Shown here: positions 1-64,000 of the stretch, one piece after another | Layout: each line of letters starts with the position of its first letter | Position numbering within the stretch: the stretch's first letter is position 1 | Source: Candidatus Eremiobacter antarcticus | GTDB taxonomy: Bacteria > Vulcanimicrobiota > Vulcanimicrobiia > Eremiobacterales > Eremiobacteraceae | NCBI GenBank assembly: GCA_003244105.1 | Contig: QHBK01000017.1 | Span: forward strand, 6,907-70,906 | DNA length: 64,000 nucleotides | Direction: 5' to 3' | Program-made: the position numbers and the translations under genes | Notes under the pieces: generated by a model | The model's input: only the letters and a program-made list of their open reading frames with translations | Databases searched by the model: none | What the model was told of the DNA's origin: nothing

Positions 1-149
1 TCGCGGTCGCGTTGGAAGCACGTGCGCATCGCGTCTTGTGGTTCCGGCGTGCGCCGCCCGCGCGAGTTTTTGGCCAAGGCGGCGAAGGGCGATAAGGTCG
101 CCGCCTCGCGCGCCTCCAGCTCCTCGCGGATGGACGTGGTCATCGCCAT
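1..149 (-). CDS. Dgt-family HD-domain dNTP triphosphohydrolase-like protein; only the N-terminal ~49 aa, gene runs off the left window edge
   Basis: Minus-strand ORF from ATG at 149 with no stop before position 1: MAMTTSIREELEAREAATLSPFAALAKNSRGRRTPEPQDAMRTCFQRDRD. The FQRDRDRI block is the conserved N-terminal signature of dGTPase-like (Dgt) proteins. Confidence 0.45.
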   Translation of the reverse strand, partial: MAMTTSIREELEAREAATLSPFAALAKNSRGRRTPEPQDAMRTCFQRDR

Positions 150-203
150 GATAACGCTATCACGCCGGCGTCGCAGGCGGGTGGCCCGCAAGCCAAGGGG
201 GCG

Positions 204-3200
204 TCAGTCTTGATCGACTTTTCCGGCGGCGCCTGGTTGTTGTGGTTGTTGTTTCGCGCGGTCCTTGAGCACGGCTTGGGCCGCCGCCAAACGCGCCACC
301 GGCACTCGGAACGGCGAGCACGAGACGTAGTCCAGTTTGATGTCGTGGCAGTACTGCACCGACGTCGGGTCGCCGCCGTGCTCCCCGCAGATGCCGATCT
401 TCATATCCGGCCGCGAGGTGCGCCCGCGCTCCATGGCCATGCGCATCATCTCCCCGACGCCGTCTTGATCGATCACCTGGAAGGGGTCCTCGCGCAAAAT
501 CTTGCGGTCCAAATAGACGGGGATGAACGAGCCCTCGGCGTCGTCACGCGAGTAGCCGAAAACCGTCTGCGTCAGGTCGTTGGTGCCGAACGAGAAGAAC
601 TCAGCATGTTCGGCGATGCGATGGGCGACGAGACAAGCCCGCGGCAGCTCGATCATCGTGCCGACCTGGTACGCGACCTTCAACGCGGCGGCTTTCAGGA
701 TGCGTTCCGCCTCGTTTGTGACGAGATCCCGCAGCGCTTTCATTTCGGTCACCAAACCGACGCCGGGTATCATGATCAGCGGACGCACGTCGATCTTTTC
801 TTTCTTGAGTTCGACGGCCGCTTCCATGATGGCGCGAACCTGCATCTGATAGATCTCGGGATAGACGATGCCAAGGCGGCATACGCGAAGCCCCAACATC
901 GGGTTGCTCTCGTGCAGCACCCGCACGCGGCGCAAGAGCCGTTCTTTCTGCGAAAGCAGGGACGCATCGCCCTTGCTCATGCGCAGCTCGGTCACTTCCA
1001 CCAGCAGATCTTCAAGGCTGGGCAAAAATTCATGCAGCGGCGGGTCGAGCAGGCGAACGGTGACCGGCATGCCCTTCATCGCGCGGAAGATGCCTTGGAA
1101 ATCGTCGCGCTGCATGGGCAGCAGCTGCTCGAGGCACTTGCGCCGGGAATCCGGCGTCTCGGCCAAGATCATCTCTTGCACGACGGGCAGCCGCTCGGTC
1201 TGCATGAACATGTGCTCGGTGCGGCACAAGCCGATGCCCTCGGCTCCGAAGTCGCGCGCCTTGATCGCATCCTCAGGCGTGTCGGCGTTCGCGTAAACGC
1301 CCAACCGCTTGAATTCGTCTGCCCACTTCAGCACGTGGCCGAATTGCGGTGAGAGCCGAGCGGCTTGCATGCGCAGCTCTCCAAGGTACACCAACCCGGT
1401 CGTGCCGTCGACCGTGATCATGTCACCTTCGTTGACCACTTCGCCCTTAACCGTGAATTGGCGCATCCGCAGATCGATGAGGACGGACTCGCAGCCGACC
1501 ACCGCCGGCTTGCCCATGCCGCGGGCAACCACCGCCGCATGCGACGTCGCGCCGCCTTGGGACGTGAGGATGCCCTCGGCGGCGATCATGCCCTGCACGT
1601 CGTCAGGCGTCGTCATGGGCCGCACGAGGATGCAACGCCGGTTCTGCCGCTTCATCTCTACCGCAAGGTCAGGGTCGAAGACGACGATGCCCGAGGCCGC
1701 GCCGGGCGCGGCGTTGAGCCCTTTGGTAAGCGGCGCTTTTTTGTCTTTTTCGTCGATCTGCGCGTGCAGCAACGCTTGCAGCGATCCGGGGTCGATGCGC
1801 ATGATGGCCTCTTCGCGTCCGATCACATGCTCCTTGACCATGTCCGCGGCGATCTGCACCGCAGCGGCGGCGCTGCGCTTGCCCGAGCGGCACTGCAGGA
1901 TGTAGAGGCGGCCCCGCTCCACCGTGAACTCGATGTCTTGCATGTCGCGATAGTGGCGCTCAAGCTTGACCGCCATCTCGACGAACTGCTTGTAGATCTT
2001 GGGCTGGTGTTTTTCGAGCACGGAGATCTTCACCGGCGTGCGGCTGCCCGAGACCACGTCTTCGCCTTGCGCGTTTTGCAGAAACTCTCCGTACAGCGAC
2101 TTCTCTCCGGTGGACGGGTTGCGCGTGAAGGCCACGCCGGTCCCCGAGTCATCGCCCATGTTGCCGAAGACCATGGTCACCACGTTCACAGCCGTGCCCC
2201 ACCAGTCGGGGATCCGTTCGTAGCGGCGGTACTCGATGGCGCGCTTGCTGTTCCAGGAGCCGAAAACGGCTTCGACAGCCATTCGCAGCTGCACGTAGAC
2301 GTCTTCCGGAAAATCTTTTTTCGTGTGATGGCGGACGAGCGCTTTGAACTCGCTCGTCATGTTGCGGAAGGCCAACGCCGTGAGATCAGACTCCGACGCG
2401 ACGCGCGCCTTTGCGACGTAGCGCTTGACGACCTCATCGAATGGATCGCGCTTCATGCCGAGCACGACGGTGGCGAACATCTGGACGAAGCGGCGGTACG
2501 CGTCCCAGGCGAACTTATCGTTCTTGGTCAGAACGATCAGCGCGTTGCACGTCCGGTTGTTCAAGCCCAGGTTGAGGACCGTGTCCATCATGCCGGGCAT
2601 GCTCACGCGCGCTCCCGATCGGACGGAAACCAAGAGCGGATTCGTTTCGCCTCCGAACTCTTTGCCCGTCTTGCGCTCGAGCTCCGCCGTGCGGCGGCGA
2701 AGCTCTTCATCTAACCCGGGCGAGAACTGACGCCCCAGCTCGAGGTAGCGGCGGCAGACTTCGGTCGTCACGGTGAACCCCGGCGGAACGGGCAGACCGA
2801 TGCGCGTCATCTCCGCGAGCCCTGAGCCTTTGCCGCCCAGGAGGTCGCGCATGGTAGCGTCGCCCTCTTCAAAGGTGTATGTCATCTTGCCGAGCGTGGT
2901 CTTGGCCGGCGGCTCCGGGCGGCGTGGAACCGCTTTCTTGGGCTTGGGCAGCGCAGGCATCGGACCCACATCCATATTGGGCATCTGCGGTATGGTCGCC
3001 ATCGGAACGCCGTCCACCGAACCGTTGTCGGCGGGAATTTGCGCAGCGGTGGCTTGTGGTTTGCCGTTCTCCTCGGCGGGTTTGCCCTGCGCGGCCTTGC
3101 CCGCGGGCCTGACTGCGGCTTGGGTCCTAGACGGAGAGTGAGCTCTTGCAGCGCCTGCTGAGGGTTTCTTGGCCGAGCTCGGCCGCGGCTGCGGCTTTCC

Positions 3201-3287
3201 GGAGCGCGACGAGGCGGATTTGCGCGATGCGCTCCTGCCGGCGCTCGCCTTATGTGATGGGCGCGACGTGCGAGATTTCGGCTTCAT
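204..3287 (-). CDS. ppdK: pyruvate, phosphate dikinase (PPDK); 1027-aa ORF including a ~134-aa basic low-complexity N-terminal extension (conventional start would be M135 at 2885)
   Basis: Full-length PPDK similarity from MTYTFEEGDATMRDLLGGKGSGLAEMTRIGLPVPPGFTVTTEVC through GGETNPLLVSVRSGARVSMPGMMDTVLNLGLN, the phospho-His domain GGATSHAAVVARGMGKPAVVG and the C-terminal PEP-utilizing TIM barrel. The upstream 134 codons keep high GC3 and have a GGGAGAG motif before ATG 3287. Confidence 0.93.
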   Translation of the reverse strand: MKPKSRTSRPSHKASAGRSASRKSASSRSGKPQPRPSSAKKPSAGAARAHSPSRTQAAVRPAGKAAQGKPAEENGKPQATAAQIPADNGSVDGVPMATIPQMPNMDVGPMPALPKPKKAVPRRPEPPAKTTLGKMTYTFEEGDATMRDLLGGKGSGLAEMTRIGLPVPPGFTVTTEVCRRYLELGRQFSPGLDEELRRRTAELERKTGKEFGGETNPLLVSVRSGARVSMPGMMDTVLNLGLNNRTCNALIVLTKNDKFAWDAYRRFVQMFATVVLGMKRDPFDEVVKRYVAKARVASESDLTALAFRNMTSEFKALVRHHTKKDFPEDVYVQLRMAVEAVFGSWNSKRAIEYRRYERIPDWWGTAVNVVTMVFGNMGDDSGTGVAFTRNPSTGEKSLYGEFLQNAQGEDVVSGSRTPVKISVLEKHQPKIYKQFVEMAVKLERHYRDMQDIEFTVERGRLYILQCRSGKRSAAAAVQIAADMVKEHVIGREEAIMRIDPGSLQALLHAQIDEKDKKAPLTKGLNAAPGAASGIVVFDPDLAVEMKRQNRRCILVRPMTTPDDVQGMIAAEGILTSQGGATSHAAVVARGMGKPAVVGCESVLIDLRMRQFTVKGEVVNEGDMITVDGTTGLVYLGELRMQAARLSPQFGHVLKWADEFKRLGVYANADTPEDAIKARDFGAEGIGLCRTEHMFMQTERLPVVQEMILAETPDSRRKCLEQLLPMQRDDFQGIFRAMKGMPVTVRLLDPPLHEFLPSLEDLLVEVTELRMSKGDASLLSQKERLLRRVRVLHESNPMLGLRVCRLGIVYPEIYQMQVRAIMEAAVELKKEKIDVRPLIMIPGVGLVTEMKALRDLVTNEAERILKAAALKVAYQVGTMIELPRACLVAHRIAEHAEFFSFGTNDLTQTVFGYSRDDAEGSFIPVYLDRKILREDPFQVIDQDGVGEMMRMAMERGRTSRPDMKIGICGEHGGDPTSVQYCHDIKLDYVSCSPFRVPVARLAAAQAVLKDRAKQQPQQPGAAGKVDQD

Positions 3288-3425
3288 TCTCTCTCCCGTG
3301 AAGGCGCACCGGAGCTAAAACGCCGATCCGGCCGTCCCAGAAGACGCTGGACAGGAGCTCCGAACGCAAAGAGTGCGGACTATATATTTGGATGCGGGAC
3401 AGGGCCGGCCCTCTACAACCGGACG

Positions 3426-4769
3426 TCAGCGGGCGACTGAGTCGAGGACGGCGGTATCGTCAGGCTCGATCGCGTGTTTGAGGTAGCTAGCCAAGCGGTC
3501 GACGGAAATGCGCTTCTGCTCTTTGGAGTCCCGCTCGCGCACGGTCACATCCTGGCGATCCAAACTCTCGTAGTCGACGGTCACGCACAGCGGCGTGCCG
3601 ATCTCGTCCTGGCGGTAGTAGCGCTTGCCGACGTTCCCGGAGTCATCGAACACCGTGCGCAAGGAGGGACGCAGCGAGCGTTCGATCCTCACCGCCATCT
3701 CCACGATGTCAGGCTTGTTGCGCACCAGCGGAAACACGGCCGTCTTATAGGGAGCGAGGCGCGGGTGCAGGTGAAGAACCGTCCGATCCGCTTCTTTCTC
3801 GTAGGCGTCCAGCAAGAACACCAGGCACGCCCGATCGACACCCAGCGACGGCTCGATGACCGCCGGCAAAAACTTCTCCTTCGACTCCTCGTCGAAAAAC
3901 GACAGGTCCTTGCCACTGGCATCGACGTGCCGTTGCAGATCGAACGATGCGCGGTGGGCGATGCCTTCGAGTTCGCCCCAACCGAACGGGAAATCATATT
4001 CCAGGTCGGTCGTCGCGCGGCTGTAGTGAGCCAAGTCGGCGCCGCTGTACACGTGCCTGCGCAGCCTGCTGGGTTGGATGCCGAGCCCGAGGAACCAGTT
4101 GTGCCGCTGCTCCACCCAGTAGTCGAACCAGCGCATCCCTTCGCTTTCGGGCTGCACGGGAACGAAGAACTCGAGTTCCATCTGCTCGAACTCGCGCGAC
4201 CGGAAAATGAAATTGCCCGGCGTGATCTCGTTGCGGAAAGCCTTGCCGATCTGCGCCACTCCGAAGGGCGGCTTCTTGCGGCCTGTCTGATAGATCGACT
4301 TGAAGTCCACGAAGATGCCCTGAGCCGTTTCGGGCCGCAGGTATGCCACGGATGAGGCGTCTTCCATCGCGCCGATGTAGGTCTTGAACATCATGTGAAA
4401 AGCTCGCGGCTGCGTCAGCGTCGCGTTGCCGCAGGACGGGCAGCGCTCGCCGCTCAGCTCGTCGGCGCGGAAGCGCTTCTTGCAGGTGCGGCAGTCCACC
4501 ATGAGGTCATGGAAGTGCTCCAAGTGACCGGAAGCGCGCCACACGTCAGGAGACATCAGGATGGAGGTGTCCACCCCAACCACGTCATCGCGCAGCTCCA
4601 CCATGTGCCTCCACCAGGCGGCGCGCACGTTGCGTTTGAGCTCCACGCCCACGGGCCCGTAATCCCACGCGCCGTTGACGCCGCCGTAGATCTCGCTCGA
4701 GGGAAAGATAAAACCGCGGCGCTTTGCAAGCGCCACGACTTCATCCATGCTCGGCTTCGGGCGGACCAT
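3426..4769 (-). CDS. glyQS: glycine--tRNA ligase, class II dimeric type
   Basis: MDEVVALAKRRGFIFPSSEIYGGVNGAWDYGPVGVELKRNV... and the C-terminal anticodon-binding domain are typical of alpha2 GlyRS. The track ORF (615 aa) extends upstream over the neighbouring gene. The real start is taken as ATG 4769 (MVRPKPSMDEV), which overlaps the stop of the upstream permease (ATGTGA); ATG 4745 is an alternative. Confidence 0.9.
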   Translation of the reverse strand: MVRPKPSMDEVVALAKRRGFIFPSSEIYGGVNGAWDYGPVGVELKRNVRAAWWRHMVELRDDVVGVDTSILMSPDVWRASGHLEHFHDLMVDCRTCKKRFRADELSGERCPSCGNATLTQPRAFHMMFKTYIGAMEDASSVAYLRPETAQGIFVDFKSIYQTGRKKPPFGVAQIGKAFRNEITPGNFIFRSREFEQMELEFFVPVQPESEGMRWFDYWVEQRHNWFLGLGIQPSRLRRHVYSGADLAHYSRATTDLEYDFPFGWGELEGIAHRASFDLQRHVDASGKDLSFFDEESKEKFLPAVIEPSLGVDRACLVFLLDAYEKEADRTVLHLHPRLAPYKTAVFPLVRNKPDIVEMAVRIERSLRPSLRTVFDDSGNVGKRYYRQDEIGTPLCVTVDYESLDRQDVTVRERDSKEQKRISVDRLASYLKHAIEPDDTAVLDSVAR

Positions 4770-4774
4770 CCGGC

Positions 4775-6067
4775 TCACATATGCGCGCGCAACGCGCGGA
4801 GGATCTCTTTGGGCGCAAGCTGTTTTCCGTACATCAGCACACCGACCCGGTAGAGCTTGGCGGCGAGCAGCGTGAACAGCCATATCGCCACGAGCGAAGC
4901 GCCGATGGACACCCCCACTTGCCAGAGCGGCACATTGGAAGTGGCGACGCGAGCGAACATGACCATCGGGCTCAGCATGGGGATGAGCGAGCTCCAGACC
5001 ACGATGGGTTTGTCCGGATCCATGAGCACGAGCATGGAGAGCATGTACGCGGCCACGATGGGCAGTGTAAATGCGCCGCTGCTCTGCTGCAGGTCCTCGG
5101 CTTTGGTCGCTAAAGCGCCCACGCCCGCGAACATGGTCGCGTACGTGAAGAAGCCCAGCAGAAAAAAGACGAGCAGATACAGCCACGTCAGGAACGGCAC
5201 CGTGAGGATGCTCAGGCTTTGCTGGCTTGCAGCGGCTGTCGTGTGGACGCTGTTCACCAGCCGGTCGCCCCACTGGGCAGCCGCTGCCACATGGACGAGC
5301 GCGGCCGCCAAGCCGATGATCAGGAGCTGCACGATGGCGAGCGTGCCGATGCCGAAGATCTTGCCCGCCAGCAATTGCGAAGGCCGCACCGCGCCGATCA
5401 TCAGCTCCATGACGCGGTTGGATTTTTCTTCGATGACGCCCTGAGCGACGTAGATGCCGTATAAGATGACGGAGATGTACATCAGGAGCAGGAGGAAGTA
5501 GACGAGCACCTGCGAGTTGGTCTGCTCCGCTTCCGTGCGGTACCGGTCGTTGAGGTTGACGGTGGAGAACGGGAAGTCGATCTCGCTTTGCGGATGCATG
5601 CCCTGGGAGTGCGCGGCGTCGGTCACGATGACGGCGCGCAGGAGGCGCTGCTTGAGGTTGTCGCCTTCGTCCAAAGCGCTCGATTGACGAGGATAATAGG
5701 TGAACGCGAGATCGCGCTGCGGGTTCAAGTACGCGACGAGCGCGGCATCGTACGTGCGCGCGCGCAGCGCCGACTCCACGCCGGGAGGCAAGTGCGAGCC
5801 ATGAGAGCGCTGCGGCAGGACGGTCAGATGATAGCGGTCGCTTTGGCCCTTTAGACTCAAAGAGTCGGCGACGGTCTTTGCGATGCGCGCGTCGGGCGCG
5901 ACGATCGCCAAGCGCGTGGAAAACGTGCTGCTCAGCAGGCCGAAGATGATCGACATGAACGAGAGCCCCACGATGAGCAAGACGCCCAGCGCGGTGCCGA
6001 TGATGAAGCTCTTCTGCTTGATGCGCTCGACGAACTCGCGTGCCGAGATGATGAGAACCGTCTTCAT
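4775..6067 (-). CDS. ABC-2 family transporter permease (NatB-like)
   Basis: Multi-TM protein MKTVLIISAREFVERIKQKSFIIGTALGVLLIVGL... with a large extracytoplasmic loop and C-terminal TM bundle. Start chosen at M106 of the track ORF (ATG 6067) so it overlaps the ATPase stop by 4 nt; the upstream 105 codons are an extension in the ATPase coding region. Confidence 0.8.
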   Translation of the reverse strand: MKTVLIISAREFVERIKQKSFIIGTALGVLLIVGLSFMSIIFGLLSSTFSTRLAIVAPDARIAKTVADSLSLKGQSDRYHLTVLPQRSHGSHLPPGVESALRARTYDAALVAYLNPQRDLAFTYYPRQSSALDEGDNLKQRLLRAVIVTDAAHSQGMHPQSEIDFPFSTVNLNDRYRTEAEQTNSQVLVYFLLLLMYISVILYGIYVAQGVIEEKSNRVMELMIGAVRPSQLLAGKIFGIGTLAIVQLLIIGLAAALVHVAAAAQWGDRLVNSVHTTAAASQQSLSILTVPFLTWLYLLVFFLLGFFTYATMFAGVGALATKAEDLQQSSGAFTLPIVAAYMLSMLVLMDPDKPIVVWSSLIPMLSPMVMFARVATSNVPLWQVGVSIGASLVAIWLFTLLAAKLYRVGVLMYGKQLAPKEILRALRAHM

Positions 6068-6969
6068 CCCATCGGCTCTTCGGGGCGCACGTATTGCAGG
6101 TAGATGTCGTTGAGCGTGGGCTCCACGACCTCGAAGTGATCGACGGGCGCAGCGGCGACAGCCGCCCGAAGGATGTCCGCCGGCGGTATCCCAGGCGGTG
6201 CCTTCAGCTTGAGATATCCGTTGTCGCTCGGGAGCGCTTGCACGCCCGGAAATCTGGACAGGAAAGCCGTGTCGCCGCTGTTGCTCAGACGGATGAAGCG
6301 ATCCGGCCACGCCCGCTTGATCTCGGCGAGGTTGCCGTTGACAACGGCCCTTGAGCGGTCGATGATGCAGATCTCGCGGCACAGCTCCTCCACCTGCTCC
6401 ATGCGGTGGCTCGAGAGCAGGATGATCGTGCCGGCCGTGATGAGCTCGCGGATCATGCGCTTGAAGATCTCGACGTTGATGGGATCCAGCCCGGCGAAGG
6501 GCTCGTCCAAGACGAGCAGCGGCGGGGCGTGGGTGATGGCCGCCATGAACTGCACCTTTTGCTGATTGCCCTTCGAAAGCTCTTGCGGGTTCTTCTTGAG
6601 CGCTTCGCTCAAATGAAACGAGTCTGCGAGCTCAGCGATGCGCTTTTTTGCCGAGCCGGTCTCGACCCCGTGCAGCCTGGCGAAGAAGAGCAGCTGATCG
6701 CCGATGCGCATCTTGGGATAGAGGCCACGCTCTTCCGGAAGGTAGCCGAAAAGATGGCGGCTGCCGGCGTCCACGCGCTTGCCGTTCCAGCGAACCTCGC
6801 CGCCGTCGGGCTCGAGAATGTCCAGCACCATACGGATGGTCGTCGTCTTGCCCGCGCCGTTGGGTCCCAAGAGCCCGAAGACGGCGCCCGGGCGCGCGCT
6901 GAAGCTCAAATCGCTGACAGCCTGGACCGGCCCGAAATTCTTGGAGATGCGATCCGCTTCGAGCATCAC
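6064..6969 (-). CDS. ABC transporter ATP-binding protein (NatA-like)
   Basis: Walker A GPNGAGKTT, signature LSKGNQQKVQF, Walker B LLVLDEP, plus a C-terminal domain typical of ABC-2 exporter ATPases. Confidence 0.9.
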   Translation of the reverse strand: MMLEADRISKNFGPVQAVSDLSFSARPGAVFGLLGPNGAGKTTTIRMVLDILEPDGGEVRWNGKRVDAGSRHLFGYLPEERGLYPKMRIGDQLLFFARLHGVETGSAKKRIAELADSFHLSEALKKNPQELSKGNQQKVQFMAAITHAPPLLVLDEPFAGLDPINVEIFKRMIRELITAGTIILLSSHRMEQVEELCREICIIDRSRAVVNGNLAEIKRAWPDRFIRLSNSGDTAFLSRFPGVQALPSDNGYLKLKAPPGIPPADILRAAVAAAPVDHFEVVEPTLNDIYLQYVRPEEPMG

Positions 6970-8075
6970 AGCGCCGCCGCCGCCTGGTCGATCCGCAGCT
7001 GGCCGCAGGCGGCTGCGATATCCGCGCCCATCGTGTAGCGCACCGTCGTCGGCACGCCGCGTTCGTGCAGAACGTTTTGGAAGCGCCGCATGCGCGTCAT
7101 CTCGCTCTGCCGGTAGCGCGCCGCCGTGGCGTTGTATGGTATGAGATTCACGTGATGCAGCGGCCCTCCCAACAGATCCGCCAAGCGGCGGGCGTCTTCT
7201 GGCCGGTCGTTCACCTCCCCCAGCATCAGATATTCATAAAAGACCTTGCGGCGGGTGGCCGCGACGTAGGCTCGCGCAGCCGCCATGAGCTTGGCGATGG
7301 GCCACTTCTTATTGATGGGCATCAGCTGCGTGCGCAGCTCGTCATCCGGTGCATGCAGCGAGATCGCCAAGTTGACCTGGATTCCCTCGGCCGTGAAGCG
7401 TTCGATGCCGGGCACCACGCCGGCGGTCGAGATCGTCATGCGGCGCGCGCCCAAGTTGAACCCGTGCGGGTCGTTCAGCATCGCCACCGCATCCAAGACC
7501 GCGTCGTAGTTGAGGAACGGCTCGCCCATTCCCATGAATACCAAGTTGCTAAGACTGCGTTTCTCCGCGCGTGCCGCGCGCGCCACGTAGACGGCTTGAT
7601 CGAGGATCTCAAGCGACGTGAGGTTGCGGAAGAAGCCGCCTTGGCCGGTCGCGCAAAAACTGCAGCGCAGCGCGCAGCCGGCCTGCGATGAGATGCAGGC
7701 GGTCGTGCGTCCGCCGCGATGGCGCATGAGGACCGCTTCGACGCGATCGCCGGCAGCGAGCGCGAAAAGAAACTTGCTCGTCTGCGCGTCGCCCGAGTGG
7801 GCGGCGTGCGCAGGATGAACGCTCGACAAGCGCAGGTGCTTTGCAAGCGATTCGCGTTGCGATCGCGGCAACACCGTGAGGTCTTCGAAGCGGTCGTGCA
7901 ACTCTTTGGCGGCGGCGCGGTAGATCTGGGCCAGCCGGTAGGGCGGCAGCTCCAGGTGCGCCCGCAGAGTGTCGACGTCGTCATATCCGCTCTGGCGGGC
8001 GCGGGCGGCCCACCACAGCGCTTGGGCGTCGCGATTGCCCGCAGCCGGAAGCGACGGGACGGCGTGTGCGATCAT
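6966..8075 (-). CDS. rlmN: 23S rRNA (adenine2503-C2)-methyltransferase RlmN, radical SAM
   Basis: CALRCSFCATGQGGFFRNLT radical-SAM motif, then GMGEP, NLISTAGVVP-like and LIPYN blocks characteristic of RlmN/Cfr. Confidence 0.9.
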   Translation of the reverse strand: MIAHAVPSLPAAGNRDAQALWWAARARQSGYDDVDTLRAHLELPPYRLAQIYRAAAKELHDRFEDLTVLPRSQRESLAKHLRLSSVHPAHAAHSGDAQTSKFLFALAAGDRVEAVLMRHRGGRTTACISSQAGCALRCSFCATGQGGFFRNLTSLEILDQAVYVARAARAEKRSLSNLVFMGMGEPFLNYDAVLDAVAMLNDPHGFNLGARRMTISTAGVVPGIERFTAEGIQVNLAISLHAPDDELRTQLMPINKKWPIAKLMAAARAYVAATRRKVFYEYLMLGEVNDRPEDARRLADLLGGPLHHVNLIPYNATAARYRQSEMTRMRRFQNVLHERGVPTTVRYTMGADIAAACGQLRIDQAAAAL

Positions 8076-8776
8076 CGCAAGTCCAACTCCAGCGCCTCGT
8101 AACCGGCTGCTTGCACGCCCAGGGCGTCAGCCTCGGCCGCGCGCGTGCGCGCGATCTCGTCCAGTTTTTGGCGCACCGCGAGCAGATCGGCCCAAACCAG
8201 GCGTTTGACGGCCGTCATGTTGCCGCCCGTCTGCCGCAGAATGTAGGCCGGGTGGAACGTGACCATGAGAGCAGCGCCGTTGGGCCCCGCGTACCAGATG
8301 CCGCGTTGACGCGTGATGCTGAATGCGCGCCCCAAAAACGATTTGCCGGCCGGGCTGCCCAGCGCCAAGATCACCTGCGGCGCGACGATGGCAAGTTCGC
8401 GGTTGAGATATTCGCGGCAGTTCTCCATCTCGAGCGGCGAGGGCGCGCGGTTGTAGCGTTTGCCGTTCTCCTCTTGGATAGCGCGGCTTTTGATGGTGTT
8501 GGTGATGAACACATCATGGCGCGCCAATCCGATGGCGCCCAGCATCTTCGTCAGCAGCTCGCCCGCCCGTCCGACGAAGGGTTCTGCCTGCAAGTCCTCG
8601 CGCTCGCCGGGCCCTTCGCCCACGACCATCAGCGGCGAGCATGGGTCGCCCACTCCGCAGACGGCGTTGGTGCGCGTGTAACCGATGGCGCACCGGCGGC
8701 ACGCTTCCACGTCTGCACGGAGCAGCGCCAGGTCGGCAGCGCGTTTTGTCCGCAGCTCCCCTGAGTCGGACATCAT
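8072..8776 (-). CDS. uracil-DNA glycosylase, family 4
   Basis: ADVEACRRCAIGYTRTNAVCGVGDPCSPLMVVGEGPGEREDLQAEPFVGRAGELLTKML...HDVFITNTIKSR matches the Fe-S UDG family-4 N-terminal cysteine motif and GEGPG active-site loop. Start taken at MMSDSGEL (8776), overlapping the GT2 stop by 4 nt; the track ORF extends further upstream. Confidence 0.8.
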   Translation of the reverse strand: MMSDSGELRTKRAADLALLRADVEACRRCAIGYTRTNAVCGVGDPCSPLMVVGEGPGEREDLQAEPFVGRAGELLTKMLGAIGLARHDVFITNTIKSRAIQEENGKRYNRAPSPLEMENCREYLNRELAIVAPQVILALGSPAGKSFLGRAFSITRQRGIWYAGPNGAALMVTFHPAYILRQTGGNMTAVKRLVWADLLAVRQKLDEIARTRAAEADALGVQAAGYEALELDLR

Positions 8777-9675
8777 GACCCGCTTATGGCCTTGCGCGCG
8801 AACACGATGAGCGCCCACACCATCGCCAGATACAAGACATAGCGGCCGACCAAGGCCACGCACAGCGACCAATACCACAACAGGCCGTGGTGCTTGATCC
8901 AATAGAGCCGCCGGCTGCGTTGCCGCCAACCGAGCACGCCGCTTTTGCCCCACGTCTGGCGCGAACCGCCTTCTTCCCCGGCGTGGGTGACCACGCACTG
9001 CGGAAGGTAGACCACGCGCTGCCCTCGGTCACGCAGGCGATGCGCGAAATCGATCTCCTCATGATACAGGAAAAAGCGCTCGTCGAAGCCGTCCAACGCG
9101 CGGAAGATCTCCGTGCGGATGAACATGGCGGCGCCGACGACGAGATCCACGTCGCGCTCGCCGGCGTAGCCCCACTGGCGCAGGCCCCAGCCATTCTGCT
9201 GTCTGCGGAACGGCGCAAGGCGACCCCAGGCAGAGCTACGTAGAAAAGCCTGCCACCAGGTATCGAATTCCCCGCACGAGTCGGCGAGCGAGCCGTCCTC
9301 ATGCAAAAGCTTCACGCCGGCCATCGCGACGTCGGGTTGAGCCTGAAAATAGTCCACCGCGTTGCGCAGAAGACCCGGGTGAGCGCGCGCGTCGGGGTTG
9401 AGAAAGAAGAGCAAGGGCGACGCAGCCTCGCGCGCACCTCGATTGCAGCCCTTGGCGAAACCCAGGTTGGCTCCGTTCTCGATGATGAGCGCTTGCGGAA
9501 ACGCTGCACGGGCACGGGCCACGCTGTCATCGGCCGAACCGTTATCCGAGATGATGACCTGGGCGAAGTCGCGGTCGGACGCCACTTCAGGCAAAGCGGC
9601 CAGCGTTCGCAGGCACGCCTCCAGCTGAGCGGCGGCGTTGTAGCTCACGATGATAACGGAGACCTGTGGTGGCAC
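8773..9675 (-). CDS. family 2 glycosyltransferase
   Basis: VSVIIVSYNAAAQLEACLRTL...VIISDNGSADDS...GANLGFAKGCNRGA: GT-A fold with DxD-type and GT2 motifs. Confidence 0.85.
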   Translation of the reverse strand: MPPQVSVIIVSYNAAAQLEACLRTLAALPEVASDRDFAQVIISDNGSADDSVARARAAFPQALIIENGANLGFAKGCNRGAREAASPLLFFLNPDARAHPGLLRNAVDYFQAQPDVAMAGVKLLHEDGSLADSCGEFDTWWQAFLRSSAWGRLAPFRRQQNGWGLRQWGYAGERDVDLVVGAAMFIRTEIFRALDGFDERFFLYHEEIDFAHRLRDRGQRVVYLPQCVVTHAGEEGGSRQTWGKSGVLGWRQRSRRLYWIKHHGLLWYWSLCVALVGRYVLYLAMVWALIVFARKAISGS

Positions 9676-9721
9676 CGCATTGCGTTTCTCTACAAAACCG
9701 GGCCGTCATGCCTGACCGCGG

Positions 9722-9750
9722 ATAAGAAAAAGAGCGTCACGCTGACGCTC
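9722..9750 (-). terminator. rho-independent terminator downstream of the DUF1858 gene
   Basis: Minus strand reads GAGCGTCA-gcg-TGACGCTC followed by TTTTTCTTATC. Confidence 0.6.
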
Positions 9751-9809
9751 GGGGTGGAACCGCTTGTGGCATCTGCGACGGCCTTGCGGCCGCGGGATAC
9801 CGGCTGGAC

Positions 9810-10097
9810 TTAGGAAGCTGCGGCCACTTGGGCAGGCTCACGGTCGTCCAACGCATTGAGCGCGTCGAGGATCATGGCCAGCGGAATTCCGTACCCTTCG
9901 CTCACTTGCTCGAGGGTTTCGAATTCAGAAATGGCGCAGTGGGCGCAACCGCCCAGGTGAAAATTGGCGAAGACCGCTCTCGCACCAGGGTGGAGAGCAA
10001 AGGCTTCGCCGACCGTAAGATCTTGATGGAAACGTAAACTGTCTGTACTGACGGCGACCACCCCCCTTTCCCGTCGTGCGCCGCCATTTTGTCTCAT
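9810..10097 (-). CDS. DUF1858 domain protein (hybrid-cluster-protein-associated redox-disulfide-type domain)
   Basis: DLTVGEAFALHPGARAVFANFHLGGCAHCAISEFETLEQVSEGYGIPLAMILDALN fits the ~60-aa DUF1858 fold with the central CxxC. Start uncertain: ATG 10097, or an internal GTG preceded by GAAAGGGGGG. Confidence 0.6.
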   Translation of the reverse strand: MRQNGGARRERGVVAVSTDSLRFHQDLTVGEAFALHPGARAVFANFHLGGCAHCAISEFETLEQVSEGYGIPLAMILDALNALDDREPAQVAAAS

Positions 10098-10181
10098 CTC
10101 TAGCGGCAACCGCAGGTTCGATACAAGGGCAATATTCGGCTTGAAGGCCCCAAAACCTGTCGGGGCAGGACGCTCGAAGGC

Positions 10182-11286
10182 TTATGCGGCGGGAGTGCGG
10201 CGCCGTTGCTGCAGATACGCCCACATGAATTGATCGAGGTCACCGTCGAGGACCCCCTGGGCGTTGGGCATCTTCACTTCGGTGCGGTGGTCGTTCACCA
10301 TCGTGTAAGGCTGCAGCGTGTAGGAGCGGATCTGGCTGCCCCACTCGATAGCGCTTTTCTCGCCACCCAGAGCAGCGAGCTTGGCCGCGCGCTCGTCGCG
10401 CTCTCGCTGGGCGAGTTTGGCGGCCAGCATCTTCATGGCGCGATTGCGGTTGGCCAGCTGCGAGCGCTCGTTCTGACAGGCGACGATGATGCCGGTGGGC
10501 TTGTGGATGATGCGGATGGCGCTTTCCGTCTTGTTGACGTACTGACCGCCGGCGCCGCCGCTCTTATAGGTCTCGATCTGAATCTCGTCGGGCTTGATCT
10601 CGACTGCCTCACCCTCTTCGACGTCGGGCACGACGTCGACGGACGCGAACGAGGTGTGACGCCGCTTGGCCGCGTCGAACGGGGAGATGCGCACGAGCCG
10701 GTGCACCCCGCGTTCGCTTTCCAGATACCCATACGAGTTCGGACCCGCGATGAGCAGCGTCGCGCTCTTCAGTCCGGCCTCGTCGCCTTCCAGCGTATCC
10801 AGCAGCTCGGTCCGATAGTCGTGACGCTCGGCCCAGCGGATGTACATGCGCAGGAGCATGGCCGTCCAGTCGCACGCCTCGGTCCCCCCTGCGCCCGCAT
10901 GGATGATCACGAAAGCGTCGTGACGGTCGTACTCGCCGTCCAAGATCGCCGTCATCTCCGCCTGTTCGACGCCTGTTTGCAGGCGCTCGAGTTCTTGGCC
11001 GACTTCGCTCTCCAGCGCTTCGTCGGACTCGCCCAACTCGATGAACTCCCGAAGTTCGGTCGTTTTCACCGCTAGACGTTGCAGCGTCTCGACGTCCGCC
11101 CGAACCGCGGACAGGTCTTTCATGCGCGCCTGGGCTGCCGCAGGGTCGTTCCAAAACTCTGGGGCTTGAGTCTCTTTCTCGAGCTCGCCTATGCGCTTGA
11201 GCTTGCCGGCATAGTCAAAGACGCACTTGCAGCGTCTGCAAGCGGTCCTCGATCTTCTGCAAGTCGGTGCGAAGCTGCTCGTTCAT
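10182..11286 (-). CDS. prfB: peptide chain release factor 2, expressed through a programmed +1 ribosomal frameshift
   Basis: Track ORF 10182-11123 carries SGGAGGQYVNKTESA (GGQ motif) but lacks the RF2 N-terminus. Upstream, ATG 11286 opens a 23-codon frame, MNEQLRTDLQKIEDRLQTLQVRL, ending in CTT TGA C at 11220-11214. A shift to +1 continues DYAGKLKRIGELEKETQAPEFWNDPAAAQARMKDLSAV into the long ORF. Confidence 0.92.
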
Positions 11287-11291
11287 GCTCG

Positions 11292-14042
11292 TTAGACCGC
11301 CGCCAAGCCGTGGCACTTCTTGTACTTCTTGCCTGAACCGCACGGACATGGATCGTTGCGCCCGACTTTCTTCTCGGCTTTACGGACCGGCGCAGGGCCG
11401 GCGGCGTCTTCGCGGTTCGTGTGCAGCTGATCGAATCGCCGCAGCGCTCTCGCGTCCGCGGCCGGCATGGTCGAACCCAGTCCGCCGTTTCCCGGGCCGA
11501 TCGCCTGGCCGCGTGAGGGAACGGGCCCGTTCGCTGCGCCCGCAAAACCTGTCTCGGCGGGCAGCTCGCGAACATCGTGCGGCGGGTGCTCCTGCGCGGG
11601 CGAGCCGTCTTGCTGCTGCACGACGATGTGGAAGTCGTCGCCTTGGAACATCGCCGTCGAGAACTCGTCTTGAATGGCGATCTTGAGATCCTCGAACAGC
11701 TCGAAGGCTTCTTTTTCGTACTCCACGCGCGGATCTTTTTGACCCCAGCCGCGCAGCCCGATGCCCTGCTTCAGGCTGTCCATCGTGTAGAGATGGTCGA
11801 TCCACAGCCGGTCGATGATCTGCAGCATCGTCGCCCGTTCCAAACCGCGCAGCGCTTCGCGCAGGGCGGTGCCGTCGAGATCCGGATAGCGCGCGACCAT
11901 GCGATCCTCTTTTTCGCTGTACATCGCGTCGGCTTCGCGAGCGAGCAGGTCCACCATCTCCGGCTTCGCGAGCGGCTCAAGGTCCGCGGCGCTGACGCGT
12001 TTACTGATGCCCCGCACGGAAGCTTCCAGATCGGTGAGGATCTGGGCGCGGTCCCATTCGTGCGGATGCACGCTGTCGGCGCAGTTGGCGTCGACCGCCT
12101 GCTGCGCTTTCTGGCGGAGGATCTCGGTCAAAGATGGCCGGAGGTCGTGGCCTTCGAGCACGCGGCGGCGCTCCGCGTAGACGACGGAACGCTGCTTGTT
12201 CATGACGTCGTCGTATTCGAGGACGTGCTTGCGCTGCTCGTAGTTGTGCGCTTCGACTTTCTTCTGCGCGTTCTCGATGCTCTTCGTCAGAATGCCCGCC
12301 TCGATGGGCGTGTCGTCATCGATCTTGAACAGTTCCATGGTCGAGCGGATGCGCTCGCCGCCGAAGATGCGCATCAGCTCGTCGTCCAGACCGACGTAGA
12401 AGCGCGACGACCCCGGGTCGCCTTGGCGCCCGGAGCGGCCGCGCAGCTGATTGTCGATGCGCCTGGACTCGTGGCGCTCCGTGCCGATGATGTGCAATCC
12501 GCCCGCATCGGCCACGCCTCCGCCCAATTTGATGTCGACGCCGCGGCCGGCCATGTTGGTGGCGATGGTCACCTTGCCGGGAAGGCCGGCGTCCTTGATG
12601 ATCTCGGCCTCTTTCTCGTGGTACTTGGCGTTGAGCACGTTGTGATCGATGCCGCGTTTTGAAAGCAGCGCGGAAAGGCGCTCGGATTTCTCGATCGAGC
12701 GCGTGCCCACGAGCACGGGCCGCCCGGCCGTGTGCAAGTCCACGATCTCGTTGATGACCGCCCGAAACTTGCCGCTCTCTTCTTTATAGACGACGTCGTC
12801 GTGGTCGCGGCGGTGCACCGGCTGATTCGTCGGAATGGCGAGCACGTCCAGCCCATAGATGTCGCGGAACTCCCGCTCTTCCGTCTTGGCCGTCCCGGTC
12901 ATCCCGGCCAGCTTCTTGTAGAGGCGGAAATAGTTCTGGAAGGTGATGGTCGCGAGGGTCTGATCCTCGCTCTTGACCTTGATGCCTTCTTTGGCCTCGA
13001 TGGCTTGGTGGATGCCATCGGAGTAGCGGCGCCCGTACATCAACCGGCCGGTGAACTCGTCGACGATGATGATCTCGCCGTCCTTGACGACGTACTGCTC
13101 GTCTAAGTGGAAGAGCTCTTTGGCTTTGAGGGCGGCCTGCAGTTGGTGCGTCAGCTCCAGATTCGTCGGGTCGTACAGATTTTGCACGCCCAAGATCTTC
13201 TCGACCTTCGCGACGCCCTTCTCCGTGATGGGCACTGCGTGCATCTTCTCATCGACCGTGTAGTCCTCGTCTTTTTTGAGTGTAGGCATGATGGTGCGCG
13301 CGAAGTGCTCGTACAGGTGCGAGGTCTCCTTATAGGCGGTCCCCAGCACCGCTTCCGGCGAGCCGCTGATGATGAGCGGCGTGCGCGCTTCGTCGATCAA
13401 GATCGAGTCGACCTCATCGACGATGGCATACCAGAGATCGCGCTGCACGCAATAGGCTAAGTGCGGCGCCATGTTGTCGCGCAGATAGTCGAAGCCGGCC
13501 TCGTTGTTGGTGACGTAGGTGACGTCGCTTGCGTAAGCGGTGCGGCGCTGCGTTGGTTCCAAGAAATGCTGGATGACGCCCACGGAGAGGCCGAGGAAAC
13601 GGTAGACGGGGGCCATCCATTCCGCGTCGCGCTTCGCGAGATAGTCGTTGACGGTGACCAGGTGGACGCCTTTGCCCGGTAAGGCATTGAGGTACACGGG
13701 CAAGGTGGCGACGAGCGTCTTGCCCTCGCCGGTGCGCATCTCTGCGACCTTGCCTTCGTGCAGCACCATGCCGCCGATGAGCTGCACGTCGAAATGACGC
13801 ATGCCCAACGTGCGCTTAGCGGCCTCGCGGCACACTGCGAACGCTTCCACCAGCAGGTCGTCGAGCGGCGCTCCGTTCTCCAGACGTTGCCGGTATTCGG
13901 GAGTCTTCGCGGCGAGCTGCTCGTCGCTGAAGCTTTGGATGTTGGGCTCCAGCTCGTTGATGCGGGCCGCGATCTTGCGCAGCCGAGCGACTTCGCGGTC
14001 GTTGCCGTCCACGAACGAACGGATATTCCTCAAAAAGGACAC
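11292..14042 (-). CDS. secA: preprotein translocase ATPase SecA
   Basis: 916 aa with DEAD-like motor motifs, preprotein cross-linking domain, and the C-terminal zinc finger [14 protein letters not shown]. Confidence 0.97.
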
Positions 14043-14087
14043 GTGGATGTCATTCCTTGCAGATGTTCAAGCCGGCGCCCGCTGGCT

Positions 14088-14636
14088 CTACGATACCGGC
14101 TCGATGAGGCCCAAGTTGCCTCCACGCCTCTTATACAAAACGTTGAGCGCGCCGGTTTCGTCGTTGAGAAAGATGAAAAAGTCGTGACCGAGCAGATCCA
14201 TCTGATGAGCTGCGTCCTGTGCGGTCATGGGCGCGACGCCGATGCGCTTGGAGCGCACGATGCGCAGCTCTTTGTCCGATTCCTCAATATCCTCAGCATC
14301 CGGCTTGGCGCGCGAGCGCCCCGATGGCGCAGCTCCGTTCGTCTTGGTGTGGTGCCGCCAGTGCCTGGTCTTGTATTTGCGGATCTGCTGCTCGAGCCTG
14401 TCGCGCACCAAATCGATCGAGGCGTACATGTCGGCCGAACGCTCCTCGGCTTTGATCAGATAGTGCTTCAAGTTCAGCACGACATCGACGATCTGCTGCT
14501 CCCGTTCGGTGCGCAGCGTCACGTGCGCCTCGAGGATGTTGTCCAAGTAATGCGTGACGTGGCCGATTTTCTCTTCGGCATACTCCTTAAGGGGTCGCGT
14601 CAGCCGCAGATTGCGGCCTTTGATGTAGATCTTCAT
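14088..14636 (-). CDS. hpf: ribosome hibernation promoting factor, long form
   Basis: MKIYIKGRNLRLTRPLKEYAEEKIGHVTHYLDNILEAHVTL (S30AE domain) plus a C-terminal dimerisation domain. The hpf-secA-prfB order matches Firmicutes yvyD-secA-prfB. Confidence 0.9.
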   Translation of the reverse strand: MKIYIKGRNLRLTRPLKEYAEEKIGHVTHYLDNILEAHVTLRTEREQQIVDVVLNLKHYLIKAEERSADMYASIDLVRDRLEQQIRKYKTRHWRHHTKTNGAAPSGRSRAKPDAEDIEESDKELRIVRSKRIGVAPMTAQDAAHQMDLLGHDFFIFLNDETGALNVLYKRRGGNLGLIEPVS

Positions 14637-14664
14637 CGGCGGGGCTGCAGTCGGGATATCGGCG

Positions 14665-14889
14665 TCAAGTGGCGGCTCCTTGAGGCGTTTTCCAGCGTTT
14701 GAAATGCGCTCCTGCCGTAAGAGGACCTGCGAGCGGCGGAGCCGCGAACAGCATGTGATGCTCGCGCGCGTACAGGGCTATCACGATGAGCAGAGCCGCT
14801 AGAACGATCACGATCGCCACGCGCGCGATGATATACGGACGCTGCGGTCTGGTCTTGATGATCTGCCGGCGCTGCGGTTCGCGGTGCAT
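14665..14889 (-). CDS. small hypothetical membrane protein (74 aa, one TM helix)
   Basis: GGAGG sits 5 nt upstream of ATG 14889. The frame has high GC3 and a hydrophobic segment VAIVIVLAALLIVIALY. It lies between the deacetylase stop and the hpf start. Confidence 0.45.
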   Translation of the reverse strand: MHREPQRRQIIKTRPQRPYIIARVAIVIVLAALLIVIALYAREHHMLFAAPPLAGPLTAGAHFKRWKTPQGAAT

Positions 14890-14916
14890 GGAAACCTCCG
14901 ATCACACGTGTGGCCT

Positions 14917-15747
14917 CTAGAGCGGCGTCTTCTCGGGGTCGTTGATGACGTCGAGCGGCACGCGTTCGCGCAGCTGCGCCAATGAGACGAAGCTGAACCC
15001 GGCGGCGCGGTAGGCCCGCACGATGCCCGCCAACGCTTGGATTGTCGCTGTCCGTCCGTTGTGTAAGAGGATGATCGCGGGCGCGCGCGCCTGCGCCTTG
15101 ACGTTGCTGACAATCTGCTGGGCGCTGATCCTGCGCCAATCGCCAGGATCCACATCCCACAGCACGACGGTCTGTCCTTCCGAACGCGCGGCCGTGATGG
15201 TCGCGGCATCGAAATTGCCGTGAGGCGGCCGGAAGCATGTGGTCGCGACACGGGTCACGTCCGCGATGGCGGCTTTGCCGGCCGCGATTTCGCGGTGCTG
15301 TTGCGCCACAGGCATCCCGACTATTTCGGGGTGCGTCAGCGTATGATCGCAGAACTCCAAGCCGTCAGCCGCGGCTCGCTGCGCGATCGCCGGCTGCTGT
15401 CTGACATCGCGACCGATCAGGAAGAACACCGCCGGCACCCCAAGCGCCTTGAGGCGAGCGATCAACACGGGCGTGGTCACGGGATACGGCCCGTCATCGA
15501 AGGTGAGCACGGCCAGGCGTGGACGCAGCGGCGGTGAAACTGCATCGCGCACGTCGACGGCCATGCGCTGCAAAACGGCAGCCGGTGGCGGATGCACGAC
15601 GGCCGAGGGCTGCACATCGTCCGGCACGATGATGCTGAGCGATGCGAGTTCGGCGTGATGGATCCAGCGCCGCAGGAACACCACCGCAGCGAACAACACG
15701 ACGAGCGCCAGCCACGCCTGCGCCCTACGGGGGAAACGGCGCATCAT
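14917..15747 (-). CDS. polysaccharide deacetylase (CE4 / NodB homology domain)
   Basis: N-terminal TM anchor, then LTFDDGPYPVTTPVLIARLKALGVPAVFFLIG...CDHTLTHPE matching NodB catalytic motifs (TFDDG, HxxxH). Confidence 0.85.
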   Translation of the reverse strand: MMRRFPRRAQAWLALVVLFAAVVFLRRWIHHAELASLSIIVPDDVQPSAVVHPPPAAVLQRMAVDVRDAVSPPLRPRLAVLTFDDGPYPVTTPVLIARLKALGVPAVFFLIGRDVRQQPAIAQRAAADGLEFCDHTLTHPEIVGMPVAQQHREIAAGKAAIADVTRVATTCFRPPHGNFDAATITAARSEGQTVVLWDVDPGDWRRISAQQIVSNVKAQARAPAIILLHNGRTATIQALAGIVRAYRAAGFSFVSLAQLRERVPLDVINDPEKTPL

Positions 15748-15756
15748 CTTTTTGAA

Positions 15757-17058
15757 CTATTGTACGCGGTAATCGCGGCCCACGACGATGTCGACGTCCA
15801 CGCCGTCAACGCGTCCGACCGCGATCTTCGGATTCTTAATGGGAAGCCGCTTTGCGACCTCGCCCATCACGTGCTGATCGTGGCCCTTGATCGTCGTGGT
15901 CGAATTGTCGAAGGTCTTCGCGTTACCGGTCTGCACGACGTCGAATCCGCGTTGGCGCAAGAAGAGCGCCATGGCAGAAGCCGCACCAGGAGTCCCGGAG
16001 CCGTTCTCAATGCGGACGTGCACGGTCGAAGGGTCGAAGGCGCTGCCGAAGCCTGCCACCAGGTACTTGGCCACGACAGAACGAGCGGTGTCGCGCGCGA
16101 ACAAAACCGATTCGCCCGCGATCCAGCCTTCGTCGGCCGGCAGTTGCAGGCTGTGCACCATCTGCGGCGTCACGTCGCGCAAGCCGAGCGCGAGATCGTA
16201 GAGCTTGCCGAAAGGCATATCCATGCGCACGTTGTCTTTGACGATGCCGAGCAGTGATGGGAGGTGCAGCGCGATGCTCGGATCGCGAAGCCGCCTTGCC
16301 AAAAGCTGGACGACCTGGCGCTGCCGGCGCATGCGCCCGAAGTCGCCCTCTTCATCGTGGCGGAATCGGATGTAGCCCACGGTCTGCTCGCCGCTCAGAT
16401 GCGCGGGGCCCGCTTTGAGGTGGATGTGCAGATGGCCCCACGTATCGTCATAGTCCATGCTTTTTTCTACGTTCACATCCAGGCCGCCGAGGGCGTCCAC
16501 GATGTTCTTGGTCGCATCGATCTTGAGCACCATGTAATAGTCGAAGGGCGGTGTGGCCAAGTTCTTGATGACGGTCGCCTCGGTGCGCAAAGGACCGCCG
16601 TCGGAGAACGCTTCGTTGACCTTGCCGTAACCGGACTTGGGTATGTAGACCCACAGGTCGCGGGGGATGGAGACGATGTTCACCTGTTTAGAAGTCAGGT
16701 CGACGTTCACGGCCAACAGGGTGTCGGTGCGCGCGCCCGCCGTGAAGCCTTCGTCTTTATCGCTCCAGTTTTCGTCCAAGCCCATGACGAGAACGCGCAG
16801 GTTCGGTTTTCCGAAGACGCGCGCTAGGTCGGGCTTCGGTAGGAACGGCTGCAAAGCGCCCGCGAGGCCGTGCGAGCGTACGTGAAGCGCGAACAGGCCG
16901 GCGGCGAGGACGATCACGCCCCCCAGCAATGCTAAAAGAAGGCGGAAGCGCGGCCGATCGGACCGGGGACGCCGCGGCGGCGCGCCCAGGTCAGAGGTGC
17001 TTGGCTCTTCGGCACCGTCAAGGGGCGGCAGAAACTGCGTGTCGTCGAAGTCCGGCAA
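15757..17058 (-). CDS. LytR-CpsA-Psr (LCP) family cell-envelope glycopolymer phosphotransferase
   Basis: N-terminal TM helix, LCP core (TDTLLAVNVDLTSKQVNIVSIPRDLWVYIP...GKVNEAF...ATVIKNL), and a C-terminal LytR_C-like region. Confidence 0.85.
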   Translation of the reverse strand: MPDFDDTQFLPPLDGAEEPSTSDLGAPPRRPRSDRPRFRLLLALLGGVIVLAAGLFALHVRSHGLAGALQPFLPKPDLARVFGKPNLRVLVMGLDENWSDKDEGFTAGARTDTLLAVNVDLTSKQVNIVSIPRDLWVYIPKSGYGKVNEAFSDGGPLRTEATVIKNLATPPFDYYMVLKIDATKNIVDALGGLDVNVEKSMDYDDTWGHLHIHLKAGPAHLSGEQTVGYIRFRHDEEGDFGRMRRQRQVVQLLARRLRDPSIALHLPSLLGIVKDNVRMDMPFGKLYDLALGLRDVTPQMVHSLQLPADEGWIAGESVLFARDTARSVVAKYLVAGFGSAFDPSTVHVRIENGSGTPGAASAMALFLRQRGFDVVQTGNAKTFDNSTTTIKGHDQHVMGEVAKRLPIKNPKIAVGRVDGVDVDIVVGRDYRVQ

Positions 17059-17211
17059 CTAGATCCTTCTGTTACCCGAGGGCGGCGGGACCAACGCGGT
17101 CACATCCTCGAGAGCTTGCGAGCAAGGGCTCGCCGGCACAGCGTCGCGGCCAGCGTGACAACTCAAGCGAGCGTCCGCAGATTCCCTTTTGGGGAAGATG
17201 AGATATTGAGA

Positions 17212-17700
17212 TTATCGGTAGTTGACGAACTGAACGGGGAATTCCAACGGCAGTTCCTGCACGAGCGTGATGGCTTTTTGCAATTCGTCCTTCGACTTGC
17301 TCGATACGCGTATCTGCTCATCCTGGATCTGGGTGTTTGCCTTCAGCTTGGCAGACTTTATGGCCTCGGTGATCGTCTTGGCTTTGTCTTTGGCGATGCC
17401 TTGGGCGCACGTGATGACTTGGCGTACCGTGCCGCCGGCAGCGGGTTCAGGTTTGCCATATTGCAACGCCTTGAGCGGCACTCCGCGTTTCACGCACTTG
17501 CTCTGCAGGATGTCCACGACGTTTTTGCGCTTCAGCTCGTCGTCGGCCAAAACGGTCACCTCGAGGCCTGCCAATTCGATCGATGATTTGGAGTTTTTGA
17601 GATCGAACCGCGTCGCGATCTCGCGTTCGGTCTGGTTGACGGCGTCGGCCAGATTCTGGCGGTCCACCCGCGAGACGATGTCGAAAGAGAAATCACTCAT
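17212..17700 (-). CDS. yajQ: YajQ family (UPF0234) nucleotide-binding protein
   Basis: 162 aa, MSDFSFDIVSRVDRQNLADAVNQTEREIATRFDLKNSKSSIELAG..., colinear with YajQ over its whole length. Confidence 0.85.
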   Translation of the reverse strand: MSDFSFDIVSRVDRQNLADAVNQTEREIATRFDLKNSKSSIELAGLEVTVLADDELKRKNVVDILQSKCVKRGVPLKALQYGKPEPAAGGTVRQVITCAQGIAKDKAKTITEAIKSAKLKANTQIQDEQIRVSSKSKDELQKAITLVQELPLEFPVQFVNYR

Positions 17701-18526
17701 GCCGGCCGCCCGATTCGGTGGGGGACGGTTTCACCGCAAAGACCTTATCCTTCACCTGACCCGCTTGTCCAAGGGCGCCCAACTCCTTGCCGTCGATGCT
17801 CGCGACGACACCGCCCGCATTCCCGGCGCGCAGCGTGATCTCGCGTGCACCGTGGAACTCGCGCGTGGTTCCGGCCGGCAGGGTCTCGTACACCACGCGC
17901 TTGCCGTCAACCGTCACGGACAGCCAGCTGGGCTGCGTCAGCTGCAGCCGCAGATTGACGCCGGCTTCCTGCGTGGAACTGAGGCTGTTGCCCGCCGTGG
18001 CTTCCATCGTGTCTGTCTGACTGCCGGCCGCTGAGCCGTTCGCCGGACGGCTGCCGTTCGATCCGCCGGCAATCGGAGATCCTGAGCCGTCGTTCGTCGC
18101 CAACGGCCCAGCGTGCATGAGCCCGAACACGCTCACGGCGACCAGCCCGACGAGCACCACTGCCACTGTGGTGAGAGTGCCCAGCACCCATGGGAACCAG
18201 CGCGCGGTCTTGACCGGCTGCCGCGAAACCGGGTGGGACTCTGCCGTAAACGCACGAGCATCCGTCCCCGGCAGCCGCGCATAGCCAGAATCCGCAGCGT
18301 ACTCCTCGCGCAGACGAAGCACGAGTGGCGCCGGATCCAGTTTCAAGAGCGTGGCATAGTTCTGCAGAAAGCCCCGGACGTACACGAATTCTCCGATCGC
18401 GCCCCATTCCTCGCGTTCCAGGGCTTCGACGAACTTCGTGCGTATGCGCAGACGCCTGGCGACCTCGAGGATGCTCAAGCCCTGTCTCTCGCGACCGGAA
18501 GAAAGTGCTTCGCCTATGTTCGTCAT
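17693..18526 (-). CDS. rodZ: RodZ-like cytoskeleton/cell-shape protein (XRE-type HTH, TM segment, C-terminal DUF4115-like domain)
   Basis: MTNIGEALSSGRERQGLSILEVARRLRIRTKFVEALEREEW (HTH), TM helix TTVAVVLVGLVAV, and a C-terminal beta-rich domain. Start taken at ATG ~18526, not the longer track ORF. Confidence 0.7.
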   Translation of the reverse strand: MTNIGEALSSGRERQGLSILEVARRLRIRTKFVEALEREEWGAIGEFVYVRGFLQNYATLLKLDPAPLVLRLREEYAADSGYARLPGTDARAFTAESHPVSRQPVKTARWFPWVLGTLTTVAVVLVGLVAVSVFGLMHAGPLATNDGSGSPIAGGSNGSRPANGSAAGSQTDTMEATAGNSLSSTQEAGVNLRLQLTQPSWLSVTVDGKRVVYETLPAGTTREFHGAREITLRAGNAGGVVASIDGKELGALGQAGQVKDKVFAVKPSPTESGGRHE

Positions 18527-18626
18527 GACAACCTCGGCGATGCCCGCGGCGGGTGAAGCGGAACCAGCAACGCGCCCAAAACGTCCGATCGCGTGGCGGC
18601 TGCGTAGGATAATACGAACTGATGGT

Positions 18627-19802
18627 ATGAAACCAGTGCTACCGAAAGGATTTGAAACGGCCGCCGTGAGTCCTCTGCCTGTCGAAACATCCGCTCGCCC
18701 CGGCAGCAGCCCGAGGGCAGAGACCGATTGCCTTGTCGCCATGAGCGGAGGCGTCGACAGCGCGGTAGCGTGCGCCTTGGCCACTCAAGCCGGCTTGGAC
18801 GGCGTCGGCATCACGATGCGGCTGTGGAGCGCCGGGTCGGGGAGCTTGAGCGAGAAAGCCAGACAGTGCTGCGGCCCAAGCGCTTTTGAAGATGCGCGCC
18901 GCGCGGCAGCCACGATCGGAATTCCTCACTATACGGTCAACTTCGAAGCGGCCTTTCATGAGGCCGTGGTCGAGTACTTCTGCGCGGAATATCTAGCGGG
19001 CCGCACGCCCAACCCGTGCGTCGCGTGCAACAACTTGGTGAAGTTCGGCGTCCTGCTCGAGTTCGCCCGAGCGCTGGGGTGCCGCACCCTCGTCACCGGC
19101 CACTACGCACGCGTCTTCACGGACGAAAGCGGGCCTCATCTGCTGCGTGCGGTCGACCGCGGCAAAGATCAGTCGTACATGCTGGCCGGGCTCACGCAAG
19201 CTCAGCTCGCCGGCATGGTGCTGCCGCTGGGCGACCTGAGGAAGGAGGATACTCGGGCGCTCGCCCGCGAGTGCGGCTTGGATATCGCGGAAAAGCCGGA
19301 CTCCATGGATCTCTGTTTCGTGGATGGCGATTACCGCTCGTTCATCCTCGAGCGCCATCCCGACGGCGCTTCCGCGGGCCCGGTGATCACAACACAGGGG
19401 CACGAAGTCGGGCAACACGACGGTCTGCTCGGCTATACCGTGGGCCAGCGCAGAGGTCTGCCGGAAACGCTAGCGGATGGCCCGTGGTACGTCGTGAGAA
19501 CCGACCGCGCGAGAAATACAGTCGTTATCGGCCGGCGCGACGAGCTGGCGCGAAACACCGCGCATTGCAGCAACGTGAACGTCATCCGCCCTGAGCAGTT
19601 CCTGAAGGGCGCAAGTTCGGGTCTTGCGATGTGCCGCTACCGGAGCAAACCGCAGCCGGCGGTCGCCAGGCTCAAAGGCACCGGCTCGATGGACGTCGAG
19701 TTCGCGCAACCCGTGCCCGTGGTAAGCCCCGGGCAACTGCTCGTTCTGTACGGGCCCGACGGCGAAGAGGTCGTGGCCTCCGGCATCATCGAGGGCGGTT
19801 GA
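18627..19802 (+). CDS. mnmA: tRNA-specific 2-thiouridylase MnmA
   Basis: PP-loop AMSGGVDSAV, catalytic cysteines (NPCVACN), GHYAR and GKDQSYML motifs. Start at ATG 18627 (MKPVLPKG), divergent from rodZ. Confidence 0.9.
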   Translation: MKPVLPKGFETAAVSPLPVETSARPGSSPRAETDCLVAMSGGVDSAVACALATQAGLDGVGITMRLWSAGSGSLSEKARQCCGPSAFEDARRAAATIGIPHYTVNFEAAFHEAVVEYFCAEYLAGRTPNPCVACNNLVKFGVLLEFARALGCRTLVTGHYARVFTDESGPHLLRAVDRGKDQSYMLAGLTQAQLAGMVLPLGDLRKEDTRALARECGLDIAEKPDSMDLCFVDGDYRSFILERHPDGASAGPVITTQGHEVGQHDGLLGYTVGQRRGLPETLADGPWYVVRTDRARNTVVIGRRDELARNTAHCSNVNVIRPEQFLKGASSGLAMCRYRSKPQPAVARLKGTGSMDVEFAQPVPVVSPGQLLVLYGPDGEEVVASGIIEGG

Positions 19803-19816
19803 GCGATGCGAAAACA

Positions 19817-20947
19817 ATGCGGGTGAAGGCGCTCGGGCGCAGTGTCCTCTTGACTGCGGTCATCGCGGTGGGCCTCATCTGCGCAGCGGGATTCAACTCG
19901 AAAACTTCTGCGGCTGCTGCACAGACCGGCGTCAAAACGATTCTCCCCTTCGACGGCAACACCGGATGGCTAAACTCCCAGCCGCTCGATCCGCAGGCAC
20001 TCAAAGGGAAGATCGTGTTGCTGGACTTTTGGGAGTACACATGCATCAACTGCCTCAAGGCGCTGCCCTACGAACGTGCGTGGTACGAGCGCTACAAGCC
20101 GTACGGTTTCACGATCGTCGGAATCCACACGCCGGAGTTCGCCTTCTCAGGCGACAGCGCGAACGTGGCTGCTGCGCTCAAGCGCTTGGACATCGCGTGG
20201 CCGGTCGTGCTCGACAGCAACAGCGCGATCTGGCGCCGTTATGAAAACCAGTTCTGGCCCCACGAGTTTTTGATCGATCCGCAAGGCCGCGTCGTGGCAG
20301 ACCATGCGGGCGAGGGTGACTATCCCGAAACCGAGCGGCGCATCCAGTCGCTCATCCGCAAGCTTCATCCCGCTGCGAACTTGCCGGTGCCAATGGCGCT
20401 GCTGCCTGCCGACAACTACACGAAGCCGGGCGCCGTCTGTTACCCGCAGACAAACGAAGTGTACGTCGGCATGTGGCGGGGCGCGCAAGCCGCCTTGGGC
20501 AACCGCGAAGGCTATCGCGCCGGGCAAGTCGTCCGCTACAAGGACCCCACCGGCCACCACCTCGACGGATTCGTCTACCTGCAAGGGGCTTGGTTCAGCG
20601 CAGAGCAAGCCATGGTACATGCCGAAACACAAACGCAAGCCAAAGACTACCTCGACCTTCGCTATCATGCAATCCAAGTGGTCTCCGTCCTGAAACCGGA
20701 AGCCGGCAAGCCGATTACTGTGTATGTGGATCAAGATGGAAAGCCGCTACTCAAAGCGGACGCCGGGGCCGACGTGAGGTTTGACGCGGCCGGTCGAGCG
20801 TTTCTCATGGTGGATGCGCCGCGCGAGTATGATGTCGTCATGAACAAGCACTTCGGGCATCACGAACTGGTCCTGCGGCCGGTCGAGTATGGATTGGGCG
20901 TTTACAGCTTCGCCTTTGAGTCGTGTGAAGTCGGCTCCGATCGCTAG
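19817..20947 (+). CDS. membrane-anchored thioredoxin-like thiol:disulfide oxidoreductase (TlpA/ResA-like) with an extra C-terminal domain resembling the DipZ C-terminal region
   Basis: N-terminal signal/anchor MRVKALGRSVLLTAVIAVGLIC, thioredoxin fold with CINC (LLDFWEYTCINCLKALPYE...GIHTPEF), and a ~190-aa C-terminal beta-rich domain. Confidence 0.75.
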   Translation: MRVKALGRSVLLTAVIAVGLICAAGFNSKTSAAAAQTGVKTILPFDGNTGWLNSQPLDPQALKGKIVLLDFWEYTCINCLKALPYERAWYERYKPYGFTIVGIHTPEFAFSGDSANVAAALKRLDIAWPVVLDSNSAIWRRYENQFWPHEFLIDPQGRVVADHAGEGDYPETERRIQSLIRKLHPAANLPVPMALLPADNYTKPGAVCYPQTNEVYVGMWRGAQAALGNREGYRAGQVVRYKDPTGHHLDGFVYLQGAWFSAEQAMVHAETQTQAKDYLDLRYHAIQVVSVLKPEAGKPITVYVDQDGKPLLKADAGADVRFDAAGRAFLMVDAPREYDVVMNKHFGHHELVLRPVEYGLGVYSFAFESCEVGSDR

Positions 20948-20948
20948 C

Positions 20949-21599
20949 GTGCGCACGACCGGCGTGCCGGGCCCCCACGCGCGCGCGGTCATCGCCTGTG
21001 CCGTGGCCCTTTTGTTCGCCTTAGCGCTCGCAGCGTGCGGCCCCAAACACGAGCAGCACCGCGGCTACCAAGCGGCGGTCGTTCCGGGCGTCACGCGGCA
21101 AAAAGTCGAGGCGGTGCTCGGCAAGCCCCAGCAGGCCGGTCCCTTTTCCCTGCCCACTCTCAGCGCAGACGTGATGACGTATCCATTCGGCCAAGTGCTG
21201 CTGCAGCACGATCGCGTCGTAGCCGTCTCCATCAACAACGATCCCGATTACCGCGGACCGGCGGGCGCCAGCGTCGGGATGTCGGAAGATCAGCTCAAAG
21301 CTGCGTTCGCGGCGCACCGGGGCAAACGCAGCGGCCACCGTGATTCGTACGTCGCCATCGAGAAGACGAACGAGACTCCGACGCGCGACATCTATGATAT
21401 GACGGACCATGTGATGATCGAGCTCGCCGCCGCGAATGCGAACGATCCACTGGCGCCGTTCAGCGTCTCCCAGATAACGATCGCCAACAGCGCCGGCATA
21501 AGGTTGCTCAACGCTTTCACGAAAGCTCGCGTCAACGGCCTGTATCCGGACGTTCGCGTCAATAACTTTGTCTCCGAGCCGTGGCCGAGCGCTCGCTGA
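20949..21599 (+). CDS. hypothetical lipoprotein
   Basis: GTG start immediately after the upstream stop. Signal peptide with lipobox ALALAAC|G. Coding-like GC3 throughout. Confidence 0.6.
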   Translation: MRTTGVPGPHARAVIACAVALLFALALAACGPKHEQHRGYQAAVVPGVTRQKVEAVLGKPQQAGPFSLPTLSADVMTYPFGQVLLQHDRVVAVSINNDPDYRGPAGASVGMSEDQLKAAFAAHRGKRSGHRDSYVAIEKTNETPTRDIYDMTDHVMIELAAANANDPLAPFSVSQITIANSAGIRLLNAFTKARVNGLYPDVRVNNFVSEPWPSAR

Positions 21600-21600
21600 C

Positions 21601-22197
21601 ATGCAAAGCGAGGGTGGATCCGTGGACGATCGAGTGCCGGTGAAGGACGAAGAATTCGGGGTTTTGATGCCGCCCAACGCGCGCATCGGCACCATGACGT
21701 TCGATGACACATCCCGCCAACTGCACGTGCAGCTGGCCGACGGCGGCGAAGAACGCATCGTGCAAGCGAACGACGTGCGCGCCTTGCACGGAGCCCGCAT
21801 CCGGCATGTCTCCGTCACCGCCATGCCGCCGAAGGTCAAAGCGCCGCTCAACTCGGCCGCTGTGTTGGTCGCGACGGGGCTGCCGCTCTCAATGCCGTCG
21901 CCCAGGCGGGGCGACACGTCGATTCAAAAGGAAGAAGCGTACTATGCGCTGGCTTTGCGTCTCGACCGGTTGCCGGAGCTTTGGTATCTGGTCGCGACCT
22001 CGTTCAACTTTCGAAAAGCGCTCGGGCGCCATGCGACCTACTCGACGGAATTAAACCTGCGCGAGTTCGTGAAGCGCCTCTGCGCGTTCGCGCCGGATGC
22101 CGTGCGCGACGGGTTTTTCACCGCGACGCTTGCGGGCTCGCCGCTGCCGCCGCCGGTCGAGAGTCTTCTTGAGTTCTTCCGGATCGTCTCCCGCTGA
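21601..22197 (+). CDS. hypothetical protein (198 aa), translationally coupled to the lipoprotein gene
   Basis: ATG is 1 nt after the upstream TGA. Strong GC3 bias; no recognisable family. Confidence 0.55.
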   Translation: MQSEGGSVDDRVPVKDEEFGVLMPPNARIGTMTFDDTSRQLHVQLADGGEERIVQANDVRALHGARIRHVSVTAMPPKVKAPLNSAAVLVATGLPLSMPSPRRGDTSIQKEEAYYALALRLDRLPELWYLVATSFNFRKALGRHATYSTELNLREFVKRLCAFAPDAVRDGFFTATLAGSPLPPPVESLLEFFRIVSR

Positions 22198-22214
22198 AGT
22201 TGTAGTCCGCGCTT

Positions 22215-23315
22215 TTAGGCGGTCGTGGCCAATGGGTACTCGCGCCGGTTGAAATAGGTGTCGCGGATCACCGGTAGATATCCGGCTCGGCGGATGGCGC
22301 CTTCCAGATCTTTGCGCGTGGCATGGTTGGTGCTGCCGGCAAGCGTGACCACTTTCTCTTCCAGTATCGTGCCGCCCATGTCATCTGCGCCAAAGACGAG
22401 CGCAAGCTCGCCGAGCTTGAGTCCGGGCGTGAGCCACGAGGCTTGGATGTGCGCGAAGTTATCGAGATACAACCTGCTCATCGCGATGACGCGCAAATAG
22501 TCGATGCCGGTGGCTTCCCGGCCGCGAAGCGGCGTCTTGTGCGGCACGTAATACCATGGGATGAACGCCGTGAAGCCGCGCGTTTCGTCTTGCAGCTCGC
22601 GCAGCACATCCAGGTGGGTGATGCGCTCCTCGTCGGTCTCGATGGAGCCGAACATCATGGTTGCAGTCGTCGGCATGCCGAGCCGCTGAGCGACCCGCAT
22701 GACCTCGAGCCAGCGGTCGTCGTCGATCTTGCGCGCCGAGATGCGCTTGCGCACCCGCTCGACCAAAATCTCGGCTCCCGCACCCGGCAACGATTTCAAC
22801 CCGGCCGAACGCAACCGTTGCAAGACGTCGTCCACTCCCAGGTTTTCGCGCTTGGCGATGCCGCAGATCTCGCTCGTGGACAACGAGTGGATGTCGACGC
22901 CGGGAAAACGCCGAGAGATCTTTTCGAAGAGCTCGAGGTAGTAGCCGATCGCCAGATCTGGGTTGACGCCGCCCTGCACCATGATCTGGGTCGCGCCTTG
23001 GGCCGCGGCCCACTCGACGCGTGAGAGCACCTCATCGTGACTCATGGTGTAGCCTTCGGGGTGGCCCTCGGGGCGGAAGAAGGCGCAGAAGCTGCAGTGG
23101 ACGTTGCAGATGTTCGTGTAGTTGATGGTGGTGTCGATGACATAGGAGACTTCGCGGCTGGGGTGCAGCTGCGTGCGGCGCCGGTGCGCGGCTGCGCCCA
23201 AATCGTGCAGCGATGCCTCGCGGTACAGGCGCAGCCCATCAGCGTGATTCAGACGGCCGCCCTCCGCCGCCCGCTCAAGAAGCGCCGTAAGGTGGTCGGT
23301 CCGCCTTTGCATCAT
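22215..23315 (-). CDS. radical SAM menaquinone-biosynthesis enzyme of the MqnC/MqnE family (futalosine pathway)
   Basis: CNVHCSFCAF radical-SAM cluster motif and full-length colinearity with the MqnC/MqnE/CofH TIM-barrel family. It is a paralog of the gene at 24211-25359; the MqnC versus MqnE assignment is not resolvable by eye. Confidence 0.8.
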   Translation of the reverse strand: MMQRRTDHLTALLERAAEGGRLNHADGLRLYREASLHDLGAAAHRRRTQLHPSREVSYVIDTTINYTNICNVHCSFCAFFRPEGHPEGYTMSHDEVLSRVEWAAAQGATQIMVQGGVNPDLAIGYYLELFEKISRRFPGVDIHSLSTSEICGIAKRENLGVDDVLQRLRSAGLKSLPGAGAEILVERVRKRISARKIDDDRWLEVMRVAQRLGMPTTATMMFGSIETDEERITHLDVLRELQDETRGFTAFIPWYYVPHKTPLRGREATGIDYLRVIAMSRLYLDNFAHIQASWLTPGLKLGELALVFGADDMGGTILEEKVVTLAGSTNHATRKDLEGAIRRAGYLPVIRDTYFNRREYPLATTA

Positions 23316-24214
23316 CGCGCGCGCCCCGCCAGGGGTTCGTTGGCGCTGCGCGCCCCTGCACCGGTGCGCGTTCTTACGCGCCTCAGAAACTCAAGGGCGG
23401 GTGCTTCGCTCAAGAGTCCGGCCTTTTTCGCCACGTCGAAAAACAGCATGAGATCCTTTTGTGCCGCTTCGTCGAAGTCGAACGTCAGACAATCATAGTA
23501 GTCTTCGTAGAACCCGGCCGGCCGTTGCCGCATGCGCTGCGCGCTGACGATGACCTCGTCGATGTGCTGCAGGCCCCAATCCTTAGAGCGGCCCAATTCG
23601 GCCGCGAAACCTGCCAGCGTCTCCTCATTTTCGGCCGCATAAGCCCTGCGGGCGGCCCAGACGGCGTAGACCATGCCGGCGCCTGTGAAAGCGTGCCAGA
23701 GAGCGCCGAGATCGTACACATGCTCCGGGCGCGCGCGGTCGGCGGCGTCGATGGCCCTGTCGCCTATGAGCAGGCAAGGACTTCCGTCGCGTGCGTAGGC
23801 GGAGAACGGGTCGTCCTCGGTTTGCAGCACCGGCTGAAAGCCATACCACGTGCGGCAGATCACGCCGAACAGCATTCGTCCGGTCTCCGACTCCATCGTC
23901 ACGGCGATGGGGCGACTCGCCAATCGGTCCGGCGGCACCGCGGAGATGCACGCAATGCTTCTCACATCGCGCTTGGACGCGATGCAGACGTCCGGGAGCA
24001 GGACGAAATCGTCCGGGTGCTGTGCGTAGAACGCCGATGAGATGGGGCTGATGTCGAGACGACCTTCGAGCAGCGCTCGGTTCAAGCCTGAAGGCACATC
24101 CGCGGTGATGCGGTGCGGAAAGCGGGCGATACCCTCATCGAAGCCCGCATACACCGGAAGATCGTTCGTGTAGGCGATGCGCCCGCAGCGCGGCTGCTCC
24201 CGCAACGCCGTCAC
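23312..24214 (-). CDS. mqnA: MqnA/MqnD-fold menaquinone-biosynthesis protein (futalosine pathway), most like chorismate dehydratase MqnA
   Basis: GRIAYTNDLPVYAGFDEG...VPSGLNRALLEGRLDISPISSAFY...LLPDVCIASKRDV motifs. The true start is GTG 24214, overlapping the upstream stop as GTGA. The 565-aa track ORF is an artefactual upstream extension through the neighbouring gene. Confidence 0.75.
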   Translation of the reverse strand: MTALREQPRCGRIAYTNDLPVYAGFDEGIARFPHRITADVPSGLNRALLEGRLDISPISSAFYAQHPDDFVLLPDVCIASKRDVRSIACISAVPPDRLASRPIAVTMESETGRMLFGVICRTWYGFQPVLQTEDDPFSAYARDGSPCLLIGDRAIDAADRARPEHVYDLGALWHAFTGAGMVYAVWAARRAYAAENEETLAGFAAELGRSKDWGLQHIDEVIVSAQRMRQRPAGFYEDYYDCLTFDFDEAAQKDLMLFFDVAKKAGLLSEAPALEFLRRVRTRTGAGARSANEPLAGRAR

Positions 24215-25359
24215 GCGGGCTCCAACACTCGATACAACAGGTTCCTCCGGGTAGGCTCGAAACCGGCCTCGCTGATCGCTCGCTTCAACTCGGCGATGGG
24301 CGTGCTTTGATCGGTCGTGCTGCCGGCATCGCGATAGATGTGCTGTTCGTTGTTGACGGTGCCGTCGATGTCGTCTGCGCCGAAGTGCAATCCCAGCTGC
24401 GCGACCTTGATGCCGTAGGAAATCCAGTACGCCTTGATGTGATCGATGTTGTCGAGCATCAGCCGGGACACCGCGATCGTGCGGAGATCGTCGATGCCGC
24501 CCGTCCAGCCGCACTCCTCCAATGCGTTGCCCTCTGGGTGGAACGCCAGTGGAACGAAGCATTTGAAGCCGCCGGTGTTTGCCTGAAGATCGCGCAGCAG
24601 CAGCAGGTGTTGAACGCGCTCTTCGATGGTCTCCACGTGCCCGTACAGCATCGTGCAGTTCGTCTTGATGCCGACGCGGTGCGCGACGCGATGGACCTCG
24701 AGCCATTCTTCGACATTCGCCTTGCGCGGGCAGATGAGGTCGCGCACGCGCTTCACCAGGATCTCCGCGCCTCCCCCATTCAACGAGGTCAGGCCCGCGT
24801 CGCGCAGCCGCTCGAGCCCGTCTTGATAGGAACAGCGCGCGCGTTTGCACATATAGTCGATTTCGGCTGCGGTGAACAAAGCGAGCTGCACGTGGGGGAT
24901 GCGCCGCTTCATTTCGGCGATCGCCGGAATCCAAAAATCGAGGCTGGTCTGCTTGGGGTCGTGCCCGCCCACGATGTGCAGCTCGTCGTAGTCGTCGGGC
25001 TGTGCGCACGCTTTGTCCAAGATCTCTTCCAGCGGCATGCGGTAGGCGCGCGGATCCTTTTCGTACGCTGCGAACGAGCAGAACTTGCAGTCGGCGTAAC
25101 AGACGTTCGTCGTGTTCAGATAGCGCTTGACGACGTAATAGGCTTTCTTGCCGTTTTTGGCGGTGCGCACTTCGTGGGCCAGCCGCCCGAGTGCGTGAAA
25201 CGGCGCTTCCTTATAGAGATAGACGCCGTCGGCGCGACTGAGCGCGATGCCGGCGCGCACTTTGGAAGCGATGGTTTCCATATGGGTGCGCTCGGGCGCC
25301 ATGACAGATGAGTTTCGGCGCGTGCCCCAAACCGCCTGTGACGGCATCCGCACGCTCAT
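24211..25359 (-). CDS. radical SAM menaquinone-biosynthesis enzyme of the MqnC/MqnE family (second paralog; possibly aminofutalosine synthase)
   Basis: CYADCKFCSF radical-SAM motif and the same fold as 22215-23315. It is the first gene of a tightly overlapping three-gene operon. Confidence 0.8.
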   Translation of the reverse strand: MSVRMPSQAVWGTRRNSSVMAPERTHMETIASKVRAGIALSRADGVYLYKEAPFHALGRLAHEVRTAKNGKKAYYVVKRYLNTTNVCYADCKFCSFAAYEKDPRAYRMPLEEILDKACAQPDDYDELHIVGGHDPKQTSLDFWIPAIAEMKRRIPHVQLALFTAAEIDYMCKRARCSYQDGLERLRDAGLTSLNGGGAEILVKRVRDLICPRKANVEEWLEVHRVAHRVGIKTNCTMLYGHVETIEERVQHLLLLRDLQANTGGFKCFVPLAFHPEGNALEECGWTGGIDDLRTIAVSRLMLDNIDHIKAYWISYGIKVAQLGLHFGADDIDGTVNNEQHIYRDAGSTTDQSTPIAELKRAISEAGFEPTRRNLLYRVLEPA

Positions 25360-25403
25360 CGAGGCAGGCTACCTTTCTCGCAGCGTTTCGCTGCCGCCGA
25401 ACG

Positions 25404-27662
25404 CTACAAAAGCGGCTGCTGTGTGCGGCGCGGATTCAGTGTGAGCGCAAGCTGAGAGACGTCTGCGTCGCCCACCAAAATCTTGCGCGGTTTGGTGCCC
25501 TCGGCGGGGCCGACGACGCGAAAGTCTTCGAGCAGTTTCATCAGCCGCACAGCGCGCGGATGCCCCACTTTCAACTCCGCTTGCAGCAGCGCGACGGACG
25601 CCATCTGGCGCTCGATGATGATCTTAGCCGCGTCGAACGCCAACTCGTCCGACGGTCCGCGTCCGTCTTCTTCGATCTCGCTCGGCTCGATGTCGATGCG
25701 GTTGTCGGGATCGTCCTGCATGCGCCAGAATTCGCACAGACGCTCGATCTCGGGACCGGTGACGAGCGCGCCCTGCACGCGCACCGGTTTGGGCGCGTCG
25801 ATCGGCAGATACAGCATGTCGCCGCGGCCCAGCAGCCGCTCCGCGCCGGCCATGTCGATGATCGTTCGCGAGTCCACCTGCGACGAAACCGCAAAAGCGA
25901 TGCGCGATGGGATGTTGGCCTTGATCAGACCGGTGATGACGTCGACCGACGGCCGCTGCGTGGCGACGATGAGGTGGATGCCGGTCGCGCGGCCGATCTG
26001 GGCCAGGCGGCAGATGCTGGTCTCCACACGTGTGGGCGCCACCAGCATGAGGTCGGCGAGCTCGTCGATCACGACGACGATGAACGGGAGCGGCTCATCG
26101 GAATAGGCTTGGTTGTATTCTTCGATCTTGCGCACGCCCGCCAGCGCGAAACGTTCGTAGCGCGCGTCCATCTCCTTGGTCAGCTCGAGCAACGCGCCGG
26201 CAGCAAGTTTTGGATCCGTGATGCAGTCGCTGATGAGGTGAGGGATACCGTTGTATGACGTCAGCTCCACGCGCTTCGGATCGATGAGCAGCAGCTGGAC
26301 TTGGTCCGGCGTGCACGTCGAGAGAAAGGACGCAAGCATGACGTTCAGACAAACGCTTTTGCCCGCGCCGGTCGCGCCTGCGACCAGCAGATGCGGCATG
26401 CGCGATAGGTCGCCGATGATGGGCCGCCCCGTGATGTCCTTTCCCAGCCCGAAGTAGAGTTGGCCCTCGCCGTGAGGCAAGTAATCGAGGATTTCGCGGA
26501 TGGCAACCACTGAGACCGCGCTGTTGGGAACCTCGATGCCGACCGCAGCCTTTCCGGGAATGGGCGCTTCAATGCGGACGCTTTGCGCAGCGAGCGCGAG
26601 CTGGATGTTGTCGGCCAGGCTCTTGATGGCGCTGACCTTCACGCCTTTGCCCGGCGTCATCTCGTAGCGCGTGATGCTCGGACCGCGCTCGATGTGCGTC
26701 ACCTTGGCGCTGACGCCGAACGAGTCCAGTGTTTCCTCGAGCAGCAGCGCCGCGCTCGTCTCGTTGTGCACGCGCTTTTCAGGCGGATTGAAGAGCGCGT
26801 AGTCGGGCAACCGGTAGGCGGGCCGGCCTGAACTCTGACGGGCCTCGGCAGCGATTGGCGGTTGCGGAGTCCATGCCGGTTCGACCGCCGGCAACATCAC
26901 ATCACCGTTGTGAGCGGCCGGCGAAAACTGCCGTTCGGGGGACTCAGGAGCGACGTCGAGCGGCGGCAGCGGCTCCGCTTGGGGGACCGGTTGATCGGCG
27001 TGTAACGGTGCAGCTCGATCGATGGGCGCAGCCTGCATGTCTTGACGGCTTTGCGGCGGACCTGCGAGCAGCAGCGGGAAGCGCTTCGTTTCCGCGTTGC
27101 GAGCGCGCGCGTCGCGCATCACAGCAGCGGCTGAACTGGATGCTCGCGCCGCGCGCACCGCCGCGGCGGCGAACAGTGTTTTGAGCGAAAGGCCCGTTGG
27201 CGTGACGATGAAGCCCAAAGCCGCAGCTGCCAATACGATGCGAGCGCCGGCTCCTCCGAACAGCCACGCGATGCCGTGAGCCAGCGCATCGCCGACTTGC
27301 CCGCCATGGCGCGTCAAGCCGAACCATGCGTCCAGCACGAGGAACTCGAGGGCCGCACAGCCCGCGAAGATGGCGAGCTTGCGCATCGCGTGCAGCTCCA
27401 AAAACACGATCACCGAGATCGCGAGCAGCGCCGCTATGGCCAGCCAGGCAGCCTCGCCGAAACCACCGCGCAGCAGCTCAGCCGCAACCGGACCGAACGA
27501 ACCCGTGCCTTGGGGCAAGGCGAGAGCCAACCCCAACAAGGCAGCTAGGCACAGCAGCGCTATGCCGAGGACTTCAAGATTGACGGTGGGTCCCGGAAGC
27601 CGATCGACTCTGCGAGACCGCGCTCTTTTGCTGCTCATGCTTCGTTCTTCGCCTGCGCACAA
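25404..27662 (-). CDS. ftsK: DNA translocase FtsK/SpoIIIE
   Basis: N-terminal 4-TM domain, Pro/Ala-rich linker, motor domain with Walker A GATGAGKSV, and a C-terminal gamma winged-helix domain. Start either ATG 27662 or ATG 27638 (MSSKRARS). Confidence 0.93.
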   Translation of the reverse strand: MCAGEERSMSSKRARSRRVDRLPGPTVNLEVLGIALLCLAALLGLALALPQGTGSFGPVAAELLRGGFGEAAWLAIAALLAISVIVFLELHAMRKLAIFAGCAALEFLVLDAWFGLTRHGGQVGDALAHGIAWLFGGAGARIVLAAAALGFIVTPTGLSLKTLFAAAAVRAARASSSAAAVMRDARARNAETKRFPLLLAGPPQSRQDMQAAPIDRAAPLHADQPVPQAEPLPPLDVAPESPERQFSPAAHNGDVMLPAVEPAWTPQPPIAAEARQSSGRPAYRLPDYALFNPPEKRVHNETSAALLLEETLDSFGVSAKVTHIERGPSITRYEMTPGKGVKVSAIKSLADNIQLALAAQSVRIEAPIPGKAAVGIEVPNSAVSVVAIREILDYLPHGEGQLYFGLGKDITGRPIIGDLSRMPHLLVAGATGAGKSVCLNVMLASFLSTCTPDQVQLLLIDPKRVELTSYNGIPHLISDCITDPKLAAGALLELTKEMDARYERFALAGVRKIEEYNQAYSDEPLPFIVVVIDELADLMLVAPTRVETSICRLAQIGRATGIHLIVATQRPSVDVITGLIKANIPSRIAFAVSSQVDSRTIIDMAGAERLLGRGDMLYLPIDAPKPVRVQGALVTGPEIERLCEFWRMQDDPDNRIDIEPSEIEEDGRGPSDELAFDAAKIIIERQMASVALLQAELKVGHPRAVRLMKLLEDFRVVGPAEGTKPRKILVGDADVSQLALTLNPRRTQQPLL

Positions 27663-27736
27663 GCGTTCGATACGGTCGCAGATGCGGCCTACCCGGTCGC
27701 GATTGGAGCGCTATGACGGTCGAGCGCTGCGCCTCG

Positions 27737-28636
27737 TCATTTGGAGCGCGGGTCGAGCGCGTCGCGCAAGCCGTCGCCGAGCAGATTGAAGCCGAGCACC
27801 GTCAGGGAGATTGCAAGCCCCGGAAAGAGCAGCGCCCAGGGAGCGGTGAGCCAGTAATCCCGAGCGTCATTGAGCATGGAGCCCCATTCGGGGGTGGGCG
27901 GCTGGATGCCTAAGCCCAAATACGACAATCCCGCCGAATCGAGCTCGGCCGTGCCGACGCCAAGCGTCGCTTGCACGATCAGCGGCGCGAGGATGTTCGG
28001 AAAGACATAGCGCGCGAGCAAGCGCGGAGTGCCGCTGCCGATGGCGCGTGCCGCCTCCACGTACTCCATCTCCTTGACGGAGAGCACGGAAGAACGCGCG
28101 ATGCGAGCGTACACTGGAATTGCCACGATCCCGATGGCGAAGAACAGTTTGACGACGTCGCTCACCCGCTGATCCAGGATCGCGGAGATCGCGATCGCGA
28201 GGATGATGGTGGGGAACGCGAGCATGACGTCCATCAGTCCCATCAGCGCGCTGTCCAGTGCGCCGCCCCAAAAGCCGGAGATGATCCCAATGAGCGTGCC
28301 GATGGTCAGCGCGATGCCGACCGAGACAAATCCGATCTCCACCGAGAGGCGCGCGCCAAAGAGCATGCGCGTGAAGATGTCGCGGCCGAGCTTATCAGTG
28401 CCCGCCAAGTGCTGCCATGACGGGCGCGAGACCGGCAGCGCGAGGTTTTGGGCCAGCGGGTCGGCGTGCGCTGAGATGAGGGGCGCGAATATGGCTGCAA
28501 TAGCCAGAGCGAAGATGATGGCCAGTCCGATGAGCGCCGATGGACTTCTGCGAAACCGCCGCCAGGTATCGGTCCAGACCGACGTATAGGGCGCATCGAG
28601 GGTCGCGGTCGCAAGCGCGATGCCGGCTTGCGCCAT
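27737..28636 (-). CDS. ABC transporter permease of the DppC/OppC (binding-protein-dependent) family
   Basis: EAA-loop-type permease, 6 TM helices, N-terminal MAQAGIALATATLDAPYTSVWTDTWRRFRRSPSALIGLAII typical of DppC. No DppA/B/D/F partner genes in the window. Confidence 0.8.
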   Translation of the reverse strand: MAQAGIALATATLDAPYTSVWTDTWRRFRRSPSALIGLAIIFALAIAAIFAPLISAHADPLAQNLALPVSRPSWQHLAGTDKLGRDIFTRMLFGARLSVEIGFVSVGIALTIGTLIGIISGFWGGALDSALMGLMDVMLAFPTIILAIAISAILDQRVSDVVKLFFAIGIVAIPVYARIARSSVLSVKEMEYVEAARAIGSGTPRLLARYVFPNILAPLIVQATLGVGTAELDSAGLSYLGLGIQPPTPEWGSMLNDARDYWLTAPWALLFPGLAISLTVLGFNLLGDGLRDALDPRSK

Positions 28637-28640
28637 CGTC

Positions 28641-30365
28641 TTACACTTCCATCACGACCGGGACGATCATGGGCCGGCGCTTGGTGCGGTCGAAGACGAA
28701 TTTCTGCAGCCCCTTGTGGACGTGCTCGCGGATGGTCGTCCACTCGGTCAGGCCGTTTGCCGCTCCGCCTTCCATGATGACGGATGCCTCGCGCCGCACG
28801 TCCTCGAGCAGCCCATCCGAATCGCCGCCGCCATAGGTGAAGCCTCGCGATGTGATGTCCGGACCCGCGAGCACTTTTCCGTCGACGCTGTCGATCGTCA
28901 CCGTGACGACGATCATGCCGTCGGCGGACAGGTGGCGCCGGTCGCGCAAGACGACGTTGCCGACGTCTCCCACGCCGAGCCCGTCGACGTAGACGGGAGC
29001 GCCCGAGATCTTGCCGTCATGACCTGCGCTTGTCGCCGTGAACTGGACGACGTCCCCATTCTCGACGACGAAGATGTTCTCGGGCGGAACGCCGGTGCGC
29101 TCGGCTAAGCGCGCGTGCTGGACGAGCATGCGGTACTCGCCGTGCACCGGGATGAAATACTTTGGCCGCACCAAGTTGAGCATCAGCAGCAGCTCTTCTT
29201 GGCAGCCGTGGCCCGAGACATGCGCCATGCGCTGCTTTCCATAGATGACCGTGACGCCCAACTTGAACAGGTTGTTGATGGTGCGCCCCACGCTGCGCTC
29301 GTTGCCGGGGATCGGCGTCGCGGAAAGGATCACCGTGTCGCCGCGCTTGAGCTGCACGCGCCGGTGATCGTTCACGGCCATGCGCACGAGCGCCGATGTC
29401 GGCTCGCCTTGGCTGCCGGTCGTGCAGATGACGACTTTATCGTCGCGGAAGTTGTCGAGCTCGTGTTCGCGGATCTGCATGCCCGGCGAGATCTGCAGAT
29501 AGCCGTGCTCGAGCGCGATCGAGCTGATATTCTGCATGGAACGCCCGACGAAGCAGACCTTGCGGTCGTAACGCGCGGCCGCGTCGATGGTCTGCTGCAG
29601 ACGGGGCACATTGGAAGCGAACATCGTGATGATAATGCGGCCGGCGCATTGCGCGAAGATGTCGTTGAAGGTCTCGCCCACCACGCTTTCCGAAAACGTA
29701 TGGCCGGGCACTTCGGCGTTCGTGGAATCAGAGGACAGCAGCAAGACGCCTTCGCGCCCGAATTGCGCCAGCGATGCCATGTCCGTCGGCTGACCGTCGA
29801 TCGGCGTCTGATCGAACTTGAAGTCGCCGGTGTGGATCACGGTGCCGAGCGGCGTTCGAATCGCCAGGCAACACGAGCCTGAGACGCTATGAGTCACCGA
29901 GATGAACGTCACCTCGAGCCGCCCAGCCTGGACCTCGACGCCGGGATCGGTGACGCGCAGATCTGCAACGTTCAGGAGCTTGTGCTCTTTCAGCTTGCCG
30001 CGCAAGAGCGCGAGCGTCACGTCCGTGCCGTACACCGGCACGTTGAGTTGTGCCAGAAAGAACGGCACGCCGCCGACGTGGTCTTCATGCGCGTGCGTCA
30101 GGAAGAGTCCGCGAACTTTATGGCGCTTCTCGACGAGATACGACGCGTCATTGATGACGAGATCGACCCCCAGCATCTCTTCTTCCGGGAATTGCACGCC
30201 GGCGTCGACGACGATGATGTCGTCTTGCGTCTCGTAGACCGTGGTGTTGCGGCCGATCTCGCCGCAGCCACCGAGCGGAATGACCCTGAGGTACTCACCC
30301 GAGGGCGTGACTAAAGGCTCGTAGGGCATATCGCCCTTCGCCTTCGCGAAGAACTCGTGCAGCAT
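28641..30365 (-). CDS. rnj: ribonuclease J (metallo-beta-lactamase / beta-CASP RNase)
   Basis: LRVIPLGGCGEIGRNTTVYE...FLTHAHEDHVGGVPF (HxHxDH motif), beta-CASP region and C-terminal domain; 574 aa. Confidence 0.92.
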   Translation of the reverse strand: MLHEFFAKAKGDMPYEPLVTPSGEYLRVIPLGGCGEIGRNTTVYETQDDIIVVDAGVQFPEEEMLGVDLVINDASYLVEKRHKVRGLFLTHAHEDHVGGVPFFLAQLNVPVYGTDVTLALLRGKLKEHKLLNVADLRVTDPGVEVQAGRLEVTFISVTHSVSGSCCLAIRTPLGTVIHTGDFKFDQTPIDGQPTDMASLAQFGREGVLLLSSDSTNAEVPGHTFSESVVGETFNDIFAQCAGRIIITMFASNVPRLQQTIDAAARYDRKVCFVGRSMQNISSIALEHGYLQISPGMQIREHELDNFRDDKVVICTTGSQGEPTSALVRMAVNDHRRVQLKRGDTVILSATPIPGNERSVGRTINNLFKLGVTVIYGKQRMAHVSGHGCQEELLLMLNLVRPKYFIPVHGEYRMLVQHARLAERTGVPPENIFVVENGDVVQFTATSAGHDGKISGAPVYVDGLGVGDVGNVVLRDRRHLSADGMIVVTVTIDSVDGKVLAGPDITSRGFTYGGGDSDGLLEDVRREASVIMEGGAANGLTEWTTIREHVHKGLQKFVFDRTKRRPMIVPVVMEV

Positions 30366-30407
30366 CAGCCCGTTATTTTGGCGGTCGCCGGCGTTGGCCT
30401 GCCGCGC

Positions 30408-30956
30408 TCACAACGCGGTTGCCTTCCATGTCAGCTGCGCGGCGTCGAGCGCTCGCGGACACAAAAGCTCGATGGTCGTCTCTTCGTCTGGGCGCAGCTG
30501 CACGATGGTGACGGCCGAGCCCTCTTGACCGTCGCGTGAACGCACGTGCAGCTCGAGCACAGCCGACAGCTTCACGTGACGACGGTTTATCACGCGAGCT
30601 CGCACGATCGGACTGCCTAAGAAATCTTTGGTCACAAACGCGCTGAGAACGGCAAGACGGGCGTCCAACTCGTGAACCGCGCCATCGGCAAACGCAGGTG
30701 TCTCGGTACGGGCAGCAATCAAGAAGTCGCGCAGCTCCGCCTCCCGGCGCTCCATCATGGCGACGCGCAAGAGCCGCGCGACGCGCCGGCGCAGCGCCAG
30801 CTCCGCCGCTTGACTTGCACCTGCCGCTTTGGCGCCTATCGCGCCAGATCTCAGCGAGCGGGCGTGATGCTTTTTGAAATGCGGCGCCTTCGCCGCGTGC
30901 GGTTGAGCGTGTGGCCAAGCCGTCGCCCACACCAGGGCCATAATCACGATCAGCAT
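30408..30956 (-). CDS. hypothetical secreted protein
   Basis: Start taken at MLIVIMALVWATAWPHAQ (signal-peptide-like), transcribed divergently from the GntR operon. The longer track ORF begins 50 codons upstream. Confidence 0.45.
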   Translation of the reverse strand: MLIVIMALVWATAWPHAQPHAAKAPHFKKHHARSLRSGAIGAKAAGASQAAELALRRRVARLLRVAMMERREAELRDFLIAARTETPAFADGAVHELDARLAVLSAFVTKDFLGSPIVRARVINRRHVKLSAVLELHVRSRDGQEGSAVTIVQLRPDEETTIELLCPRALDAAQLTWKATAL

Positions 30957-31013
30957 GGAGGGTTTATCCCTCGGCGGCTTCGGGCGGCAACGCCCGGGAG
31001 GGCTCAAGAGTGC

Positions 31014-31061
31014 TTGACAACCCACTGACGGTATGTATAATTGTCTTAATTGCTTAAGACA
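31014..31061 (+). promoter_or_regulatory. sigma70-type promoter (TTGACA-16 nt-TATAAT) followed at once by a perfect inverted repeat TGTCTTAA-ttgc-TTAAGACA, the candidate operator of the downstream YtrA-type GntR regulator
   Basis: TTGACA at 31014-31019, TATAAT at 31036-31041, palindrome 31042-31061. This is the only AT-rich patch in a GC-rich intergenic region, ~35 nt upstream of the regulator start. Confidence 0.7.
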
Positions 31062-31095
31062 ATAGGACAGAGAAAACTCCAAACCGTGACGCGCC

Positions 31096-31467
31096 GTGTT
31101 TCGCATCAGTGAAGCCAGCGGAATCCCGGTCTATCTCCAACTCAAGGAGCAGGTGTTGCATCTCATCGCCCTCGGCAGGTTACGGCCCGGCGATCAGCTT
31201 CCGACGGTGCGGGAAGTCGCCGTGGACTTGTCCATCAACCCCAACACTGTCAACCGCGCGTACGCAGACTTGGAGCGCGACGGCTACCTCACGAGCAAAC
31301 GCGGGCGCGGCACGTTCGTCAGCGAGCCTGTGGCCGGCAAAGGCGCTCACGCGCAACAGGACAAGCTGCGCGACATCTCGCGGCGGGCGCTCGCGGAATG
31401 CGATCTCTTCGGGTTCACGGCCGATGAACTGCTGCGCGCCATCAAGCGGCTGAGCCATGCGCCCTGA
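31096..31467 (+). CDS. GntR-family transcriptional regulator, short YtrA-like subfamily
   Basis: 123 aa. Winged-HTH block PVYLQLKEQVLHLIALGRLRPGDQLPTVREVAVDLSINPNTVNRAYADLERDGYLTSKRGRGTFV, then only a short C-terminal helix pair as in YtrA-type regulators. GTG start. Confidence 0.85.
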   Translation: MFRISEASGIPVYLQLKEQVLHLIALGRLRPGDQLPTVREVAVDLSINPNTVNRAYADLERDGYLTSKRGRGTFVSEPVAGKGAHAQQDKLRDISRRALAECDLFGFTADELLRAIKRLSHAP

Positions 31468-31514
31468 AGCGCAACACACCATCCATATCCATGCATAGAC
31501 GGAGGCACCATCTC

Positions 31515-32486
31515 ATGCCAGTGATCACGACGATTCCCCCCACGCCGCCGTCGGGCGCCGCAGTGACCGCCGGACCGCAAGCGCCGCACGTCGGCAATGC
31601 GATCTCTTGGCTGATCGCCGCGATCTGCGTCGGCGCCGGCATCGCTGCGACCATCTTCTCGGAGCAGCCGCTGTACGCGTTCGTCGGCCTTATCCTTGCC
31701 CTGCTCGCCGTGACGTCCATCCAGATCGCGAAGGCGTGGGAAAAGGCGGTCGTGCCGAGACTGGGCCGTTTTCAGGGACTCGTCGGGCCGGGCATCTTCA
31801 TCATCGTTCCGGCGGTTGACAACGTCACCGCTTGGATCGATCAACGCGTTCAGACGAGCACGTTCATGGCCGAGCAAACGCTCACCAAGGACACGGTTCC
31901 GGTGGACGTCGATGCGGTGCTGTTCTGGGTGGTGTGGGACGCGAAAAAGGCTGCTCTCGAGGTCGCATCCTACCGCGACGCCATCGGCTGGGCCGCACAA
32001 ACGGCGCTGCGCGACATCATCGGCACGACCAATCTTGCCGAACTGCTCTCGAACCGCCAAGCGATCGACGCGCATCTGCAACAAGCGATCGACGCGCGCA
32101 CGACGCCTTGGGGGATCACCGTGCAGTCGGTCGAGATCCGCGACATCAAGATCCCTGAAAACCTGCAGGACGCGATGTCACGACAGGCGCAGGCCGAACG
32201 GGAGCGCCAAGCCCGAGTGATTTTGGGAGATGCCGAGCGGCAAATCGCGGAATTATTCCTTGAGGCGGCGAAGTCGTACGTCGATAATCCTATCGCGCTT
32301 CATCTGCGCGCGATGAACATGTTGTACGAAGGCTTGAAGGAGAAGGGCGCGATGATCGTCGTTCCCAGCACCGCGGTTGAGACGATGGGTCTCGGCACCA
32401 TCTCCGGCTTGGCGGCTTTGAGCGGCGCCCGCGCGGGGCTCGCTCCCGACGAGGCGCAGGCCGCTTCCAAAGCGGACGCCTCTTAA
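31515..32486 (+). CDS. SPFH/band-7 (stomatin-like) membrane protein
   Basis: N-terminal TM helix then SPFH domain (IFIIVPAVDNV...VPVDVDAVLFWVVWDAKKAALEV...ITVQSVEIRDIKIPENLQDAMSRQAQAERERQARVILGDAE). GGAGG lies 8 nt before ATG 31515. Confidence 0.88.
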   Translation: MPVITTIPPTPPSGAAVTAGPQAPHVGNAISWLIAAICVGAGIAATIFSEQPLYAFVGLILALLAVTSIQIAKAWEKAVVPRLGRFQGLVGPGIFIIVPAVDNVTAWIDQRVQTSTFMAEQTLTKDTVPVDVDAVLFWVVWDAKKAALEVASYRDAIGWAAQTALRDIIGTTNLAELLSNRQAIDAHLQQAIDARTTPWGITVQSVEIRDIKIPENLQDAMSRQAQAERERQARVILGDAERQIAELFLEAAKSYVDNPIALHLRAMNMLYEGLKEKGAMIVVPSTAVETMGLGTISGLAALSGARAGLAPDEAQAASKADAS

Positions 32487-32513
32487 GAGAAGACATAGAG
32501 AAAGGATGACCAC

Positions 32514-33215
32514 ATGCTTTTTCGGGTCCTGATGATAGCGCTCGCGCTCGGCGGCAGCTCGGCGTCTGCCGCGTTGGCTGCCGATGCGCCGCCTGCGCCA
32601 CCGGACGGCACGTACAGCTATTCCATCGATCGCGCCTCCGCGAACATCGGCACGTCGACCGTCACCGTAAAGCGATCGGGCGACGCGATCATGGTGCACG
32701 AGACGCAGGCGATGCCGGCCCAAAAGTTCGCCGTCACCGTCGATGAGACGCTGGCCGGCTCGCAGCTCGCGCCGAAATCGTACGTCGGAAACTATACGAT
32801 GGAAGGAGGAACTCCAGTGGTGGTGCGCATGAGCTTCAACGGATCGCGCGCAGACGCCACGGTTGACGGCGCGTCGGGTTCGACGTCGCTGAAGCTGCCG
32901 CCACGCATCACGTCGGGTTACGTCATCGAAGGCGCGCTCTTGACCGGCTTTTTGTTTCTGCCCGCACAACTGCACGCTTCCAGGGCGACGGCCTTTGCCG
33001 GCATCGTGCCGAGCAAGCTGACGCAGGTCACGAATACGGTGGATCGCGGCATGAGGCCGGTGCGGCCGCCCGGCGCGCCTGCCAACGACATCGCCGTATC
33101 CATTCGCGGGCCTGTCGATTTTCAAGAGTGGTACGATCCTACGACGTTCGTGCTCGACGCTGTGTCCGTGCCCTCCCAAAACGTCCTCATCCACTTGACG
33201 AAAAGGAGTGGCTGA
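32514..33215 (+). CDS. hypothetical secreted protein (signal peptide, beta-rich)
   Basis: MLFRVLMIALALGGSSASAALAADAPPAPP signal peptide; no recognisable family; coding-like codon usage. Confidence 0.6.
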   Translation: MLFRVLMIALALGGSSASAALAADAPPAPPDGTYSYSIDRASANIGTSTVTVKRSGDAIMVHETQAMPAQKFAVTVDETLAGSQLAPKSYVGNYTMEGGTPVVVRMSFNGSRADATVDGASGSTSLKLPPRITSGYVIEGALLTGFLFLPAQLHASRATAFAGIVPSKLTQVTNTVDRGMRPVRPPGAPANDIAVSIRGPVDFQEWYDPTTFVLDAVSVPSQNVLIHLTKRSG

Positions 33216-33217
33216 AT

Positions 33218-33940
33218 ATGGCGGTTGATGAGCGCGAGATAACTCCCGCGCAGCGGAGCAGCGGCCTGGCCAAGGCGCTGTCGGTGATCATCAGCCCCAA
33301 AGCCGCCTTCGAACAGCTCGCGGCGATGCCCGCTTGGGGCTGGGCGGCGATCATCGGCATCGCTTTGACGCTCGGAGCGGTGTTGCTGTCACTGCACGCG
33401 CAGTCGCATCTCGTTTCGGTCATGCAGGACCAACGGATCGCGCAAATGCCGAGCGAGCAACAAGCCGCAGCCCGGACTCAGCTTGCGAAGTTCGCTTCGC
33501 TGAGCAGTATCTTCATCATCATCGGCGCGCTGGTCGGGCCGTGGCTTGCCTGGCTCATCGCGGCAGTCGTGTTTATCATTGCGGCGGCCTTGGGCGGCGG
33601 CACGGCGACGTTTGGGCGCGCTTGGGTGGCTGCCGTGAACTGCTACATCGTCTACGGGATCGCGGGTCTGGTGAACGCCATCATCCTCTCGCTGCGCGAT
33701 CCGTCGACCGTGAACTCGATGGCGGACGTCATGTCGCTGCCGTCGCTTGCCATGATCGTGCACCCGGGGATCAAGCTGACGGCCTTTCTGTTCAATTACA
33801 ACGTTCTGTATATCTGGTACTACGTGGTCGTCGCGATCGCGCTGTACATCATGTTGAAACTTTCGCGCACCGCTGCCATCGTCACGGCGGTCCTCTACAG
33901 CCTGATTTGGGCTCTGTATCTTTACGCCACCGCCAAGTGA
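33218..33940 (+). CDS. Yip1-domain integral membrane protein
   Basis: AAGGAG 7 nt before ATG 33218. Five hydrophobic helices with the Yip1/YIF1-like arrangement (PAWGWAAIIGIALTLGAVLL...IFIIIGALVGPWLAWLIAAVVFII...). Confidence 0.7.
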   Translation: MAVDEREITPAQRSSGLAKALSVIISPKAAFEQLAAMPAWGWAAIIGIALTLGAVLLSLHAQSHLVSVMQDQRIAQMPSEQQAAARTQLAKFASLSSIFIIIGALVGPWLAWLIAAVVFIIAAALGGGTATFGRAWVAAVNCYIVYGIAGLVNAIILSLRDPSTVNSMADVMSLPSLAMIVHPGIKLTAFLFNYNVLYIWYYVVVAIALYIMLKLSRTAAIVTAVLYSLIWALYLYATAK

Positions 33941-33944
33941 GAGG

Positions 33945-35378
33945 ATGAGGCAGCGACCGTCTGCGCAAGAGCGCGCAGCAGCGTGCGGAATCGCCGGGCT
34001 CCTCTTGTGCGTTGCCCTTGATTCATCGCCCGCGGCGGTCCGCGCCGAGGCGATGCCCGCGCCTAGCCCCGGTCCTTCGATGACGCTGAAGCAAGCCGTC
34101 GATTTCGCGCTCGCGCACAACCCGTCCATCGTTCAGGCGCAGGCGCAAGCGATCGCCGCGGCGGCGCTGCTGACCCGCAACCGTTCCGGGCAGCTTCCGC
34201 AGGTGGCGGCCAACGCCCAGTCGCTGCTGCAGCGCCAGAGCGCCAACAATGCAGGGACGTTCGCTCAGTTCGGACTGCAGCCGACGGCGAATTTCTCGCA
34301 GAACACGAGCCAATTGCTGGGCACAGCCAATGTGATCAATTTCACTTCGACCTTGGAAGCGCGCCAAGCGAAGCGGTCCTACGATGCCGCCGTGCAGAAC
34401 GTGCGGCTGACACGCCAACAGACGACGCTGGCCGTGGAGAGCGGCTACTATGCGCTCGTGCAAGACGCCGACCTTGTCAAGCTGGCAAACGAAGACCTCG
34501 CCTACCAGCGCACCCTGCGCGACATCGCAGACGCAAATTTTCGCGCCGGCAAAGTGGCCGGCATCGACAGGCTCAAGGCCCAGGTGCAGCTCACGTCAAG
34601 CCAGCAGCGCCTGGCGTCCGCACAAGCGGACGTCGACGATGCCCGTCAGAACCTCGCGCAGCTGATCGGCGCGCAGCCGGCGCAAGGCTTCCTTCTGCCC
34701 ACGACCGTCGAGCTGCCGGTCTTGCCGTCTCTCGATCGAGCGGGGCTCGAGACGCTCGCGCTTTCCCAGCGGCCCGAGGTCGCGATCGCGCAAGCCAACG
34801 TGGACAACGCGCGTTACGCCAATGCCCTCGTCGACGCGCCGAACCGGCCGGTCGTGCAGCTGAGCGGCGGCTGGGGCAATCAGACGTCGCCCACGGCCAA
34901 CGCTTTGGCATTCGACCAATGCACGCTCGCGAACCAGAATCTGCCGCTTGCGGTGGCGCCGCTGAATTGCTCGCCGGGCGCCTCGCACTTCTACAACGTC
35001 AGCCTGTCGTCGACGTGGAGCTTGCCACTGCTGGATTGGGGCACGGTGCATGCGGCCCATCTGAGCGCCAGAGCCACCATCGACTCCAACCAGGCCAACT
35101 TGGATGCGGCTCGCAGGCAAGCCGTCGTCGATGTGGATGAGGCCCTGCGGCGCGTCGAAGTCCAGCGCCAAAACCTCGCGCTGGCCGGCGCCAACGCCGA
35201 TATCGCTAAGCAAGTGGCCCAGACGTCTCAAGTGCAGTACAAAGTCGGTCTGATCGGCCAGATCGAAGTGACAGCAGCGCAACAGACGTATTTGCAGGCA
35301 GCCAGGGACTATCTGATCGCGCAGATCGGCTACGTGTTGTCGGCGGAAAAACTGAAGCTGGCGACGGGCTCGCTGTGA
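33945..35378 (+). CDS. TolC-like outer membrane efflux protein (OEP family)
   Basis: Signal peptide, then two-repeat alpha-helical/beta-barrel OEP architecture (LKQAVDFALAHNPSIVQAQAQ..., coiled-coil heptads, LTAAQQTYLQAARDYLIAQIGY). Confidence 0.85.
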   Translation: MRQRPSAQERAAACGIAGLLLCVALDSSPAAVRAEAMPAPSPGPSMTLKQAVDFALAHNPSIVQAQAQAIAAAALLTRNRSGQLPQVAANAQSLLQRQSANNAGTFAQFGLQPTANFSQNTSQLLGTANVINFTSTLEARQAKRSYDAAVQNVRLTRQQTTLAVESGYYALVQDADLVKLANEDLAYQRTLRDIADANFRAGKVAGIDRLKAQVQLTSSQQRLASAQADVDDARQNLAQLIGAQPAQGFLLPTTVELPVLPSLDRAGLETLALSQRPEVAIAQANVDNARYANALVDAPNRPVVQLSGGWGNQTSPTANALAFDQCTLANQNLPLAVAPLNCSPGASHFYNVSLSSTWSLPLLDWGTVHAAHLSARATIDSNQANLDAARRQAVVDVDEALRRVEVQRQNLALAGANADIAKQVAQTSQVQYKVGLIGQIEVTAAQQTYLQAARDYLIAQIGYVLSAEKLKLATGSL

Positions 35379-35413
35379 CCGGTTTCCGGTAGATCGCAAG
35401 GACGCATACGCGC

Positions 35414-36967
35414 ATGCCGAAATGGCTTCTGATCCTTCTCGTGGCCGCAGGCATCGCCCTGACGATCCTTGTCGGCGCACTCGCGCACCGCGGCGGCCAG
35501 GCGCAAAGCGTGGGCACGATGACGGTCCACCCCAGCACGCTGGTCGTAAAGCTGCCGGAGAACGGCATCGTCTCGCTGCCCCAGACCGCCACGATCGCCG
35601 CGCAATCCACCGGGCCGATCACCTGGATCGGCGTGCATGAGGGCCAACGCGTGAGCCCGGGCGATCTCTTGATGCGGTTGAACGACCGGCAGATCTCGGC
35701 CACCGTCAGCCGCGACAGCGCGGCGCTGGCGCAAGCCGAAGCCGGCCTGCGAAAAGCGGAGCAGACCGCGGCGGTCTCGCCGAACACGAACGTTCAGAAC
35801 GTCGCGCAAGCCCAAGAAACGCTGCTGGCCGCGCAAGCAAAGCTCAAGGCCGACATCAACGGCAAACGAGCAGGGCAGCTGTCGGGGACCGTATCGGGCG
35901 CAGGCTTCGGCTTGAACGGCCAGTCGCAACTGGTCGAGCAGCAGCAAGCGCTTTCCGTGGCCTCGTCGCAACTCCGAACGGCAAAAGAGCGCTACGACGG
36001 CGACAAGGAGCTGTACCGGATCAACGCGTTGGCGCGCCAGCAGCTCGACGCCGACCGAGCTGCCTACGAGCAGGCGCTTTCCGCGAAATTAGCAGCGCAG
36101 CGTCAATACGATCTGACCCTGCGGCAGCTGCGCGATAACTCCGGACAGCTCGATAGCCAGATCGAGGCCGACCGTCATGCCGTCGAAGGCGCCCGAGCGG
36201 CTCTGTCTTCCGCCCAGCTGCAGTCGAAGCAAGACACAGCGGCGGTCGACTTGCGCTCGGCTCAAGCCGGAGTCGACTCGGCGCGCGCGCAGCTCCAGTA
36301 CGACGAGGAGATGCTGGCCGACACTCAGGTGAGGGCGCCGTTCGACGGCGTCATCCAGACGATCGGAAGCACCCCATCATCCAGCGGCGCCTCGAGCGTG
36401 CGCCTGTCGGTCGGCGATGCGGTGCAGCCGGGTCAAGCGCTGTTCACGATCGCGGGCGCCGGTCCCATGATCGTAAGGGCGCAAGTGGACGAGCAAGACA
36501 TCATCAACGTGCACGTCGGGCAGCACGCGTTCATATCGGGCGAAGACTTTCCCGGACGGACGATCGTGGGAACGGTCGTGCGCATCGCTCCGGTGGTGAT
36601 CGCTCAGAACCAGGGGACGACGTCTGCCAAGAACGTGGAGACGACGATCGCTCTCCCCCGCACCTATCCGTTCCTGCGCGACGGCATGTCCGCCGACGTC
36701 GACGTCATCACGGGCAAAACGGCGCACGCGTTGACCGTTCCAAGCTCCGCGGTGGTGAACGAGGGCAAAAAGCGCTTCGTCTTCGTGGCCAAAGACGGCA
36801 AAGCGCGCAAGACGCCGGTCCGGCTTGGCCTCGCCGGCGACACCGACGTGGTGGCCATATCCGGCCTGCACGCAGGCGACGCGGTGATCTTGAGCCCGGC
36901 CGGCCTCAAGGACGGGCAGAAAGTGTCGGCTTCCGCGGCGACGCCGGCGCCCTCACCGAGCGTCTGA
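35414..36967 (+). CDS. periplasmic adaptor / membrane fusion protein (MacA/HlyD family) with unusually long coiled-coil hairpin
   Basis: N-terminal TM anchor, biotinyl-lipoyl-like half (GIVSLPQTATIAAQSTGPITWIGVHEGQRVSPGDLLMRL), ~250 aa of coiled coil, second lipoyl half (VRAPFDGVIQTIG), beta-barrel and membrane-proximal domain. Confidence 0.88.
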   Translation: MPKWLLILLVAAGIALTILVGALAHRGGQAQSVGTMTVHPSTLVVKLPENGIVSLPQTATIAAQSTGPITWIGVHEGQRVSPGDLLMRLNDRQISATVSRDSAALAQAEAGLRKAEQTAAVSPNTNVQNVAQAQETLLAAQAKLKADINGKRAGQLSGTVSGAGFGLNGQSQLVEQQQALSVASSQLRTAKERYDGDKELYRINALARQQLDADRAAYEQALSAKLAAQRQYDLTLRQLRDNSGQLDSQIEADRHAVEGARAALSSAQLQSKQDTAAVDLRSAQAGVDSARAQLQYDEEMLADTQVRAPFDGVIQTIGSTPSSSGASSVRLSVGDAVQPGQALFTIAGAGPMIVRAQVDEQDIINVHVGQHAFISGEDFPGRTIVGTVVRIAPVVIAQNQGTTSAKNVETTIALPRTYPFLRDGMSADVDVITGKTAHALTVPSSAVVNEGKKRFVFVAKDGKARKTPVRLGLAGDTDVVAISGLHAGDAVILSPAGLKDGQKVSASAATPAPSPSV

Positions 36968-36977
36968 GCTACCCGTC

Positions 36978-38177
36978 ATGAAATTCTGGGAGCTGTTCGG
37001 CGTCGCTGTACAGACGCTGTGGACGCACCGCCTGCGTTCTGCGCTCACGATGATCGGCATCGTCATCGGAACAGCTGCGGTCATCGCCATCTTCGGCCTC
37101 GGCCAAAGCGCTTCGTCGGCCATCGGCGGGCTCTTGGGGATGTTCGGCGATCAAGGCATCTACATTCTTCCGGATCAAACAGCGGCTCGCGCCGGGCAGA
37201 CGCACCTCGAATGGCATGACGTCGCGGCGCTGCGAGACGGCTGTACGCGCTGTGCCAAGGTCTTTCCATATTATAGCGGGTCCTATACCATCCGCAGAGG
37301 GCACACGCGCGACGCCTTTGGGCTCTCGTCCGACACCGATTACATCACGGACAAGCTGCCGATGGCCGAGGGCCGGCGCTTCACCGCAGAGGACGTCGCA
37401 GGGGCGCGACCGGTGTGCGATCTGCTGTGGGATGCGAAGAAAAAGCTGTTCGGAGACGGACCCGCCGTCGGCCAGTTCGTGCGCATCGCCGGGCGGCGCT
37501 TCTTGGTGGTGGGCGTGTACAGCAACATCAGCGCCGGTGTTTTCAACGCGTTTGTCGGCAGCGGCGAGACGATTCTGATCCCGTATACCACCTACCGCAA
37601 TCTCGGCGGCGCAACGATGTTGGGGCTGCAGATCTATGCGCAAGCCGGCGCTGCGTCCGGGCAGGTGATCGATCAGGCCGAGGGCATCCTCAAGCGCATG
37701 CACGGCCAGCGCGTGCACTACCAATCGGTCGACACGAGCCAACAAGGCTCGGTTTTTCTCAACGTCGTCGCATATGTCGCGGCCGGCGTCTCAGCGATCG
37801 GCGCCATCGCGCTCGTGGTCGGGGGCATCGGCGTCATGAACATCATGATGGTCTCCGTGATCGAACGCACCCGCGAGATCGGCATCCGCAAGGCGATCGG
37901 CGCCACGCGCAGCGACATCTTGCTGCAGTTCCTCACGGAGTCGATCGCGATCACGCTGTTGGGGGGCGCCATCGGAACGCTGTTGGGGATCGCGGCTGCG
38001 CTCCTCGGAAATGCGCTCTTGATCTCCCAGTTCGCGGGCGCGAGCGCAGCCATCCACTGGGTCCCCATCCTAGCCATGGCGCTGACATCTTCGGTCGCCA
38101 TCGGGCTGTTCTTCGGCACCTATCCGGCGGTGCGCGCCTCCCGCTTGTCGCCCATCGACTGTTTGCGCCATGAATGA
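36978..38177 (+). CDS. ABC transporter permease, MacB/FtsX family (permease 1)
   Basis: N-terminal TM helix, large periplasmic MacB_PCD-like domain, C-terminal FtsX 3-TM bundle (GGIGVMNIMMVSVIERTREIGIRKAIGATRSDILLQFLTES). Confidence 0.88.
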   Translation: MKFWELFGVAVQTLWTHRLRSALTMIGIVIGTAAVIAIFGLGQSASSAIGGLLGMFGDQGIYILPDQTAARAGQTHLEWHDVAALRDGCTRCAKVFPYYSGSYTIRRGHTRDAFGLSSDTDYITDKLPMAEGRRFTAEDVAGARPVCDLLWDAKKKLFGDGPAVGQFVRIAGRRFLVVGVYSNISAGVFNAFVGSGETILIPYTTYRNLGGATMLGLQIYAQAGAASGQVIDQAEGILKRMHGQRVHYQSVDTSQQGSVFLNVVAYVAAGVSAIGAIALVVGGIGVMNIMMVSVIERTREIGIRKAIGATRSDILLQFLTESIAITLLGGAIGTLLGIAAALLGNALLISQFAGASAAIHWVPILAMALTSSVAIGLFFGTYPAVRASRLSPIDCLRHE

Positions 38178-39403
38178 CGGAAAGCGGCAACTCGGTGGTT
38201 CATAAAACTGCCGAATTTCTGCGTCAGGCGATCGAGACGCTGTGGAACAACCGATTCCGGTCGTTGCTGACAATGCTCGGGCTGATCATCGGCGTCGGCT
38301 CGGTCATCGCCATTCTCGCGGTGGGCGATGCCACAAATCGTTCAGTGCAAAACCTGCTCTCGCAATACTCGCAAGCGTCGAGTTTCGTGGTCGCCAAGCA
38401 GACGCAGCCTGATTTCCAAAACGCGGCCATCCGCTACACGGACGCCCGAGCAGTGGCCAAGGCCGTGCCGCAGGTCAAAGCGGTCATCCCCATCATGGTG
38501 ATCCCCATGACGACGACCGTGCGGCACCGCACCAAGACCATCACCGTCATCACGGCCGGCGCGGGCGTCGGCTTTGACGCAAGCGCGCTTGAGGCTGGGC
38601 GCCGCTTCACTCCGCTGGAAGTCGCCGCGCACCGGCACGTCTGCATCTTGTCGTACGACGCGCGCAACACCATCTTCTCCCCCGGCGCCGCGGTCACCGG
38701 AAGCAGCGTGCGGCTGAACGGAAGCTATTACACCGTGGTCGGAGTCCAAGCCAAACCGCTCAACGCGGGGCTCCTGCAAAGCGACAGCGGTTCGGAGACG
38801 GTCACGGTGCCCTACACGCTCATTCCAGAGTTCGGTTATTCTTACGTGGCGGGACTGTCCATCGTGAGCGATCCGGAGCATGTCACGCAAGACGGCAATG
38901 CGGCCATCGACGCGCTCAAGAAAATCCACGGTCAGCGCTCGCAGTACCAAGAGCGCGACATCAAGACACTCAACGAGGGCATCGCCAAAGTCTTCACCGT
39001 GTTGACCGGGGTCATCGGCGTCATCGCCGGCATCTCCCTTTTGGTGGGCGGGGTCGGCATCATGAACATCATGCTCGTGTCGGTGACCGAGCGGACGCGC
39101 GAGATCGGCATTCGTAAGGCGGTGGGCGCCGCGCGCACGGATATTCTGCTGCAGTTCTTGAGCGAAGCTTTGGTCATGTGCTTGGCAGGCGGGCTCATAG
39201 GCCTGTGCGGCGGCGTCGGCCTCGCGGAGCTTGTCATCCACACGCTCATCATCAAGCTCACGGGAACGGTCGTCGCATTTTCTTGGGCGCCCATCGTGAC
39301 GATCGCGGTGGTCTTTTCCGCCGGCGTGGCGCTCGTGTTCGGCACGTATCCGGCCGTGCGCGCATCCTACCTCGATCCCATCGAGTGCTTGCGCTTTGAG
39401 TGA
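38174..39403 (+). CDS. ABC transporter permease, MacB/FtsX family (permease 2, distinct paralog)
   Basis: Same architecture as permease 1 but divergent in sequence (GGVGIMNIMLVSVTERTREIGIRKAVGAARTDILLQFLSEA). Start overlaps the previous stop (ATGA). Confidence 0.88.
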   Translation: MTESGNSVVHKTAEFLRQAIETLWNNRFRSLLTMLGLIIGVGSVIAILAVGDATNRSVQNLLSQYSQASSFVVAKQTQPDFQNAAIRYTDARAVAKAVPQVKAVIPIMVIPMTTTVRHRTKTITVITAGAGVGFDASALEAGRRFTPLEVAAHRHVCILSYDARNTIFSPGAAVTGSSVRLNGSYYTVVGVQAKPLNAGLLQSDSGSETVTVPYTLIPEFGYSYVAGLSIVSDPEHVTQDGNAAIDALKKIHGQRSQYQERDIKTLNEGIAKVFTVLTGVIGVIAGISLLVGGVGIMNIMLVSVTERTREIGIRKAVGAARTDILLQFLSEALVMCLAGGLIGLCGGVGLAELVIHTLIIKLTGTVVAFSWAPIVTIAVVFSAGVALVFGTYPAVRASYLDPIECLRFE

Positions 39404-40145
39404 GACGCTCGCGCAGCCGCTGTCCGCTCGGGGCATCCCTTCTGTGCAGGAGCGCGCCGTCATCGACATCACCGACATGACCAAGGTCTACGAGCTCGGC
39501 GACATCAAGGTACCGGCGCTGCGGGGAGTTTCGTTCCGCATCGCGGCCGGCGACTATGTCGCCATCATGGGTCCGTCCGGCTCGGGCAAGTCGACGTTGA
39601 TGAACATCATCGGCTGCCTCGATCAGCCGACCAGCGGGATCTACCGTCTGGACGGCATCGACGTCGCAAACTTGGACGATCGGGAGCTGGCTGCCATCCG
39701 CCTGAGCAAGCTCGGCTTCGTGTTCCAGGGTTTCAACCTGCTCGCGCGCACCACGGCGCTGCGCAACGTCGCCCTGCCCTTGTTCTACGCCGGCGACCGC
39801 GACCGAGACAAAAAGGCTCAACGGGTGCTGGAGAAAGTGGGCTTGGGCGACCGGGTGCAGCATCGCCCGAACGAGCTCTCGGGAGGTCAGCAGCAGCGGG
39901 TGGCCATCGCGCGAGCGCTTGTCAATGACCCCGCGGTGTTGCTGGCGGACGAGCCGACCGGCAACTTGGACTCGGCGACCGCCGAGGACATCATGGCGCT
40001 GTTCGCGGACCTCAACAGCGAAGGCCACACCATCATCATCGTGACGCACGACGACGACGTGGCAAGCCACGCGCGCCGCATCATCCGTTTGCGAGACGGG
40101 CTGGTCATAAGCGATGAGAGCGGCGCGAGAAATCGTCCCCTGTAG
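39396..40145 (+). CDS. ABC transporter ATP-binding protein, MacB/LolD-type
   Basis: Walker A GPSGSGKST, Q-loop, signature LSGGQQQRVAIARAL, Walker B LLADEPTGNLD, H-loop THDDD. Overlaps the upstream permease by 8 nt. Confidence 0.92.
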   Translation: MSETLAQPLSARGIPSVQERAVIDITDMTKVYELGDIKVPALRGVSFRIAAGDYVAIMGPSGSGKSTLMNIIGCLDQPTSGIYRLDGIDVANLDDRELAAIRLSKLGFVFQGFNLLARTTALRNVALPLFYAGDRDRDKKAQRVLEKVGLGDRVQHRPNELSGGQQQRVAIARALVNDPAVLLADEPTGNLDSATAEDIMALFADLNSEGHTIIIVTHDDDVASHARRIIRLRDGLVISDESGARNRPL

Positions 40146-40175
40146 GGCGTTCCGACCTCTGCCGCAACCCCAATC

Positions 40176-40209
40176 TTGACGGTTAGCACTCTCGGTGTTA
40201 AACTGCTAA
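40176..40209 (+). promoter_or_regulatory. CIRCE-like inverted repeat (HrcA-operator type) overlapping a candidate promoter upstream of htrA
   Basis: TTAGCACTC-tcggtgtta-AACTGCTAA at 40183-40209 versus consensus TTAGCACTC-N9-GAGTGCTAA (left half 9/9, right half 7/9). TTGACG at 40176-40181 and TAAACT at ~40198-40203 could serve as -35/-10. Confidence 0.55.
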
Positions 40210-40404
40210 CGCAGTTACGGCTATCGCGTTCACGCGCTTCGGGACAAGCCGGATTCCCCGTCTTTTGGCAACAATTCGGTTCGCTCGCGGGTAAGTATGT
40301 ACGTGTCGATCCAGTCGCAGTTCGTGCGGGCTACCTGCGCGCAGCATCGCCATGGGATAACGGCCTCCCATCCGCGGCCGGCCTTTACAGGAGTGAAACT
40401 AAAG

Positions 40405-41625
40405 ATGAATTCCCGAACTCGCACGTCGCTCGGCTTCGCGCTCATGGGACTGCTCGGAGTGCTGATCGGCGCATTCGTCGTGTCGCTTTTGGCCCCCAAG
40501 TTTTGGACGAGTAAAGAAGCGGCCGCCAACCTCATACCGAACGCCGCCTCGGCGGCGCCGATGCCGCTGAGCGGCGACAGTGATTTCGAACGGCGCATCG
40601 TCGCCGTCGTGAAGCGCACCGAGCCGTCCGTGGTCTTGATCAAGGCGACCGTCCACGGTCAGCAGCAGATCTACAACCCGTTCCAAAACGACCCGTTCTT
40701 CCGCCAGTTCTTCGGCGACCAAGTCCCCAACCAAGCCCAGCCCTTCACCGCAAAGGCGTCGGGCTCGGGATTCGTCTACCACCGGGATGGCGATACCGCA
40801 TACATCGCCACCAACGCGCACGTGGTCTATCAGGCCGACCACATCCAGGTCCTGTTATGGACGGGCCGTCAGTTGGATGCGCAAGTCGTGGGAGCGGACA
40901 ACAGCACCGACTTGGCGCTGCTGAAGATCCACGGCGCCAACCTGCCGCCCGCATTGCCGGCCGGCAACTCGAGCGCGCTGGAGCAAGGACAATTCGTGCT
41001 GGCCATCGGCGAGCCTGAATCATTCCAAAATTCGGTGAGCTTGGGCATCGTATCTGCGCTCCATCGCAGCAACATCACGGCCACCGGAGGCCCCGGCTTT
41101 CCGGCGTTTCATTATGAAGACATGATCCAGATCACGACGCCGATCAACCCCGGGAACTCCGGCGGCCCGCTGATCACGACTCGCGGTCAGGTCGTCGGCA
41201 TCAATGCGGTTGTCGCCGCGCAGGCGCAGGCGATCGGCTTCTCTATCCCCATCAACGCAGCGCAGCCGGTGCTGGCCGAGATTCAGCAGACAGGCCACGG
41301 CATCCATGTCGCGCACGCCTACATCGGCATCCAGATGCGCGCGCTCGACAAGCAACTCGCCAGCTACTTGGGCTACTCGGGATCGCAAGGCATCGTCGTC
41401 GTGAGCGTGCAGCCGGGCAGTCCCGCCGAAAAGGCAGGCCTGCAGATGCGCGACATCGTCTTGGAGCTCAATCACAAGAAGCTGAGCGATCCGGACGAGG
41501 TGCGCGCGGCCATCGCCAAGCTGAAGGTCGGCGACAAGGTCACGCTGCTGGTGTGGCGCGACGGAGGCTTGCAGCCGTACGCCGTCACGCTCGGCGACCG
41601 GCCCGATACGCTGCCGCAAGGTTAA
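40405..41625 (+). CDS. htrA: HtrA/DegP-family periplasmic serine protease with one PDZ domain
   Basis: Catalytic triad contexts TNAHVV / DLALLKI / GNSGGPL, and C-terminal PDZ (GIVVVSVQPGSPAEKAGLQMRDIVLELN). N-terminal TM/signal anchor. AGGAG lies 7 nt before ATG 40405. Confidence 0.9.
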   Translation: MNSRTRTSLGFALMGLLGVLIGAFVVSLLAPKFWTSKEAAANLIPNAASAAPMPLSGDSDFERRIVAVVKRTEPSVVLIKATVHGQQQIYNPFQNDPFFRQFFGDQVPNQAQPFTAKASGSGFVYHRDGDTAYIATNAHVVYQADHIQVLLWTGRQLDAQVVGADNSTDLALLKIHGANLPPALPAGNSSALEQGQFVLAIGEPESFQNSVSLGIVSALHRSNITATGGPGFPAFHYEDMIQITTPINPGNSGGPLITTRGQVVGINAVVAAQAQAIGFSIPINAAQPVLAEIQQTGHGIHVAHAYIGIQMRALDKQLASYLGYSGSQGIVVVSVQPGSPAEKAGLQMRDIVLELNHKKLSDPDEVRAAIAKLKVGDKVTLLVWRDGGLQPYAVTLGDRPDTLPQG

Positions 41626-41673
41626 ACGCGCTCTAGGCGAAGTCAGCGACAGACTCTACAAAATCGTATATTG

Positions 41674-41696
41674 GCTCGCCGGCACAGCCGGCGAGC
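41674..41696 (+). promoter_or_regulatory. perfect 10-3-10 inverted repeat GCTCGCCGGC-aca-GCCGGCGAGC in the dnaK leader, just downstream of a TATATT -10-like hexamer
   Basis: Read directly at 41674-41696, 23 nt upstream of the dnaK ATG. Could be an operator overlapping +1 or an attenuator hairpin. Confidence 0.4.
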
Positions 41697-41718
41697 GTTC
41701 TCGGAGGAAAGAAACACC

Positions 41719-43605
41719 ATGGCAAAAGTCGTCGGGATCGACCTCGGCACCACCAACTCCGTCGTCGCTTTCATGGAAGGCACCACGCCGACGGTCATCA
41801 CGAACGCAGAGGGCAGCCGCCTCACCCCGTCGGTGGTGGCGATCACCAAAGGCGGTGACCGTCTGGTCGGCCAGCTCGCGAAACGGCAGGCGATCACCAA
41901 TCCGGACCGCACGATCTCGTCGATCAAGCGCTATATGGGCAGCGATCACAGAGTCACGATCGACGGCAAGTCGTACACGCCGCAAGAGATCTCGGCGATG
42001 ATCCTGCAAAAGCTGGCCGCGGACGCGAGCACGTATCTTGGCGAGAAAGTCACCAAGGCGGTTATCACGACGCCCGCATACTTCAACGATGCGCAGCGCC
42101 AGGCCACCAAGGACGCCGGACGCATCGCTGGCTTAGACGTGTTGCGCATCATCAACGAGCCGACGGCGGCTGCGCTCGCGTACGGCCTCGACAAGAAGGG
42201 CAACGAGACGATCCTCGTCTGGGACTTGGGCGGCGGCACGTTCGATGTCTCGGTTCTCGAGGTCGGCGACGGCGTCTTCGAGGTGAAGTCCACCAATGGC
42301 GACACGCACTTGGGCGGCGACGACTACGACAAGCGCATCGTCGACTGGCTCGTGTCCGAGTTCAAAAAAGAGCAGGGCATCGATCTTTCAAGCGACCGCC
42401 AAGCCCTGCAGCGCTTGACCGAGGCGGCCGAAAAAGCCAAGGTAGAGCTGTCCTCCATGGTCCAGACGTCGATCAATCTGCCGTTCGTGACGGCCGATCA
42501 GAACGGCCCGAAGCACCTGGACTACACGCTGACCCGCGCAAACTTCGAGCAGCTGACGAACGATCTCACCGAGCGCTGCAGAAAGCCGTTCGAAAACGCA
42601 ATCGCGGACGCGAAGCTCACGGTGGACGACATCAAAGAGGTCGTCTTGGTCGGCGGTGCCACGCGCATGCCGATCATCCAAGAACTGGTCAAGTCGCTCA
42701 CGCACAAGGATCCTCACCAGGGCGTCAACCCCGACGAAGTGGTGGCGGTCGGCGCTGCCATCCAAGCCGGCGTGCTGTCGGGCGAGGTTCGAGACGTCGT
42801 GCTGCTGGACGTCACGCCGCTGTCCATGGGTCTTGAGACGCTGGGCGGAGTCATGACCAAGCTGATCGAGCGGAACACGACCATCCCGACGCGCAAGTCG
42901 CAGACGTTCACCACCGCCGACGATGGCCAGACCTCGGTCGACATCCACGTGCTGCAAGGCGAGCGGGAGATGGCGCCCGATAACAAAACGCTGGGCCGCT
43001 TCCGGCTGGAAGGCCTCCCGCCCGCGCCGCGCGGCGTGCCGCAGATCGAAGTGACGTTCGACATCGACGCCAACGGCATCACGCACGTGAGCGCCAAGGA
43101 CCTGGGCACCGGCAAGGAACAGCGCATCACGATCACGTCGTCGAGCAATCTCAACAAGGAAGAGGTCGACCGCATGGTGCGCGAGGCCGAATCGCATTCC
43201 GCCGAGGACAAGCGCAAGCGCGAAGAGGCCGAGACGCGCAACGAAGCGCTGCGGCTTCAATATTCCGCGGAGAACACGCTCAAGGAGGTTGGAGACAAGG
43301 TCTCCGGCGCCGACAAAGCTGAGGTCGAGAAAGCACTGGACGACGTGCGCTCGCTGCTCAAGGCCGGCAGCCTCGAAGAGCTCAAACGCGCTACCAGCAG
43401 GCTGCAAGAGGCTTCCTACAAGCTGGCCCAAGTGGTCTATCAGAAGACCGGTCAGGCGGCCGGCGCGGAAGCGGGCGCTCCCACGGACGGCGCGGCCACA
43501 AACGGCGCAACGGGCGCGCAGGAACCCGAAGGCGCGGGCGCCGCGGCGGCCAGCGGCGGCTCAGCCGATGGCGATGTCATCGACGCCGAATTCAAGGAGA
43601 GATAG
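41719..43605 (+). CDS. dnaK: molecular chaperone DnaK (Hsp70)
   Basis: [18 protein letters not shown]..., [10 protein letters not shown], and the C-terminal substrate-binding and lid domains. GGAGG lies 9 nt upstream of ATG 41719. Confidence 0.97.
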
Positions 43606-43620
43606 AGGCTGCGCTGGGGG

Positions 43621-44181
43621 ATGCCGGAGTCCGAAGACCTCGACTCTGCTGCGAGTGCGCAAGTTCCGGGAGTCGACGAGACGCCTGCCGATGGGCAGGC
43701 GTCGACCGATTCTGAGGCGCTGCGCGCCGAGTTAGAGAAGAGCAAGAATCAAGCGGAAGAACAGCGCCAGCTGTACGTGCGCGCGCTCGCTGATTTCGAC
43801 AACTACAAGCGGCGTATGGATCGGGTGATGGCTGACCGCTCGGCAGAAGGCAGGCGCGACGTGCTCAAGCGCCTGTTGCCGGTGCTCGACAATCTCGAGC
43901 GCGCGGCGCAGTACCGCCAAGCGGGCACGCCAGCGGAGCAGCTCGTGGACGGGCTGCTCGCCACCGTCAAACAGTTCATGACCGTGCTCGAAGCCGAGGG
44001 CGTGCAGCCCATCGACTTGATGGGAAAGCCGTTCGATCCCAAGCTCGGAGAGGCGGTCGGCACGCGCCAGGTTCCGGATACGCCAGATGACGTCGTCCTC
44101 GACGAGGCACGGCGCGGCTATATGATCGGACAAGACGTCTTGCGTCCGGCGCAAGTCATCGTTTCCAAGTCCGCGCAGTAG
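43621..44181 (+). CDS. grpE: nucleotide exchange factor GrpE
   Basis: 186 aa; coiled-coil N-terminal region, LRALADFDNYKRRMDR, and C-terminal beta-sheet arm GKPFDPKLGEAVG. Confidence 0.9.
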   Translation: MPESEDLDSAASAQVPGVDETPADGQASTDSEALRAELEKSKNQAEEQRQLYVRALADFDNYKRRMDRVMADRSAEGRRDVLKRLLPVLDNLERAAQYRQAGTPAEQLVDGLLATVKQFMTVLEAEGVQPIDLMGKPFDPKLGEAVGTRQVPDTPDDVVLDEARRGYMIGQDVLRPAQVIVSKSAQ

Positions 44182-44193
44182 CGGGCCGCTCGC

Positions 44194-45222
44194 ATGCCCG
44201 TCCAATACAAAGATTATTACAAGATCCTCGGCGTAGGGAAGAGCGCCTCCACCAAAGACATCAAGGCGGCGTATCGTAAGCTCGCGCGCCAGTGGCATCC
44301 CGACGTCAATCCCACCCGCAAAAAAGAGGCCGAAGACAAGTTCAAGGACATCGCTGAAGCCTATGAGGTCCTCAGCGACGCCGAAAAGCGGCGCATGTAC
44401 GACACGCTGGGCAACGACTGGCAGCAGCGCGCCGCGCAAAACGCGCAAGGCGGATACTACCGCAGCCAGCCGGGCGCGCAGCGTGCCGACGGTGGCGGCG
44501 CGCAATTCGACTTCGGTGATCTAGGCGACAGCAGTTTTTCCGAGTTCTTCCAGACGTTCTTCGGCAACATCGGGCGCGGCGGCAACGCGACTGCCGGGGG
44601 CGGGCGGCGTGGCGCGCGCGGCTCCGACGTCGAAAGCGTTTTGGAGCTTCCCTTGCGCGAGGCATTTAGCGGCGGTCACCGCACGCTGACGATGCAAGTC
44701 GAGACCACCTGCCCGCGCTGTCACGGCACCGGCAACGAAAAAGGCAAGCTGTGCCATCAGTGCCGCGGCACGGGCACCATTCCGAGCACAAAATCGCTGG
44801 ACGTCACGATTCCGGCAGGCGTGAGAGACGGTCAGCGCATCCGGCTCGCAGGCCAAGGCGCTCCCGGCATGGGCGGCGGCTCCGCCGGCGATTTGTACTT
44901 GATCGTGCGCATCGCACCGGACCCGCGCTTTGCGCGCAAGGGCGACGATTTGCACATCGAGCAGGCGGTGAGCATCTACGACCTCGTGCTGGGCGGCGAA
45001 GTGGTCGTGCCGACGATGACCGGCCAGATCGACCTCAAAGTGCCTGCCGGTTCTCAGAACGGCAGAACGCTGCGCATTCCGGGAAAGGGCATGCCTCGTC
45101 TGGGCAAAGGCGCCGGCCAAGGCGACCTCTACGTCAAGCTGGTCGCTCAAGTGCCCGCCGCGGTCAGCGACCGCGAGCGCGAGCTTTTCCAAGAGCTTGC
45201 GAAGATGGCCAAGACGCGATGA
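44194..45222 (+). CDS. dnaJ: DnaJ-class co-chaperone with J-domain, Gly-rich linker and a reduced Cys-rich domain (only two CxxCxGxG repeats)
   Basis: J-domain [34 protein letters not shown] (HPD), G/F-like region, [22 protein letters not shown], and C-terminal peptide-binding domains. Confidence 0.88.
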
Positions 45223-45268
45223 TGCGCAGACTTTCCACACCAACAGGCAACCGAAGAAGCAAGGTGGG

Positions 45269-45541
45269 ATGATGGATACGGACGTCGTCGACCAACTGTA
45301 TGCGATCACCGCGGTCGTGGCGCAATTCGACGTGCCCTCGGAGACACTCGTGCGCTACGAACGCGCCGGTTTGCTGCGGCCTCGGCTCGTCAACGACGTG
45401 CGTTTCTATTCCGAAGCGGACATCGAGCGTCTTTCGACCATCCGCCGCCTGACCGACATCTGCGGCATCAACCTGGCAGGCGTCGATGTCGTGCTTCGCT
45501 TGCTTGAAGAGATACGAACGCTGCAGCGTCAGCTGGAATAG
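45269..45541 (+). CDS. hspR: MerR-family heat-shock repressor HspR
   Basis: 90 aa; HTH LYAITAVVAQFDVPSETLVRYERAGLLRP and the GINLAG motif shared with HspR. It is the last gene of the dnaK-grpE-dnaJ operon, as in Streptomyces/Helicobacter. Confidence 0.75.
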   Translation: MMDTDVVDQLYAITAVVAQFDVPSETLVRYERAGLLRPRLVNDVRFYSEADIERLSTIRRLTDICGINLAGVDVVLRLLEEIRTLQRQLE

Positions 45542-45606
45542 GAACGGCCCCGGGCGGCGTGCGCCCTACCACGCGTTCTAGGACGCGCCGACGTCAGTCT
45601 TTAAGC

Positions 45607-46776
45607 ATGCGGCCCGTGCGCAAACAGCCCCAGCCCAAGAATACCGCGCGCGAGCTTGCCATTCTCAACGCGATCGCGGAAGAGCTCAACAGCGCCGCTG
45701 GCGTCCGTCAGGCTCTGGAACGGACGCTAGCGCGCGTGACCAAGCTCTTGGGGTTGCGCGCAGGCTGGGTCTGGCTGCTCGACCACGAGACGCAAGCGTT
45801 CTATCACGCCGCGTCGCAGCACTTGCCGCCGTATTTGGAAGAGCCGGTCCGCATGGCCGGCAGCTGGTGCACCTGCATCGACGAGTTCAGGGCTGGAGCG
45901 CTCACGCCCAAGAACATCGACGTCATCGAGTGCAGCCGTCTGCAACCCGCGGTCAAGAGAAAAGCCACGCACCTCACGCAAGGGCTGCGCTATCACGCCA
46001 GCATTCCTTTGTATTCTCAAGACAAGCCGGTCGGCATCATGAACGTCACCGGGCCGGCGTGGCGCAAACTGTCGGCTGACGAGCTGCGCGTGCTGTCGAC
46101 GATCGGCTACTATGTCGGCGTGACCGTGGAGCGCGCGAGGCTGTCTGCCGACGCTGCCAAAGCCGCACGGTCCGAAGAACGCGCGCGCATCGCCCGCGAG
46201 ATCCATGACACGCTCGCTCAAGGCTTGACCGCAATCGCGTTGCAAGTCGAAGGCGCCTTGCACCAGCTGAAAGCGGATCCCGAAAAGGCGCGCCACCGGC
46301 TGGAGCGCGCTTTGGCGGTGTCGCGTGAGAGCTTGGAAGAAGCTCGCCGGTCGGTGCTGGGATTGCGCGGTTCGCCGCTGGGCGGCCAACCGTTGGCGGA
46401 GGCGCTGAGCGGCCTTGGCCGATCGTTCACTTCAGAGACCGGAGTGCGCGTGAACGTCCTTGCTCGCGGCCGGGCAGCCTTGCCTCCCGAGGTAGAGGCC
46501 GAGTTGTTCCGCATCGCGGGCGAGGCGCTGGCCAACGTTCGCAAGCACGCGCGCGCGAAATCCGTAGCGATATCGCTGCGTGCAGGACCGAAGGCTGTGA
46601 CCATGTCGCTTGCCGATGACGGGCGGGGCATTGCCATGCCGCGCCGCTCGTCACCCGGGCACGGCATCGTGGGGATGACCGAGCGCGCTCGTCTGGTGGG
46701 CGGAGCGCTGCGCATACAATCGCGCGCGGGAAAGGGGACGCGGGTGCACGTGACCGTGCCGCTCGACGGCGCATGA
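45607..46776 (+). CDS. sensor histidine kinase with GAF sensory domain and NarL-type (HisKA_3) dimerisation/phosphoacceptor plus HATPase_c
   Basis: GAF-like N-terminal half (LGLRAGWVWLLDHE...YHASIPLYSQDKPVGIMNV), H-box ERARIAREIHDTLAQGL, and ATPase G-boxes (DDGRGI, GHGIVGMTERA). Confidence 0.85.
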   Translation: MRPVRKQPQPKNTARELAILNAIAEELNSAAGVRQALERTLARVTKLLGLRAGWVWLLDHETQAFYHAASQHLPPYLEEPVRMAGSWCTCIDEFRAGALTPKNIDVIECSRLQPAVKRKATHLTQGLRYHASIPLYSQDKPVGIMNVTGPAWRKLSADELRVLSTIGYYVGVTVERARLSADAAKAARSEERARIAREIHDTLAQGLTAIALQVEGALHQLKADPEKARHRLERALAVSRESLEEARRSVLGLRGSPLGGQPLAEALSGLGRSFTSETGVRVNVLARGRAALPPEVEAELFRIAGEALANVRKHARAKSVAISLRAGPKAVTMSLADDGRGIAMPRRSSPGHGIVGMTERARLVGGALRIQSRAGKGTRVHVTVPLDGA

Positions 46777-47390
46777 TCCGCATCGTCATCGTCGACGATC
46801 ATCCGGTCGTGCGGGAAGGCTTGATCTCGATCCTCGAGGACGAACCGGATTTTGAGGTGACCGGCGCTTTCGGCTCGGCCGAGGACATGCTGGCAGATGC
46901 GACGGCGCTGGCGGCGGATGTCGTTTTGATGGATCTCGAGCTTCCCGACATGGACGGCGTCCAGGCCATCGACCGCCTCAAGGTTGCGTCGCCGAAGGCC
47001 AGAGTGATCGTCTTCACCGCCTACGACGCCGGCGAGAAGATACTGGGAGCGGTCAAGGCCGGAGCTCGCGGCTACATGCTCAAGGGGGCGCCGTCGCAAG
47101 AGATCACGCACGCCATACGCCAGGTGCACGCCGGCGGGTCGCATCTCGAAACGCGCATCGCGAGCAAGATCATGAGCGCCGCTGCGGGTTCTGCGAATGA
47201 CGACCTGAGCCGGCGCGAGTCCGAAGTGCTCAAGCTTATCGGAAAGGGCCTCTCCAACAAACAGATCGCCAGCAGCTTGTCGATCGCCGAACGGACGGTC
47301 AAGTTCCACGTCGCTTCCATCTTCAGGAAGCTCGGCGCGGAGAACAGGGCGCAGGCGGTCGCCCTGGCGAGCCGTGAGCACCTCATCTGA
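46773..47390 (+). CDS. response regulator, NarL/LuxR family
   Basis: Receiver domain IRIVIVDDHPVVREG...VLMDLELPDMDG and C-terminal LuxR HTH LSRRESEVLKLIGKGLSNKQIASSLSIAERTVKFHVASIFRKL. Overlaps the kinase stop (ATGA). Confidence 0.9.
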   Translation: MIRIVIVDDHPVVREGLISILEDEPDFEVTGAFGSAEDMLADATALAADVVLMDLELPDMDGVQAIDRLKVASPKARVIVFTAYDAGEKILGAVKAGARGYMLKGAPSQEITHAIRQVHAGGSHLETRIASKIMSAAAGSANDDLSRRESEVLKLIGKGLSNKQIASSLSIAERTVKFHVASIFRKLGAENRAQAVALASREHLI

Positions 47391-47501
47391 AGCGTCTTTC
47401 GCGGTAGAACTGTCCGAAAGGACAGGCCGTGGCCGGCCCAAGCGGACGGCGCGCTATGCTCGCGTTTGACGGACAATAGAGCCAGCACGAGGAGAACATC
47501 G

Positions 47502-48260
47502 ATGGATTTGCAGGGCAAAGTAGCTTTGATCACCGGAGCGTCACGCGGACTGGGGCTTGAGATCGCCAAGGCGTATGCAAAGCGCGGCGCGCGCTTGATG
47601 ATCACGGCGCGAACCAGCGCCGACCTGGAGCGCGCGGCGGCTGAGATTCGGACATCTTCCCGAGGCGACGGCGCGGCGCGCGAGCCGCTCATCGAAGCGC
47701 TTGCCGGCGACGTGGCGGATTCATCTCACGCCCGTCGGCTCATCGACACCACGGTGCGCGCATTCGGGCGTCTTGATATCCTTATCAACAACGCCTCGGA
47801 GCTTGGGCCAAGCCCGATGCCGTCGCTCGAACAGTTGCCGATCGACGACTACCACAGAATCCTGGATGTCAACGCGGTCGCTCCCTTGCAGTTGACGCAG
47901 TTCGCATTGCCGCACTTGAAAGCTGCCGGCGAAGCATTCGTGATCAACGTGAGCTCCGATGCAGGCGTGCAGGCATATCCCGGCTGGGGTGGTTATGGGT
48001 CGAGCAAGGCCGCGCTCGAGCACTGGTCGCGCATACTGGCTGCCGAGCTCGACGGCTCAGGCGTCAGAATTCTGGTCGTGGATCCCGGCGACATGAACAC
48101 CGAGATGCATCGTCAAGCCGAGCCGGGAGTCGACCTCGCGCATCTGCCGGGACCGGAGCGCGTCGCGCGCGCCTTCGTGCGTTTCGTCGAAGATGTGAGG
48201 GAGCCGTTCGCGCGCTTGGAGGCGCAAAAGCCGCTTTTCGCCGCCGTCGGAGCATCATGA
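47502..48260 (+). CDS. short-chain dehydrogenase/reductase (SDR)
   Basis: TGASRGLG Rossmann motif, NNAS, and catalytic YxxxK context (SSKAA). AGGAG lies before ATG 47502. Confidence 0.85.
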   Translation: MDLQGKVALITGASRGLGLEIAKAYAKRGARLMITARTSADLERAAAEIRTSSRGDGAAREPLIEALAGDVADSSHARRLIDTTVRAFGRLDILINNASELGPSPMPSLEQLPIDDYHRILDVNAVAPLQLTQFALPHLKAAGEAFVINVSSDAGVQAYPGWGGYGSSKAALEHWSRILAAELDGSGVRILVVDPGDMNTEMHRQAEPGVDLAHLPGPERVARAFVRFVEDVREPFARLEAQKPLFAAVGAS

Positions 48261-49282
48261 TCGAAGTCGCCCAAACGCTCGAGTTTGCGCTTCCCCCTGA
48301 GCTGGAAGCGCACGAGCCGCCGGAAGCGCGCGGCATCGCTCGTGACGGCGTAGGGATGTTGGTTTCCGGCGCTCGCCGCGGAAGCAACGCTCACGCGAGC
48401 TTCCATGATCTGCCCGACTTCTTGGAGCCGGGCGACGTGCTCGTCGTCAACACGTCTGCCACCTTGCCGGCGGCGCTTGAGGCCACGAGCAGAAGCGGCC
48501 AGCGCATCGGCTTGCACGTTTCCACGCGATTGGCGGCCGGCTTGACGGTCGTGGAACCTCGCAACACCGCCGTCATCGAAGGAGATGTGCTGTCGCTCGC
48601 AGCCGGCGGAACCGTGAGGCTGCTGAGTCCGTATAAGGCGTCGCAGCGGCTGTGGATCGCGGCCTTCGATCTACCGGAGCCCCTGCTGACTTTTTTGGCG
48701 CATCACGGCAGCCCGATTCAATACCCCTACGTCCGGGCCAAGTGGCCGCTCGAAGTATATCAGACGATCTTCGCTTTGCATCCCGGCTCGGCGGAGATGC
48801 CGTCGGCCGGGAGACCGTTCACCGCTCGCGTCGTAGAACGGCTCGTGAAAAAGGGAATCACGATAGTTCCGCTTCTTCTTCACTGTGGCGTCGCGAGTTT
48901 GGAACGCGATGAGCCGCCGTACAGCGAGTACTTCGATGTCTCCGAGACGACCGTCGCTGCGGTTGAGCAAGCGCGGTCGCAGCATCGGCACGTCGTCGCC
49001 GTCGGCACCACGGCCGCGCGCGCATTGGAAAGCTGTTTCGATGAGCGCGGCAGACTGGTCGCGTCGCGCGGTTGGACCGATCACCTCATCACACCCGACG
49101 TCGGCATCAGATCGTTCGATGCGCTTCTCACGGGGTTTCACGAAACGCGCTCCTCGCATCTCGCGATCCTTCAGGCACTGCTCGGCCGCTCGGGCGTCGC
49201 CACAGCGTACGAAGCCGCGTTGGCTCACGGCTACCTGTGGCACGAGTTCGGCGACGTCCATCTGATCCAGCAAAACCGCTAA
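48257..49282 (+). CDS. divergent QueA-like protein (S-adenosylmethionine:tRNA ribosyltransferase-isomerase family paralog)
   Basis: Colinear with QueA over 341 aa but diverged at conserved blocks: LVVNTSATLPAAL (QueA LVFNNTRVIPARL), VVAVGTTAARALES, LLTGFHETRSSHLAIL, YLWHEFGDVHLI. Start overlaps the SDR stop (ATGA). Confidence 0.7.
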   Translation: MIEVAQTLEFALPPELEAHEPPEARGIARDGVGMLVSGARRGSNAHASFHDLPDFLEPGDVLVVNTSATLPAALEATSRSGQRIGLHVSTRLAAGLTVVEPRNTAVIEGDVLSLAAGGTVRLLSPYKASQRLWIAAFDLPEPLLTFLAHHGSPIQYPYVRAKWPLEVYQTIFALHPGSAEMPSAGRPFTARVVERLVKKGITIVPLLLHCGVASLERDEPPYSEYFDVSETTVAAVEQARSQHRHVVAVGTTAARALESCFDERGRLVASRGWTDHLITPDVGIRSFDALLTGFHETRSSHLAILQALLGRSGVATAYEAALAHGYLWHEFGDVHLIQQNR

Positions 49283-49396
49283 CCGCCGCGCCGCACGCCG
49301 CGGCTGCGCCATCCGAGCGTCTCTTGGTCAAGGGCGGCCTTGCATCCGGCGCGAAACAAGACGGCCCCAACACACGGTCCAAGGAGACCCTCTCTT

Positions 49397-50551
49397 ATGC
49401 TTGCACCTGAACGCAGCCCAGAGATGCTCGAAGCCGAGCAGATGATTCTGGACACCGTGCGGCAACTGGTGCACGAGAAAGTCGCGCCGCGCGCAGCCGA
49501 GATCGACGAAACGGGCGAGTACCCGCGCGATCTGTGCGAGCTGTTCGCGAAGAACGATCTGCTCGGAATTCCTTTCCCGGAAGAGTACGGCGGCCTGGGC
49601 AGCTTCGTCACCTATGTCAAAGTGGTGGAAGAAGTCGCCAAAGCGTGCGCGACGTCTTCGCTTATCATCGCCGTGCAGGAGCTGGGCGCGTTGCCCATCA
49701 TGATAGCCGGCAACGAAGCGCAAAAGCAGAAGTATTTGCCCAAGCTTGCGACCGGCGACCTGATGACGTCGTACGCTTTGACGGAGCCGACGTCTGGTTC
49801 TGATGCCGCCAACATGCGCACGACGGCTGTTCGCGAGGGTGGCGAGTACGTGCTCAACGGCACGAAAGTGTTCATCACGAACGTCGCGGTCGCAGATCTG
49901 TGTATCGTGTTCGCTGTGACGGACAAGGACTTGGGTCCCAAGGGGACGTCGGCGTTCATCTGCCACACCGATGACCCCGGCTTTACACTCGGCAAGGTCG
50001 AGCACAAGATGGGCATCCGCGGTTCGCCGACCAACGAGGTCGTGCTCAACAACTGCCGCATCCCGGCGGATCGACTGCTTGGCCGCGAGGGTGAAGGCTT
50101 TCGCATAGCCATGGCCACCCTCGACAAGTCCCGTCCCGGCATAGCTGCGCAAGCGCTCGGGATCGCGCAGGGCGCTTTGGAATTTGCCGCAACCTACCTC
50201 AAGGAGCGCGTCGCCTTCGGCAAGCCGCTCTCCAAGCAACAGGGCCTGCAATGGATGATTGCCGACATGGACCTGGAGACGCAGGCGGCCCGGCTTCTGC
50301 TCTACGAAGCGGCTCGCAAATGCGACTTGGGCGCCGATGATGTTACATATTGGGGAGCGCTGTGCAAGCTGAAGTGCGGGGACGTCGCCATGAAGGTTAC
50401 CACCGATGCCGTCCAACTGCTCGGCGGATACGGCTACATGACGGAGTACCCCGTCGAGCGCATGATGCGCGACGCGAAGATCACCCAGATCTACGAGGGC
50501 ACGCAGCAGATCCAGCGCATCGTCATCGCGCGCCGGCTCCTCGGCAAATAA
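49397..50551 (+). CDS. acyl-CoA dehydrogenase
   Basis: ACAD N-terminal, middle beta-barrel ([19 protein letters not shown]) and C-terminal helical domains; the catalytic Glu context YEGTQQIQ is present. Confidence 0.9.
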
Positions 50552-50573
50552 CCACTCACAAGGGGCGTTCACA

Positions 50574-52856
50574 TTGACGGTGGTTCATAATCTCGGTTTT
50601 CCACGCATCGGCGCCAGGCGCGAGTTGAAGCGAGCGCTGGAGTCATATTGGAAGGGCGACATCGACGAGACCGCGCTCTGCGAGGTGGGCAGGGACTTGC
50701 GCCGGCGGCACTGGGAGATCCAGCGCGATGCCGGCCTCGATCTCGTCCCCGTCGGTGACTTCTCGTTTTACGATCAGATGCTGGACACGACCGCCATGGT
50801 CGGCGCAGTCCCTGCGCGCTATGGATTCTCCGGTGGCAGCGTCGATTTTGCGACGTACTTCGCGATGGCGCGCGGCAGCGATGCGCTGCCCGCGATGGAG
50901 ATGACCAAGTGGTTCGACACGAACTATCACTACATCGTTCCGGAATTCGACGCAGCGATGGCATTCGAGCTGCGCAGCACCAAGGTGATCGAGCATGCGA
51001 AGGAAGCGCTTGCGCTGGGCATTCTTGCCAAGCCCGTGCTCATCGGACCGATCACCTACCTTTGGCTCGGCAAAGAGCGTAGCCACAACGGGCGTGCGTT
51101 TTCGCGCCTCGATCTGCTGGAGCGTCTGCTGCCCGTCTATCAGGAGACGCTGAAACGGTTGAGAGATCTCGGCGTGCGCTGGGTCCAGCTCGATGAACCT
51201 GCGCTCGTCATGGACTTGCCGAAGAATTGGATGAGCGGGCTGCAGCGAGCGTACGAGGCTCTCTCGCAGAGCGGACTCGACATTCTGCTTGCGACCTATT
51301 TCGAATCTGTTGAAGACCGCGTGTCGGCGCTTGAATCGCTACCAGTGTCCGGCATCCATCTTGATCTGGTACGAGCACCGAGCCAGCTGTCAGCGTTTCT
51401 TTCGCGTCACCCCAAGGGCCGGGCGCTATCGCTCGGAGTCGTTGACGGAAGAAACATCTGGAAGACCGACCTTTCCAAGGCTTTGAGCGTCCTGGAAGAG
51501 GCGCGCTCCAAAGTCGACGATGTCTGGATCGCTCCCTCGTGCAGCTTGCTGCATTCCCCGGTGGACCTGCAGCTTGAGACCAAGCTCGATCCAGAGTTGA
51601 AGTCTTGGATGGCGTTCTCGGTCCAGAAGCTGCACGAACTTTCGGTGTTGAAGCAGGGCCTCGAGCATGGCCGCGATGCGATTGCGGGCGCCTTGCGCGA
51701 TTCCGACGACGTGCAAAGCCGCCGCGCCACCTCGGAGCGCATTCACAGCGCCGACGTGAAAAAGCGTCTCGATGCGTTAACGAAGGCTGATGCGGCACGC
51801 CACAGCAAGTTCGCCAAGCGCCAGAGCAAACAGCGCGACGAGCTGCGCCTTCCGCCCTTCCCCACCACCACCATCGGCAGTTTCCCCCAGACCACCGCGA
51901 TACGAGACGCGCGCGCAAAGTACAAGAAGGGCGAGTTGGACGCCGCGGGCTACGAGCAGACGATCAGAGGCGAGATCGAACACGCAGTGCGACAACAAGA
52001 GCGCCTGGGCTTAGACGTTCTGGTGCACGGGGAAGCTGAGCGCAACGACATGGTGGAGTATTTCGGCGAGCAGCTGTCCGGATTTGCCTTCACCCAAAAC
52101 GGCTGGGTGCAAAGTTATGGCTCGCGGTACGTCAAGCCGCCCATCATCTTCGGCGACGTGAAGCGCAGCGCACCGATGACGGTTTCGTGGATCCAGTACG
52201 CGCAGTCGCTCACCAACAAGCCGTTGAAGGGGATGCTCACCGGTCCGGTCACCATTCTGCAATGGTCATTCGTGCGCGACGATCAGCCGCGCTCCCAAAC
52301 CGCGACCCAGATCGCGCTCGCCATTCGGGATGAAGTCGTCGATCTTGAGCGCGCCGGCATTCGGATCATCCAAATCGACGAGCCCGCGTTCCGGGAAGGA
52401 CTGCCGCTTAAGCGCAAGGACTGGGACGAGTACATCAAGTGGGCGGCGGGTGCGTTTCGCATCGCATCGTCCGGCGTCACGGACTCCACCCAGATCCACA
52501 CCCATATGTGCTATGCAGAGTTCAACGATATTTTCGACGTACTCGCCCTGCTGGACGCCGACGTGATCACGATCGAGTCGTCACGTTCGGGCATGGAGCT
52601 GCTCGACGCGTTCCGTAAATTCAGTTATCCGAACGAGATCGGACCGGGAGTCTACGACATCCACTCGCCACGCGTGCCGAGCACAGACGAGATGCATTCA
52701 CTTTTGGAAAAGGCCGCTGGCTTTCTCGCGGCGGACCAGCTCTGGGTGAATCCCGACTGCGGTCTGAAGACGCGCCGCTGGGAAGAGGTCACACCGGCCT
52801 TGCGCAACATGGTGGACGCCGCCAAGCGCATGCGCAACAAACTCCCTGCGAGCTAA
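50574..52856 (+). CDS. metE: cobalamin-independent methionine synthase (5-methyltetrahydropteroyltriglutamate--homocysteine methyltransferase)
   Basis: 760 aa; [29 protein letters not shown]-terminus, double UroD-like barrels, zinc-ligand region HTHMCYAEF...DCGLK. TTG start with AAGGGG 8 nt upstream. Confidence 0.95.
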
Positions 52857-52880
52857 AATCGCCTGAGCGCCAGGTGTCCG

Positions 52881-54833
52881 TCAGCGGGCGTTGTCGATCG
52901 CTTCGAGCGATGCCGGGTTCTCGAGCGCCGAGAGGTCGCCGAGGTTCTCGAGCTTTAAATAGCGGGCGCGCGCGACTCGACGCATGAGCTTCGCATTGCG
53001 CGTGCGCGGCAGATCATCGACAAATCGTATCGCCTTCGCTGCCAGCGCTTTGCCGAGGCTTGCGATCACGGCTTTCTTCAGTTCACCACGCAGCGCGTCG
53101 CTCGCCTCGAACCCCGGCCGAAGGACGGCCAAACACACGACCGCATCGCCTTTGATCTCATCAGGCACGGCGATCGCCGCGGCCTCGCGGACGGCGCCGT
53201 GGCCGACGAGCGCACTCTCGTACTCGGCGGGTCCGACCCGCTTTCCGGCGACGTTGATCGTATCGTCGGAACGGCCGTGTATGTACCAAAAACCGTCGGC
53301 AGAAACGCTGGCCCAGTCGCCGTGGACCCAAACGCCGGGCAAACGCGACCAGTACGTCTGCAGATAGCGTTCGTCGTCATGCCAAAAGCCTAGCGTCATG
53401 CCGGGCCACGGTTGCCTGAGCACGAGCTCGCCCACTTCATTTCGAACCGAATTGCCCTCCCCATCCACGACATCGGCATCCATCCCGGGCACGGGTCCGT
53501 GGAAAGCACACGGCACGAGCGGCTCCGTCGGCACGCAGCCCAAAATGCCGCCGCTGATCTCCGTTCCGCCTGAATAGTTGATGATCGGCAGCTTGCCGCC
53601 GCCGACGGCAGAGGAGAACCACTTGTACGGTTCGGGATTCCAAGCTTCGCCGGTCGACCCCAAGATCCGCAACGACGACAGGTCGTGGCGGCGCGGCTCC
53701 TCTTCGCCGTGCGTCATCAGCGAGCGGATCGCCGTTGGCGCGATTCCCAGGTGCGTCACTTTATGACGAGCGCAGACTTCCCACAGCCTGTCCGGCTTGG
53801 GATAATCCGGCGTGCCGTCGTACAGCACGATCGTCGCGCCCAGCCCAAGCGCGCCCAGCACGAGGAAGGGGCCCATCATCCATCCCATGTCGGTGAACCA
53901 CAACATGCGGTCGCCCGGCTTGACGTCGAAGCACAGATACTGATCGATCTGAACCTTCACCGGAAAGCCCGCGTGGCCGTGCACTGCGCCTTTGGGCTTT
54001 CCAGTCGAGCCGGAAGTGTACAGGAGCAGATAGGGGTCGTTCGCGCCGGTGCGCTCGCATTTTATGGATTCCGGCTGGCCGCGCACGCCTTCAGTCCAAT
54101 CCAAGGTCGACCCATTGCTCTTCATTGAACCGGCAGCGCGCCGCACGCTGATCACCTGCCGCAGATCCGGGAGGCCGGCGACCGCGGGATCGACGACGGC
54201 TTGCATGTCGACGAACTTGCCGCGCCGATACGCACCGTCGGCAGTCAACAGAACTTTGACTCGCGCATCAGCCAGACGCGTCGTGAGCGCCTGCGCGCCG
54301 TAGCCGGAGAATGCCGGCACGGCGATGGCCCCGATGCGGCCGATCGCCAGCAGCGCGATGGCCGCCTCCGGCACGAGCGGCATGAAGATGCCGACGGTGT
54401 CGTCTTTGGTGACGCCGCAGGCTCGCAGCAGGTTGGCCAGCTTGCAAACTTCGGCGAGAAGCTCCTGAAAAGTCAGCGTGCGCGAAGCGCCGTCTTCTGC
54501 TTCCCAGACGATCGCGTCGGCGGCTCCGCGACCCGACTCTACATGACGGTCGACGCAATTGTAGCACGCGTTGTATTCGGCTCCCGCGAACCAGCGTGCG
54601 AACGGCACGCCTCGCGAAAGATCCAGCACCCGCTCGTACGGCTTGAACCAGCTGAGGTGGATCTCGCGCACGAGGCGATCGTAAAAGCCGGCGATGTCAG
54701 CACGTGCGAAATCCCACAACCCTTGAAGATGCGCAACACCGACAGCACGCATGAAATGCGTGATGTTGGCGCGCTCGATCACCTCAGGGCTAGGCTGCCA
54801 GACGAATGCCTCGCCGATCTTCGCGATCGACAT
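52881..54833 (-). CDS. acs: acetyl-CoA synthetase (AMP-forming)
   Basis: 650 aa; N-terminal Acs-specific domain, AMP-binding motif YTSGSTGKPKG, and C-terminal lid domain. Confidence 0.92.
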   Translation of the reverse strand: MSIAKIGEAFVWQPSPEVIERANITHFMRAVGVAHLQGLWDFARADIAGFYDRLVREIHLSWFKPYERVLDLSRGVPFARWFAGAEYNACYNCVDRHVESGRGAADAIVWEAEDGASRTLTFQELLAEVCKLANLLRACGVTKDDTVGIFMPLVPEAAIALLAIGRIGAIAVPAFSGYGAQALTTRLADARVKVLLTADGAYRRGKFVDMQAVVDPAVAGLPDLRQVISVRRAAGSMKSNGSTLDWTEGVRGQPESIKCERTGANDPYLLLYTSGSTGKPKGAVHGHAGFPVKVQIDQYLCFDVKPGDRMLWFTDMGWMMGPFLVLGALGLGATIVLYDGTPDYPKPDRLWEVCARHKVTHLGIAPTAIRSLMTHGEEEPRRHDLSSLRILGSTGEAWNPEPYKWFSSAVGGGKLPIINYSGGTEISGGILGCVPTEPLVPCAFHGPVPGMDADVVDGEGNSVRNEVGELVLRQPWPGMTLGFWHDDERYLQTYWSRLPGVWVHGDWASVSADGFWYIHGRSDDTINVAGKRVGPAEYESALVGHGAVREAAAIAVPDEIKGDAVVCLAVLRPGFEASDALRGELKKAVIASLGKALAAKAIRFVDDLPRTRNAKLMRRVARARYLKLENLGDLSALENPASLEAIDNAR

Positions 54834-54848
54834 CGCGCGATGCGAAGG

Positions 54849-56249
54849 CTAGTGCGGCGTGCCCTGGCTCGTCGATGCGGGCGACTTGACGTCGTCCGGG
54901 CCGCCGGCGCTTATCTTGTCTTGGACATACGAGACCGCGCGGCGAAGCTGCGTGTCCACGTCGAGCTTGCCGAAGTCGCCCGCTTTGACGTCGCCGACGG
55001 TGATGTCCGGCTGTATGCCGACCGTGTTGATGTCGCGGCCGCTGGGCGTCAGATACCGTGCGGTCGTGATCTTGATCGCGCTGCCGTCGGGCAACGGATA
55101 GATGGTCTGCACGACACCCTTCCCGAACGTACGCGTGCCGATCAGCACGCCCGCGCCCGAATCCTGAATGGCCCCGGAGGCGATCTCAGACGCGCTGGCC
55201 GTGAAACCGTTCACGAGCACGGCGAGCGGCTTGGGAGCGATAGCGGTGTTCTCGGCGTCGAAAGTCGTCAGCGGCTTGGTGCGGCTGTCGATGGAGACGA
55301 TGGGCCCCTCAGGGATGAACAGCGACGAGACCTCAACGGCTGCGTTGAGATAGCCGCCGCCGTTGTTGCGCAGGTCGAGCACAACGCCTTTGACGCCTTG
55401 CTTGTTCAAGCGCTGCATGGCGTTGGCGAGCTCTTGGCCCGTGTCTCGCCCGAAAACCAACACCTGGATGTAGCCGATGTCGTTGTCAACGGTCTTGCTC
55501 AACACGCTTGGTGTATGAATCGTTTCCCGCGTGATGCTGATCATCACGGGCTTGGGATCGGTCCCACGCTTGACGCTGAGCTGAACGACGGTGCCGGCCT
55601 TGCCGCGGATCAATCCGCTGTCTTGCTCGGTCGTTAACCCTTGCGTCGGTTTTTGGTCGACCGACGTTACGATGTCGCCCGGCTTAACGCCGGCTCGCTC
55701 CGCGGGGCCGCCGTCGATCGTTCGCACGACCAGCAGCGATTTCGATACTGGATCGACGTCGATGATGATGCCGATGCCGGCGAAGTTGCCGCCGTCCAGG
55801 CCCTCGTTGAGGCTCTTATAGTCTTTGGGGCTCAAAAACGTTGACCAGCGATCGTGCAGGGATTCCAACAGTCCTGAGATCGCGCCGTACGCGAGGGTCC
55901 GCTCGCCGATCTGCTGACCGAAGGTTTTGTCCGCCAGCGCAAGCTCGCGGTTGAGTGCTGCCATGTCGGCGGCCTGATTGCCCGCTTGGTGAAGCGCCGG
56001 CAGTTTGCTCGGATCTCCGCCTTTGCTCTTCACCACAGCCCGCATGCCTGCGACCGCGCCGTCCAGCAGCGTCTGATCGTCTGTCCGCTTGTAGAACTCT
56101 ACGGAGGCTCGCGTGAACGTGTAGTCCAGCATCGAGCGTCCCATGTCGTCGGCTGCACGCGCCGGCGGCGGTGCGATGAGGCCGGACATCAGCGCGAATG
56201 CCAGCGCGGCCGGTGCAAGTCTGGCGGCGAACAGTTTTCTCAAAGACAT
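54849..56249 (-). CDS. carboxyl-terminal processing protease (S41 family, CtpA-like) with PDZ domain, paralog 1
   Basis: PDZ (VVRTIDGGPAERAGVKPGDIVTSVDQKP), S41 catalytic region LDLRNNGGGYLNAAVEV...GASASEI...GKG. Start taken at ATG 56249 (MSLRKLFAARLAPAALAF signal peptide). Confidence 0.88.
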   Translation of the reverse strand: MSLRKLFAARLAPAALAFALMSGLIAPPPARAADDMGRSMLDYTFTRASVEFYKRTDDQTLLDGAVAGMRAVVKSKGGDPSKLPALHQAGNQAADMAALNRELALADKTFGQQIGERTLAYGAISGLLESLHDRWSTFLSPKDYKSLNEGLDGGNFAGIGIIIDVDPVSKSLLVVRTIDGGPAERAGVKPGDIVTSVDQKPTQGLTTEQDSGLIRGKAGTVVQLSVKRGTDPKPVMISITRETIHTPSVLSKTVDNDIGYIQVLVFGRDTGQELANAMQRLNKQGVKGVVLDLRNNGGGYLNAAVEVSSLFIPEGPIVSIDSRTKPLTTFDAENTAIAPKPLAVLVNGFTASASEIASGAIQDSGAGVLIGTRTFGKGVVQTIYPLPDGSAIKITTARYLTPSGRDINTVGIQPDITVGDVKAGDFGKLDVDTQLRRAVSYVQDKISAGGPDDVKSPASTSQGTPH

Positions 56250-56316
56250 GGTTACGGCTTTACCTTTGCTTGGTGCGGACAGTGTGGGCGATTTCGCTGT
56301 ACTTCCAGTCAACGTT

Positions 56317-57777
56317 TCAGATGGCGTTTGGGTTCAAGGCGATCTGACTCTTGACGTACCGAACCGCCGCCTTCAACTGTACGTCTTTGCCGGCGACGCC
56401 GGTATTCCGGTAGTCCATCGGTACCACGATGTTGGGCTCGATGCCCTTTTTATTGATATCTCGCCCATTCGGCGTGACGTACCTTTGCGTTGTGACTTTG
56501 ATGGCACTCCCGCCCGGGAGATCATAAATCGTCTGCACGACGCCCTTGCCGAAGGTCTTCGTGCCGATGAGCACGCCGATCTTGGAGTCTTGGATGGCGC
56601 CGGCCGTGATCTCAGACGCGCTTGCCGAGTACTGATTCACGAGCACCGCCAGAGGATGGGGCGGAATCGCATCTTGATTCGCGTCGTCTGTTTCCACGTG
56701 GCCTTCCCGGTCGATGCGCGAGACGATCGGTCCGTCAGCGATGAACTTCGACGAGATGTTGACTGCAGCGTCCAGCAGGCCACCGCCGTTGTTGCGCAGG
56801 TCCAAGATGAAACCGCGCGCGCCGGATTTGAGCAGCGAGTTGAGCGAGTCCGTCACTTCTTGCGTCGAGCGTTCGCCGAAATCGAACAGTTGGATATAAC
56901 CGATGTTCCCCGGCAGCATGCGCGAGGTCATCGACGGGACCTCGATCTTCTGGCGCTCGATCGCGTAGCTGCGCACGTCCGTGCGGCTGCGCCGCACCAC
57001 TAAGTTGACCGTGCTGCCGGCCCGGCCGCGGATCATGTTCATCACCACGTCAAGATCGAGCCCATGGGCGGTTTTGCCGTTCACCGAAACGATGATATCG
57101 CCGCGCTTAAGCCCCGCCCGAGCGGCCGGTGTGCCGTCGATCGGCTGAATCACGTTGATGTCTTTGGTCTTGGCGTCACGCCCGATGTAGATGCCGATGC
57201 CGCCGAAGTCGCCGCCTTGGATGAACTCAGAAAGCGACGTCTTGTCGCGCGGGCTCAAAAACACCGTGTAGGGATCGTTCAACGCGTTGAGCGCCCCAGC
57301 GATGGCGGAGAACGTCAAGTAATTGTAGCCGACTTGGTTTCCGTAGCGGTGCAGCGCGTTTGAAAGCAGCTGGTTGGCCTGCTCATTGACCTGGGACGAG
57401 GGAGCCTGTGGATCGACCGTGACTGCGGGCAGCTGCGCGACGACATGCTTCGCCTTGAGGTAGGCGAGCAGCCCGTTGCGCTCGCCCGTGATGACCAGCG
57501 ATTCGTCGACCGGCTTGTAGTACACGCGCCTGATCTTGTCGAGCGAGAGGTCCAGCATGTCCAGATCGCGCTGCTCGTCGGAACTCGAGCCGCGATCGTT
57601 TGCGTCGCGGGCGACGCCTCCCAGATCGAAGGCGAGAACCGGATTGTGAGCGGTCAGCTGCTGGCCGGCTTGGTGGCGGTGCGCCTGAAGCAGCAGCACC
57701 ACGAGTATGACGATGAAGACGCTCAGCGCGCCGATGGTCGGTCGAAAGCGGGCCACGGTTCGGTGGGATCCTTTCAA
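56317..57777 (-). CDS. carboxyl-terminal processing protease (S41 family) with PDZ domain, paralog 2
   Basis: Same architecture as paralog 1: IQPIDGTPAARAGLKRGDIIVSVNGK (PDZ) and LDLRNNGGGLLDAAVNIS (S41). N-terminal TM anchor. Confidence 0.88.
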   Translation of the reverse strand: MKGSHRTVARFRPTIGALSVFIVILVVLLLQAHRHQAGQQLTAHNPVLAFDLGGVARDANDRGSSSDEQRDLDMLDLSLDKIRRVYYKPVDESLVITGERNGLLAYLKAKHVVAQLPAVTVDPQAPSSQVNEQANQLLSNALHRYGNQVGYNYLTFSAIAGALNALNDPYTVFLSPRDKTSLSEFIQGGDFGGIGIYIGRDAKTKDINVIQPIDGTPAARAGLKRGDIIVSVNGKTAHGLDLDVVMNMIRGRAGSTVNLVVRRSRTDVRSYAIERQKIEVPSMTSRMLPGNIGYIQLFDFGERSTQEVTDSLNSLLKSGARGFILDLRNNGGGLLDAAVNISSKFIADGPIVSRIDREGHVETDDANQDAIPPHPLAVLVNQYSASASEITAGAIQDSKIGVLIGTKTFGKGVVQTIYDLPGGSAIKVTTQRYVTPNGRDINKKGIEPNIVVPMDYRNTGVAGKDVQLKAAVRYVKSQIALNPNAI

Positions 57778-57904
57778 ATTGCTTTGTGGGACAGTCGGTA
57801 AAAGGTTACATCTCTTAGTTGGGTCGCGAAAACATCATTCCCTGTTAACGCAAGGGTGCCCTAAAACCATCGACACAACACGCGCACAGTTGATGAAGGT
57901 GCCG

Positions 57905-59131
57905 TTAAAGGCGCGTGAGAGGATTCACCGGCACGCCGTTCACCCGGATCTCAAAATGCAGGTGAGGGCCCGTGGCATAGCCGGTCGCTCCGACGGCGCC
58001 AATCACCTGGCCCCGCTGAACGCTTTGATTGGGCGAGACATACATGGCCGAGCAGTGGGCGTACAGCGTGGAGAGGCCGGCACCGTTGTCGACGATGATC
58101 GCGTTGCCGTAACCGCCGTACCAGGCAGCATAGATGACGAGGCCATCAGCCGCAGCCTCGATCGGCACTCCGTACCCCGCCGCAATGTCTACACCAGAAT
58201 GCAGCTGATATCGTCCCGTAACGGGGTCGGTTCGCATGCCGAATGGTGACGTGATAGGTCCGCGCACCGGCCACATGAACAGAACGGGGCCGCCTTCGGG
58301 CCGCTCCATCGGCGGCGGCAGACCGGCGGCCATGGCGGCAATCCGGCGAGCTTGCGCTGCAGCCAAGCGAGCGCGCAAGACTGCCAGAGCATCCTCACGT
58401 TGCTTTTCGCGGATCAGCGCTTGCAAACGGGCCTCTTCGGCGGCGGTGAGGTTCTCCAGCTCGTCCACTTGCTGCGCTATGGCGGACCGCTGCGTGGCCG
58501 CCAACGCCAGGAGATTGCGCCGCTCGTCCGCGAGCAGTCCGAGCTGGGCTTGGCGGTTCTCTTGCTCCTGGCGCTGGCGCTCGAGCGCGGATTGCGTGCT
58601 CTGCAAGTCGGCTACCAGCTTCTGGTAGCGCGCCTGCTCGCGGTTGACGTTGCCGATCAGGGACGCGTCGGCTTTGATGATGAAGCGGATGAAATCAAAG
58701 CGTTCGATGAAGTCGACGAACGACGTAGCGCTCAACAAGACATCGAGATACGACGCAGTGCCGTACTCGTACACATCGACCAGCCGATGGTTCAGCGCGT
58801 CGCGATGGCGATCCAAAATCGCTTCCGTCACTCTGAGTTCGTGGCGCCGGGTCGTGAGGCGCGCCTGGTTCGCGCTGATGGCCGACGCCAACTCGCCCAA
58901 GTCCATGCGGACGCGGCTGATGCTGCTCTGCACCGCTCCGAGCTGGGCCGCAATCGATTGCTCTTTGAACCTCGCGCTGTGCAGCTGCTTCCGGCTGGCC
59001 TCGAGCTTGCGCTGCGTTGCTTCGAGAATGGCGCGCTTCTGGCGTATCTTCTCGTTGATCGACGGTCGCGCTGCACCCGCGGCGCCGTGCTGACCGAGAG
59101 GCGAGAACAGCGGCGCAAGGGTGAACGCCAA
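57905..59131 (-). CDS. M23/LytM-domain peptidase with N-terminal coiled coils (EnvC-like FtsEX-associated murein hydrolase activator)
   Basis: ~250 aa of coiled coil, then LytM domain (GIDIAAGYGVPIEAAADGLVIYAAWYGGYGNAIIVDNGAG...GPHLHFEIRVNG). The start codon appears to be TTG at 59131; a longer N-terminal signal cannot be excluded. Confidence 0.85.
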   Translation of the reverse strand: MAFTLAPLFSPLGQHGAAGAARPSINEKIRQKRAILEATQRKLEASRKQLHSARFKEQSIAAQLGAVQSSISRVRMDLGELASAISANQARLTTRRHELRVTEAILDRHRDALNHRLVDVYEYGTASYLDVLLSATSFVDFIERFDFIRFIIKADASLIGNVNREQARYQKLVADLQSTQSALERQRQEQENRQAQLGLLADERRNLLALAATQRSAIAQQVDELENLTAAEEARLQALIREKQREDALAVLRARLAAAQARRIAAMAAGLPPPMERPEGGPVLFMWPVRGPITSPFGMRTDPVTGRYQLHSGVDIAAGYGVPIEAAADGLVIYAAWYGGYGNAIIVDNGAGLSTLYAHCSAMYVSPNQSVQRGQVIGAVGATGYATGPHLHFEIRVNGVPVNPLTRL

Positions 59132-59198
59132 AGCTGCGAGGCTGGCAGCGGCTACGCGCCTTCCATCTGACGCGGGATGCCTGCGGCTCGAGGTTCTC

Positions 59199-60086
59199 TC
59201 AGGCCGTCTGCAGATAGCGGCTTACCGACAACATGCTCGAAAGCATGCCGACCAAGATTCCCACGACGACGAGCTCGAGCGCCAAGTGCTGCACCGGTAC
59301 GCTGCTCATGGAGAACGGCACGAACGGCACGTTGACGGCCAGTTTGGGAACGAGCGACCGGTACGCCGCGAACAACGCGGCGATTCCGATGAGGGCGCCG
59401 ATGGCGCCCGTCAGCACGCCCTCGAAGACGAAGGGCCAGCGCACCGTCCAGCGCGTGGCGCCTACCAGCTGCATGATTCGGATCTCGCGCTGGCGCGCGA
59501 AGACGGTCAGCCGTATGGTGTTGTACATGATCAGCGAGGTCGCGATGAGCAGCATGACGATGATGCTCAAGCCGACCGCGCTGAACACCGCCTCGGCGCG
59601 CAAGAGCTTTTCGGTCACGCCGCTTCCATAGTTGACGATGTCCACGCCCGGCTGCCTCTTGATCTCGGCGGCGAGCGGCGGCACGTTTGCCGGGTCGACG
59701 GGGTGCACGACGATGGTATTCGGCAACGGATTCGTGTTGATGACGTTGAGATTCATCTGTCCGCGCAAGCGCTGCCGCAGATTCATCATGGCCCGCTTCT
59801 TGCTGACGAAGCGCACGCTGTCGACACGCGGATCCGCTTGCAGCATCGCCGTCAGATGATGGATGGCCGGCTGTTTGAGATCGTCGCGCAGATATGCCGC
59901 GATGACGACTTGCCCCACCACGCTCTTCATGACGGTGTCAAACGATGCGCGCAAGAACAAGAAGACGCCCAACAAAACGATGGAGATCGCGATCGTGCCG
60001 ATGGCGGTCAGCGCCATCGCGACGTTACGCGTGAAATTCTGGGCCACTTCGGCCCAGAAGAACGCGACCTTACCCCAGTCCAACAT
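59199..60086 (-). CDS. ftsX: cell division permease FtsX
   Basis: N-terminal TM helix, periplasmic loop domain, and C-terminal FtsX bundle (IRLTVFARQREIRIMQLVGATRWTVRWPFVFEGVL). Start at ATG 60086, overlapping ftsE by 17 nt. Confidence 0.88.
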   Translation of the reverse strand: MLDWGKVAFFWAEVAQNFTRNVAMALTAIGTIAISIVLLGVFLFLRASFDTVMKSVVGQVVIAAYLRDDLKQPAIHHLTAMLQADPRVDSVRFVSKKRAMMNLRQRLRGQMNLNVINTNPLPNTIVVHPVDPANVPPLAAEIKRQPGVDIVNYGSGVTEKLLRAEAVFSAVGLSIIVMLLIATSLIMYNTIRLTVFARQREIRIMQLVGATRWTVRWPFVFEGVLTGAIGALIGIAALFAAYRSLVPKLAVNVPFVPFSMSSVPVQHLALELVVVGILVGMLSSMLSVSRYLQTA

Positions 60087-60759
60087 GGTACCGCCCGCGC
60101 TCTTCGTCTCGCGTGATGCGTCCATTGACGAGGCGCACGACGCGCTTGCGCATGCGGTCGACGACCGCTTGGTTATGAGTGGCGACCAGCATGGTCGTGC
60201 CCTTCGCGTTGATGCGCGCCAGCAGGGCCATGATCTCGCTTGAGGTCTCGGGATCGAGATTTCCGGTCGGCTCGTCGCACAGCAAGATCAAAGGATGATT
60301 CACGAGCGCACGCGCGATCGCGGCGCGCTGTTGCTCGCCGCCCGACAGCTCTTGCGGGAACATCTTGCTCTTGTGCGCGATGCCGACGAGCTCCAGCGTG
60401 CGCGGCACGCGCCGCAGAACGTCGCGCGAGCCTGCGCCTGTGACCTGCAGCGCGTAGGCGACGTTTTCCCAGACGGTCTTCTGATGCAAGAGCTTGAAGT
60501 CTTGAAACACGACCCCAACCTTGCGCCGCAAGAACGGAATGTCGCCGGCGCGCAACTCGGCCAGGCTCTGACCCTCGACCGTGATCTCTCCTTCGGTGGG
60601 CCGCACCTCGCGGTTGATGCACTTCAAAAGACTCGTCTTGCCTTGGCCCGTGCTGCCCACCAGGAACATGAAGTCGCCGCGCGTGATGGAGAGGCTCACA
60701 TCGCTGAGCGCGTGGACGCCGTTGGGATACACGAGCGAAACGTCGCGAAAAACGATCAT
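60070..60759 (-). CDS. ftsE: cell division ATP-binding protein FtsE
   Basis: 229 aa; Walker A GSTGQGKTS, signature LSGGEQQRAAIARAL, Walker B LLCDEPTGNLD; adjacent to ftsX. Confidence 0.9.
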   Translation of the reverse strand: MIVFRDVSLVYPNGVHALSDVSLSITRGDFMFLVGSTGQGKTSLLKCINREVRPTEGEITVEGQSLAELRAGDIPFLRRKVGVVFQDFKLLHQKTVWENVAYALQVTGAGSRDVLRRVPRTLELVGIAHKSKMFPQELSGGEQQRAAIARALVNHPLILLCDEPTGNLDPETSSEIMALLARINAKGTTMLVATHNQAVVDRMRKRVVRLVNGRITRDEERGRYHVGLG

Positions 60760-60876
60760 CGGCGGTCCGAATGGAGTTCGGCGCTGTGAGGCTGCATCGT
60801 GTGCGGTGTGCTTCGGCCGCTGGGTCACGCTGCCCTATCGGTGGGGACTGCGGCAGAAGACGGCAAAAGGAGCGGC

Positions 60877-62028
60877 ATGGATTTTGATTTGAGCTCCGAG
60901 CAACTCGACGTGCAACGGCTGTGCCGCGAGTTCGCGGACGAAGAGATCGCACCGCACGCGCAAGAGTGGGATGCCAAAGCGGAATTTCCGCTCGCCACCG
61001 TTCGCAAGATGGGAGAGCTCGGGCTGCTCGGTCTTCCCTTTCCTGAGAAATACGGCGGCGTCGGCGCGGACACGGTCTCCTACGCGCTCGCCGTCATGGA
61101 GATTGGACGCGCGGACGCATCCGTCGGCATCACGATGGCGGCGCACGTCTCGTTGGGATCGCAGCCGTTCTTCCAATTCGGCACGGAGGCGCAAAAACAG
61201 AAGTACCTCGCCCCGCTGGCCCGCGGCGAAAAACTGTGGGCGTTCGGATTGACGGAGCCGCAGGCTGGGTCGGATGCGGGCGCGATCACGACGACCGCGG
61301 ACCTCAAAGACGGCCGCTGGACCATCAACGGCGGAAAGTGCTTTATCACAAACGCCGGCACGGCGATGACAGGCGGGGTCACCATCACCGCGGTCACCGG
61401 CCGTCATACGGACGGGCGCACCGAGATCAGCAACATCATCGTTCCACAGGAGACGTCCGGTTATACACAGGCTCCGCCGTACAAGAAGATGGGATGGCGC
61501 GCTTCGGATACGCGCGAATTGACATTCATCGAGGCCGCAGTGCCGGAAGAGAACCTGCTGGGCGAGCGGGGCCGTGGCTTCAAGCAATTCCTCGACATCC
61601 TCGACGGCGGGCGCATCAGTGTGGGCGCGTTGTCCGTCGGTCTCGCGCAAGCGTGTTACGACGCGTCGTTGAAGTACGCCAAGGAGCGCCATCAATTCGG
61701 CCAAGCCATCGCACGCTTCCAGGCGGTCCAGTTCCAACTGGTCGACATGGCGGTCGAGATCGAGCTGGCGCGCACTGCGGTGCTGAAAGCCGCCTGGCTG
61801 AAAGATCACGATCGCGATTTCGCGACCGCAGCCGCTATGTCGAAGCTGTTCTCAGGCGAGGTTTCGCGGCGTGCCGCCAATGCCGCCGTCCAGATCCACG
61901 GAGGCTACGGTTTCATGGACGAATATCCGGTGTCGCGCTACTGGCGCGATTGCAAGATAAACGAGATCGGCGAAGGCACGAACGAAGTGCAGCGCATGGT
62001 GATCGCCCGGCAGCTCGACATCCGCTAG
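60877..62028 (+). CDS. acyl-CoA dehydrogenase (second, distinct paralog)
   Basis: MDFDLSSEQLDVQRLCREFADEEIAPHAQEWD...GLTEPQAGSDAGAITTTA...EIGEGTNEVQRMVIARQL. AAGGAG lies before ATG 60877. Confidence 0.9.
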   Translation: MDFDLSSEQLDVQRLCREFADEEIAPHAQEWDAKAEFPLATVRKMGELGLLGLPFPEKYGGVGADTVSYALAVMEIGRADASVGITMAAHVSLGSQPFFQFGTEAQKQKYLAPLARGEKLWAFGLTEPQAGSDAGAITTTADLKDGRWTINGGKCFITNAGTAMTGGVTITAVTGRHTDGRTEISNIIVPQETSGYTQAPPYKKMGWRASDTRELTFIEAAVPEENLLGERGRGFKQFLDILDGGRISVGALSVGLAQACYDASLKYAKERHQFGQAIARFQAVQFQLVDMAVEIELARTAVLKAAWLKDHDRDFATAAAMSKLFSGEVSRRAANAAVQIHGGYGFMDEYPVSRYWRDCKINEIGEGTNEVQRMVIARQLDIR

Positions 62029-62040
62029 GTTCGGCCGCGG

Positions 62041-63114
62041 TTAGTGCGTCGCGTCGACCGCTATGCCAAAGCCGCTCAAGGGCACAAGCGTATCGAAGAA
62101 CTGCCGCCGATTCGGGATGTTGGCGAAGGCTCCGCTTGCCGTCTCCGGATTCGGGATCACGTTGATCGCAATCGGATCGTAGACGAACAGCAAGTCGCGA
62201 ACGGCGTCGTAGGCCATCCCGCCCGGGCCCGTGCTGAAGTTGGTGATCGTCTGGCTGTGGCCTTGCGGCCCTGAGAACGTGCTCGCGTTGTGGATGACGT
62301 CGATTTGCCGGCGCGAGATCTCTCCCACGAAGAGGATGTCGTTCGCGGGGCTATACGCCAGCCCATCAGGCGAACTCAATCCCAGTATCTCTCTGCTGGC
62401 CGGAAGGCTGATGCTCGTGCCGCTGTTGGCTGCACTGAGCGCGGTAGCGGCGAAATTATCGAAGACGGCGACGACCGAACCCTCGTCGCTTACGAACAGG
62501 CGGCCGCTGCCGGGGTCCAACAACATCTCCTGAGGCCGGGGCGTTCCGCTTATGCCGGAGTCTGTGATGATGAGCGTGATGTTGGCCGAGGGCAACGATG
62601 CGCCGGTCAGCAGATGGGCGTTCTTATAGATCTGCACCGTGGGGCCGTTGACGTTGGCGACGTAGAGCACGTCGTTGACCGAGTCATAGGTTGCCGTGCC
62701 GGCACCGTTGCTATAGGGAACCTGCTGATCGGGGTTCATGTTGTTCTTGGTAGAAGCTGCGGTCCACAGCTTGACGGGCGTTGAGACAGGCGGGCCAAGC
62801 GTCGCGTTGGGGTATGCGCTCGGATACCAAAGCACGTCGAAGACCGGCGAATAGATGACGTCCGGGTTGCTCACGTCGCTTGTCGGAAGGGTCTCCACCG
62901 CATTGGCGGCTCCGTTCAGCAACGACGCTCCCCGGTAGACGCGGACCGTCTTGGACCCGTTGTCTTGCACGTATAAGGTGTCAGGCGCGGCGCTGCCCGT
63001 GACGGTGGGCGCGGGCGTAGGGGTAACTCCGGTGCTCTTCTTGCTGCAGCCGCCTCCCGCCATCAGGAGCGCAACGCACGCACAGGTAACGGCGATTCCC
63101 AACTTGGGATTCAT
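62041..63114 (-). CDS. lipoprotein with beta-propeller-type repeats
   Basis: AAGGAG 8 nt before ATG 63114. Lipoprotein signal MNPKLGIAVTCACVALLMAGGGC. Repeated strand motifs DVLYVAN / RLFVSDEG / DILFVGE / DLLFVYD spaced ~45-60 aa apart. Confidence 0.7.
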   Translation of the reverse strand: MNPKLGIAVTCACVALLMAGGGCSKKSTGVTPTPAPTVTGSAAPDTLYVQDNGSKTVRVYRGASLLNGAANAVETLPTSDVSNPDVIYSPVFDVLWYPSAYPNATLGPPVSTPVKLWTAASTKNNMNPDQQVPYSNGAGTATYDSVNDVLYVANVNGPTVQIYKNAHLLTGASLPSANITLIITDSGISGTPRPQEMLLDPGSGRLFVSDEGSVVAVFDNFAATALSAANSGTSISLPASREILGLSSPDGLAYSPANDILFVGEISRRQIDVIHNASTFSGPQGHSQTITNFSTGPGGMAYDAVRDLLFVYDPIAINVIPNPETASGAFANIPNRRQFFDTLVPLSGFGIAVDATH

Positions 63115-63225
63115 CAGGGTTGAATACTCCTTAGGCTGGCTGTCGTGCACCGGAGCGCCTGTTGAACGACGCTCCCCAAAGATGGCCCTGGTTTGGCGCA
63201 TCCTGGATGGGCGCCCTGCCGCGCG

Positions 63226-63262
63226 ATAAAAAGAAGGCCGCCGTCACCGGCGACCTTCTTCT
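63226..63262 (-). terminator. rho-independent terminator downstream of the partial outer-membrane protein gene
   Basis: Minus strand reads AAGAAGGTCGCCG-gtga-CGGCGGCCTTCTT followed by TTTTAT. Confidence 0.6.
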
Positions 63263-63283
63263 CTGTCAGACCTTGCGTTCGAC

Positions 63284-64000
63284 TTAGATCTTCGTTGAAA
63301 TCGTGAAGATGAAGTCGCGCGTGTTGGCGGCTGTGCCTGCAGCGTACGGATAGTAGTTGTCTCCGTAGTATGCAGTCGCCGGGTTCGGAGCCACCGCTCC
63401 GAATGCTCCCAGCGGCGCGCCGGTGTAGAAGAAGTTGTCGGCGTAAGAGACGATGTGCTGGCTGGTCGGCTGCTCCCACGGATAGCCGTGGTTCTTGACC
63501 TGCGTGATCAGGTTGGTCGCAAGAACCGAGGCTTTCATGTTCTTGCCGATGTCATGGGAAATTCCCAGGTTCATCACCCACCACGAGGGCCCTTTAAGCG
63601 AGCCGGGAGCATCGAACGTATTCGTGTACGGATCGGGTCCGTTGGCAGTGTCTCCGGTGACGTCCGGGAACTGCAGCGGATCGCCGTACGGGTTGCCCGA
63701 CTGGTAATTGAACGTCGGGGAGATGTCGAAGCCGTTCGTGCGGTAGTCCAGGTTGAGGTTGGCGACCCATTTCACGTCGTACGACGGCGATGTCGCGGTC
63801 GGTGCTTGCGTGAAGGACGGCGAGTAGTATCCCGCCGGATCCAGCAGCGCATAGTTCGTGCCGTGGTCCGTGTTGTATGCCGTGATCTGGCTGTTCACCA
63901 CATCGATGAAGGAAGCGCCGCTCGGGCCTCTGGTGAAGCGGATCTTCGAGTCGGTGTAGGTCACGGCCAGCGAGCCCGAGAGTCCGTTCTCAGCCGCACG
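63284..64000 (-). CDS. outer-membrane beta-barrel protein, C-terminal part only (TonB-dependent-receptor-like composition); 5' end lies beyond the window
   Basis: Open frame continues to the right edge with no stop upstream of the annotated M. G/N/Y/T-rich alternating pattern typical of OM barrels (YDVKWVANLNLDYRTNGFDISPTFNYQSG...). The C-terminal residue is not the usual aromatic, so the call is tentative. Confidence 0.4.
   Translation of the reverse strand, partial: RAAENGLSGSLAVTYTDSKIRFTRGPSGASFIDVVNSQITAYNTDHGTNYALLDPAGYYSPSFTQAPTATSPSYDVKWVANLNLDYRTNGFDISPTFNYQSGNPYGDPLQFPDVTGDTANGPDPYTNTFDAPGSLKGPSWWVMNLGISHDIGKNMKASVLATNLITQVKNHGYPWEQPTSQHIVSYADNFFYTGAPLGAFGAVAPNPATAYYGDNYYPYAAGTAANTRDFIFTISTKI

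Follow-up and report, generated by a model that had tools for sequence, protein, structure and literature searches.

In this study, we analysed a palindromic sequence and the genes around it in a 64-kb stretch of DNA, referred to here as the window, which has a G+C content of 63%. The palindrome precedes a gene cluster on the + strand, the first gene of which (31096-31467) has a GTG start codon and encodes a 123-aa GntR regulator (PF00392) of the YtrA subfamily, the presumed binder of the palindrome. After 24 nt this gene is followed by one for an SPFH/Band 7 (stomatin/flotillin-like) membrane protein (31491-32486, + strand; PF01145, 1e-34) and then, all on the same strand, by genes for a 233-aa protein (32514-33215), which is syntenic in orthologous loci and for which no Pfam or NCBIfam match was found, a Yip1-domain/YknW-like membrane protein (33215-33940; PF04893, 2.5e-10), a TolC-like outer membrane efflux protein (33945-35378; PF02321, 2e-41), an HlyD-type adaptor (35414-36967; PF13437 and PF16576), two MacB/FtsX permeases (36978-38177 and 38174-39403; PF12704 and PF02687 in each) and an ABC ATPase (39396-40145; PF00005). 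The Yip1-domain protein also matched the YknW family model NF052650 (YknW_fam) at 6.9e-18, which is under the cut-off of that model.

The genes behind gntR are separated by gaps of 0-36 nt, no terminator signal above background was detected within the cluster, and the next promoter-like site lies at 40176-40204, before htrA at 40297. The operon therefore probably ends with the ABC ATPase gene, at 40145. Based on spacing, strand and synteny, we infer that the ABC genes 5.5 kb downstream are co-transcribed with gntR; in that case the permease and ATPase genes (36978-40145), which are not adjacent to the regulator gene, would make this an ABC-transporter operon of the kind that is typical of the YtrA subfamily. 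Upstream, and divergent from the cluster, lie a gene for a 182-aa protein (30408-30956, minus strand) and a gene for RNase J. The product of the 182-aa ORF is hydrophobic at its N-terminus and matches no Pfam or NCBIfam family; in Eremiobacterota-like loci the ORF is kept, at 36-46% identity, between the RNase J gene and the regulator gene. The order RNase J, 182-aa gene, divergent gntR, SPFH, 233-aa gene, Yip1, TolC and HlyD is retained wherever contigs are long enough, the TolC and HlyD genes being syntenic in loci L133 and L135.

That the gene next to the palindrome encodes a GntR protein, as proposed in the initial annotation, was borne out by its match to the GntR winged helix-turn-helix domain (PF00392; 65.6 bits against a cut-off of 27, 3e-18, residues 13-75). 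The protein is identical (100%, full length) to a "GntR family transcriptional regulator" from a Candidatus Eremiobacter antarcticus MAG. Its closest relatives of solved structure are 3neu (125 aa), 6sbs (121 aa), 3by6, 4ham and 4r1h, most of which aligned near full length; 6sbs, which is YtrA of Sulfolobus acidocaldarius, aligned over the full length at 1.7e-14. Since these closest solved relatives, including YtrA of Sulfolobus, are all short YtrA-type proteins of 113-134 aa, the regulator can be assigned to the YtrA subfamily of GntR regulators. This is in agreement with its length and alignments, with about 45 aa following the helix-turn-helix, where a reduced C-terminal domain of about 50 aa in a protein of about 120-130 aa is typical. 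The best NCBIfam match was PmtR (NF047563), at 70.7 bits against a cut-off of 200, and the Rv1152 family (NF053730) scored 60.8 against a cut-off of 170; with both scores below the cut-offs, the regulator is not an equivalog of PmtR or Rv1152. No second GntR gene was found in the 64-kb window.

The regulator gene is preceded by a promoter in which a -35 hexamer TTGACA (31014-31019, + strand) and a -10 hexamer TATAAT (31036-31041, + strand) are separated by a 16-nt spacer. It agrees with the consensus at 12 of 12 positions and is the sole such match within the surrounding 2.3 kb. From the position of the -10 hexamer, transcription is predicted to start at A31048/A31049, within the left arm of the palindrome. 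In the 15 nt preceding the GTG codon at 31096 we noted no recognisable Shine-Dalgarno sequence; an AGGA is present 29 nt 5' of the regulator start.

Around the -10 hexamer the window (31030-31070) reads ggtatg-TATAAT-TGTCTTAA-ttgc-TTAAGACA-ATAGGACA. The initial annotation had described a perfect 8-4-8 palindrome abutting the -10 box at 31036-31061. The palindrome is real and lies inside this range, which however also includes the TATAAT hexamer (31036-31041), and the 8-4-8 inner core, TGTCTTAA-ttgc-TTAAGACA at 31042-31061, does begin directly after TATAAT. Complementarity nevertheless runs 2 nt further on each side, and the arms are therefore 10 nt long: the repeat finder returned a perfect 10-4-10 palindrome of 24 bp, ATTGTCTTAA (31040-31049)-ttgc-TTAAGACAAT (31054-31063), which was also identified by a weight matrix. 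In this longer form it shares 2 nt with the end of TATAAT, and it ends 33 nt before the regulator start. Its GT (31043-44) and AC (31059-60) are 14 nt apart, and thus lie far from the centre, as in YtrA-type operators. Readings of the site as a CRP/FNR-type or LexA-type operator were set aside on the consensus spacing that we take those operators to have.

The palindrome is the sole one of its kind in the window. No second copy with up to 3 mismatches was found in the 64-kb window and no match was found in any of 100 shuffles of it; nor does the window hold another perfect palindrome that is AT-rich and has arms of 10 nt or more. The initial annotation had likewise found no other such AT-rich palindrome in the intergenic regions. 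Perfect palindromes with 10-nt arms numbered 3, against about 1 expected per shuffle, and the remaining two are GC-rich and intragenic. One of these, GCTCGCCGGC-aca-GCCGGCGAGC (41674-41696), lies at the listed start of the dnaK ORF (41671), just 3' of htrA, and the other, GACGCCTGCC-gatg-GGCAGGCGTC (43680-43703), lies inside grpE. As such, and leaving its context aside, the palindrome is only modestly improbable, and it owes its significance to its position and conservation. A weight matrix built from the orthologous sites with the window's own site left out gave the site a score of 36.4 bits; no other position in the window scored above 1.0 bit, and the maximum over 30 shuffles was 17.6. By this measure no second operator site is present in the 64-kb window. 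An overlapping palindrome in a register shifted by 8 bp (31049-31070) was considered and rejected as a full site, with a score of 1.0 bit and without the TGT in orthologs; only its right half (ATAGGACA) is conserved.

The conservation of the site was assessed in metagenomic loci. When metagenomes were scanned with the regulator protein, 80 loci were recovered. Of these, the 21 with upstream sequence and a protein identity of 54-82% were taken as the orthologous set, to which the related MAG locus L022 was added. One site of the form T-TGTCyyAA-N4-yTArGACA-A is present in 21 of 21 orthologous loci and in L022. It ends 21-39 nt before the start codon and begins 0-6 nt after the -10 hexamer, and a -35 hexamer, TTGACA or TTGACT in all 21 orthologous loci, is found 22-29 nt before the palindrome in every locus with enough upstream sequence. 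Two arrangements occur. Where the distance from the -35 hexamer to the palindrome is 22-24 nt, as in the window, the -10 hexamer (TATAAT, TATACT, TATCAT or TAGAAT) abuts the palindrome; in the other orthologs, with a distance of 28-29 nt, a -10 hexamer of the TATTAT/TATAAT type lies 5-6 nt 5' of it. The predicted start and the 15-20 bases transcribed first lie within the site in all orthologous loci. Strong sites number exactly one per orthologous locus, and no second sites were found in the 114 kb of flanks.

Among the 22 sites the outer bases T-TGT...ACA-A are invariant (22 of 22), and they show no covariation. Perfect symmetry is the exception: perfect 8/8 palindromes occur in only 2 of the 22 sites, those of the window and L022, and on average 6.3 of 8 positions are complementary. 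At inner arm positions C-A and A-C mismatches recur, for example where TGTCTCAA stands opposite CTAAGACA. With so few perfect sites and such inner mismatches, the element fits two degenerate protein half-sites rather than a maintained stem.

The conserved element extends beyond the palindrome. Directly after the right arm lies an extra half-site-like box, ATAGGACA (31062-31069, + strand), within which the AGGA noted above is located. In the window GACA recurs in it 8 nt after the GACA of the right arm (9 nt in L138); of the 22 sites, 18 keep ATAGGACA or ATGAGACA and 21 have a GACA after the right arm. In L138 (3934-3962) and L139 the two form a perfect tandem, CTAGGACAA-CTAGGACAA, and in L136 (592-627) four half-sites are present, TGTCTTAT-TGTCTTAA-tgca-CTAAGACA-ATTTGACA. 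On the left, the flank TGTATAAT (31034-31041) is the -10 region and matches the half-site at 5 of 8 positions; the core and the flanking half-site-like boxes together make up a block of 36 bp (31034-31069). Judged by its conservation, the third half-site at 31062-31069 is a predicted part of the operator element. Its function as a half-site is inferred from the secondary half-sites of Sulfolobus YtrA, and would thus rest on analogy.

The same core is found far beyond the orthologous loci. When genomes, one for each species, were scanned for TGTCTTAA-N4-TTAAGACA, at least 119 matches were obtained. In 22 of the 119 matches listed, a YtrA-type GntR gene oriented away from the core lies 24-98 bp downstream of it and is mostly followed by an ABC ATPase gene; these 22 come from Actinomycetes (~70% G+C), Clostridia, Spirochaetota and the Eremiobacterota-like MAG L022. 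As a rough estimate, the probability that a random position lies up to 200 bp upstream of a YtrA-type gene is of the order of 1e-4, so 22 of the 119 matches listed represent a very large excess over a chance expectation far below 1. Across four phyla, YtrA-type regulators that share only 30-50% identity reuse exactly this 20-bp core. Among the remaining matches listed, 34 of the 119 have the core as the centre of longer hairpins in low-GC genomes, and 52 of the 119 are unclassified and mostly from AT-rich genomes, where the pattern is expected by chance. In the full-text literature, TGTCTTAA and TTAAGACA were found only in unrelated eukaryotic and viral papers.

The last 11 of the 119 matches listed, all from Acidobacteria, raise the question of whether the site might be an operator for another factor encoded elsewhere, for example of the BlaI/MecI type or another winged-helix repressor, with the adjacency of the GntR gene being incidental. 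In these 11 genomes (L003, L005, L007, L008, L017, L035, L074, L098, L106, L110 and L112) the same 8-4-8 core is located about 105 bp from a BlaI/Penicillinase_R gene (Penicillinase_R, 8.5e-24), and because the core also occurs at BlaI-type genes, its sequence alone does not identify the binder. However, the acidobacterial sites differ in position and in their extended form, TATGTCTTAAT..ATTAAGACATA, which stands beside a TTGAC box, and the window contains no BlaI-type gene (tblastn with an acidobacterial BlaI-like query, best E = 4.1). Moreover, the site stays linked to a YtrA-type gene in the 21 orthologs, in about 23 distant homologs and in at least 22 exact matches while the neighbouring genes change, and the sequence of the half-site tracks the clade of the regulator, as described below. 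We therefore regard an unrelated binder as very unlikely. The acidobacterial sites themselves look like a separate conserved regulatory unit with a look-alike operator, in the arrangement TTTGAC-N4-6-TATGTCTTAAT-N2-ATTAAGACATA with the BlaI/Penicillinase_R repressor gene divergent; in at least three of these loci (L017, 1121-1360; L098, 1126-1350, minus strand; and L106) the core is also present upstream of a gene for a ~75-aa CxxC protein.

The linkage of site and clade is seen in the about 23 distant homologs, of 40-50% identity, which also have an SPFH gene downstream. Here the repeat is TGTACTAA-N4-CTAGTACA, in the form TTGACT-TGTACTAA-tgaa-CTAGTACAAT or CTAGTATAAT; it fills the spacer between the -35 and -10 hexamers, and its right arm, CTAGTAYA, holds the -10 hexamer (TACAAT/TATAAT). 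The two clades differ at arm position 4, where a symmetrical switch separates the C:G of the window's clade from the A:T of the distant one, and the recognition helix reads INPNTVNRAY in the former and VNANTVARVY in the latter. Such a parallel change hints at co-evolution between site and regulator protein, although it is confounded with phylogeny.

YtrA-type regulators have usually a single site and control an autoregulated ABC-transporter operon, and they are rare in divergons (PMC4494728); bacterial YtrA motifs are typically 24 bp long (PMC6746942). The window fits this description: its 24-bp site is single, belongs to the promoter of the regulator's own operon and overlaps the -10 hexamer and the predicted +1, and the regulator and operator show all the defining features of the YtrA type that can be tested in silico. 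B. subtilis YtrA and the groups described by Suvorova et al. 2015 (PMC4494728) share with the window the length of the regulator (about 120-130 aa), a long palindrome in which GT/AC lies far from the centre, and a single site at an autoregulated ABC-transporter operon. In those groups, however, the regulator gene is directly followed by an ABC ATPase gene, whereas the window has an SPFH gene in this place, and the tripartite transporter encoded there resembles MacAB-TolC and comes with a YknW-like protein.

Three characterized regulators, all of which bind long palindromes, are close enough in design to be compared further. PmtR of S. aureus is likewise a short GntR regulator and the product of the first gene of an ABC-exporter operon that it represses, and it protects 36 bp over the start of the pmtR-pmtABCD operon (PMC5080381), which is the size of the block 31034-31069 in the window. 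On the other hand, its host is a monoderm Firmicute, its operon lacks SPFH, TolC and HlyD genes, and PSM peptides, which are not known from Eremiobacterota, are what releases it. In Sulfolobus acidocaldarius, YtrA (PDB 6SBS) is the repressor of the membrane-protein operon to which its own gene belongs; the operator there is centred on the transcription start, and secondary half-sites add affinity (PMC6746942). The start-centred operator, the flanking half-sites and the very small regulon can all be counted as likenesses, while the archaeal BRE/TATA promoter and the core motif of 14 bp differ from the promoter and 24-bp repeat of the window. For MbrR of S. salivarius it has been reported that G3 and C20 of the palindrome are essential, that the regulon comprises ABC exporters and a flotillin, and that the repressor is released through capture by its ABC ATPase (bioRxiv 10.64898/2026.02.18.706565). 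The window 22-mer TTGTCTTAATTGCTTAAGACAA has the same two bases, G at position 3 and C at position 20. MbrR, a YtrA-like repressor that governs the Mbr bacteriocin-defence regulon, has a palindromic promoter motif of the same geometry, is autoregulated together with an ABC exporter and has a flotillin-like (SPFH-family) gene in its regulon; it differs in acting at five separate promoters, compared with one site in the window that is followed by the SPFH and efflux genes as a single cluster, and in that capture by the ATPase has been shown for MbrR and is conjecture for the window regulator.

Taken together, we consider it highly probable, on the strength of the sequence comparisons, that a dimer of the YtrA-type protein binds across positions -8 to +16 and represses its own gene, the SPFH gene and probably the whole YknW/MacAB-TolC-like cluster. 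The suggestion in the initial annotation that the palindrome is an autoregulatory GntR operator is in this respect supported in silico by the conserved site at 21 orthologs, the exact core upstream of YtrA-type genes and the clade-matched half-sites. Its further claim that binding would occlude the transcription start is also a reasonable reading, since the site covers approximately -8 to +16 of the predicted promoter, and the operators footprinted for PmtR and Sulfolobus YtrA likewise cover the start. According to this model, a dimer of the 123-aa protein would bind the 24-bp inverted repeat with one winged helix-turn-helix per T-TGTC / GACA-A half-site, the half-site centres being 16 bp apart. 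Given that the site lies over a consensus sigma-70-type promoter, the bound repressor would then stop RNA polymerase from forming or leaving the open complex, and through this block the regulator would repress itself and the co-directional genes behind it, namely the SPFH, Yip1/YknW-like and TolC/HlyD/MacB-type ABC efflux genes. The likely contribution of the extra half-site ATAGGACA is added affinity or the recruitment of further subunits. In B. subtilis, YknWXYZ protects against the SdpC toxin. This role, the gene content of the cluster and the Mbr system point to envelope or antimicrobial-peptide-type stress as the condition after which repression would most likely be released, possibly via a ligand or peptide, or because a membrane partner, for instance the ABC ATPase, captures the repressor.

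The same protein might act on this site other than by simple self-repression, either as an activator or by controlling the divergent gene 30408-30956 as well, from an operator common to both directions. The location of the site in a divergent intergenic region would be consistent with this, as would the synteny of the upstream gene with the regulator gene in Eremiobacterota. However, a site 3' of the -10 hexamer is in the position of a repressor and not of an activator; it is 86 nt from the divergent start codon and beyond the -35 hexamer of the + strand promoter, and the promoter scan detected no minus-strand promoter for the divergent gene. In addition, YtrA-type sites are almost never common to divergent operons (PMC4494728), and the gntR-SPFH unit of the distant clade is surrounded by unrelated genes. 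We give this reading as little credence as that of an unrelated binder.

Least probable of all, and already largely refuted, is the idea that the repeat acts as a 5'-terminal stem-loop of the mRNA (in stability, translation or attenuation) and not as protein-binding DNA: a perfect 10-bp stem with a 4-nt loop could indeed form, and orthologs with a -10 hexamer 5-6 nt further upstream would transcribe almost the whole repeat, but a predicted start at about 31048, within the left arm, would leave most of that arm out of the transcript, the predicted leader is no more stably folded than its shuffles (z = +1.39) and has no Rfam match, U-tract or terminator signature, and full complementarity in 2 of 22 sites, fixed inner C-A/A-C mismatches and invariant outer TGT/ACA without covariation are not the compensatory changes expected of a 5'-UTR hairpin or attenuator, which would also have to be transcribed and be more stable than chance. 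Furthermore, the repeat of the distant clade, lying between the -35 and -10 hexamers, is untranscribed promoter DNA and not an RNA hairpin.

A start-site operator for a self-repressing YtrA-type regulator is an ordinary and well-understood type of switch, newly documented here in a soil bacterium of an uncultured phylum, and the site in the window leaves the existing understanding of how GntR/YtrA repressors act unchanged. Its value lies rather in providing a testable regulator-operator pair, with a consensus promoter and an operator logo, for Eremiobacterota, a candidate phylum without genetics. The predicted regulon, with its SPFH protein and YknW/MacAB-TolC-like exporter, points to a function in envelope or antimicrobial-peptide defence. 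The reuse of the core and the conserved pairing of regulator and SPFH genes beyond the phylum should in addition help in annotating regulons and provide a compact repressor/operator part.

This pairing was observed in about 50 metagenomic loci (L120-L197), in which a YtrA-type GntR gene is directly followed by an SPFH/Band 7 gene at regulator identities down to about 40%. In the distant homologs, the operator, gntR and SPFH gene form an isolated group, flanked by unrelated housekeeping genes and without an ABC transporter in the vicinity. In L163 (3998-5265) and L154 (3989-5256), for instance, the neighbours are hisI, a Ser/Thr kinase gene and an AdoHcy hydrolase gene, and from such unrelated neighbours the YtrA-SPFH pair looks like a two-gene unit that is complete in itself and has its own operator. 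Apart from the flotillin in the MbrR regulon, the literature search turned up no paper on the pairing of GntR and SPFH proteins. By analogy with MbrR and its capture by the ABC ATPase, one could speculate, though we think it rather unlikely, that operator, gntR and SPFH gene form a widespread, self-contained membrane-stress switch, in which the YtrA repressor, itself without a ligand pocket, is captured by the SPFH partner or by membrane complexes that SPFH organises, and the extra half-sites set a cooperative threshold. Within the distant clade, the ACA of the right arm is ATA in 10 of the 23 sites, which makes for a better -10 hexamer and less symmetry. Finally, in many of the loci L141-L197 the start codon follows only about 11 nt after the palindrome, which suggests that their mRNAs are leaderless or near-leaderless.

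Follow-up and report, generated by a model that had tools for sequence, protein, structure and literature searches.

What kind of transporter is encoded where two unlike permease genes are followed by a single ATPase gene? This question is raised by a locus of Candidatus Eremiobacter antarcticus, in which permease 1 (P1), permease 2 (P2) and the ATPase make up positions 36978-40145 of the window, i.e., the whole 64,000-nucleotide stretch of contig QHBK01000017.1 that was analysed. A sequence-only reading of these positions had proposed a heterodimeric MacB-type pump, in which two divergent permeases share one ATPase and are coupled to TolC and a long-hairpin adaptor. We find that the operon is real and well conserved, and that it is for an ATP-driven efflux pump crossing both membranes, with two unlike permease subunits. 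The ATPase gene is indeed separate (249 aa) and the two permeases (399 and 409 aa) are indeed non-identical, with 38% identity over the full length. The TolC-like duct and the adaptor are likewise real genes, but they lie directly upstream of the three genes (Table 1).

The operon and its proposed regulation

The operon starts at 31096 with the gene for a YtrA-type GntR repressor, behind a consensus promoter with a putative palindromic operator. Six conserved genes are found in the order yknW-like, outer-membrane factor (OMF), adaptor, P1, P2 and ATPase; ahead of this core, the genome carries the genes of the GntR repressor, an SPFH protein and a small secreted β-barrel-like protein. A 4-nt overlap (ATGA) joins the P1 gene to the P2 gene, and one of 8 nt joins P2 to the ATPase gene; the latter overlap is likewise called in loci L081, L083 and L084. 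Throughout the region, the ORFs on the minus strand do not reach the GC3 cut-off used for the gene map, in which only plus-strand genes are kept here; we read them as probable high-GC shadow ORFs. Rfam gave no RNA elements across the whole window, and the terminator scan was at background level (7 found against 8.5 expected), and therefore no internal terminator is claimed. The earlier reading had included neither the YknW-like subunit nor the full operon span from 31096.

Table 1. Coordinates of the operon and its control region in the window
Feature	Position	Strand	Evidence or remark
Sigma-70-type promoter-like site	31014..31041	+	TTGACA-16 nt-TATAAT, 12/12 against consensus
Perfect 10-bp inverted repeat, ATTGTCTTAA-TTGC-TTAAGACAAT	31040..31063	+	Overlaps the -10 box
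Short GntR-family regulator, YtrA/PmtR type, 123 aa	31096..31467	+	Pfam GntR 3e-18
SPFH/Band 7 membrane protein, accessory	31491..32486	+	Pfam Band_7 1e-34
Secreted all-β protein, 233 aa, accessory	32514..33215	+	Confined to this lineage
Yip1-domain YknW-like polytopic membrane protein	33218..33940	+	Pfam Yip1 1.7e-10
Outer-membrane factor, TolC-like exit duct, 477 aa by ORF	33945..35378	+	Pfam OEP 2e-41, two repeats
Periplasmic adaptor (MFP), MacA/YknX-like, 517 aa	35414..36967	+	TIGR01730 170 bits, above cut-off
MacB-type permease 1 (P1), 399 aa, 4 TM and periplasmic core domain	36978..38177	+	MacB_PCD and FtsX
MacB-type permease 2 (P2), 409 aa	38174..39403	+	Start overlaps P1 stop (ATGA)
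Single ABC ATPase, MacB/LolD/FtsE class, 249 aa	39396..40145	+	ABC_tran 5e-34; TTG start

The promoter-like site sits 55 nt 5' of the first gene, and no second 12/12 match exists within 30300-41800. The same TTGACA...TATAAT arrangement is present 5' of the GntR gene in L081 and L084, in which the GntR gene is found at the matching position and the half-sites TTGTCT/AGACAA occupy the same position as the inverted repeat. The repeat is thus a candidate operator of the GT...AC type, to which the GntR repressor may bind. Among the NCBIfam models, PmtR, which controls the ABC transporter for PSM export, is the best match of the regulator (71 bits, below its cut-off). Transcription would start from the consensus sigma-70 promoter, the palindrome over the -10 box would be bound by the operon's own repressor, and some envelope or antimicrobial signal would therefore lift the repression of the pump.

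The ATG at 33218 was taken as the start of the YknW-like gene (the ORF opens at 33128) because the orthologues are 241-249 aa long. The protein scores 65 bits against the NCBIfam model YknW_fam (NF052650), whose family cut-off is 110 bits. Furthermore, a profile built from the Yip1 proteins of the locus matches the gene immediately 5' of the adaptor in the Bacillales yknWXYZ-type loci L004 (5e-26) and L065 (6e-17), and a Yip1/YknW-like gene was found in 6/6 syntenic loci. Judged by these matches, the Yip1 protein is a conserved core member that is probably related to Bacillus YknW; therefore, the system looks to be of the YknWXYZ type with an outer-membrane duct added. The SPFH gene has an orthologue in L084 and is absent from L081, L083 and L001.

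Family and pairing of the two permeases

Each permease has four TM segments with a large periplasmic core between TM1 and TM2, as in the MacB family of type VII ABC transporters, and matches both MacB_PCD (PF12704, E 1e-29 to 1e-31) and FtsX (PF02687, ~3e-19) above the cut-offs. The matches to solved structures reach 1e-38 to 1e-46 for MacB and 1e-40 and 4e-50 for Spr0695: P1 matches MacB 5lil_A at 2e-43 and LolC at 1e-4, and P2 matches Spr0695 5xu1_M at 4e-50, MacB at 5e-46 and LolC at 2.5e-6. The permease profile gives 338 bits for E. coli MacB versus 45 for LolC and 31 for LolE, the lolCE model TIGR02212 yields 33 and 28 bits on P1 and P2 against a cut-off of 362, and LolC and LolE are only 14-18% identical to the two permeases. 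By these scores, both permeases are MacB family members and not LolC/E, which agrees with the MacB-type assignment first made from the sequence. Membership in LolCDE was ruled out by TIGR02212 and the profile scores, together with the adaptor and OEP genes upstream. The motif ERTREIGIRKA[IV]GA, located in the cytoplasmic coupling helix between TM2 and TM3, is (nearly) invariant in 18 homologues; this helix contacts the NBD in the MacB family.

The ATPase gene is separate, not fused to the N-terminus of a permease as the NBD is in canonical MacB sensu stricto. A separate ATPase is also found in YknYZ, Spr0694-0695, DevCA and VarDEF, and the ATPase is split off in every sampled MacB-type locus with a detected ATPase. 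Its motifs are intact, including Walker A (GPSGSGKST), the signature (LSGGQQQR), Walker B (LLADEPT) and the H-loop (VTHD). On our reading, the 222-aa start given by NCBI would cut off the first β-strand of the ATPase.

The divergence of P1 and P2 is uneven along the chain, with 85% identity in the coupling loop, 43-46% in the TM segments and 26% in the periplasmic domain. P1 and P2 together form a single clade in 99.5% of 200 bootstraps, and their own subclades reach 84.5% (P1) and 88% (P2), and by this tree the pair is from one ancient duplication. Both permeases stand in tandem, with the stop and start overlapping or nearly abutting, in 6/6 syntenic loci, although the P1 orthologues of these loci are merely 38-65% identical. 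The two copies change at similar rates: between the window and L081 the identities are 65% (P1) and 63% (P2), and between L083 and L001 they are 51% and 52%; therefore, neither copy is decaying. That one paralogue is degenerate or purely regulatory, so that the other makes up the working pump as a homodimer, is accordingly highly improbable; nothing specific speaks for it beyond the generic fate of duplicates, and against it both copies are full length with four TM segments, the periplasmic core domain (MacB_PCD and FtsX in each) and the 85%-identical coupling loop, evolve at equal rates and are kept in all lineages. The two outcomes that would have undone the proposed pairing, a pseudogene or a pair of near-identical recent duplicates, are both absent here. 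For the permease hits P0095-P0106 (39-42% identical) and the adaptor hits P0240-P0253 (35-40% identical), second, paralogous systems within the same genomes were at first suspected; this was rejected on one member of each group, P0105 and P0246, both of which sit in the syntenic locus of a more deeply branching lineage.

TM1/stalk and stalk/TM2 are the dimer-interface elements of MacB. In a comparison of 16 P1 and 9 P2 sequences, the paralogue-specific fixed substitutions fall in these elements at 6/6 sites versus 19/72 of the shared-conserved sites (Fisher p = 7e-4, for a region set post hoc, after the sites had been seen). We consider a P1-P2 heterodimer likely from sequence, because of the 6/6 tandem co-retention, the divergence of the periplasmic domains and the near-identity of the ATPase-contacting loop. 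Equimolar production of P1 and P2 is also suggested by their being kept in tandem, with coupled translation, in six lineages. A different arrangement would have separate P1-P1 and P2-P2 homodimers, each assembled with the same ATPase, adaptor and duct, so that one scaffold has two substrate specificities. Such homodimers would fit with MacB, FtsX, YknZ and Spr0695, which are all homodimers (PMC5985334), with the retention in each paralogue of all the elements for working alone, including the coupling loop, and with the substrate-handling periplasmic domains being the most diverged part. However, strict tandem co-retention and coupling in deeply diverged lineages is at odds with them, the paralogue-specific substitutions cluster at the interface helices and not just in the substrate-facing domain, and the sole type VII two-permease-gene systems of known structure, LolCDE, are heterodimers (PMC8277102). 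We regard such alternative homodimers as unlikely, though as the leading rival of the P1-P2 heterodimer.

Adaptor, duct and related systems

The adaptor and OEP genes belong to one run of closely spaced genes, as expected for the cognate adaptor and outer-membrane factor of a MacB-type tripartite pump. The outer-membrane factor, which is kept in all syntenic loci, matches the TolC family and NodT models, both below cut-off. The adaptor has an N-terminal TM anchor in its AF2 model, as in MacA, and a Foldseek search returned MacA in MacAB-TolC as the best match (9qgy_G and 5nik_D). Its orthologues are annotated with PF25984 (BSH_YknX), PF25990 (Beta-barrel_YknX) and PF25989 (YknX_C), i.e., with the domains of the YknX type. 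A helical insert of ~211 aa (residues 92-302) splits the two lipoyl half-domains and forms a hairpin of helices 92-202 and 208-302 around the tip 203-207, with helix breaks at 122-127, 153-168 and 272-277. The hairpin had been described as exceptionally long, at ~250 aa. It is long, being 2.4 times that of E. coli MacA (211 vs 88 aa), but it measures 211 aa and ranks only 3rd-4th of 49 MacB-linked adaptors. Among the orthologous adaptors the hairpin spans 126 to 211 aa; paired heptad-scale indels occur in both arms, by which the orthologues differ by up to ~85 hairpin residues.

In the case of Vibrio cholerae, VarACDEF (VC1563, VC1565-VC1568) is a functional, TolC/VarC-dependent tripartite macrolide pump (Lin et al. 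2017, PMC5595328). One operon encodes an adaptor, an outer-membrane channel, two MacB-like 4-TM permeases and one separate ATPase (PMC5595328), and the same set is found here in one operon. The order permease-permease-ATPase and the large periplasmic domains are also shared, the match being one of gene content and layout. VarACDEF differs in that it is proteobacterial, has a LysR regulator (VarR) and a linked metallo-β-lactamase, and has no reported YknW/Yip1 partner. Tandem permeases occur in ~11/80 of the sampled MacB-type loci; since tandem duplications arose several times, the VarD/VarE duplication is probably independent of that of P1/P2. The novelty implied by the sequence-only reading is thus not supported: the layout is uncommon yet already described in V. 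cholerae, which makes the pump a variant within a known kind of machine rather than something new. The tandem permease pairs of Acidobacteria were rejected as the same architecture because they form separate clades and no adaptor, ATPase or OMF was detected within 10 kb. In PLSDB plasmids, a tblastn search with P2 for annotated two-permease operons of cultured bacteria returned single-permease Bacillus-type or fused MacB loci only, and literature searches found no structurally characterised heterodimeric MacB-type pump.

Bacillus YknWXYZ is a pump for protection against the SDP toxin. It shares with the present locus a Yip1-type gene (yknW in Bacillus, yknW-like here) 5' of a YknX-type adaptor, a split ATPase and a MacB-type permease, and in the tree the permease clade of the window groups with lineages that include the Bacillales YknZ-type permeases L004 and L065. 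However, YknWXYZ has a single permease and four components in a monoderm without an OMF, whereas two permeases and an OEP are present here. LPS and BamA genes have been reported in Eremiobacterota (PMC6664022), and we therefore take the phylum as diderm. Compared with E. coli MacAB-TolC, the permease family (MacB_PCD and FtsX) and the four-domain adaptor with an N-terminal TM helix are shared, the adaptor is the best structural match, and the mechanotransmission/bellows mechanism is presumed to be the same; MacB, however, is an NBD-permease fusion acting as a homodimer, and the TolC gene of E. coli lies at another site. The LolCDE system of E. coli also combines two paralogous type VII permeases with one ATPase gene, in an expected 1:1:2 stoichiometry, but it belongs to another clade, lacks an adaptor and an outer-membrane factor and passes lipoproteins to LolA.

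Cyanobacterial DevBCA-HgdD, from diderm Terrabacteria, has a split ATPase, a MacB-type permease, a long-hairpin adaptor and a TolC-like duct, and differs in its single DevC permease. An envelope-biogenesis exporter that carries a lipidic component, such as a glycolipid or lipoprotein, over a wide periplasm to the outer membrane in the manner of DevBCA-HgdD, with LolC/LolE-like roles of the permeases, is improbable here. DevBCA membership is ruled out by scores far below the cut-offs (DevB TIGR02971, 49 bits vs 129; DevA TIGR02982, 190 vs 296), the permeases are unlike LolC/E, an inducible system for stress or defence is indicated by the repressor of GntR/YtrA type and by the link to YknW, and the β-barrel-like protein and SPFH genes are missing in several lineages. 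Two observations nevertheless count against a defensive efflux pump. No biosynthetic, bacteriocin or resistance gene adjoins the locus, which thus offers no clue to the substrate, and the operon slot between rnj and htrA-dnaK is fixed across the phylum, as would suit a housekeeping role in the envelope better than an accessory pump for resistance. It is conceivable, as a long shot, that in diderm Terrabacteria such as Eremiobacterota the phylum-wide operon is a Lol-independent route to the outer membrane, a trans-envelope conveyor for lipoproteins or glycolipids and not a drug pump. P1 and P2 would then divide labour like LolC/LolE, the long, length-variable adaptor tube would span a wide periplasm, and the YknW-like protein and the LolA/RseB-like β-barrel protein (where present) would be cargo-handling accessories.

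The proposed pump and its implications

As the best explanation of the whole, which we hold to be probable with some reserve, we propose an envelope-spanning, ATP-driven MacB-type (type VII ABC) pump with a P1-P2 heterodimer, encoded by a self-repressed operon. One P1 and one P2 would form the heterodimer in the inner membrane, and each would dock one copy of the ATPase via the near-identical coupling loop, in a stoichiometry like that of LolC-LolE-LolD2. A hexamer of the TM-anchored adaptor would stand atop the two non-identical periplasmic domains, and its hairpin tube, of roughly 140-150 Å if fully extended, as estimated from the helix residue counts, would meet the trimeric TolC-like duct tip to tip. 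The stem of E. coli MacA is 70 Å (PMC5985334). The Yip1/YknW-like protein may modulate adaptor assembly, as reported for Bacillus YknW. By homology with MacB, the cargo would be captured from the periplasm or the outer leaflet and not from the cytoplasm. It is most likely amphipathic peptide toxins or other membrane-active or lipidic compounds, which is the weakest step of the proposal.

The locus extends a known architecture and does not overturn the current understanding of it. Should P1 and P2 form an obligate heterodimer beneath a six-fold adaptor and a three-fold duct, the pump would be a MacB system that is asymmetric by nature. Genetics could then tell apart what each periplasmic domain does in capturing substrate and in contacting the adaptor, which is impossible in homodimeric MacB. 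In reviews, YknW is said to be missing from the conventional tripartite systems of Gram-negative bacteria; the locus, with a probable YknW-type subunit alongside an outer-membrane duct, offers a second setting for studying the unexplained role of YknW. Furthermore, the paired hairpin indels give a sequence read-out of the envelope width in a hardly cultured phylum.

Operon layout and candidate control region

By exact protein matches (PZR60785-PZR60788), the window is part of a metagenome-assembled genome assigned to Candidatus Eremiobacter antarcticus, of the phylum Eremiobacterota (formerly WPS-2). We found that the pump genes belong to a tightly packed run of nine genes on the plus strand (31096-40145), with an intergenic spacing of 2-35 nt, an ATGA overlap between permease 1 (P1) and permease 2 (P2), and an 8-nt overlap between P2 and the ATPase; the sequence-only reading, drawn at 36978-40145, therefore spans only the last three of them. 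Three orthologous loci repeat this 8-nt overlap, which supports the TTG start of the ATPase at 39396. A 151-nt gap separates the 3' end of the ATPase gene from htrA, dnaK, grpE, dnaJ, and a MerR/HspR-type gene, and an RNase J gene lies upstream on the opposite strand. Since an SPFH/Band 7 gene is situated inside the operon and the downstream heat-shock cluster is syntenic, the pump is placed in an envelope/protein quality-control neighbourhood. A third FtsX-fold permease of the window occurs in a cell-division type VII ABC pair at 59199-60828 on the minus strand, where FtsX (308 aa, 241 bits with the FtsX_Gpos model) and FtsE (252 aa, 280 bits) both score over the cut-off.

Features of the operon and compared loci (window coordinates unless a homologous locus, L081, L083, or L084, is named)
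Feature	Position	Strand	Remark
GntR regulator	31096-31467	+	
SPFH/Band 7 protein	31491-32486	+	within operon
Secreted protein, unannotated	32514-33215	+	
Yip1-domain membrane protein	33218-33940	+	
OEP/TolC-like outer-membrane factor	33945-35378	+	
Membrane-fusion adaptor, 517 aa	35414-36967	+	compared with orthologues
Permease 1	36978-38177	+	MacB_PCD+FtsX
Permease 2	38174-39403	+	MacB_PCD+FtsX
ABC ATPase	39396-40145	+	
Heat-shock cluster (htrA, dnaK, grpE, dnaJ, MerR/HspR-type)	40297-45541	+	immediately downstream of operon, synteny conserved
Conserved promoter/palindrome	31014-31063	+	
Promoter layout with half-sites, L081	~5148-5205		
Promoter layout with half-sites, L084	~1657-1720		
Adaptor orthologue, L081	8574-10004		
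Adaptor orthologue, L083	6697-8004		

The sole perfect sigma-70 consensus within 30300-41800, TTGACA-16-TATAAT at 31014-31041 (+), sits 55 nt 5' of the GntR gene, and its -10 box is overlapped by a perfect 10-bp inverted repeat, ATTGTCTTAA-TTGC-TTAAGACAAT, at 31040-31063. L081 and L084 have this promoter layout ahead of their GntR genes as well, with TTGTCT/AGACAA half-sites, and the palindrome is a candidate operator for autoregulation by GntR. The regulator (123 aa) is of the short YtrA type, and its best NCBIfam match is PmtR, the repressor of an ABC exporter. The natural reading is autorepression that would be relieved by an envelope or antimicrobial signal. In L084, a direct repeat of ~68 bp in two copies (~1475-1600), located 5' of the GntR promoter, holds the GC-rich palindromes CCGCGGACC-TCATC-GGTCCGCGG and GGGCGAGC-GTT-GCTCGCCC and looks like a REP-like intergenic element.

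Family and divergence of the two permeases

The sequence-only reading described the genes correctly. Both permeases are full length (Pfam MacB_PCD, E 1e-29 to 1e-31; FtsX, E ~3e-19) and share 38% identity across their full length, so they are indeed non-identical, and neither a pseudogene nor a near-identical recent duplicate, the two outcomes named as counting against that reading, was found. The ATPase is likewise separate, with a gene of its own and all catalytic motifs present in the translation. In comparisons with solved structures, both proteins hit MacB (1e-38 to 1e-46) and Spr0695, a permease of pneumococcus (1e-40 and 4e-50), and hit LolC at only 1e-4 and 2.5e-6. With the NCBIfam LolC/E equivalog model, whose cut-off is 362 bits, they reach 28-33. 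On a profile derived from P1, P2, and 16 homologues, E. coli MacB (permease half) scores 338 bits, compared with 45 for LolC and 31 for LolE. Judged by these matches, P1 and P2 are MacB-family proteins; the earlier assignment to the MacB rather than the Lol type was right, and the likeness to LolCDE is one of gene count alone.

Identity between P1 and P2 reaches 85% in the TM2-TM3 cytoplasmic loop, the site of the coupling helix; it falls to 43-46% across the membrane segments and is lowest, at 26%, in the periplasmic core domain, a pattern that fits two subunits docking the same ATPase with different periplasmic faces. All six clade-fixed differences (T32/V41, I49/V58, G57/S66, F260/I270, G270/V280, and A278/S288) fall in TM1/stalk or stalk/TM2; of the 72 sites that both clades conserve, 19 do (Fisher p = 7e-4, with few sequences and a region delimited post hoc). 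A looser threshold gives 13/22 vs 23/97 (p = 0.002, under the same two limits). In MacB, the TM1/stalk and stalk/TM2 helices close together upon ATP binding (PMC5985334). With these helices taken as the dimer interface, the substitutions hint that this interface has become adapted to heterodimer formation. We consider a P1-P2 heterodimer the best-supported reading, and a moderately probable one.

Age of the pair and tandem permeases elsewhere

A related-permease scan with one genome per species supplied 80 loci, which are the best matches to the query rather than a random draw, and contig look-ups of database homologues supplied further loci. The arrangement rnj, Yip1, OEP, adaptor, permease, permease, ATPase, htrA, dnaK is common to six loci (the window, L081/L082, L083, L084, L088, and L001), in which P1 shares just 38-65% identity with its window orthologue. 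We placed the pairs in a neighbour-joining tree (102 permeases, E. coli LolC/LolE as root, 200 bootstraps). All first- and second-position permeases of five syntenic loci, which are the six less L088, form one clade there (99.5%), within which the P1 sequences (84.5%) and the P2 sequences (88%) each make a subclade; hence a single duplication predates the lineage split and both copies have been kept since. The two copies evolved at equal rates, with identities of 65% vs 63% and 51% vs 52% for the same species pairs. Lineage-specific elaborations are a tandem doubling of the Yip1 gene in L088 (4927-6421) and a DUF1648 gene between adaptor and P1 in L084 (7546-8004). L001 (DATJHK010000018.1, 4235-16601), which has the Eremiobacterota gene order, outer-membrane factor gene included, is labelled Candidatus Limnocylindria, Chloroflexota. 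Either this label or the binning is mistaken, or an outer-membrane-type pump persists in a class of Chloroflexota; the latter case would be relevant to whether that phylum is monoderm or diderm.

The commonest order in the 80 loci is adaptor, ATPase, and one permease, and none of the 80 has an ATPase-permease fusion. Tandem permeases occur in 11, among which the full window architecture recurs only in L001. Seven of the 11 are acidobacterial; their pairs make two clades of their own, and no adaptor, ATPase, or OMF was detectable within 10 kb of them. Three other loci (L007, L043, and L051) represent additional independent duplications.

Two reviews name LolCE as the sole heterodimeric case (PMC5985334; PMC8277102). 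V. cholerae VarACDEF, described by Lin et al. 2017, comprises the adaptor VarA, the outer-membrane channel VarC, the separate ATPase VarF, and two MacB-like 4-TM permeases, VarD and VarE, whose periplasmic domains are large; in E. coli it causes a TolC/VarC-dependent, 8- to 32-fold increase in macrolide MICs (PMC5595328). The two-permease tripartite layout was therefore already known and demonstrated to work, its heterodimeric state being putative there too, and the view that it lacks precedent falls, because VarACDEF exists and tandem permeases recur in genomes. Our literature search found no structural study of a two-permease MacB-like pump.

YknW-like subunit and adaptor hairpin

A Yip1-domain gene lies directly 5' of OEP in all six syntenic loci and encodes a core subunit that does not figure in the sequence-only reading. 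Its window product scores 65 bits with the NCBIfam YknW family, under the 110-bit cut-off, and a profile from the syntenic Yip1 proteins matches yknW-position genes of Bacillales yknWXYZ-type loci (L004, 5e-26; L065, 6e-17), as well as Yip1 genes beside the single-permease MacB-type systems of L062 (with OEP) and L077. Orthologous adaptors carry YknX-type domain families, and the lineages with which P1+P2 cluster in the tree include those of Bacillales and Clostridia permeases. These features make it most apt to call the system a YknWXYZ-type pump in which the permease is duplicated and an outer-membrane duct is present. In Bacillus, YknW influences how the YknX adaptor assembles and is required for protection from the SDP peptide toxin; according to a review, conventional Gram-negative tripartite systems lack it (PMC5985334; PMC8277102). 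LPS synthesis and BamA are reported in Eremiobacterota genomes, so the phylum is considered diderm (PMC6664022); TonB-dependent receptors are also encoded on syntenic contigs.

The adaptor passes the TIGR01730 model at 170 bits, and its best structural matches are MacA in MacAB-TolC (9qgy_G, 5nik_D), followed by AcrA, MexA, and EmrA. An AlphaFold2 model (31 sequences, mean pLDDT 77) has an N-terminal TM helix (3-27), lipoyl, beta-barrel, and membrane-proximal beta domains, and a helical hairpin with an ascending arm (92-121, 128-152, 169-202), a tip (203-207), and a descending arm (208-271, 278-302). For 49 adaptors encoded beside MacB-type permeases, we determined the length of the insert that separates the two lipoyl halves, using one procedure throughout. 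The window insert is 211 aa, against 88 aa in E. coli MacA and a sample median of 88 aa, so the hairpin is long as proposed, at ~211 rather than ~250 aa. Only a Dehalococcoidia (330 aa) and an Actinomycetospora (251 aa) adaptor exceed it among the 49, and cyanobacterial inserts span 178-188 aa; the window hairpin is in the upper tail of the distribution, not beyond it. The E. coli MacA stem is 70 Å (PMC5985334), and we estimate from the 95-residue descending arm of the model that the window hairpin would be ~140-150 Å if extended.

Compared with the literature searched, three things are new: one unit joins a YknW-type subunit to an outer-membrane duct and a permease that is duplicated; the unit keeps the same chromosomal position throughout a little-studied phylum; and its adaptor hairpin varies markedly in length. 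Orthologous inserts are 126, 163, 207, and 211 aa; the alignment separates two length classes with matched ~24 aa indels in both arms, the known lengthening route of such coiled coils (PMC4446572). The range of 126-211 aa implies pump lengths differing by tens of angstroms among related bacteria.

Follow-up and report, generated by a model that had tools for sequence, protein, structure and literature searches.

The HrcA-CIRCE regulon, widespread in bacteria, is represented by the dnaK and groE operons of Bacillus subtilis. There the 9-bp inverted repeat CIRCE (consensus TTAGCACTC-N9-GAGTGCTAA) lies at the chaperone promoter, the operator overlaps the core promoter, and the dnaK operon has the order hrcA-grpE-dnaK-dnaJ. 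Streptomyces and Mycobacterium have the HspR-HAIR operon, dnaK-grpE-dnaJ-hspR, and the consensus of the HAIR operator is CTTGAGT-N7-ACTCAAG. In the sigma-E (ECF)-dependent degP/htrA promoters of Escherichia coli and other bacteria, a -35 box of the GGAAC type is followed, ∼16–17 nt further on, by a short -10 box. Both types of regulator act in one heat-shock circuit in Helicobacter pylori and Campylobacter jejuni, where both operators have been footprinted, HrcA lies over the core promoter and hspR stands in another operon context (PMC6032397, PMC7464140). Operators that overlap core promoters are among the sites known to be bound by HrcA (PMC6032397). A small MerR-fold gene follows immediately after the DnaJ-type gene in the CbpA-CbpM pair of E. 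coli and in the DnaJ-DafA pair of Thermus thermophilus; genes of CbpM/DafA-type modulators sit beside DnaJ-type genes (PMC3125180).

We analysed a 64 kb stretch of DNA (hereafter the window) from Candidatus Eremiobacter antarcticus, an uncultured bacterium of the phylum Vulcanimicrobiota (also named Eremiobacterota or WPS-2). The sequence of one locus in it, compared with those of related lineages, suggests that it is the main Hsp70 operon of this member of the Eremiobacterota, headed by the gene of a membrane-anchored HtrA and provided with a CIRCE-covered promoter (P1), an ECF-like promoter (P2), hairpins and an HspR-derived feedback protein. We put the probability of this reading at roughly 0.65. 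The system is of an ordinary kind in a new arrangement, and no single component of it is new. Compared to B. subtilis, htrA comes first, the order is dnaK-grpE-dnaJ, the operon does not include hrcA, and the right arm of CIRCE doubles as the -10 box at the cost of one or two consensus positions. The last four genes are in the same order as in Streptomyces and Mycobacterium, but HAIR is absent and CIRCE is at the promoter instead. As in H. pylori and C. jejuni, both regulator types would be associated with one heat-shock circuit, although here CIRCE is the only detectable operator.

Gene content and gene order

All five genes are on the plus strand. The first one, htrA (40405..41625), encodes a membrane-anchored serine protease of the HtrA/DegP family, having a trypsin-like domain with GNSGGP (Pfam Trypsin_2, 1e-31) and a single PDZ domain (PDZ_2, 3e-17). 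Its score against TIGR02037 (309 bits) is under the cut-off of 416, which fits the single PDZ domain, and its start is annotated at the same codon in two NCBI assemblies. It is followed by dnaK (Hsp70; 41719..43605; NF001413, 964.7 bits, cut-off 648), grpE (43621..44181; Pfam GrpE, 4e-40) and dnaJ (44194..45222; Pfam DnaJ and DnaJ_C). The DnaJ protein has a half zinc-finger with two CxxCxGxG motifs and a partial match to DnaJ_CXXCXGXG; it scored 342 bits against TIGR02349, under the cut-off of 377, and its resemblance to CbpA amounts to 225 bits. The last gene (45269..45541) codes for a small, divergent HspR-like protein of the MerR family (90 aa, or 89 aa with the start at 45272), which matches MerR_1 and MerR_2 and carries a GINLAG motif. 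An earlier sequence-only reading of this DNA had proposed a heat-shock cluster in exactly this order, and the profile matches confirmed each of its five genes.

The order htrA-dnaK-grpE-dnaJ-merR, with a MerR-family protein of 87–90 aa, is kept in all the lineages (8/8) where the operon is readable. The contig of the ninth lineage (L004) stops within htrA. Between dnaJ and the merR gene there is a gap of 46 nt in the window, and in the relatives these two genes often overlap by ATGA. The presence of htrA at the head of a dnaK operon, which the sequence-only reading had called unusual, is so with respect to the model organisms but not within the phylum, where it is the rule. An arrangement dnaJ-htrA-hspR was observed in another lineage.

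The control region upstream of htrA

A promoter scan located the sigma-70-type promoter P1 on the plus strand at 40176..40204, having the -35 box TTGACG (40176-40181), a 17-nt spacer and the -10 box TAAACT (40199-40204) after TG. The CIRCE-like operator TTAGCACTC-N9-AACTGCTAA (40183..40209, same strand; two mismatches to the consensus) spans the spacer of P1, overlaps its -10 box and extends to the likely transcription start region. This element had been claimed from the sequence and it withstood the comparison: at ≤3 mismatches the whole 64 kb window has this one match, 100 shuffled versions yielded zero (none expected by chance), and it is conserved in nine lineages. The eight further lineages carry CIRCE with one mismatch each at the same position upstream of htrA. 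Their copies are of the form TTAGCACTC-N9-TAGTGCTAA, matching the consensus at 17–18 of the 18 arm positions with the exact 9-nt spacing. The layout upstream of htrA is of the type TTGACG-N1-2-TTAGCACTC-N9-TAGTGCTAA in 9/9 lineages, with the -10 box within the right arm of CIRCE. The -35 box, TG and the fixed letters of TAnnnT are invariant in these lineages, and both CIRCE arms and the -10 box as a whole are invariant or nearly so. The HtrA proteins of the same nine lineages are 54–78% identical, and their leaders, outside the conserved blocks, are ∼50–57% identical, which is near random. By departing from GAGTGCTAA, the right arm gives rise to the -10 box (TATAGT for the relatives, TAAACT for the window). 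With both of its mismatches in the right arm, the CIRCE of the window is the weakest copy among the lineages.

Judged by this pattern of conservation, the -35/CIRCE/-10 block is a strong footprint of a sigma-70-type promoter with an HrcA-type operator across it. Its position, at which a bound repressor would keep RNA polymerase out, and its phylogenetic conservation support a genuine operator. At normal temperature an HrcA presumably encoded elsewhere in the genome would sit on CIRCE and block RNA polymerase; upon protein-folding stress the activity of HrcA would be lost and the operon induced.

Apart from the -35 box with CIRCE, the only strongly conserved block upstream of the operon is an ECF-like motif. 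In the window it reads GCAAC(AATT)-N17-GGTA (40268..40293, plus strand) and forms the candidate ECF-sigma-type promoter P2. The motif, G[GC]AAC-N16/17-GGTA, is present in 9/9 leaders between CIRCE and htrA, 57–63 nt past the end of CIRCE; its chance occurrence per leader is 0.002–0.005, a figure for a motif defined on the same sequences on which it is scored. Three matches were found in the window on both strands, the other two being within ORFs. A GGAAC-like -35 with an AAC core, a spacer of 16–17 nt and a short -10, as in ECF promoters, are all there in this post hoc motif. As an ECF -10 box, GGTA is not a standard one. From the sigma-E-dependent degP/htrA promoters P2 differs in this GGTA and in lying within a leader that belongs to another, CIRCE-controlled promoter. 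None of the ORFs scanned in the window had the Sigma70_r2/r4 domains of an ECF sigma gene. Going by the motif, P2, ∼60 nt downstream of P1, probably allows htrA expression to rise on its own under envelope stress. The leader also contains a conserved GGGACA block (40241..40246, plus strand), found as GGGAC[AG] in all nine leaders, 15–22 nt upstream of the ECF-like motif.

The terminal MerR-family protein

The nearest relatives of the terminal protein outside the phylum are HspR proteins (40–48% identity). In an alignment of 65 members, that is, the terminal protein and 64 relatives from outside the phylum (A3), 65/65 match HspR models. The gene had been named hspR in the sequence-only reading. 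It is a MerR-family gene with the GINLAG motif, and it is the last of the operon. Its score against the HspR model NF047375, 60.6 bits, is under the cut-off of 105, although HspR is still the best-matching named family. Compared to the Streptomyces and Mycobacterium proteins it is without the HPQTLR helix and without the C-terminal tail. The recognition helix has changed from HPQTLR to xxETLV (xxETLVRYER versus HPQTLRxYER) and the wing falls one residue short of the PxRxxGNxRLY of HspR, both being fixed across the phylum. Among the lineages the terminal protein is 75–84% identical, a DnaK-like conservation that extends over its whole length. We conclude that it is a divergent relative and descendant of HspR, kept by purifying selection of great strength. 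Most likely this protein feeds back on the chaperone system, acting either as a repressor whose operator has changed or through binding to DnaJ/DnaK in the manner of CbpM and DafA.

The terminal protein could equally be a chaperone modulator of the CbpM/DafA type. The full form of this reading, in which it no longer binds DNA and modulates DnaJ (and DnaK), so that transcription control comes entirely from HrcA and the ECF-like promoter, we regard as possible but doubtful. It is in line with the DafA and CbpM precedents (PMC3125180, PMC3727329), with a merR gene that adjoins or overlaps dnaJ, and with the reduced zinc finger and CbpA resemblance of DnaJ. The shortness of the protein, its missing tail, its changed helix and its conserved whole length also favor it, as do the DafA-like length of the wing, the gap-free alignment to DafA (9dvi_S; E = 0.03) and a Foldseek TM-score of 0.72 to CbpM (3ucs), about equal to that of DNA-bound mini-MerRs. 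However, the protein is much closer in sequence to HspR than to CbpM (15.8 bits with NF007617; cut-off 138), and it retains the MerR-family DNA-binding signature RYERxGLL and the wing R-F-Y, both of which are lost in CbpM and DafA. DafA and CbpM find a better match in the canonical HspR profile than in that of the Eremiobacterota family, which argues against a specific affinity to them. That HrcA (at CIRCE) and HspR both repress the operon directly, as in Helicobacter and Campylobacter, the latter from the htrA-dnaK spacer or from a HAIR-like site that overlaps the left arm of CIRCE and the -35 box, is distinctly unlikely. The sequence-only reading had proposed such dual control along with a weaker HAIR-like pattern. 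The letters of that pattern, CTTGACG-N6-ACTCTCG, are present at 40175-40194, but with four mismatches and a 6-nt spacer instead of the 7-nt one. Equally good matches found within coding regions place it at chance level. At ≤3 mismatches HAIR was not found near the operon, and two matches elsewhere in the window compare with 1.4 expected. As a HAIR we rejected this candidate, which is the -35 hexamer (40176-40181) joined to the left arm of CIRCE. Joint control of chaperone operons by HspR and HrcA is documented for H. pylori and C. jejuni (PMC6032397, PMC7464140). An HspR-derived gene closes the operon in every readable lineage, HspR operators outside the actinobacteria can match HAIR poorly, the closest canonical HspR locus (L162) is likewise without a consensus HAIR, and CTTGACG-N6-ACTCTC is kept in the relatives. 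The kept letters, however, already follow from the -35 box together with the arm of CIRCE, and the htrA-dnaK spacer is devoid of a conserved inverted repeat of fixed sequence. Moreover, the Q and R of HPQTLR, near-invariant in HspRs, are E and V here, and a HAIR-like target is therefore not expected. With strong conservation confined to the -35/CIRCE and ECF-like blocks and the HspR-like protein under the cut-off with an altered helix, dual HrcA/HspR control is unsupported by the sequence, and the canonical HspR-HAIR circuit is absent from this operon.

The repressor itself and the reach of its operator have also to be considered. Neither the 64 kb window, nor the 10 kb adjoining it on the right, nor the related loci (∼230 kb) yielded an hrcA gene, the sequence read for it being <3% of any one genome. 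A metagenome scan for CIRCE and an HrcA-bait search led to other phyla alone. A phylum devoid of HrcA, where a different factor binds the CIRCE-like repeat, for example a re-specified HspR-like protein seated between -35 and -10 as MerR-family proteins are, would agree with this and with a repeat in the promoter spacer, the usual site of MerR-type operators, and a recognition helix unlike that of HspR. We consider it very improbable: the small fraction of any genome read weakens the first point, the arm matches and exact spacing in the relatives are the hallmark of HrcA operators across bacteria, and in many other phyla it is this very geometry from which groES and hrcA are driven. As regards reach, co-transcription of htrA and dnaK is plausible but uncertain, because a stable hairpin separates the two genes. 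This G+C-rich hairpin (41674..41696, plus strand; from sequence and fold) has a perfect 10-bp stem, GCTCGCCGGC-aca-GCCGGCGAGC, and no T-run after it. The htrA-dnaK spacer of every relative holds one to three stable hairpins of unrelated sequences. Most likely they are partial terminators or RNA-stability elements, and would uncouple the message amounts of htrA and dnaK-grpE-dnaJ-merR while still allowing read-through. Were the hairpin a full terminator, dnaK would need an unrecognised promoter of its own and CIRCE would control htrA only. Tail-less factor-independent terminators are common in high-G+C bacteria. It is nevertheless unlikely that htrA is a unit of its own ended by such a terminator, with dnaK-grpE-dnaJ-merR transcribed outside CIRCE control from a weak promoter in an A+T-rich stretch (CTACAnAnTCG...). 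Stable hairpins do lie directly past the htrA stop codon in all lineages, and most have a short conserved CTACA/TAnnnT-like A+T-rich stretch before the dnaK ribosome-binding site. On the other hand, the hairpins are without the T-run, the promoter scan before dnaK gave no -35/-10 pair, and the A+T-rich stretch precedes the hairpin in the window but follows it in the relatives, so that there is no fixed terminator-promoter unit. The gene linkage is also invariant with short spacers (61–161 nt), and separate units would leave dnaK without a recognisable heat-shock control element.

Evolutionary context of the locus

The value of the locus is mainly comparative, the functional statements being drawn from sequence conservation alone. 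If the favored reading of an HrcA-controlled operon is true, a little-known and mostly uncultured phylum runs its Hsp70 machine by the common HrcA-CIRCE switch, in an operon layout otherwise typical of HspR-controlled bacteria, to which the gene of a periplasmic protease, having an envelope-stress-type promoter of its own, is coupled. It would then be a clean natural case in which a conserved operon has swapped its regulator. A further step, which we find rather unlikely and offer tentatively, is that Eremiobacterota rewired an actinobacterial-type dnaK-grpE-dnaJ-hspR operon. HAIR would have been exchanged for CIRCE, htrA with its own ECF-type promoter would have been placed in front, and the HspR descendant would have been re-specified for a new operator or as a DnaJ/DnaK modulator. 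With such rewiring this descendant would stand, in evolution, as an intermediate linking HspR repressors with CbpM/DafA modulators, and protein-folding stress of the cytoplasm and of the envelope would be integrated at one locus. The cultured relative is Vulcanimicrobium alpinus.

Gene order of the operon in Eremiobacterota

Domain and family-model matches bore out the five genes that the sequence-only reading had described. All of them lie on the forward strand: htrA (40405-41625), coding for a Trypsin_2 domain and one PDZ domain behind an N-terminal membrane anchor, dnaK (41719-43605), grpE (43621-44181), dnaJ (44194-45222) and a small MerR-family gene of 90 aa, merR (45269-45541). The DnaJ protein has two CxxCxGxG motifs compared to the usual four, which is enough for one zinc centre, and its score is slightly under the cut-off of the DnaJ equivalog model (342 versus 377 bits). 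An identical HtrA protein is encoded on contigs of GCA_051000875.1 and GCA_036842045.1 (uncultured bacteria, NCBI), and the MerR protein is identical to an NCBI protein named from Candidatus Eremiobacter antarcticus. This species is a member of the phylum Vulcanimicrobiota (synonyms: Eremiobacterota and WPS-2). The G+C content of the window is 63%.

An HtrA scan of a species-representative genome collection, in which the peptide patterns were too strict, yielded a single close relative (L004, a Vulcanimicrobiota MAG). Further lineages were reached via homologues of the MerR protein: L033/34 (Candidatus Tumulicola), L036, L037, L038, L164, L165 and L167/168. The order htrA-dnaK-grpE-dnaJ-merR is the same in each of the latter, and the dnaJ stop codon frequently overlaps the merR start codon among the relatives. 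Identity to the window proteins is 54-60% for HtrA (78% for L004), 49-63% for GrpE, 64-68% for DnaJ and 79-84% for DnaK. The MerR protein is 75-84% identical between lineages, which is on par with DnaK and far above HtrA, GrpE and DnaJ.

Directly upstream of the operon (33945-40145) is a complete MacB-type efflux set, consisting of an outer-membrane factor, a periplasmic adaptor, two MacB/FtsX permeases and an ABC ATPase. This synteny is present in L033/34, L036 and L037, partly in L165, and not in L038, L164 and L167/168. A GAF-HisKA_3 histidine kinase and a LuxR-type response regulator are located 3' of the operon (∼45616-47390); this pair occurs in the window's own lineage only, and other genes occupy the place in the relatives.

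CIRCE within the predicted htrA promoter

The CIRCE-like element reported earlier upstream of htrA proved to be real. The sequence TTAGCACTC-N9-AACTGCTAA (40183-40209, forward strand) is the sole match with up to three mismatches to the consensus in the 64-kb window, none of 100 shuffles contained a match, and the element is present in all the lineages. It is located inside a sigma-70-type promoter, P1, predicted on the same strand by a promoter scan and composed of TTGACG (40176-40181), a 17-nt spacer and TAAACT, which follows a TG and has its 3' end at 40204.

We observed the following in the relatives. Upstream of htrA, all the lineages have TTGACG followed by 1-2 bases and TTAGCACTC-N9-TAGTGCTAA. 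When the upstream regions are aligned, the sole long run of invariant columns is made up of the -35 box and CIRCE; the rest of the htrA leader is near random (∼50-57% identity). The conserved TG and TAnAnT in the spacer and right arm of CIRCE make an extended -10 box, TGnTATAGT, and because this box overlaps the right arm, the latter begins with T, not G, throughout the phylum. Among the nine lineages, the window copy (TAAACT / AACTGCTAA) deviates most. The left arm and the GTGCTAA of the right arm are invariant and have no role in promoter recognition; therefore, a sequence-specific binding protein is needed. To our knowledge, CIRCE is known solely as the operator of HrcA. HrcA-type control of this operon is well supported by operator conservation, and both the operator and its placement are like those of the HrcA-CIRCE system (for the operator identity, see PMC6032397).

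We scanned metagenomes for CIRCE immediately 3' of a TTGAC box and obtained 120 loci (L040-L159). They came from Acidobacteriota, Gemmatimonadota, Chloroflexota, Armatimonadota, Limnochordia-like Firmicutes and other groups, and none belonged to Eremiobacterota. In the groups named, groES, groEL and hrcA are driven from promoters of this geometry. Across several phyla, it is common before these genes and hsp20, and even before genes that resemble sigma factors; a recurrent soil class before groES has the form TTGAC-N3-TTAGCACTC-ATCGTCTAC-AAGTGCTAA.

The hrcA gene was found neither in a Pfam scan of 40 window ORFs, nor in the 10 kb past the right edge of the window, nor by tblastn of ∼230 kb of Eremiobacterota DNA, which covers little of each individual genome. 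The tblastn queries were the B. subtilis and M. tuberculosis HrcA; the same queries matched genuine HrcAs of other phyla and hence work. L052, one of the metagenome loci, was assigned to a Limnochordia-like lineage, and not to Eremiobacterota, by a search with its HrcA protein. The supplements of the Vulcanimicrobium alpinus paper do not mention hrcA, and our literature search found no paper connecting Eremiobacterota and HrcA. As the CIRCE operator is conserved, hrcA is likely to be present elsewhere in the genome.

The htrA leader and the htrA-dnaK spacer

Anchoring of the leaders of the nine lineages revealed a further motif, G(G/C)AAC-N16/17-GGTA, in nine out of nine htrA leaders (window, L004, L033, L036, L037, L038, L164, L165 and L167). 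In the window it spans 40268-40293 (forward strand). It lies 57-63 nt past the end of CIRCE and is followed by 84-148 nt of leader. Its chance of occurrence per shuffled leader is 0.002-0.005, for a motif defined post hoc on these leaders. It occurs three times in the whole window on both strands, the other two occurrences being inside ORFs, and a slightly stricter form was found before htrA only in all the Eremiobacterota DNA examined. The motif has the shape of ECF-sigma promoters, in which a -35 element containing AAC runs on into T-rich sequence and is separated by 16-17 nt from a short -10 element, and htrA/degP genes are classical targets of ECF (sigma-E) factors. We regard the motif as a candidate second promoter, P2, of the htrA leader. 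Readings of it as a sigma-54 promoter or as a MerR-type long-spacer promoter were rejected by eye on account of spacing misfits.

A GGGAC(A/G) block, conserved in every leader, lies 15-22 nt 5' of this motif (40241-40246 in the window, forward strand) and is without an inverted partner. An Rfam scan of 39500-46500 gave no RNA thermometer or leader family, but two spurious eukaryotic matches only, and the consensus structure of the htrA leader, from a poor alignment, had no predicted pairs.

The htrA-dnaK spacer of the window contains a G+C-rich hairpin with a perfect 10-bp stem (41674-41696, forward strand). One to three stable G+C-rich hairpins follow right after htrA in every lineage, none of them with a T-run after it, and their sequences are unrelated among distant lineages. 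The simplest reading is that transcription would read through past the hairpin, which could cause partial termination or protect the 3' end of the htrA message. Alternatively, dnaK may be transcribed from a separate promoter of its own. The promoter scan gave no promoter-like site 5' of dnaK; an A+T-rich stretch around a CTACA core is present 3' of the hairpins in the relatives and 5' of the hairpin in the window. The hairpins at L038 6420-6526, L165 3389-3549 and L167 3355-3505 have cores in common, among them GCGAGC-ATC-GCTCGC and GCAAGCGTTGCTTGC, and L167 carries one of them in duplicate, which suggests a dispersed palindromic repeat family.

The terminal MerR protein and HspR control

From sequence alone, dual control by HrcA and HspR had been proposed. 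The HrcA-type part is well supported by the conservation of the operator, and the HspR part is not supported. The HAIR search (up to three mismatches, spacers of 5-9 nt) over the 64-kb window gave matches at chance level only, and none near the operon. The HAIR-like pattern that had been put forward, CTTGACG-N6-ACTCTCG, consists of the -35 hexamer and the CIRCE left arm. Against the consensus CTTGAGT-N7-ACTCAAG, its spacer is wrong and four positions are mismatched, and matches of equal quality were found within coding regions, which places it at chance level. Besides CIRCE, no conserved inverted repeat was observed 5' of htrA or in the htrA-dnaK spacer.

The best named family of the MerR protein is HspR, with 60.6 bits versus a curated cut-off of 105. 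Its score to the CbpM model is 15.8 bits, and CbpM was ruled out on scores as the primary assignment, but retained as a functional rival. In an exhaustive profile search, the Eremiobacterota MerR group formed one 50%-identity cluster, and its next relatives (40-48% identity) all match HspR models, as do 65 of 65 members of an alignment of the window protein and 64 relatives outside the phylum. The recognition helix reads (T/P)(P/S)ETLVRYER in Eremiobacterota, compared to a nearly invariant HPQTLRxYER in HspRs; the wing is one residue shorter than that of canonical HspR, and the C-terminal tail is absent. These changes are fixed phylum-wide. The protein still has the RYERxGLL motif of the MerR type and the arginine of the wing. 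It descends from HspR, and its surface has been re-specified.

Such a protein could be a DNA-binding repressor with a changed operator or purely a chaperone modulator. DafA and CbpM are small proteins whose genes adjoin DnaJ-type genes and which bind and restrain chaperones, not DNA (PMC3125180, PMC3727329); the window likewise has a small MerR-fold gene after dnaJ. A sequence search of solved structures returned generic MerR DNA-binding domains and, weakly, Thermus DafA (gap-free, E = 0.03). A confident AlphaFold model (pLDDT 90) gave TM scores of 0.74-0.76 to GlnR/TnrA-DNA complexes and about equally 0.72 to CbpA-bound CbpM, so that the fold comparison fails to separate the two functions. 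DafA and CbpM are matched better by the canonical HspR profile than by the Eremiobacterota profile, and therefore the Eremiobacterota protein has no special affinity to them. We consider the DNA-binding repressor somewhat more likely.

From dnaK onward, the four genes are arranged as in the actinobacterial HspR-HAIR operon, and both regulator types operate within one circuit in H. pylori and C. jejuni (PMC6032397, PMC7464140). We found no paper on heat-shock regulation in Eremiobacterota; the arrangement of the operon is new and its parts are well known. The points of most interest are the nature of the HspR-like protein, with its re-specified surface, and P2 as a candidate promoter for envelope stress. 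The low-G+C lineage L162 has a dnaJ-htrA-hspR operon, and therefore the present operon is not the only one in which htrA is associated with hspR. In this operon (L162 1322-4169), the DnaJ lacks a zinc finger and the HspR is the canonical HspR closest to the Eremiobacterota MerR family. Its promoter is a perfect TTGACA-17-TATAAT with no consensus HAIR, the repeat ACTTGaTTGaCAAGT lies over the -35 box, and the operon is divergent from hsp20.
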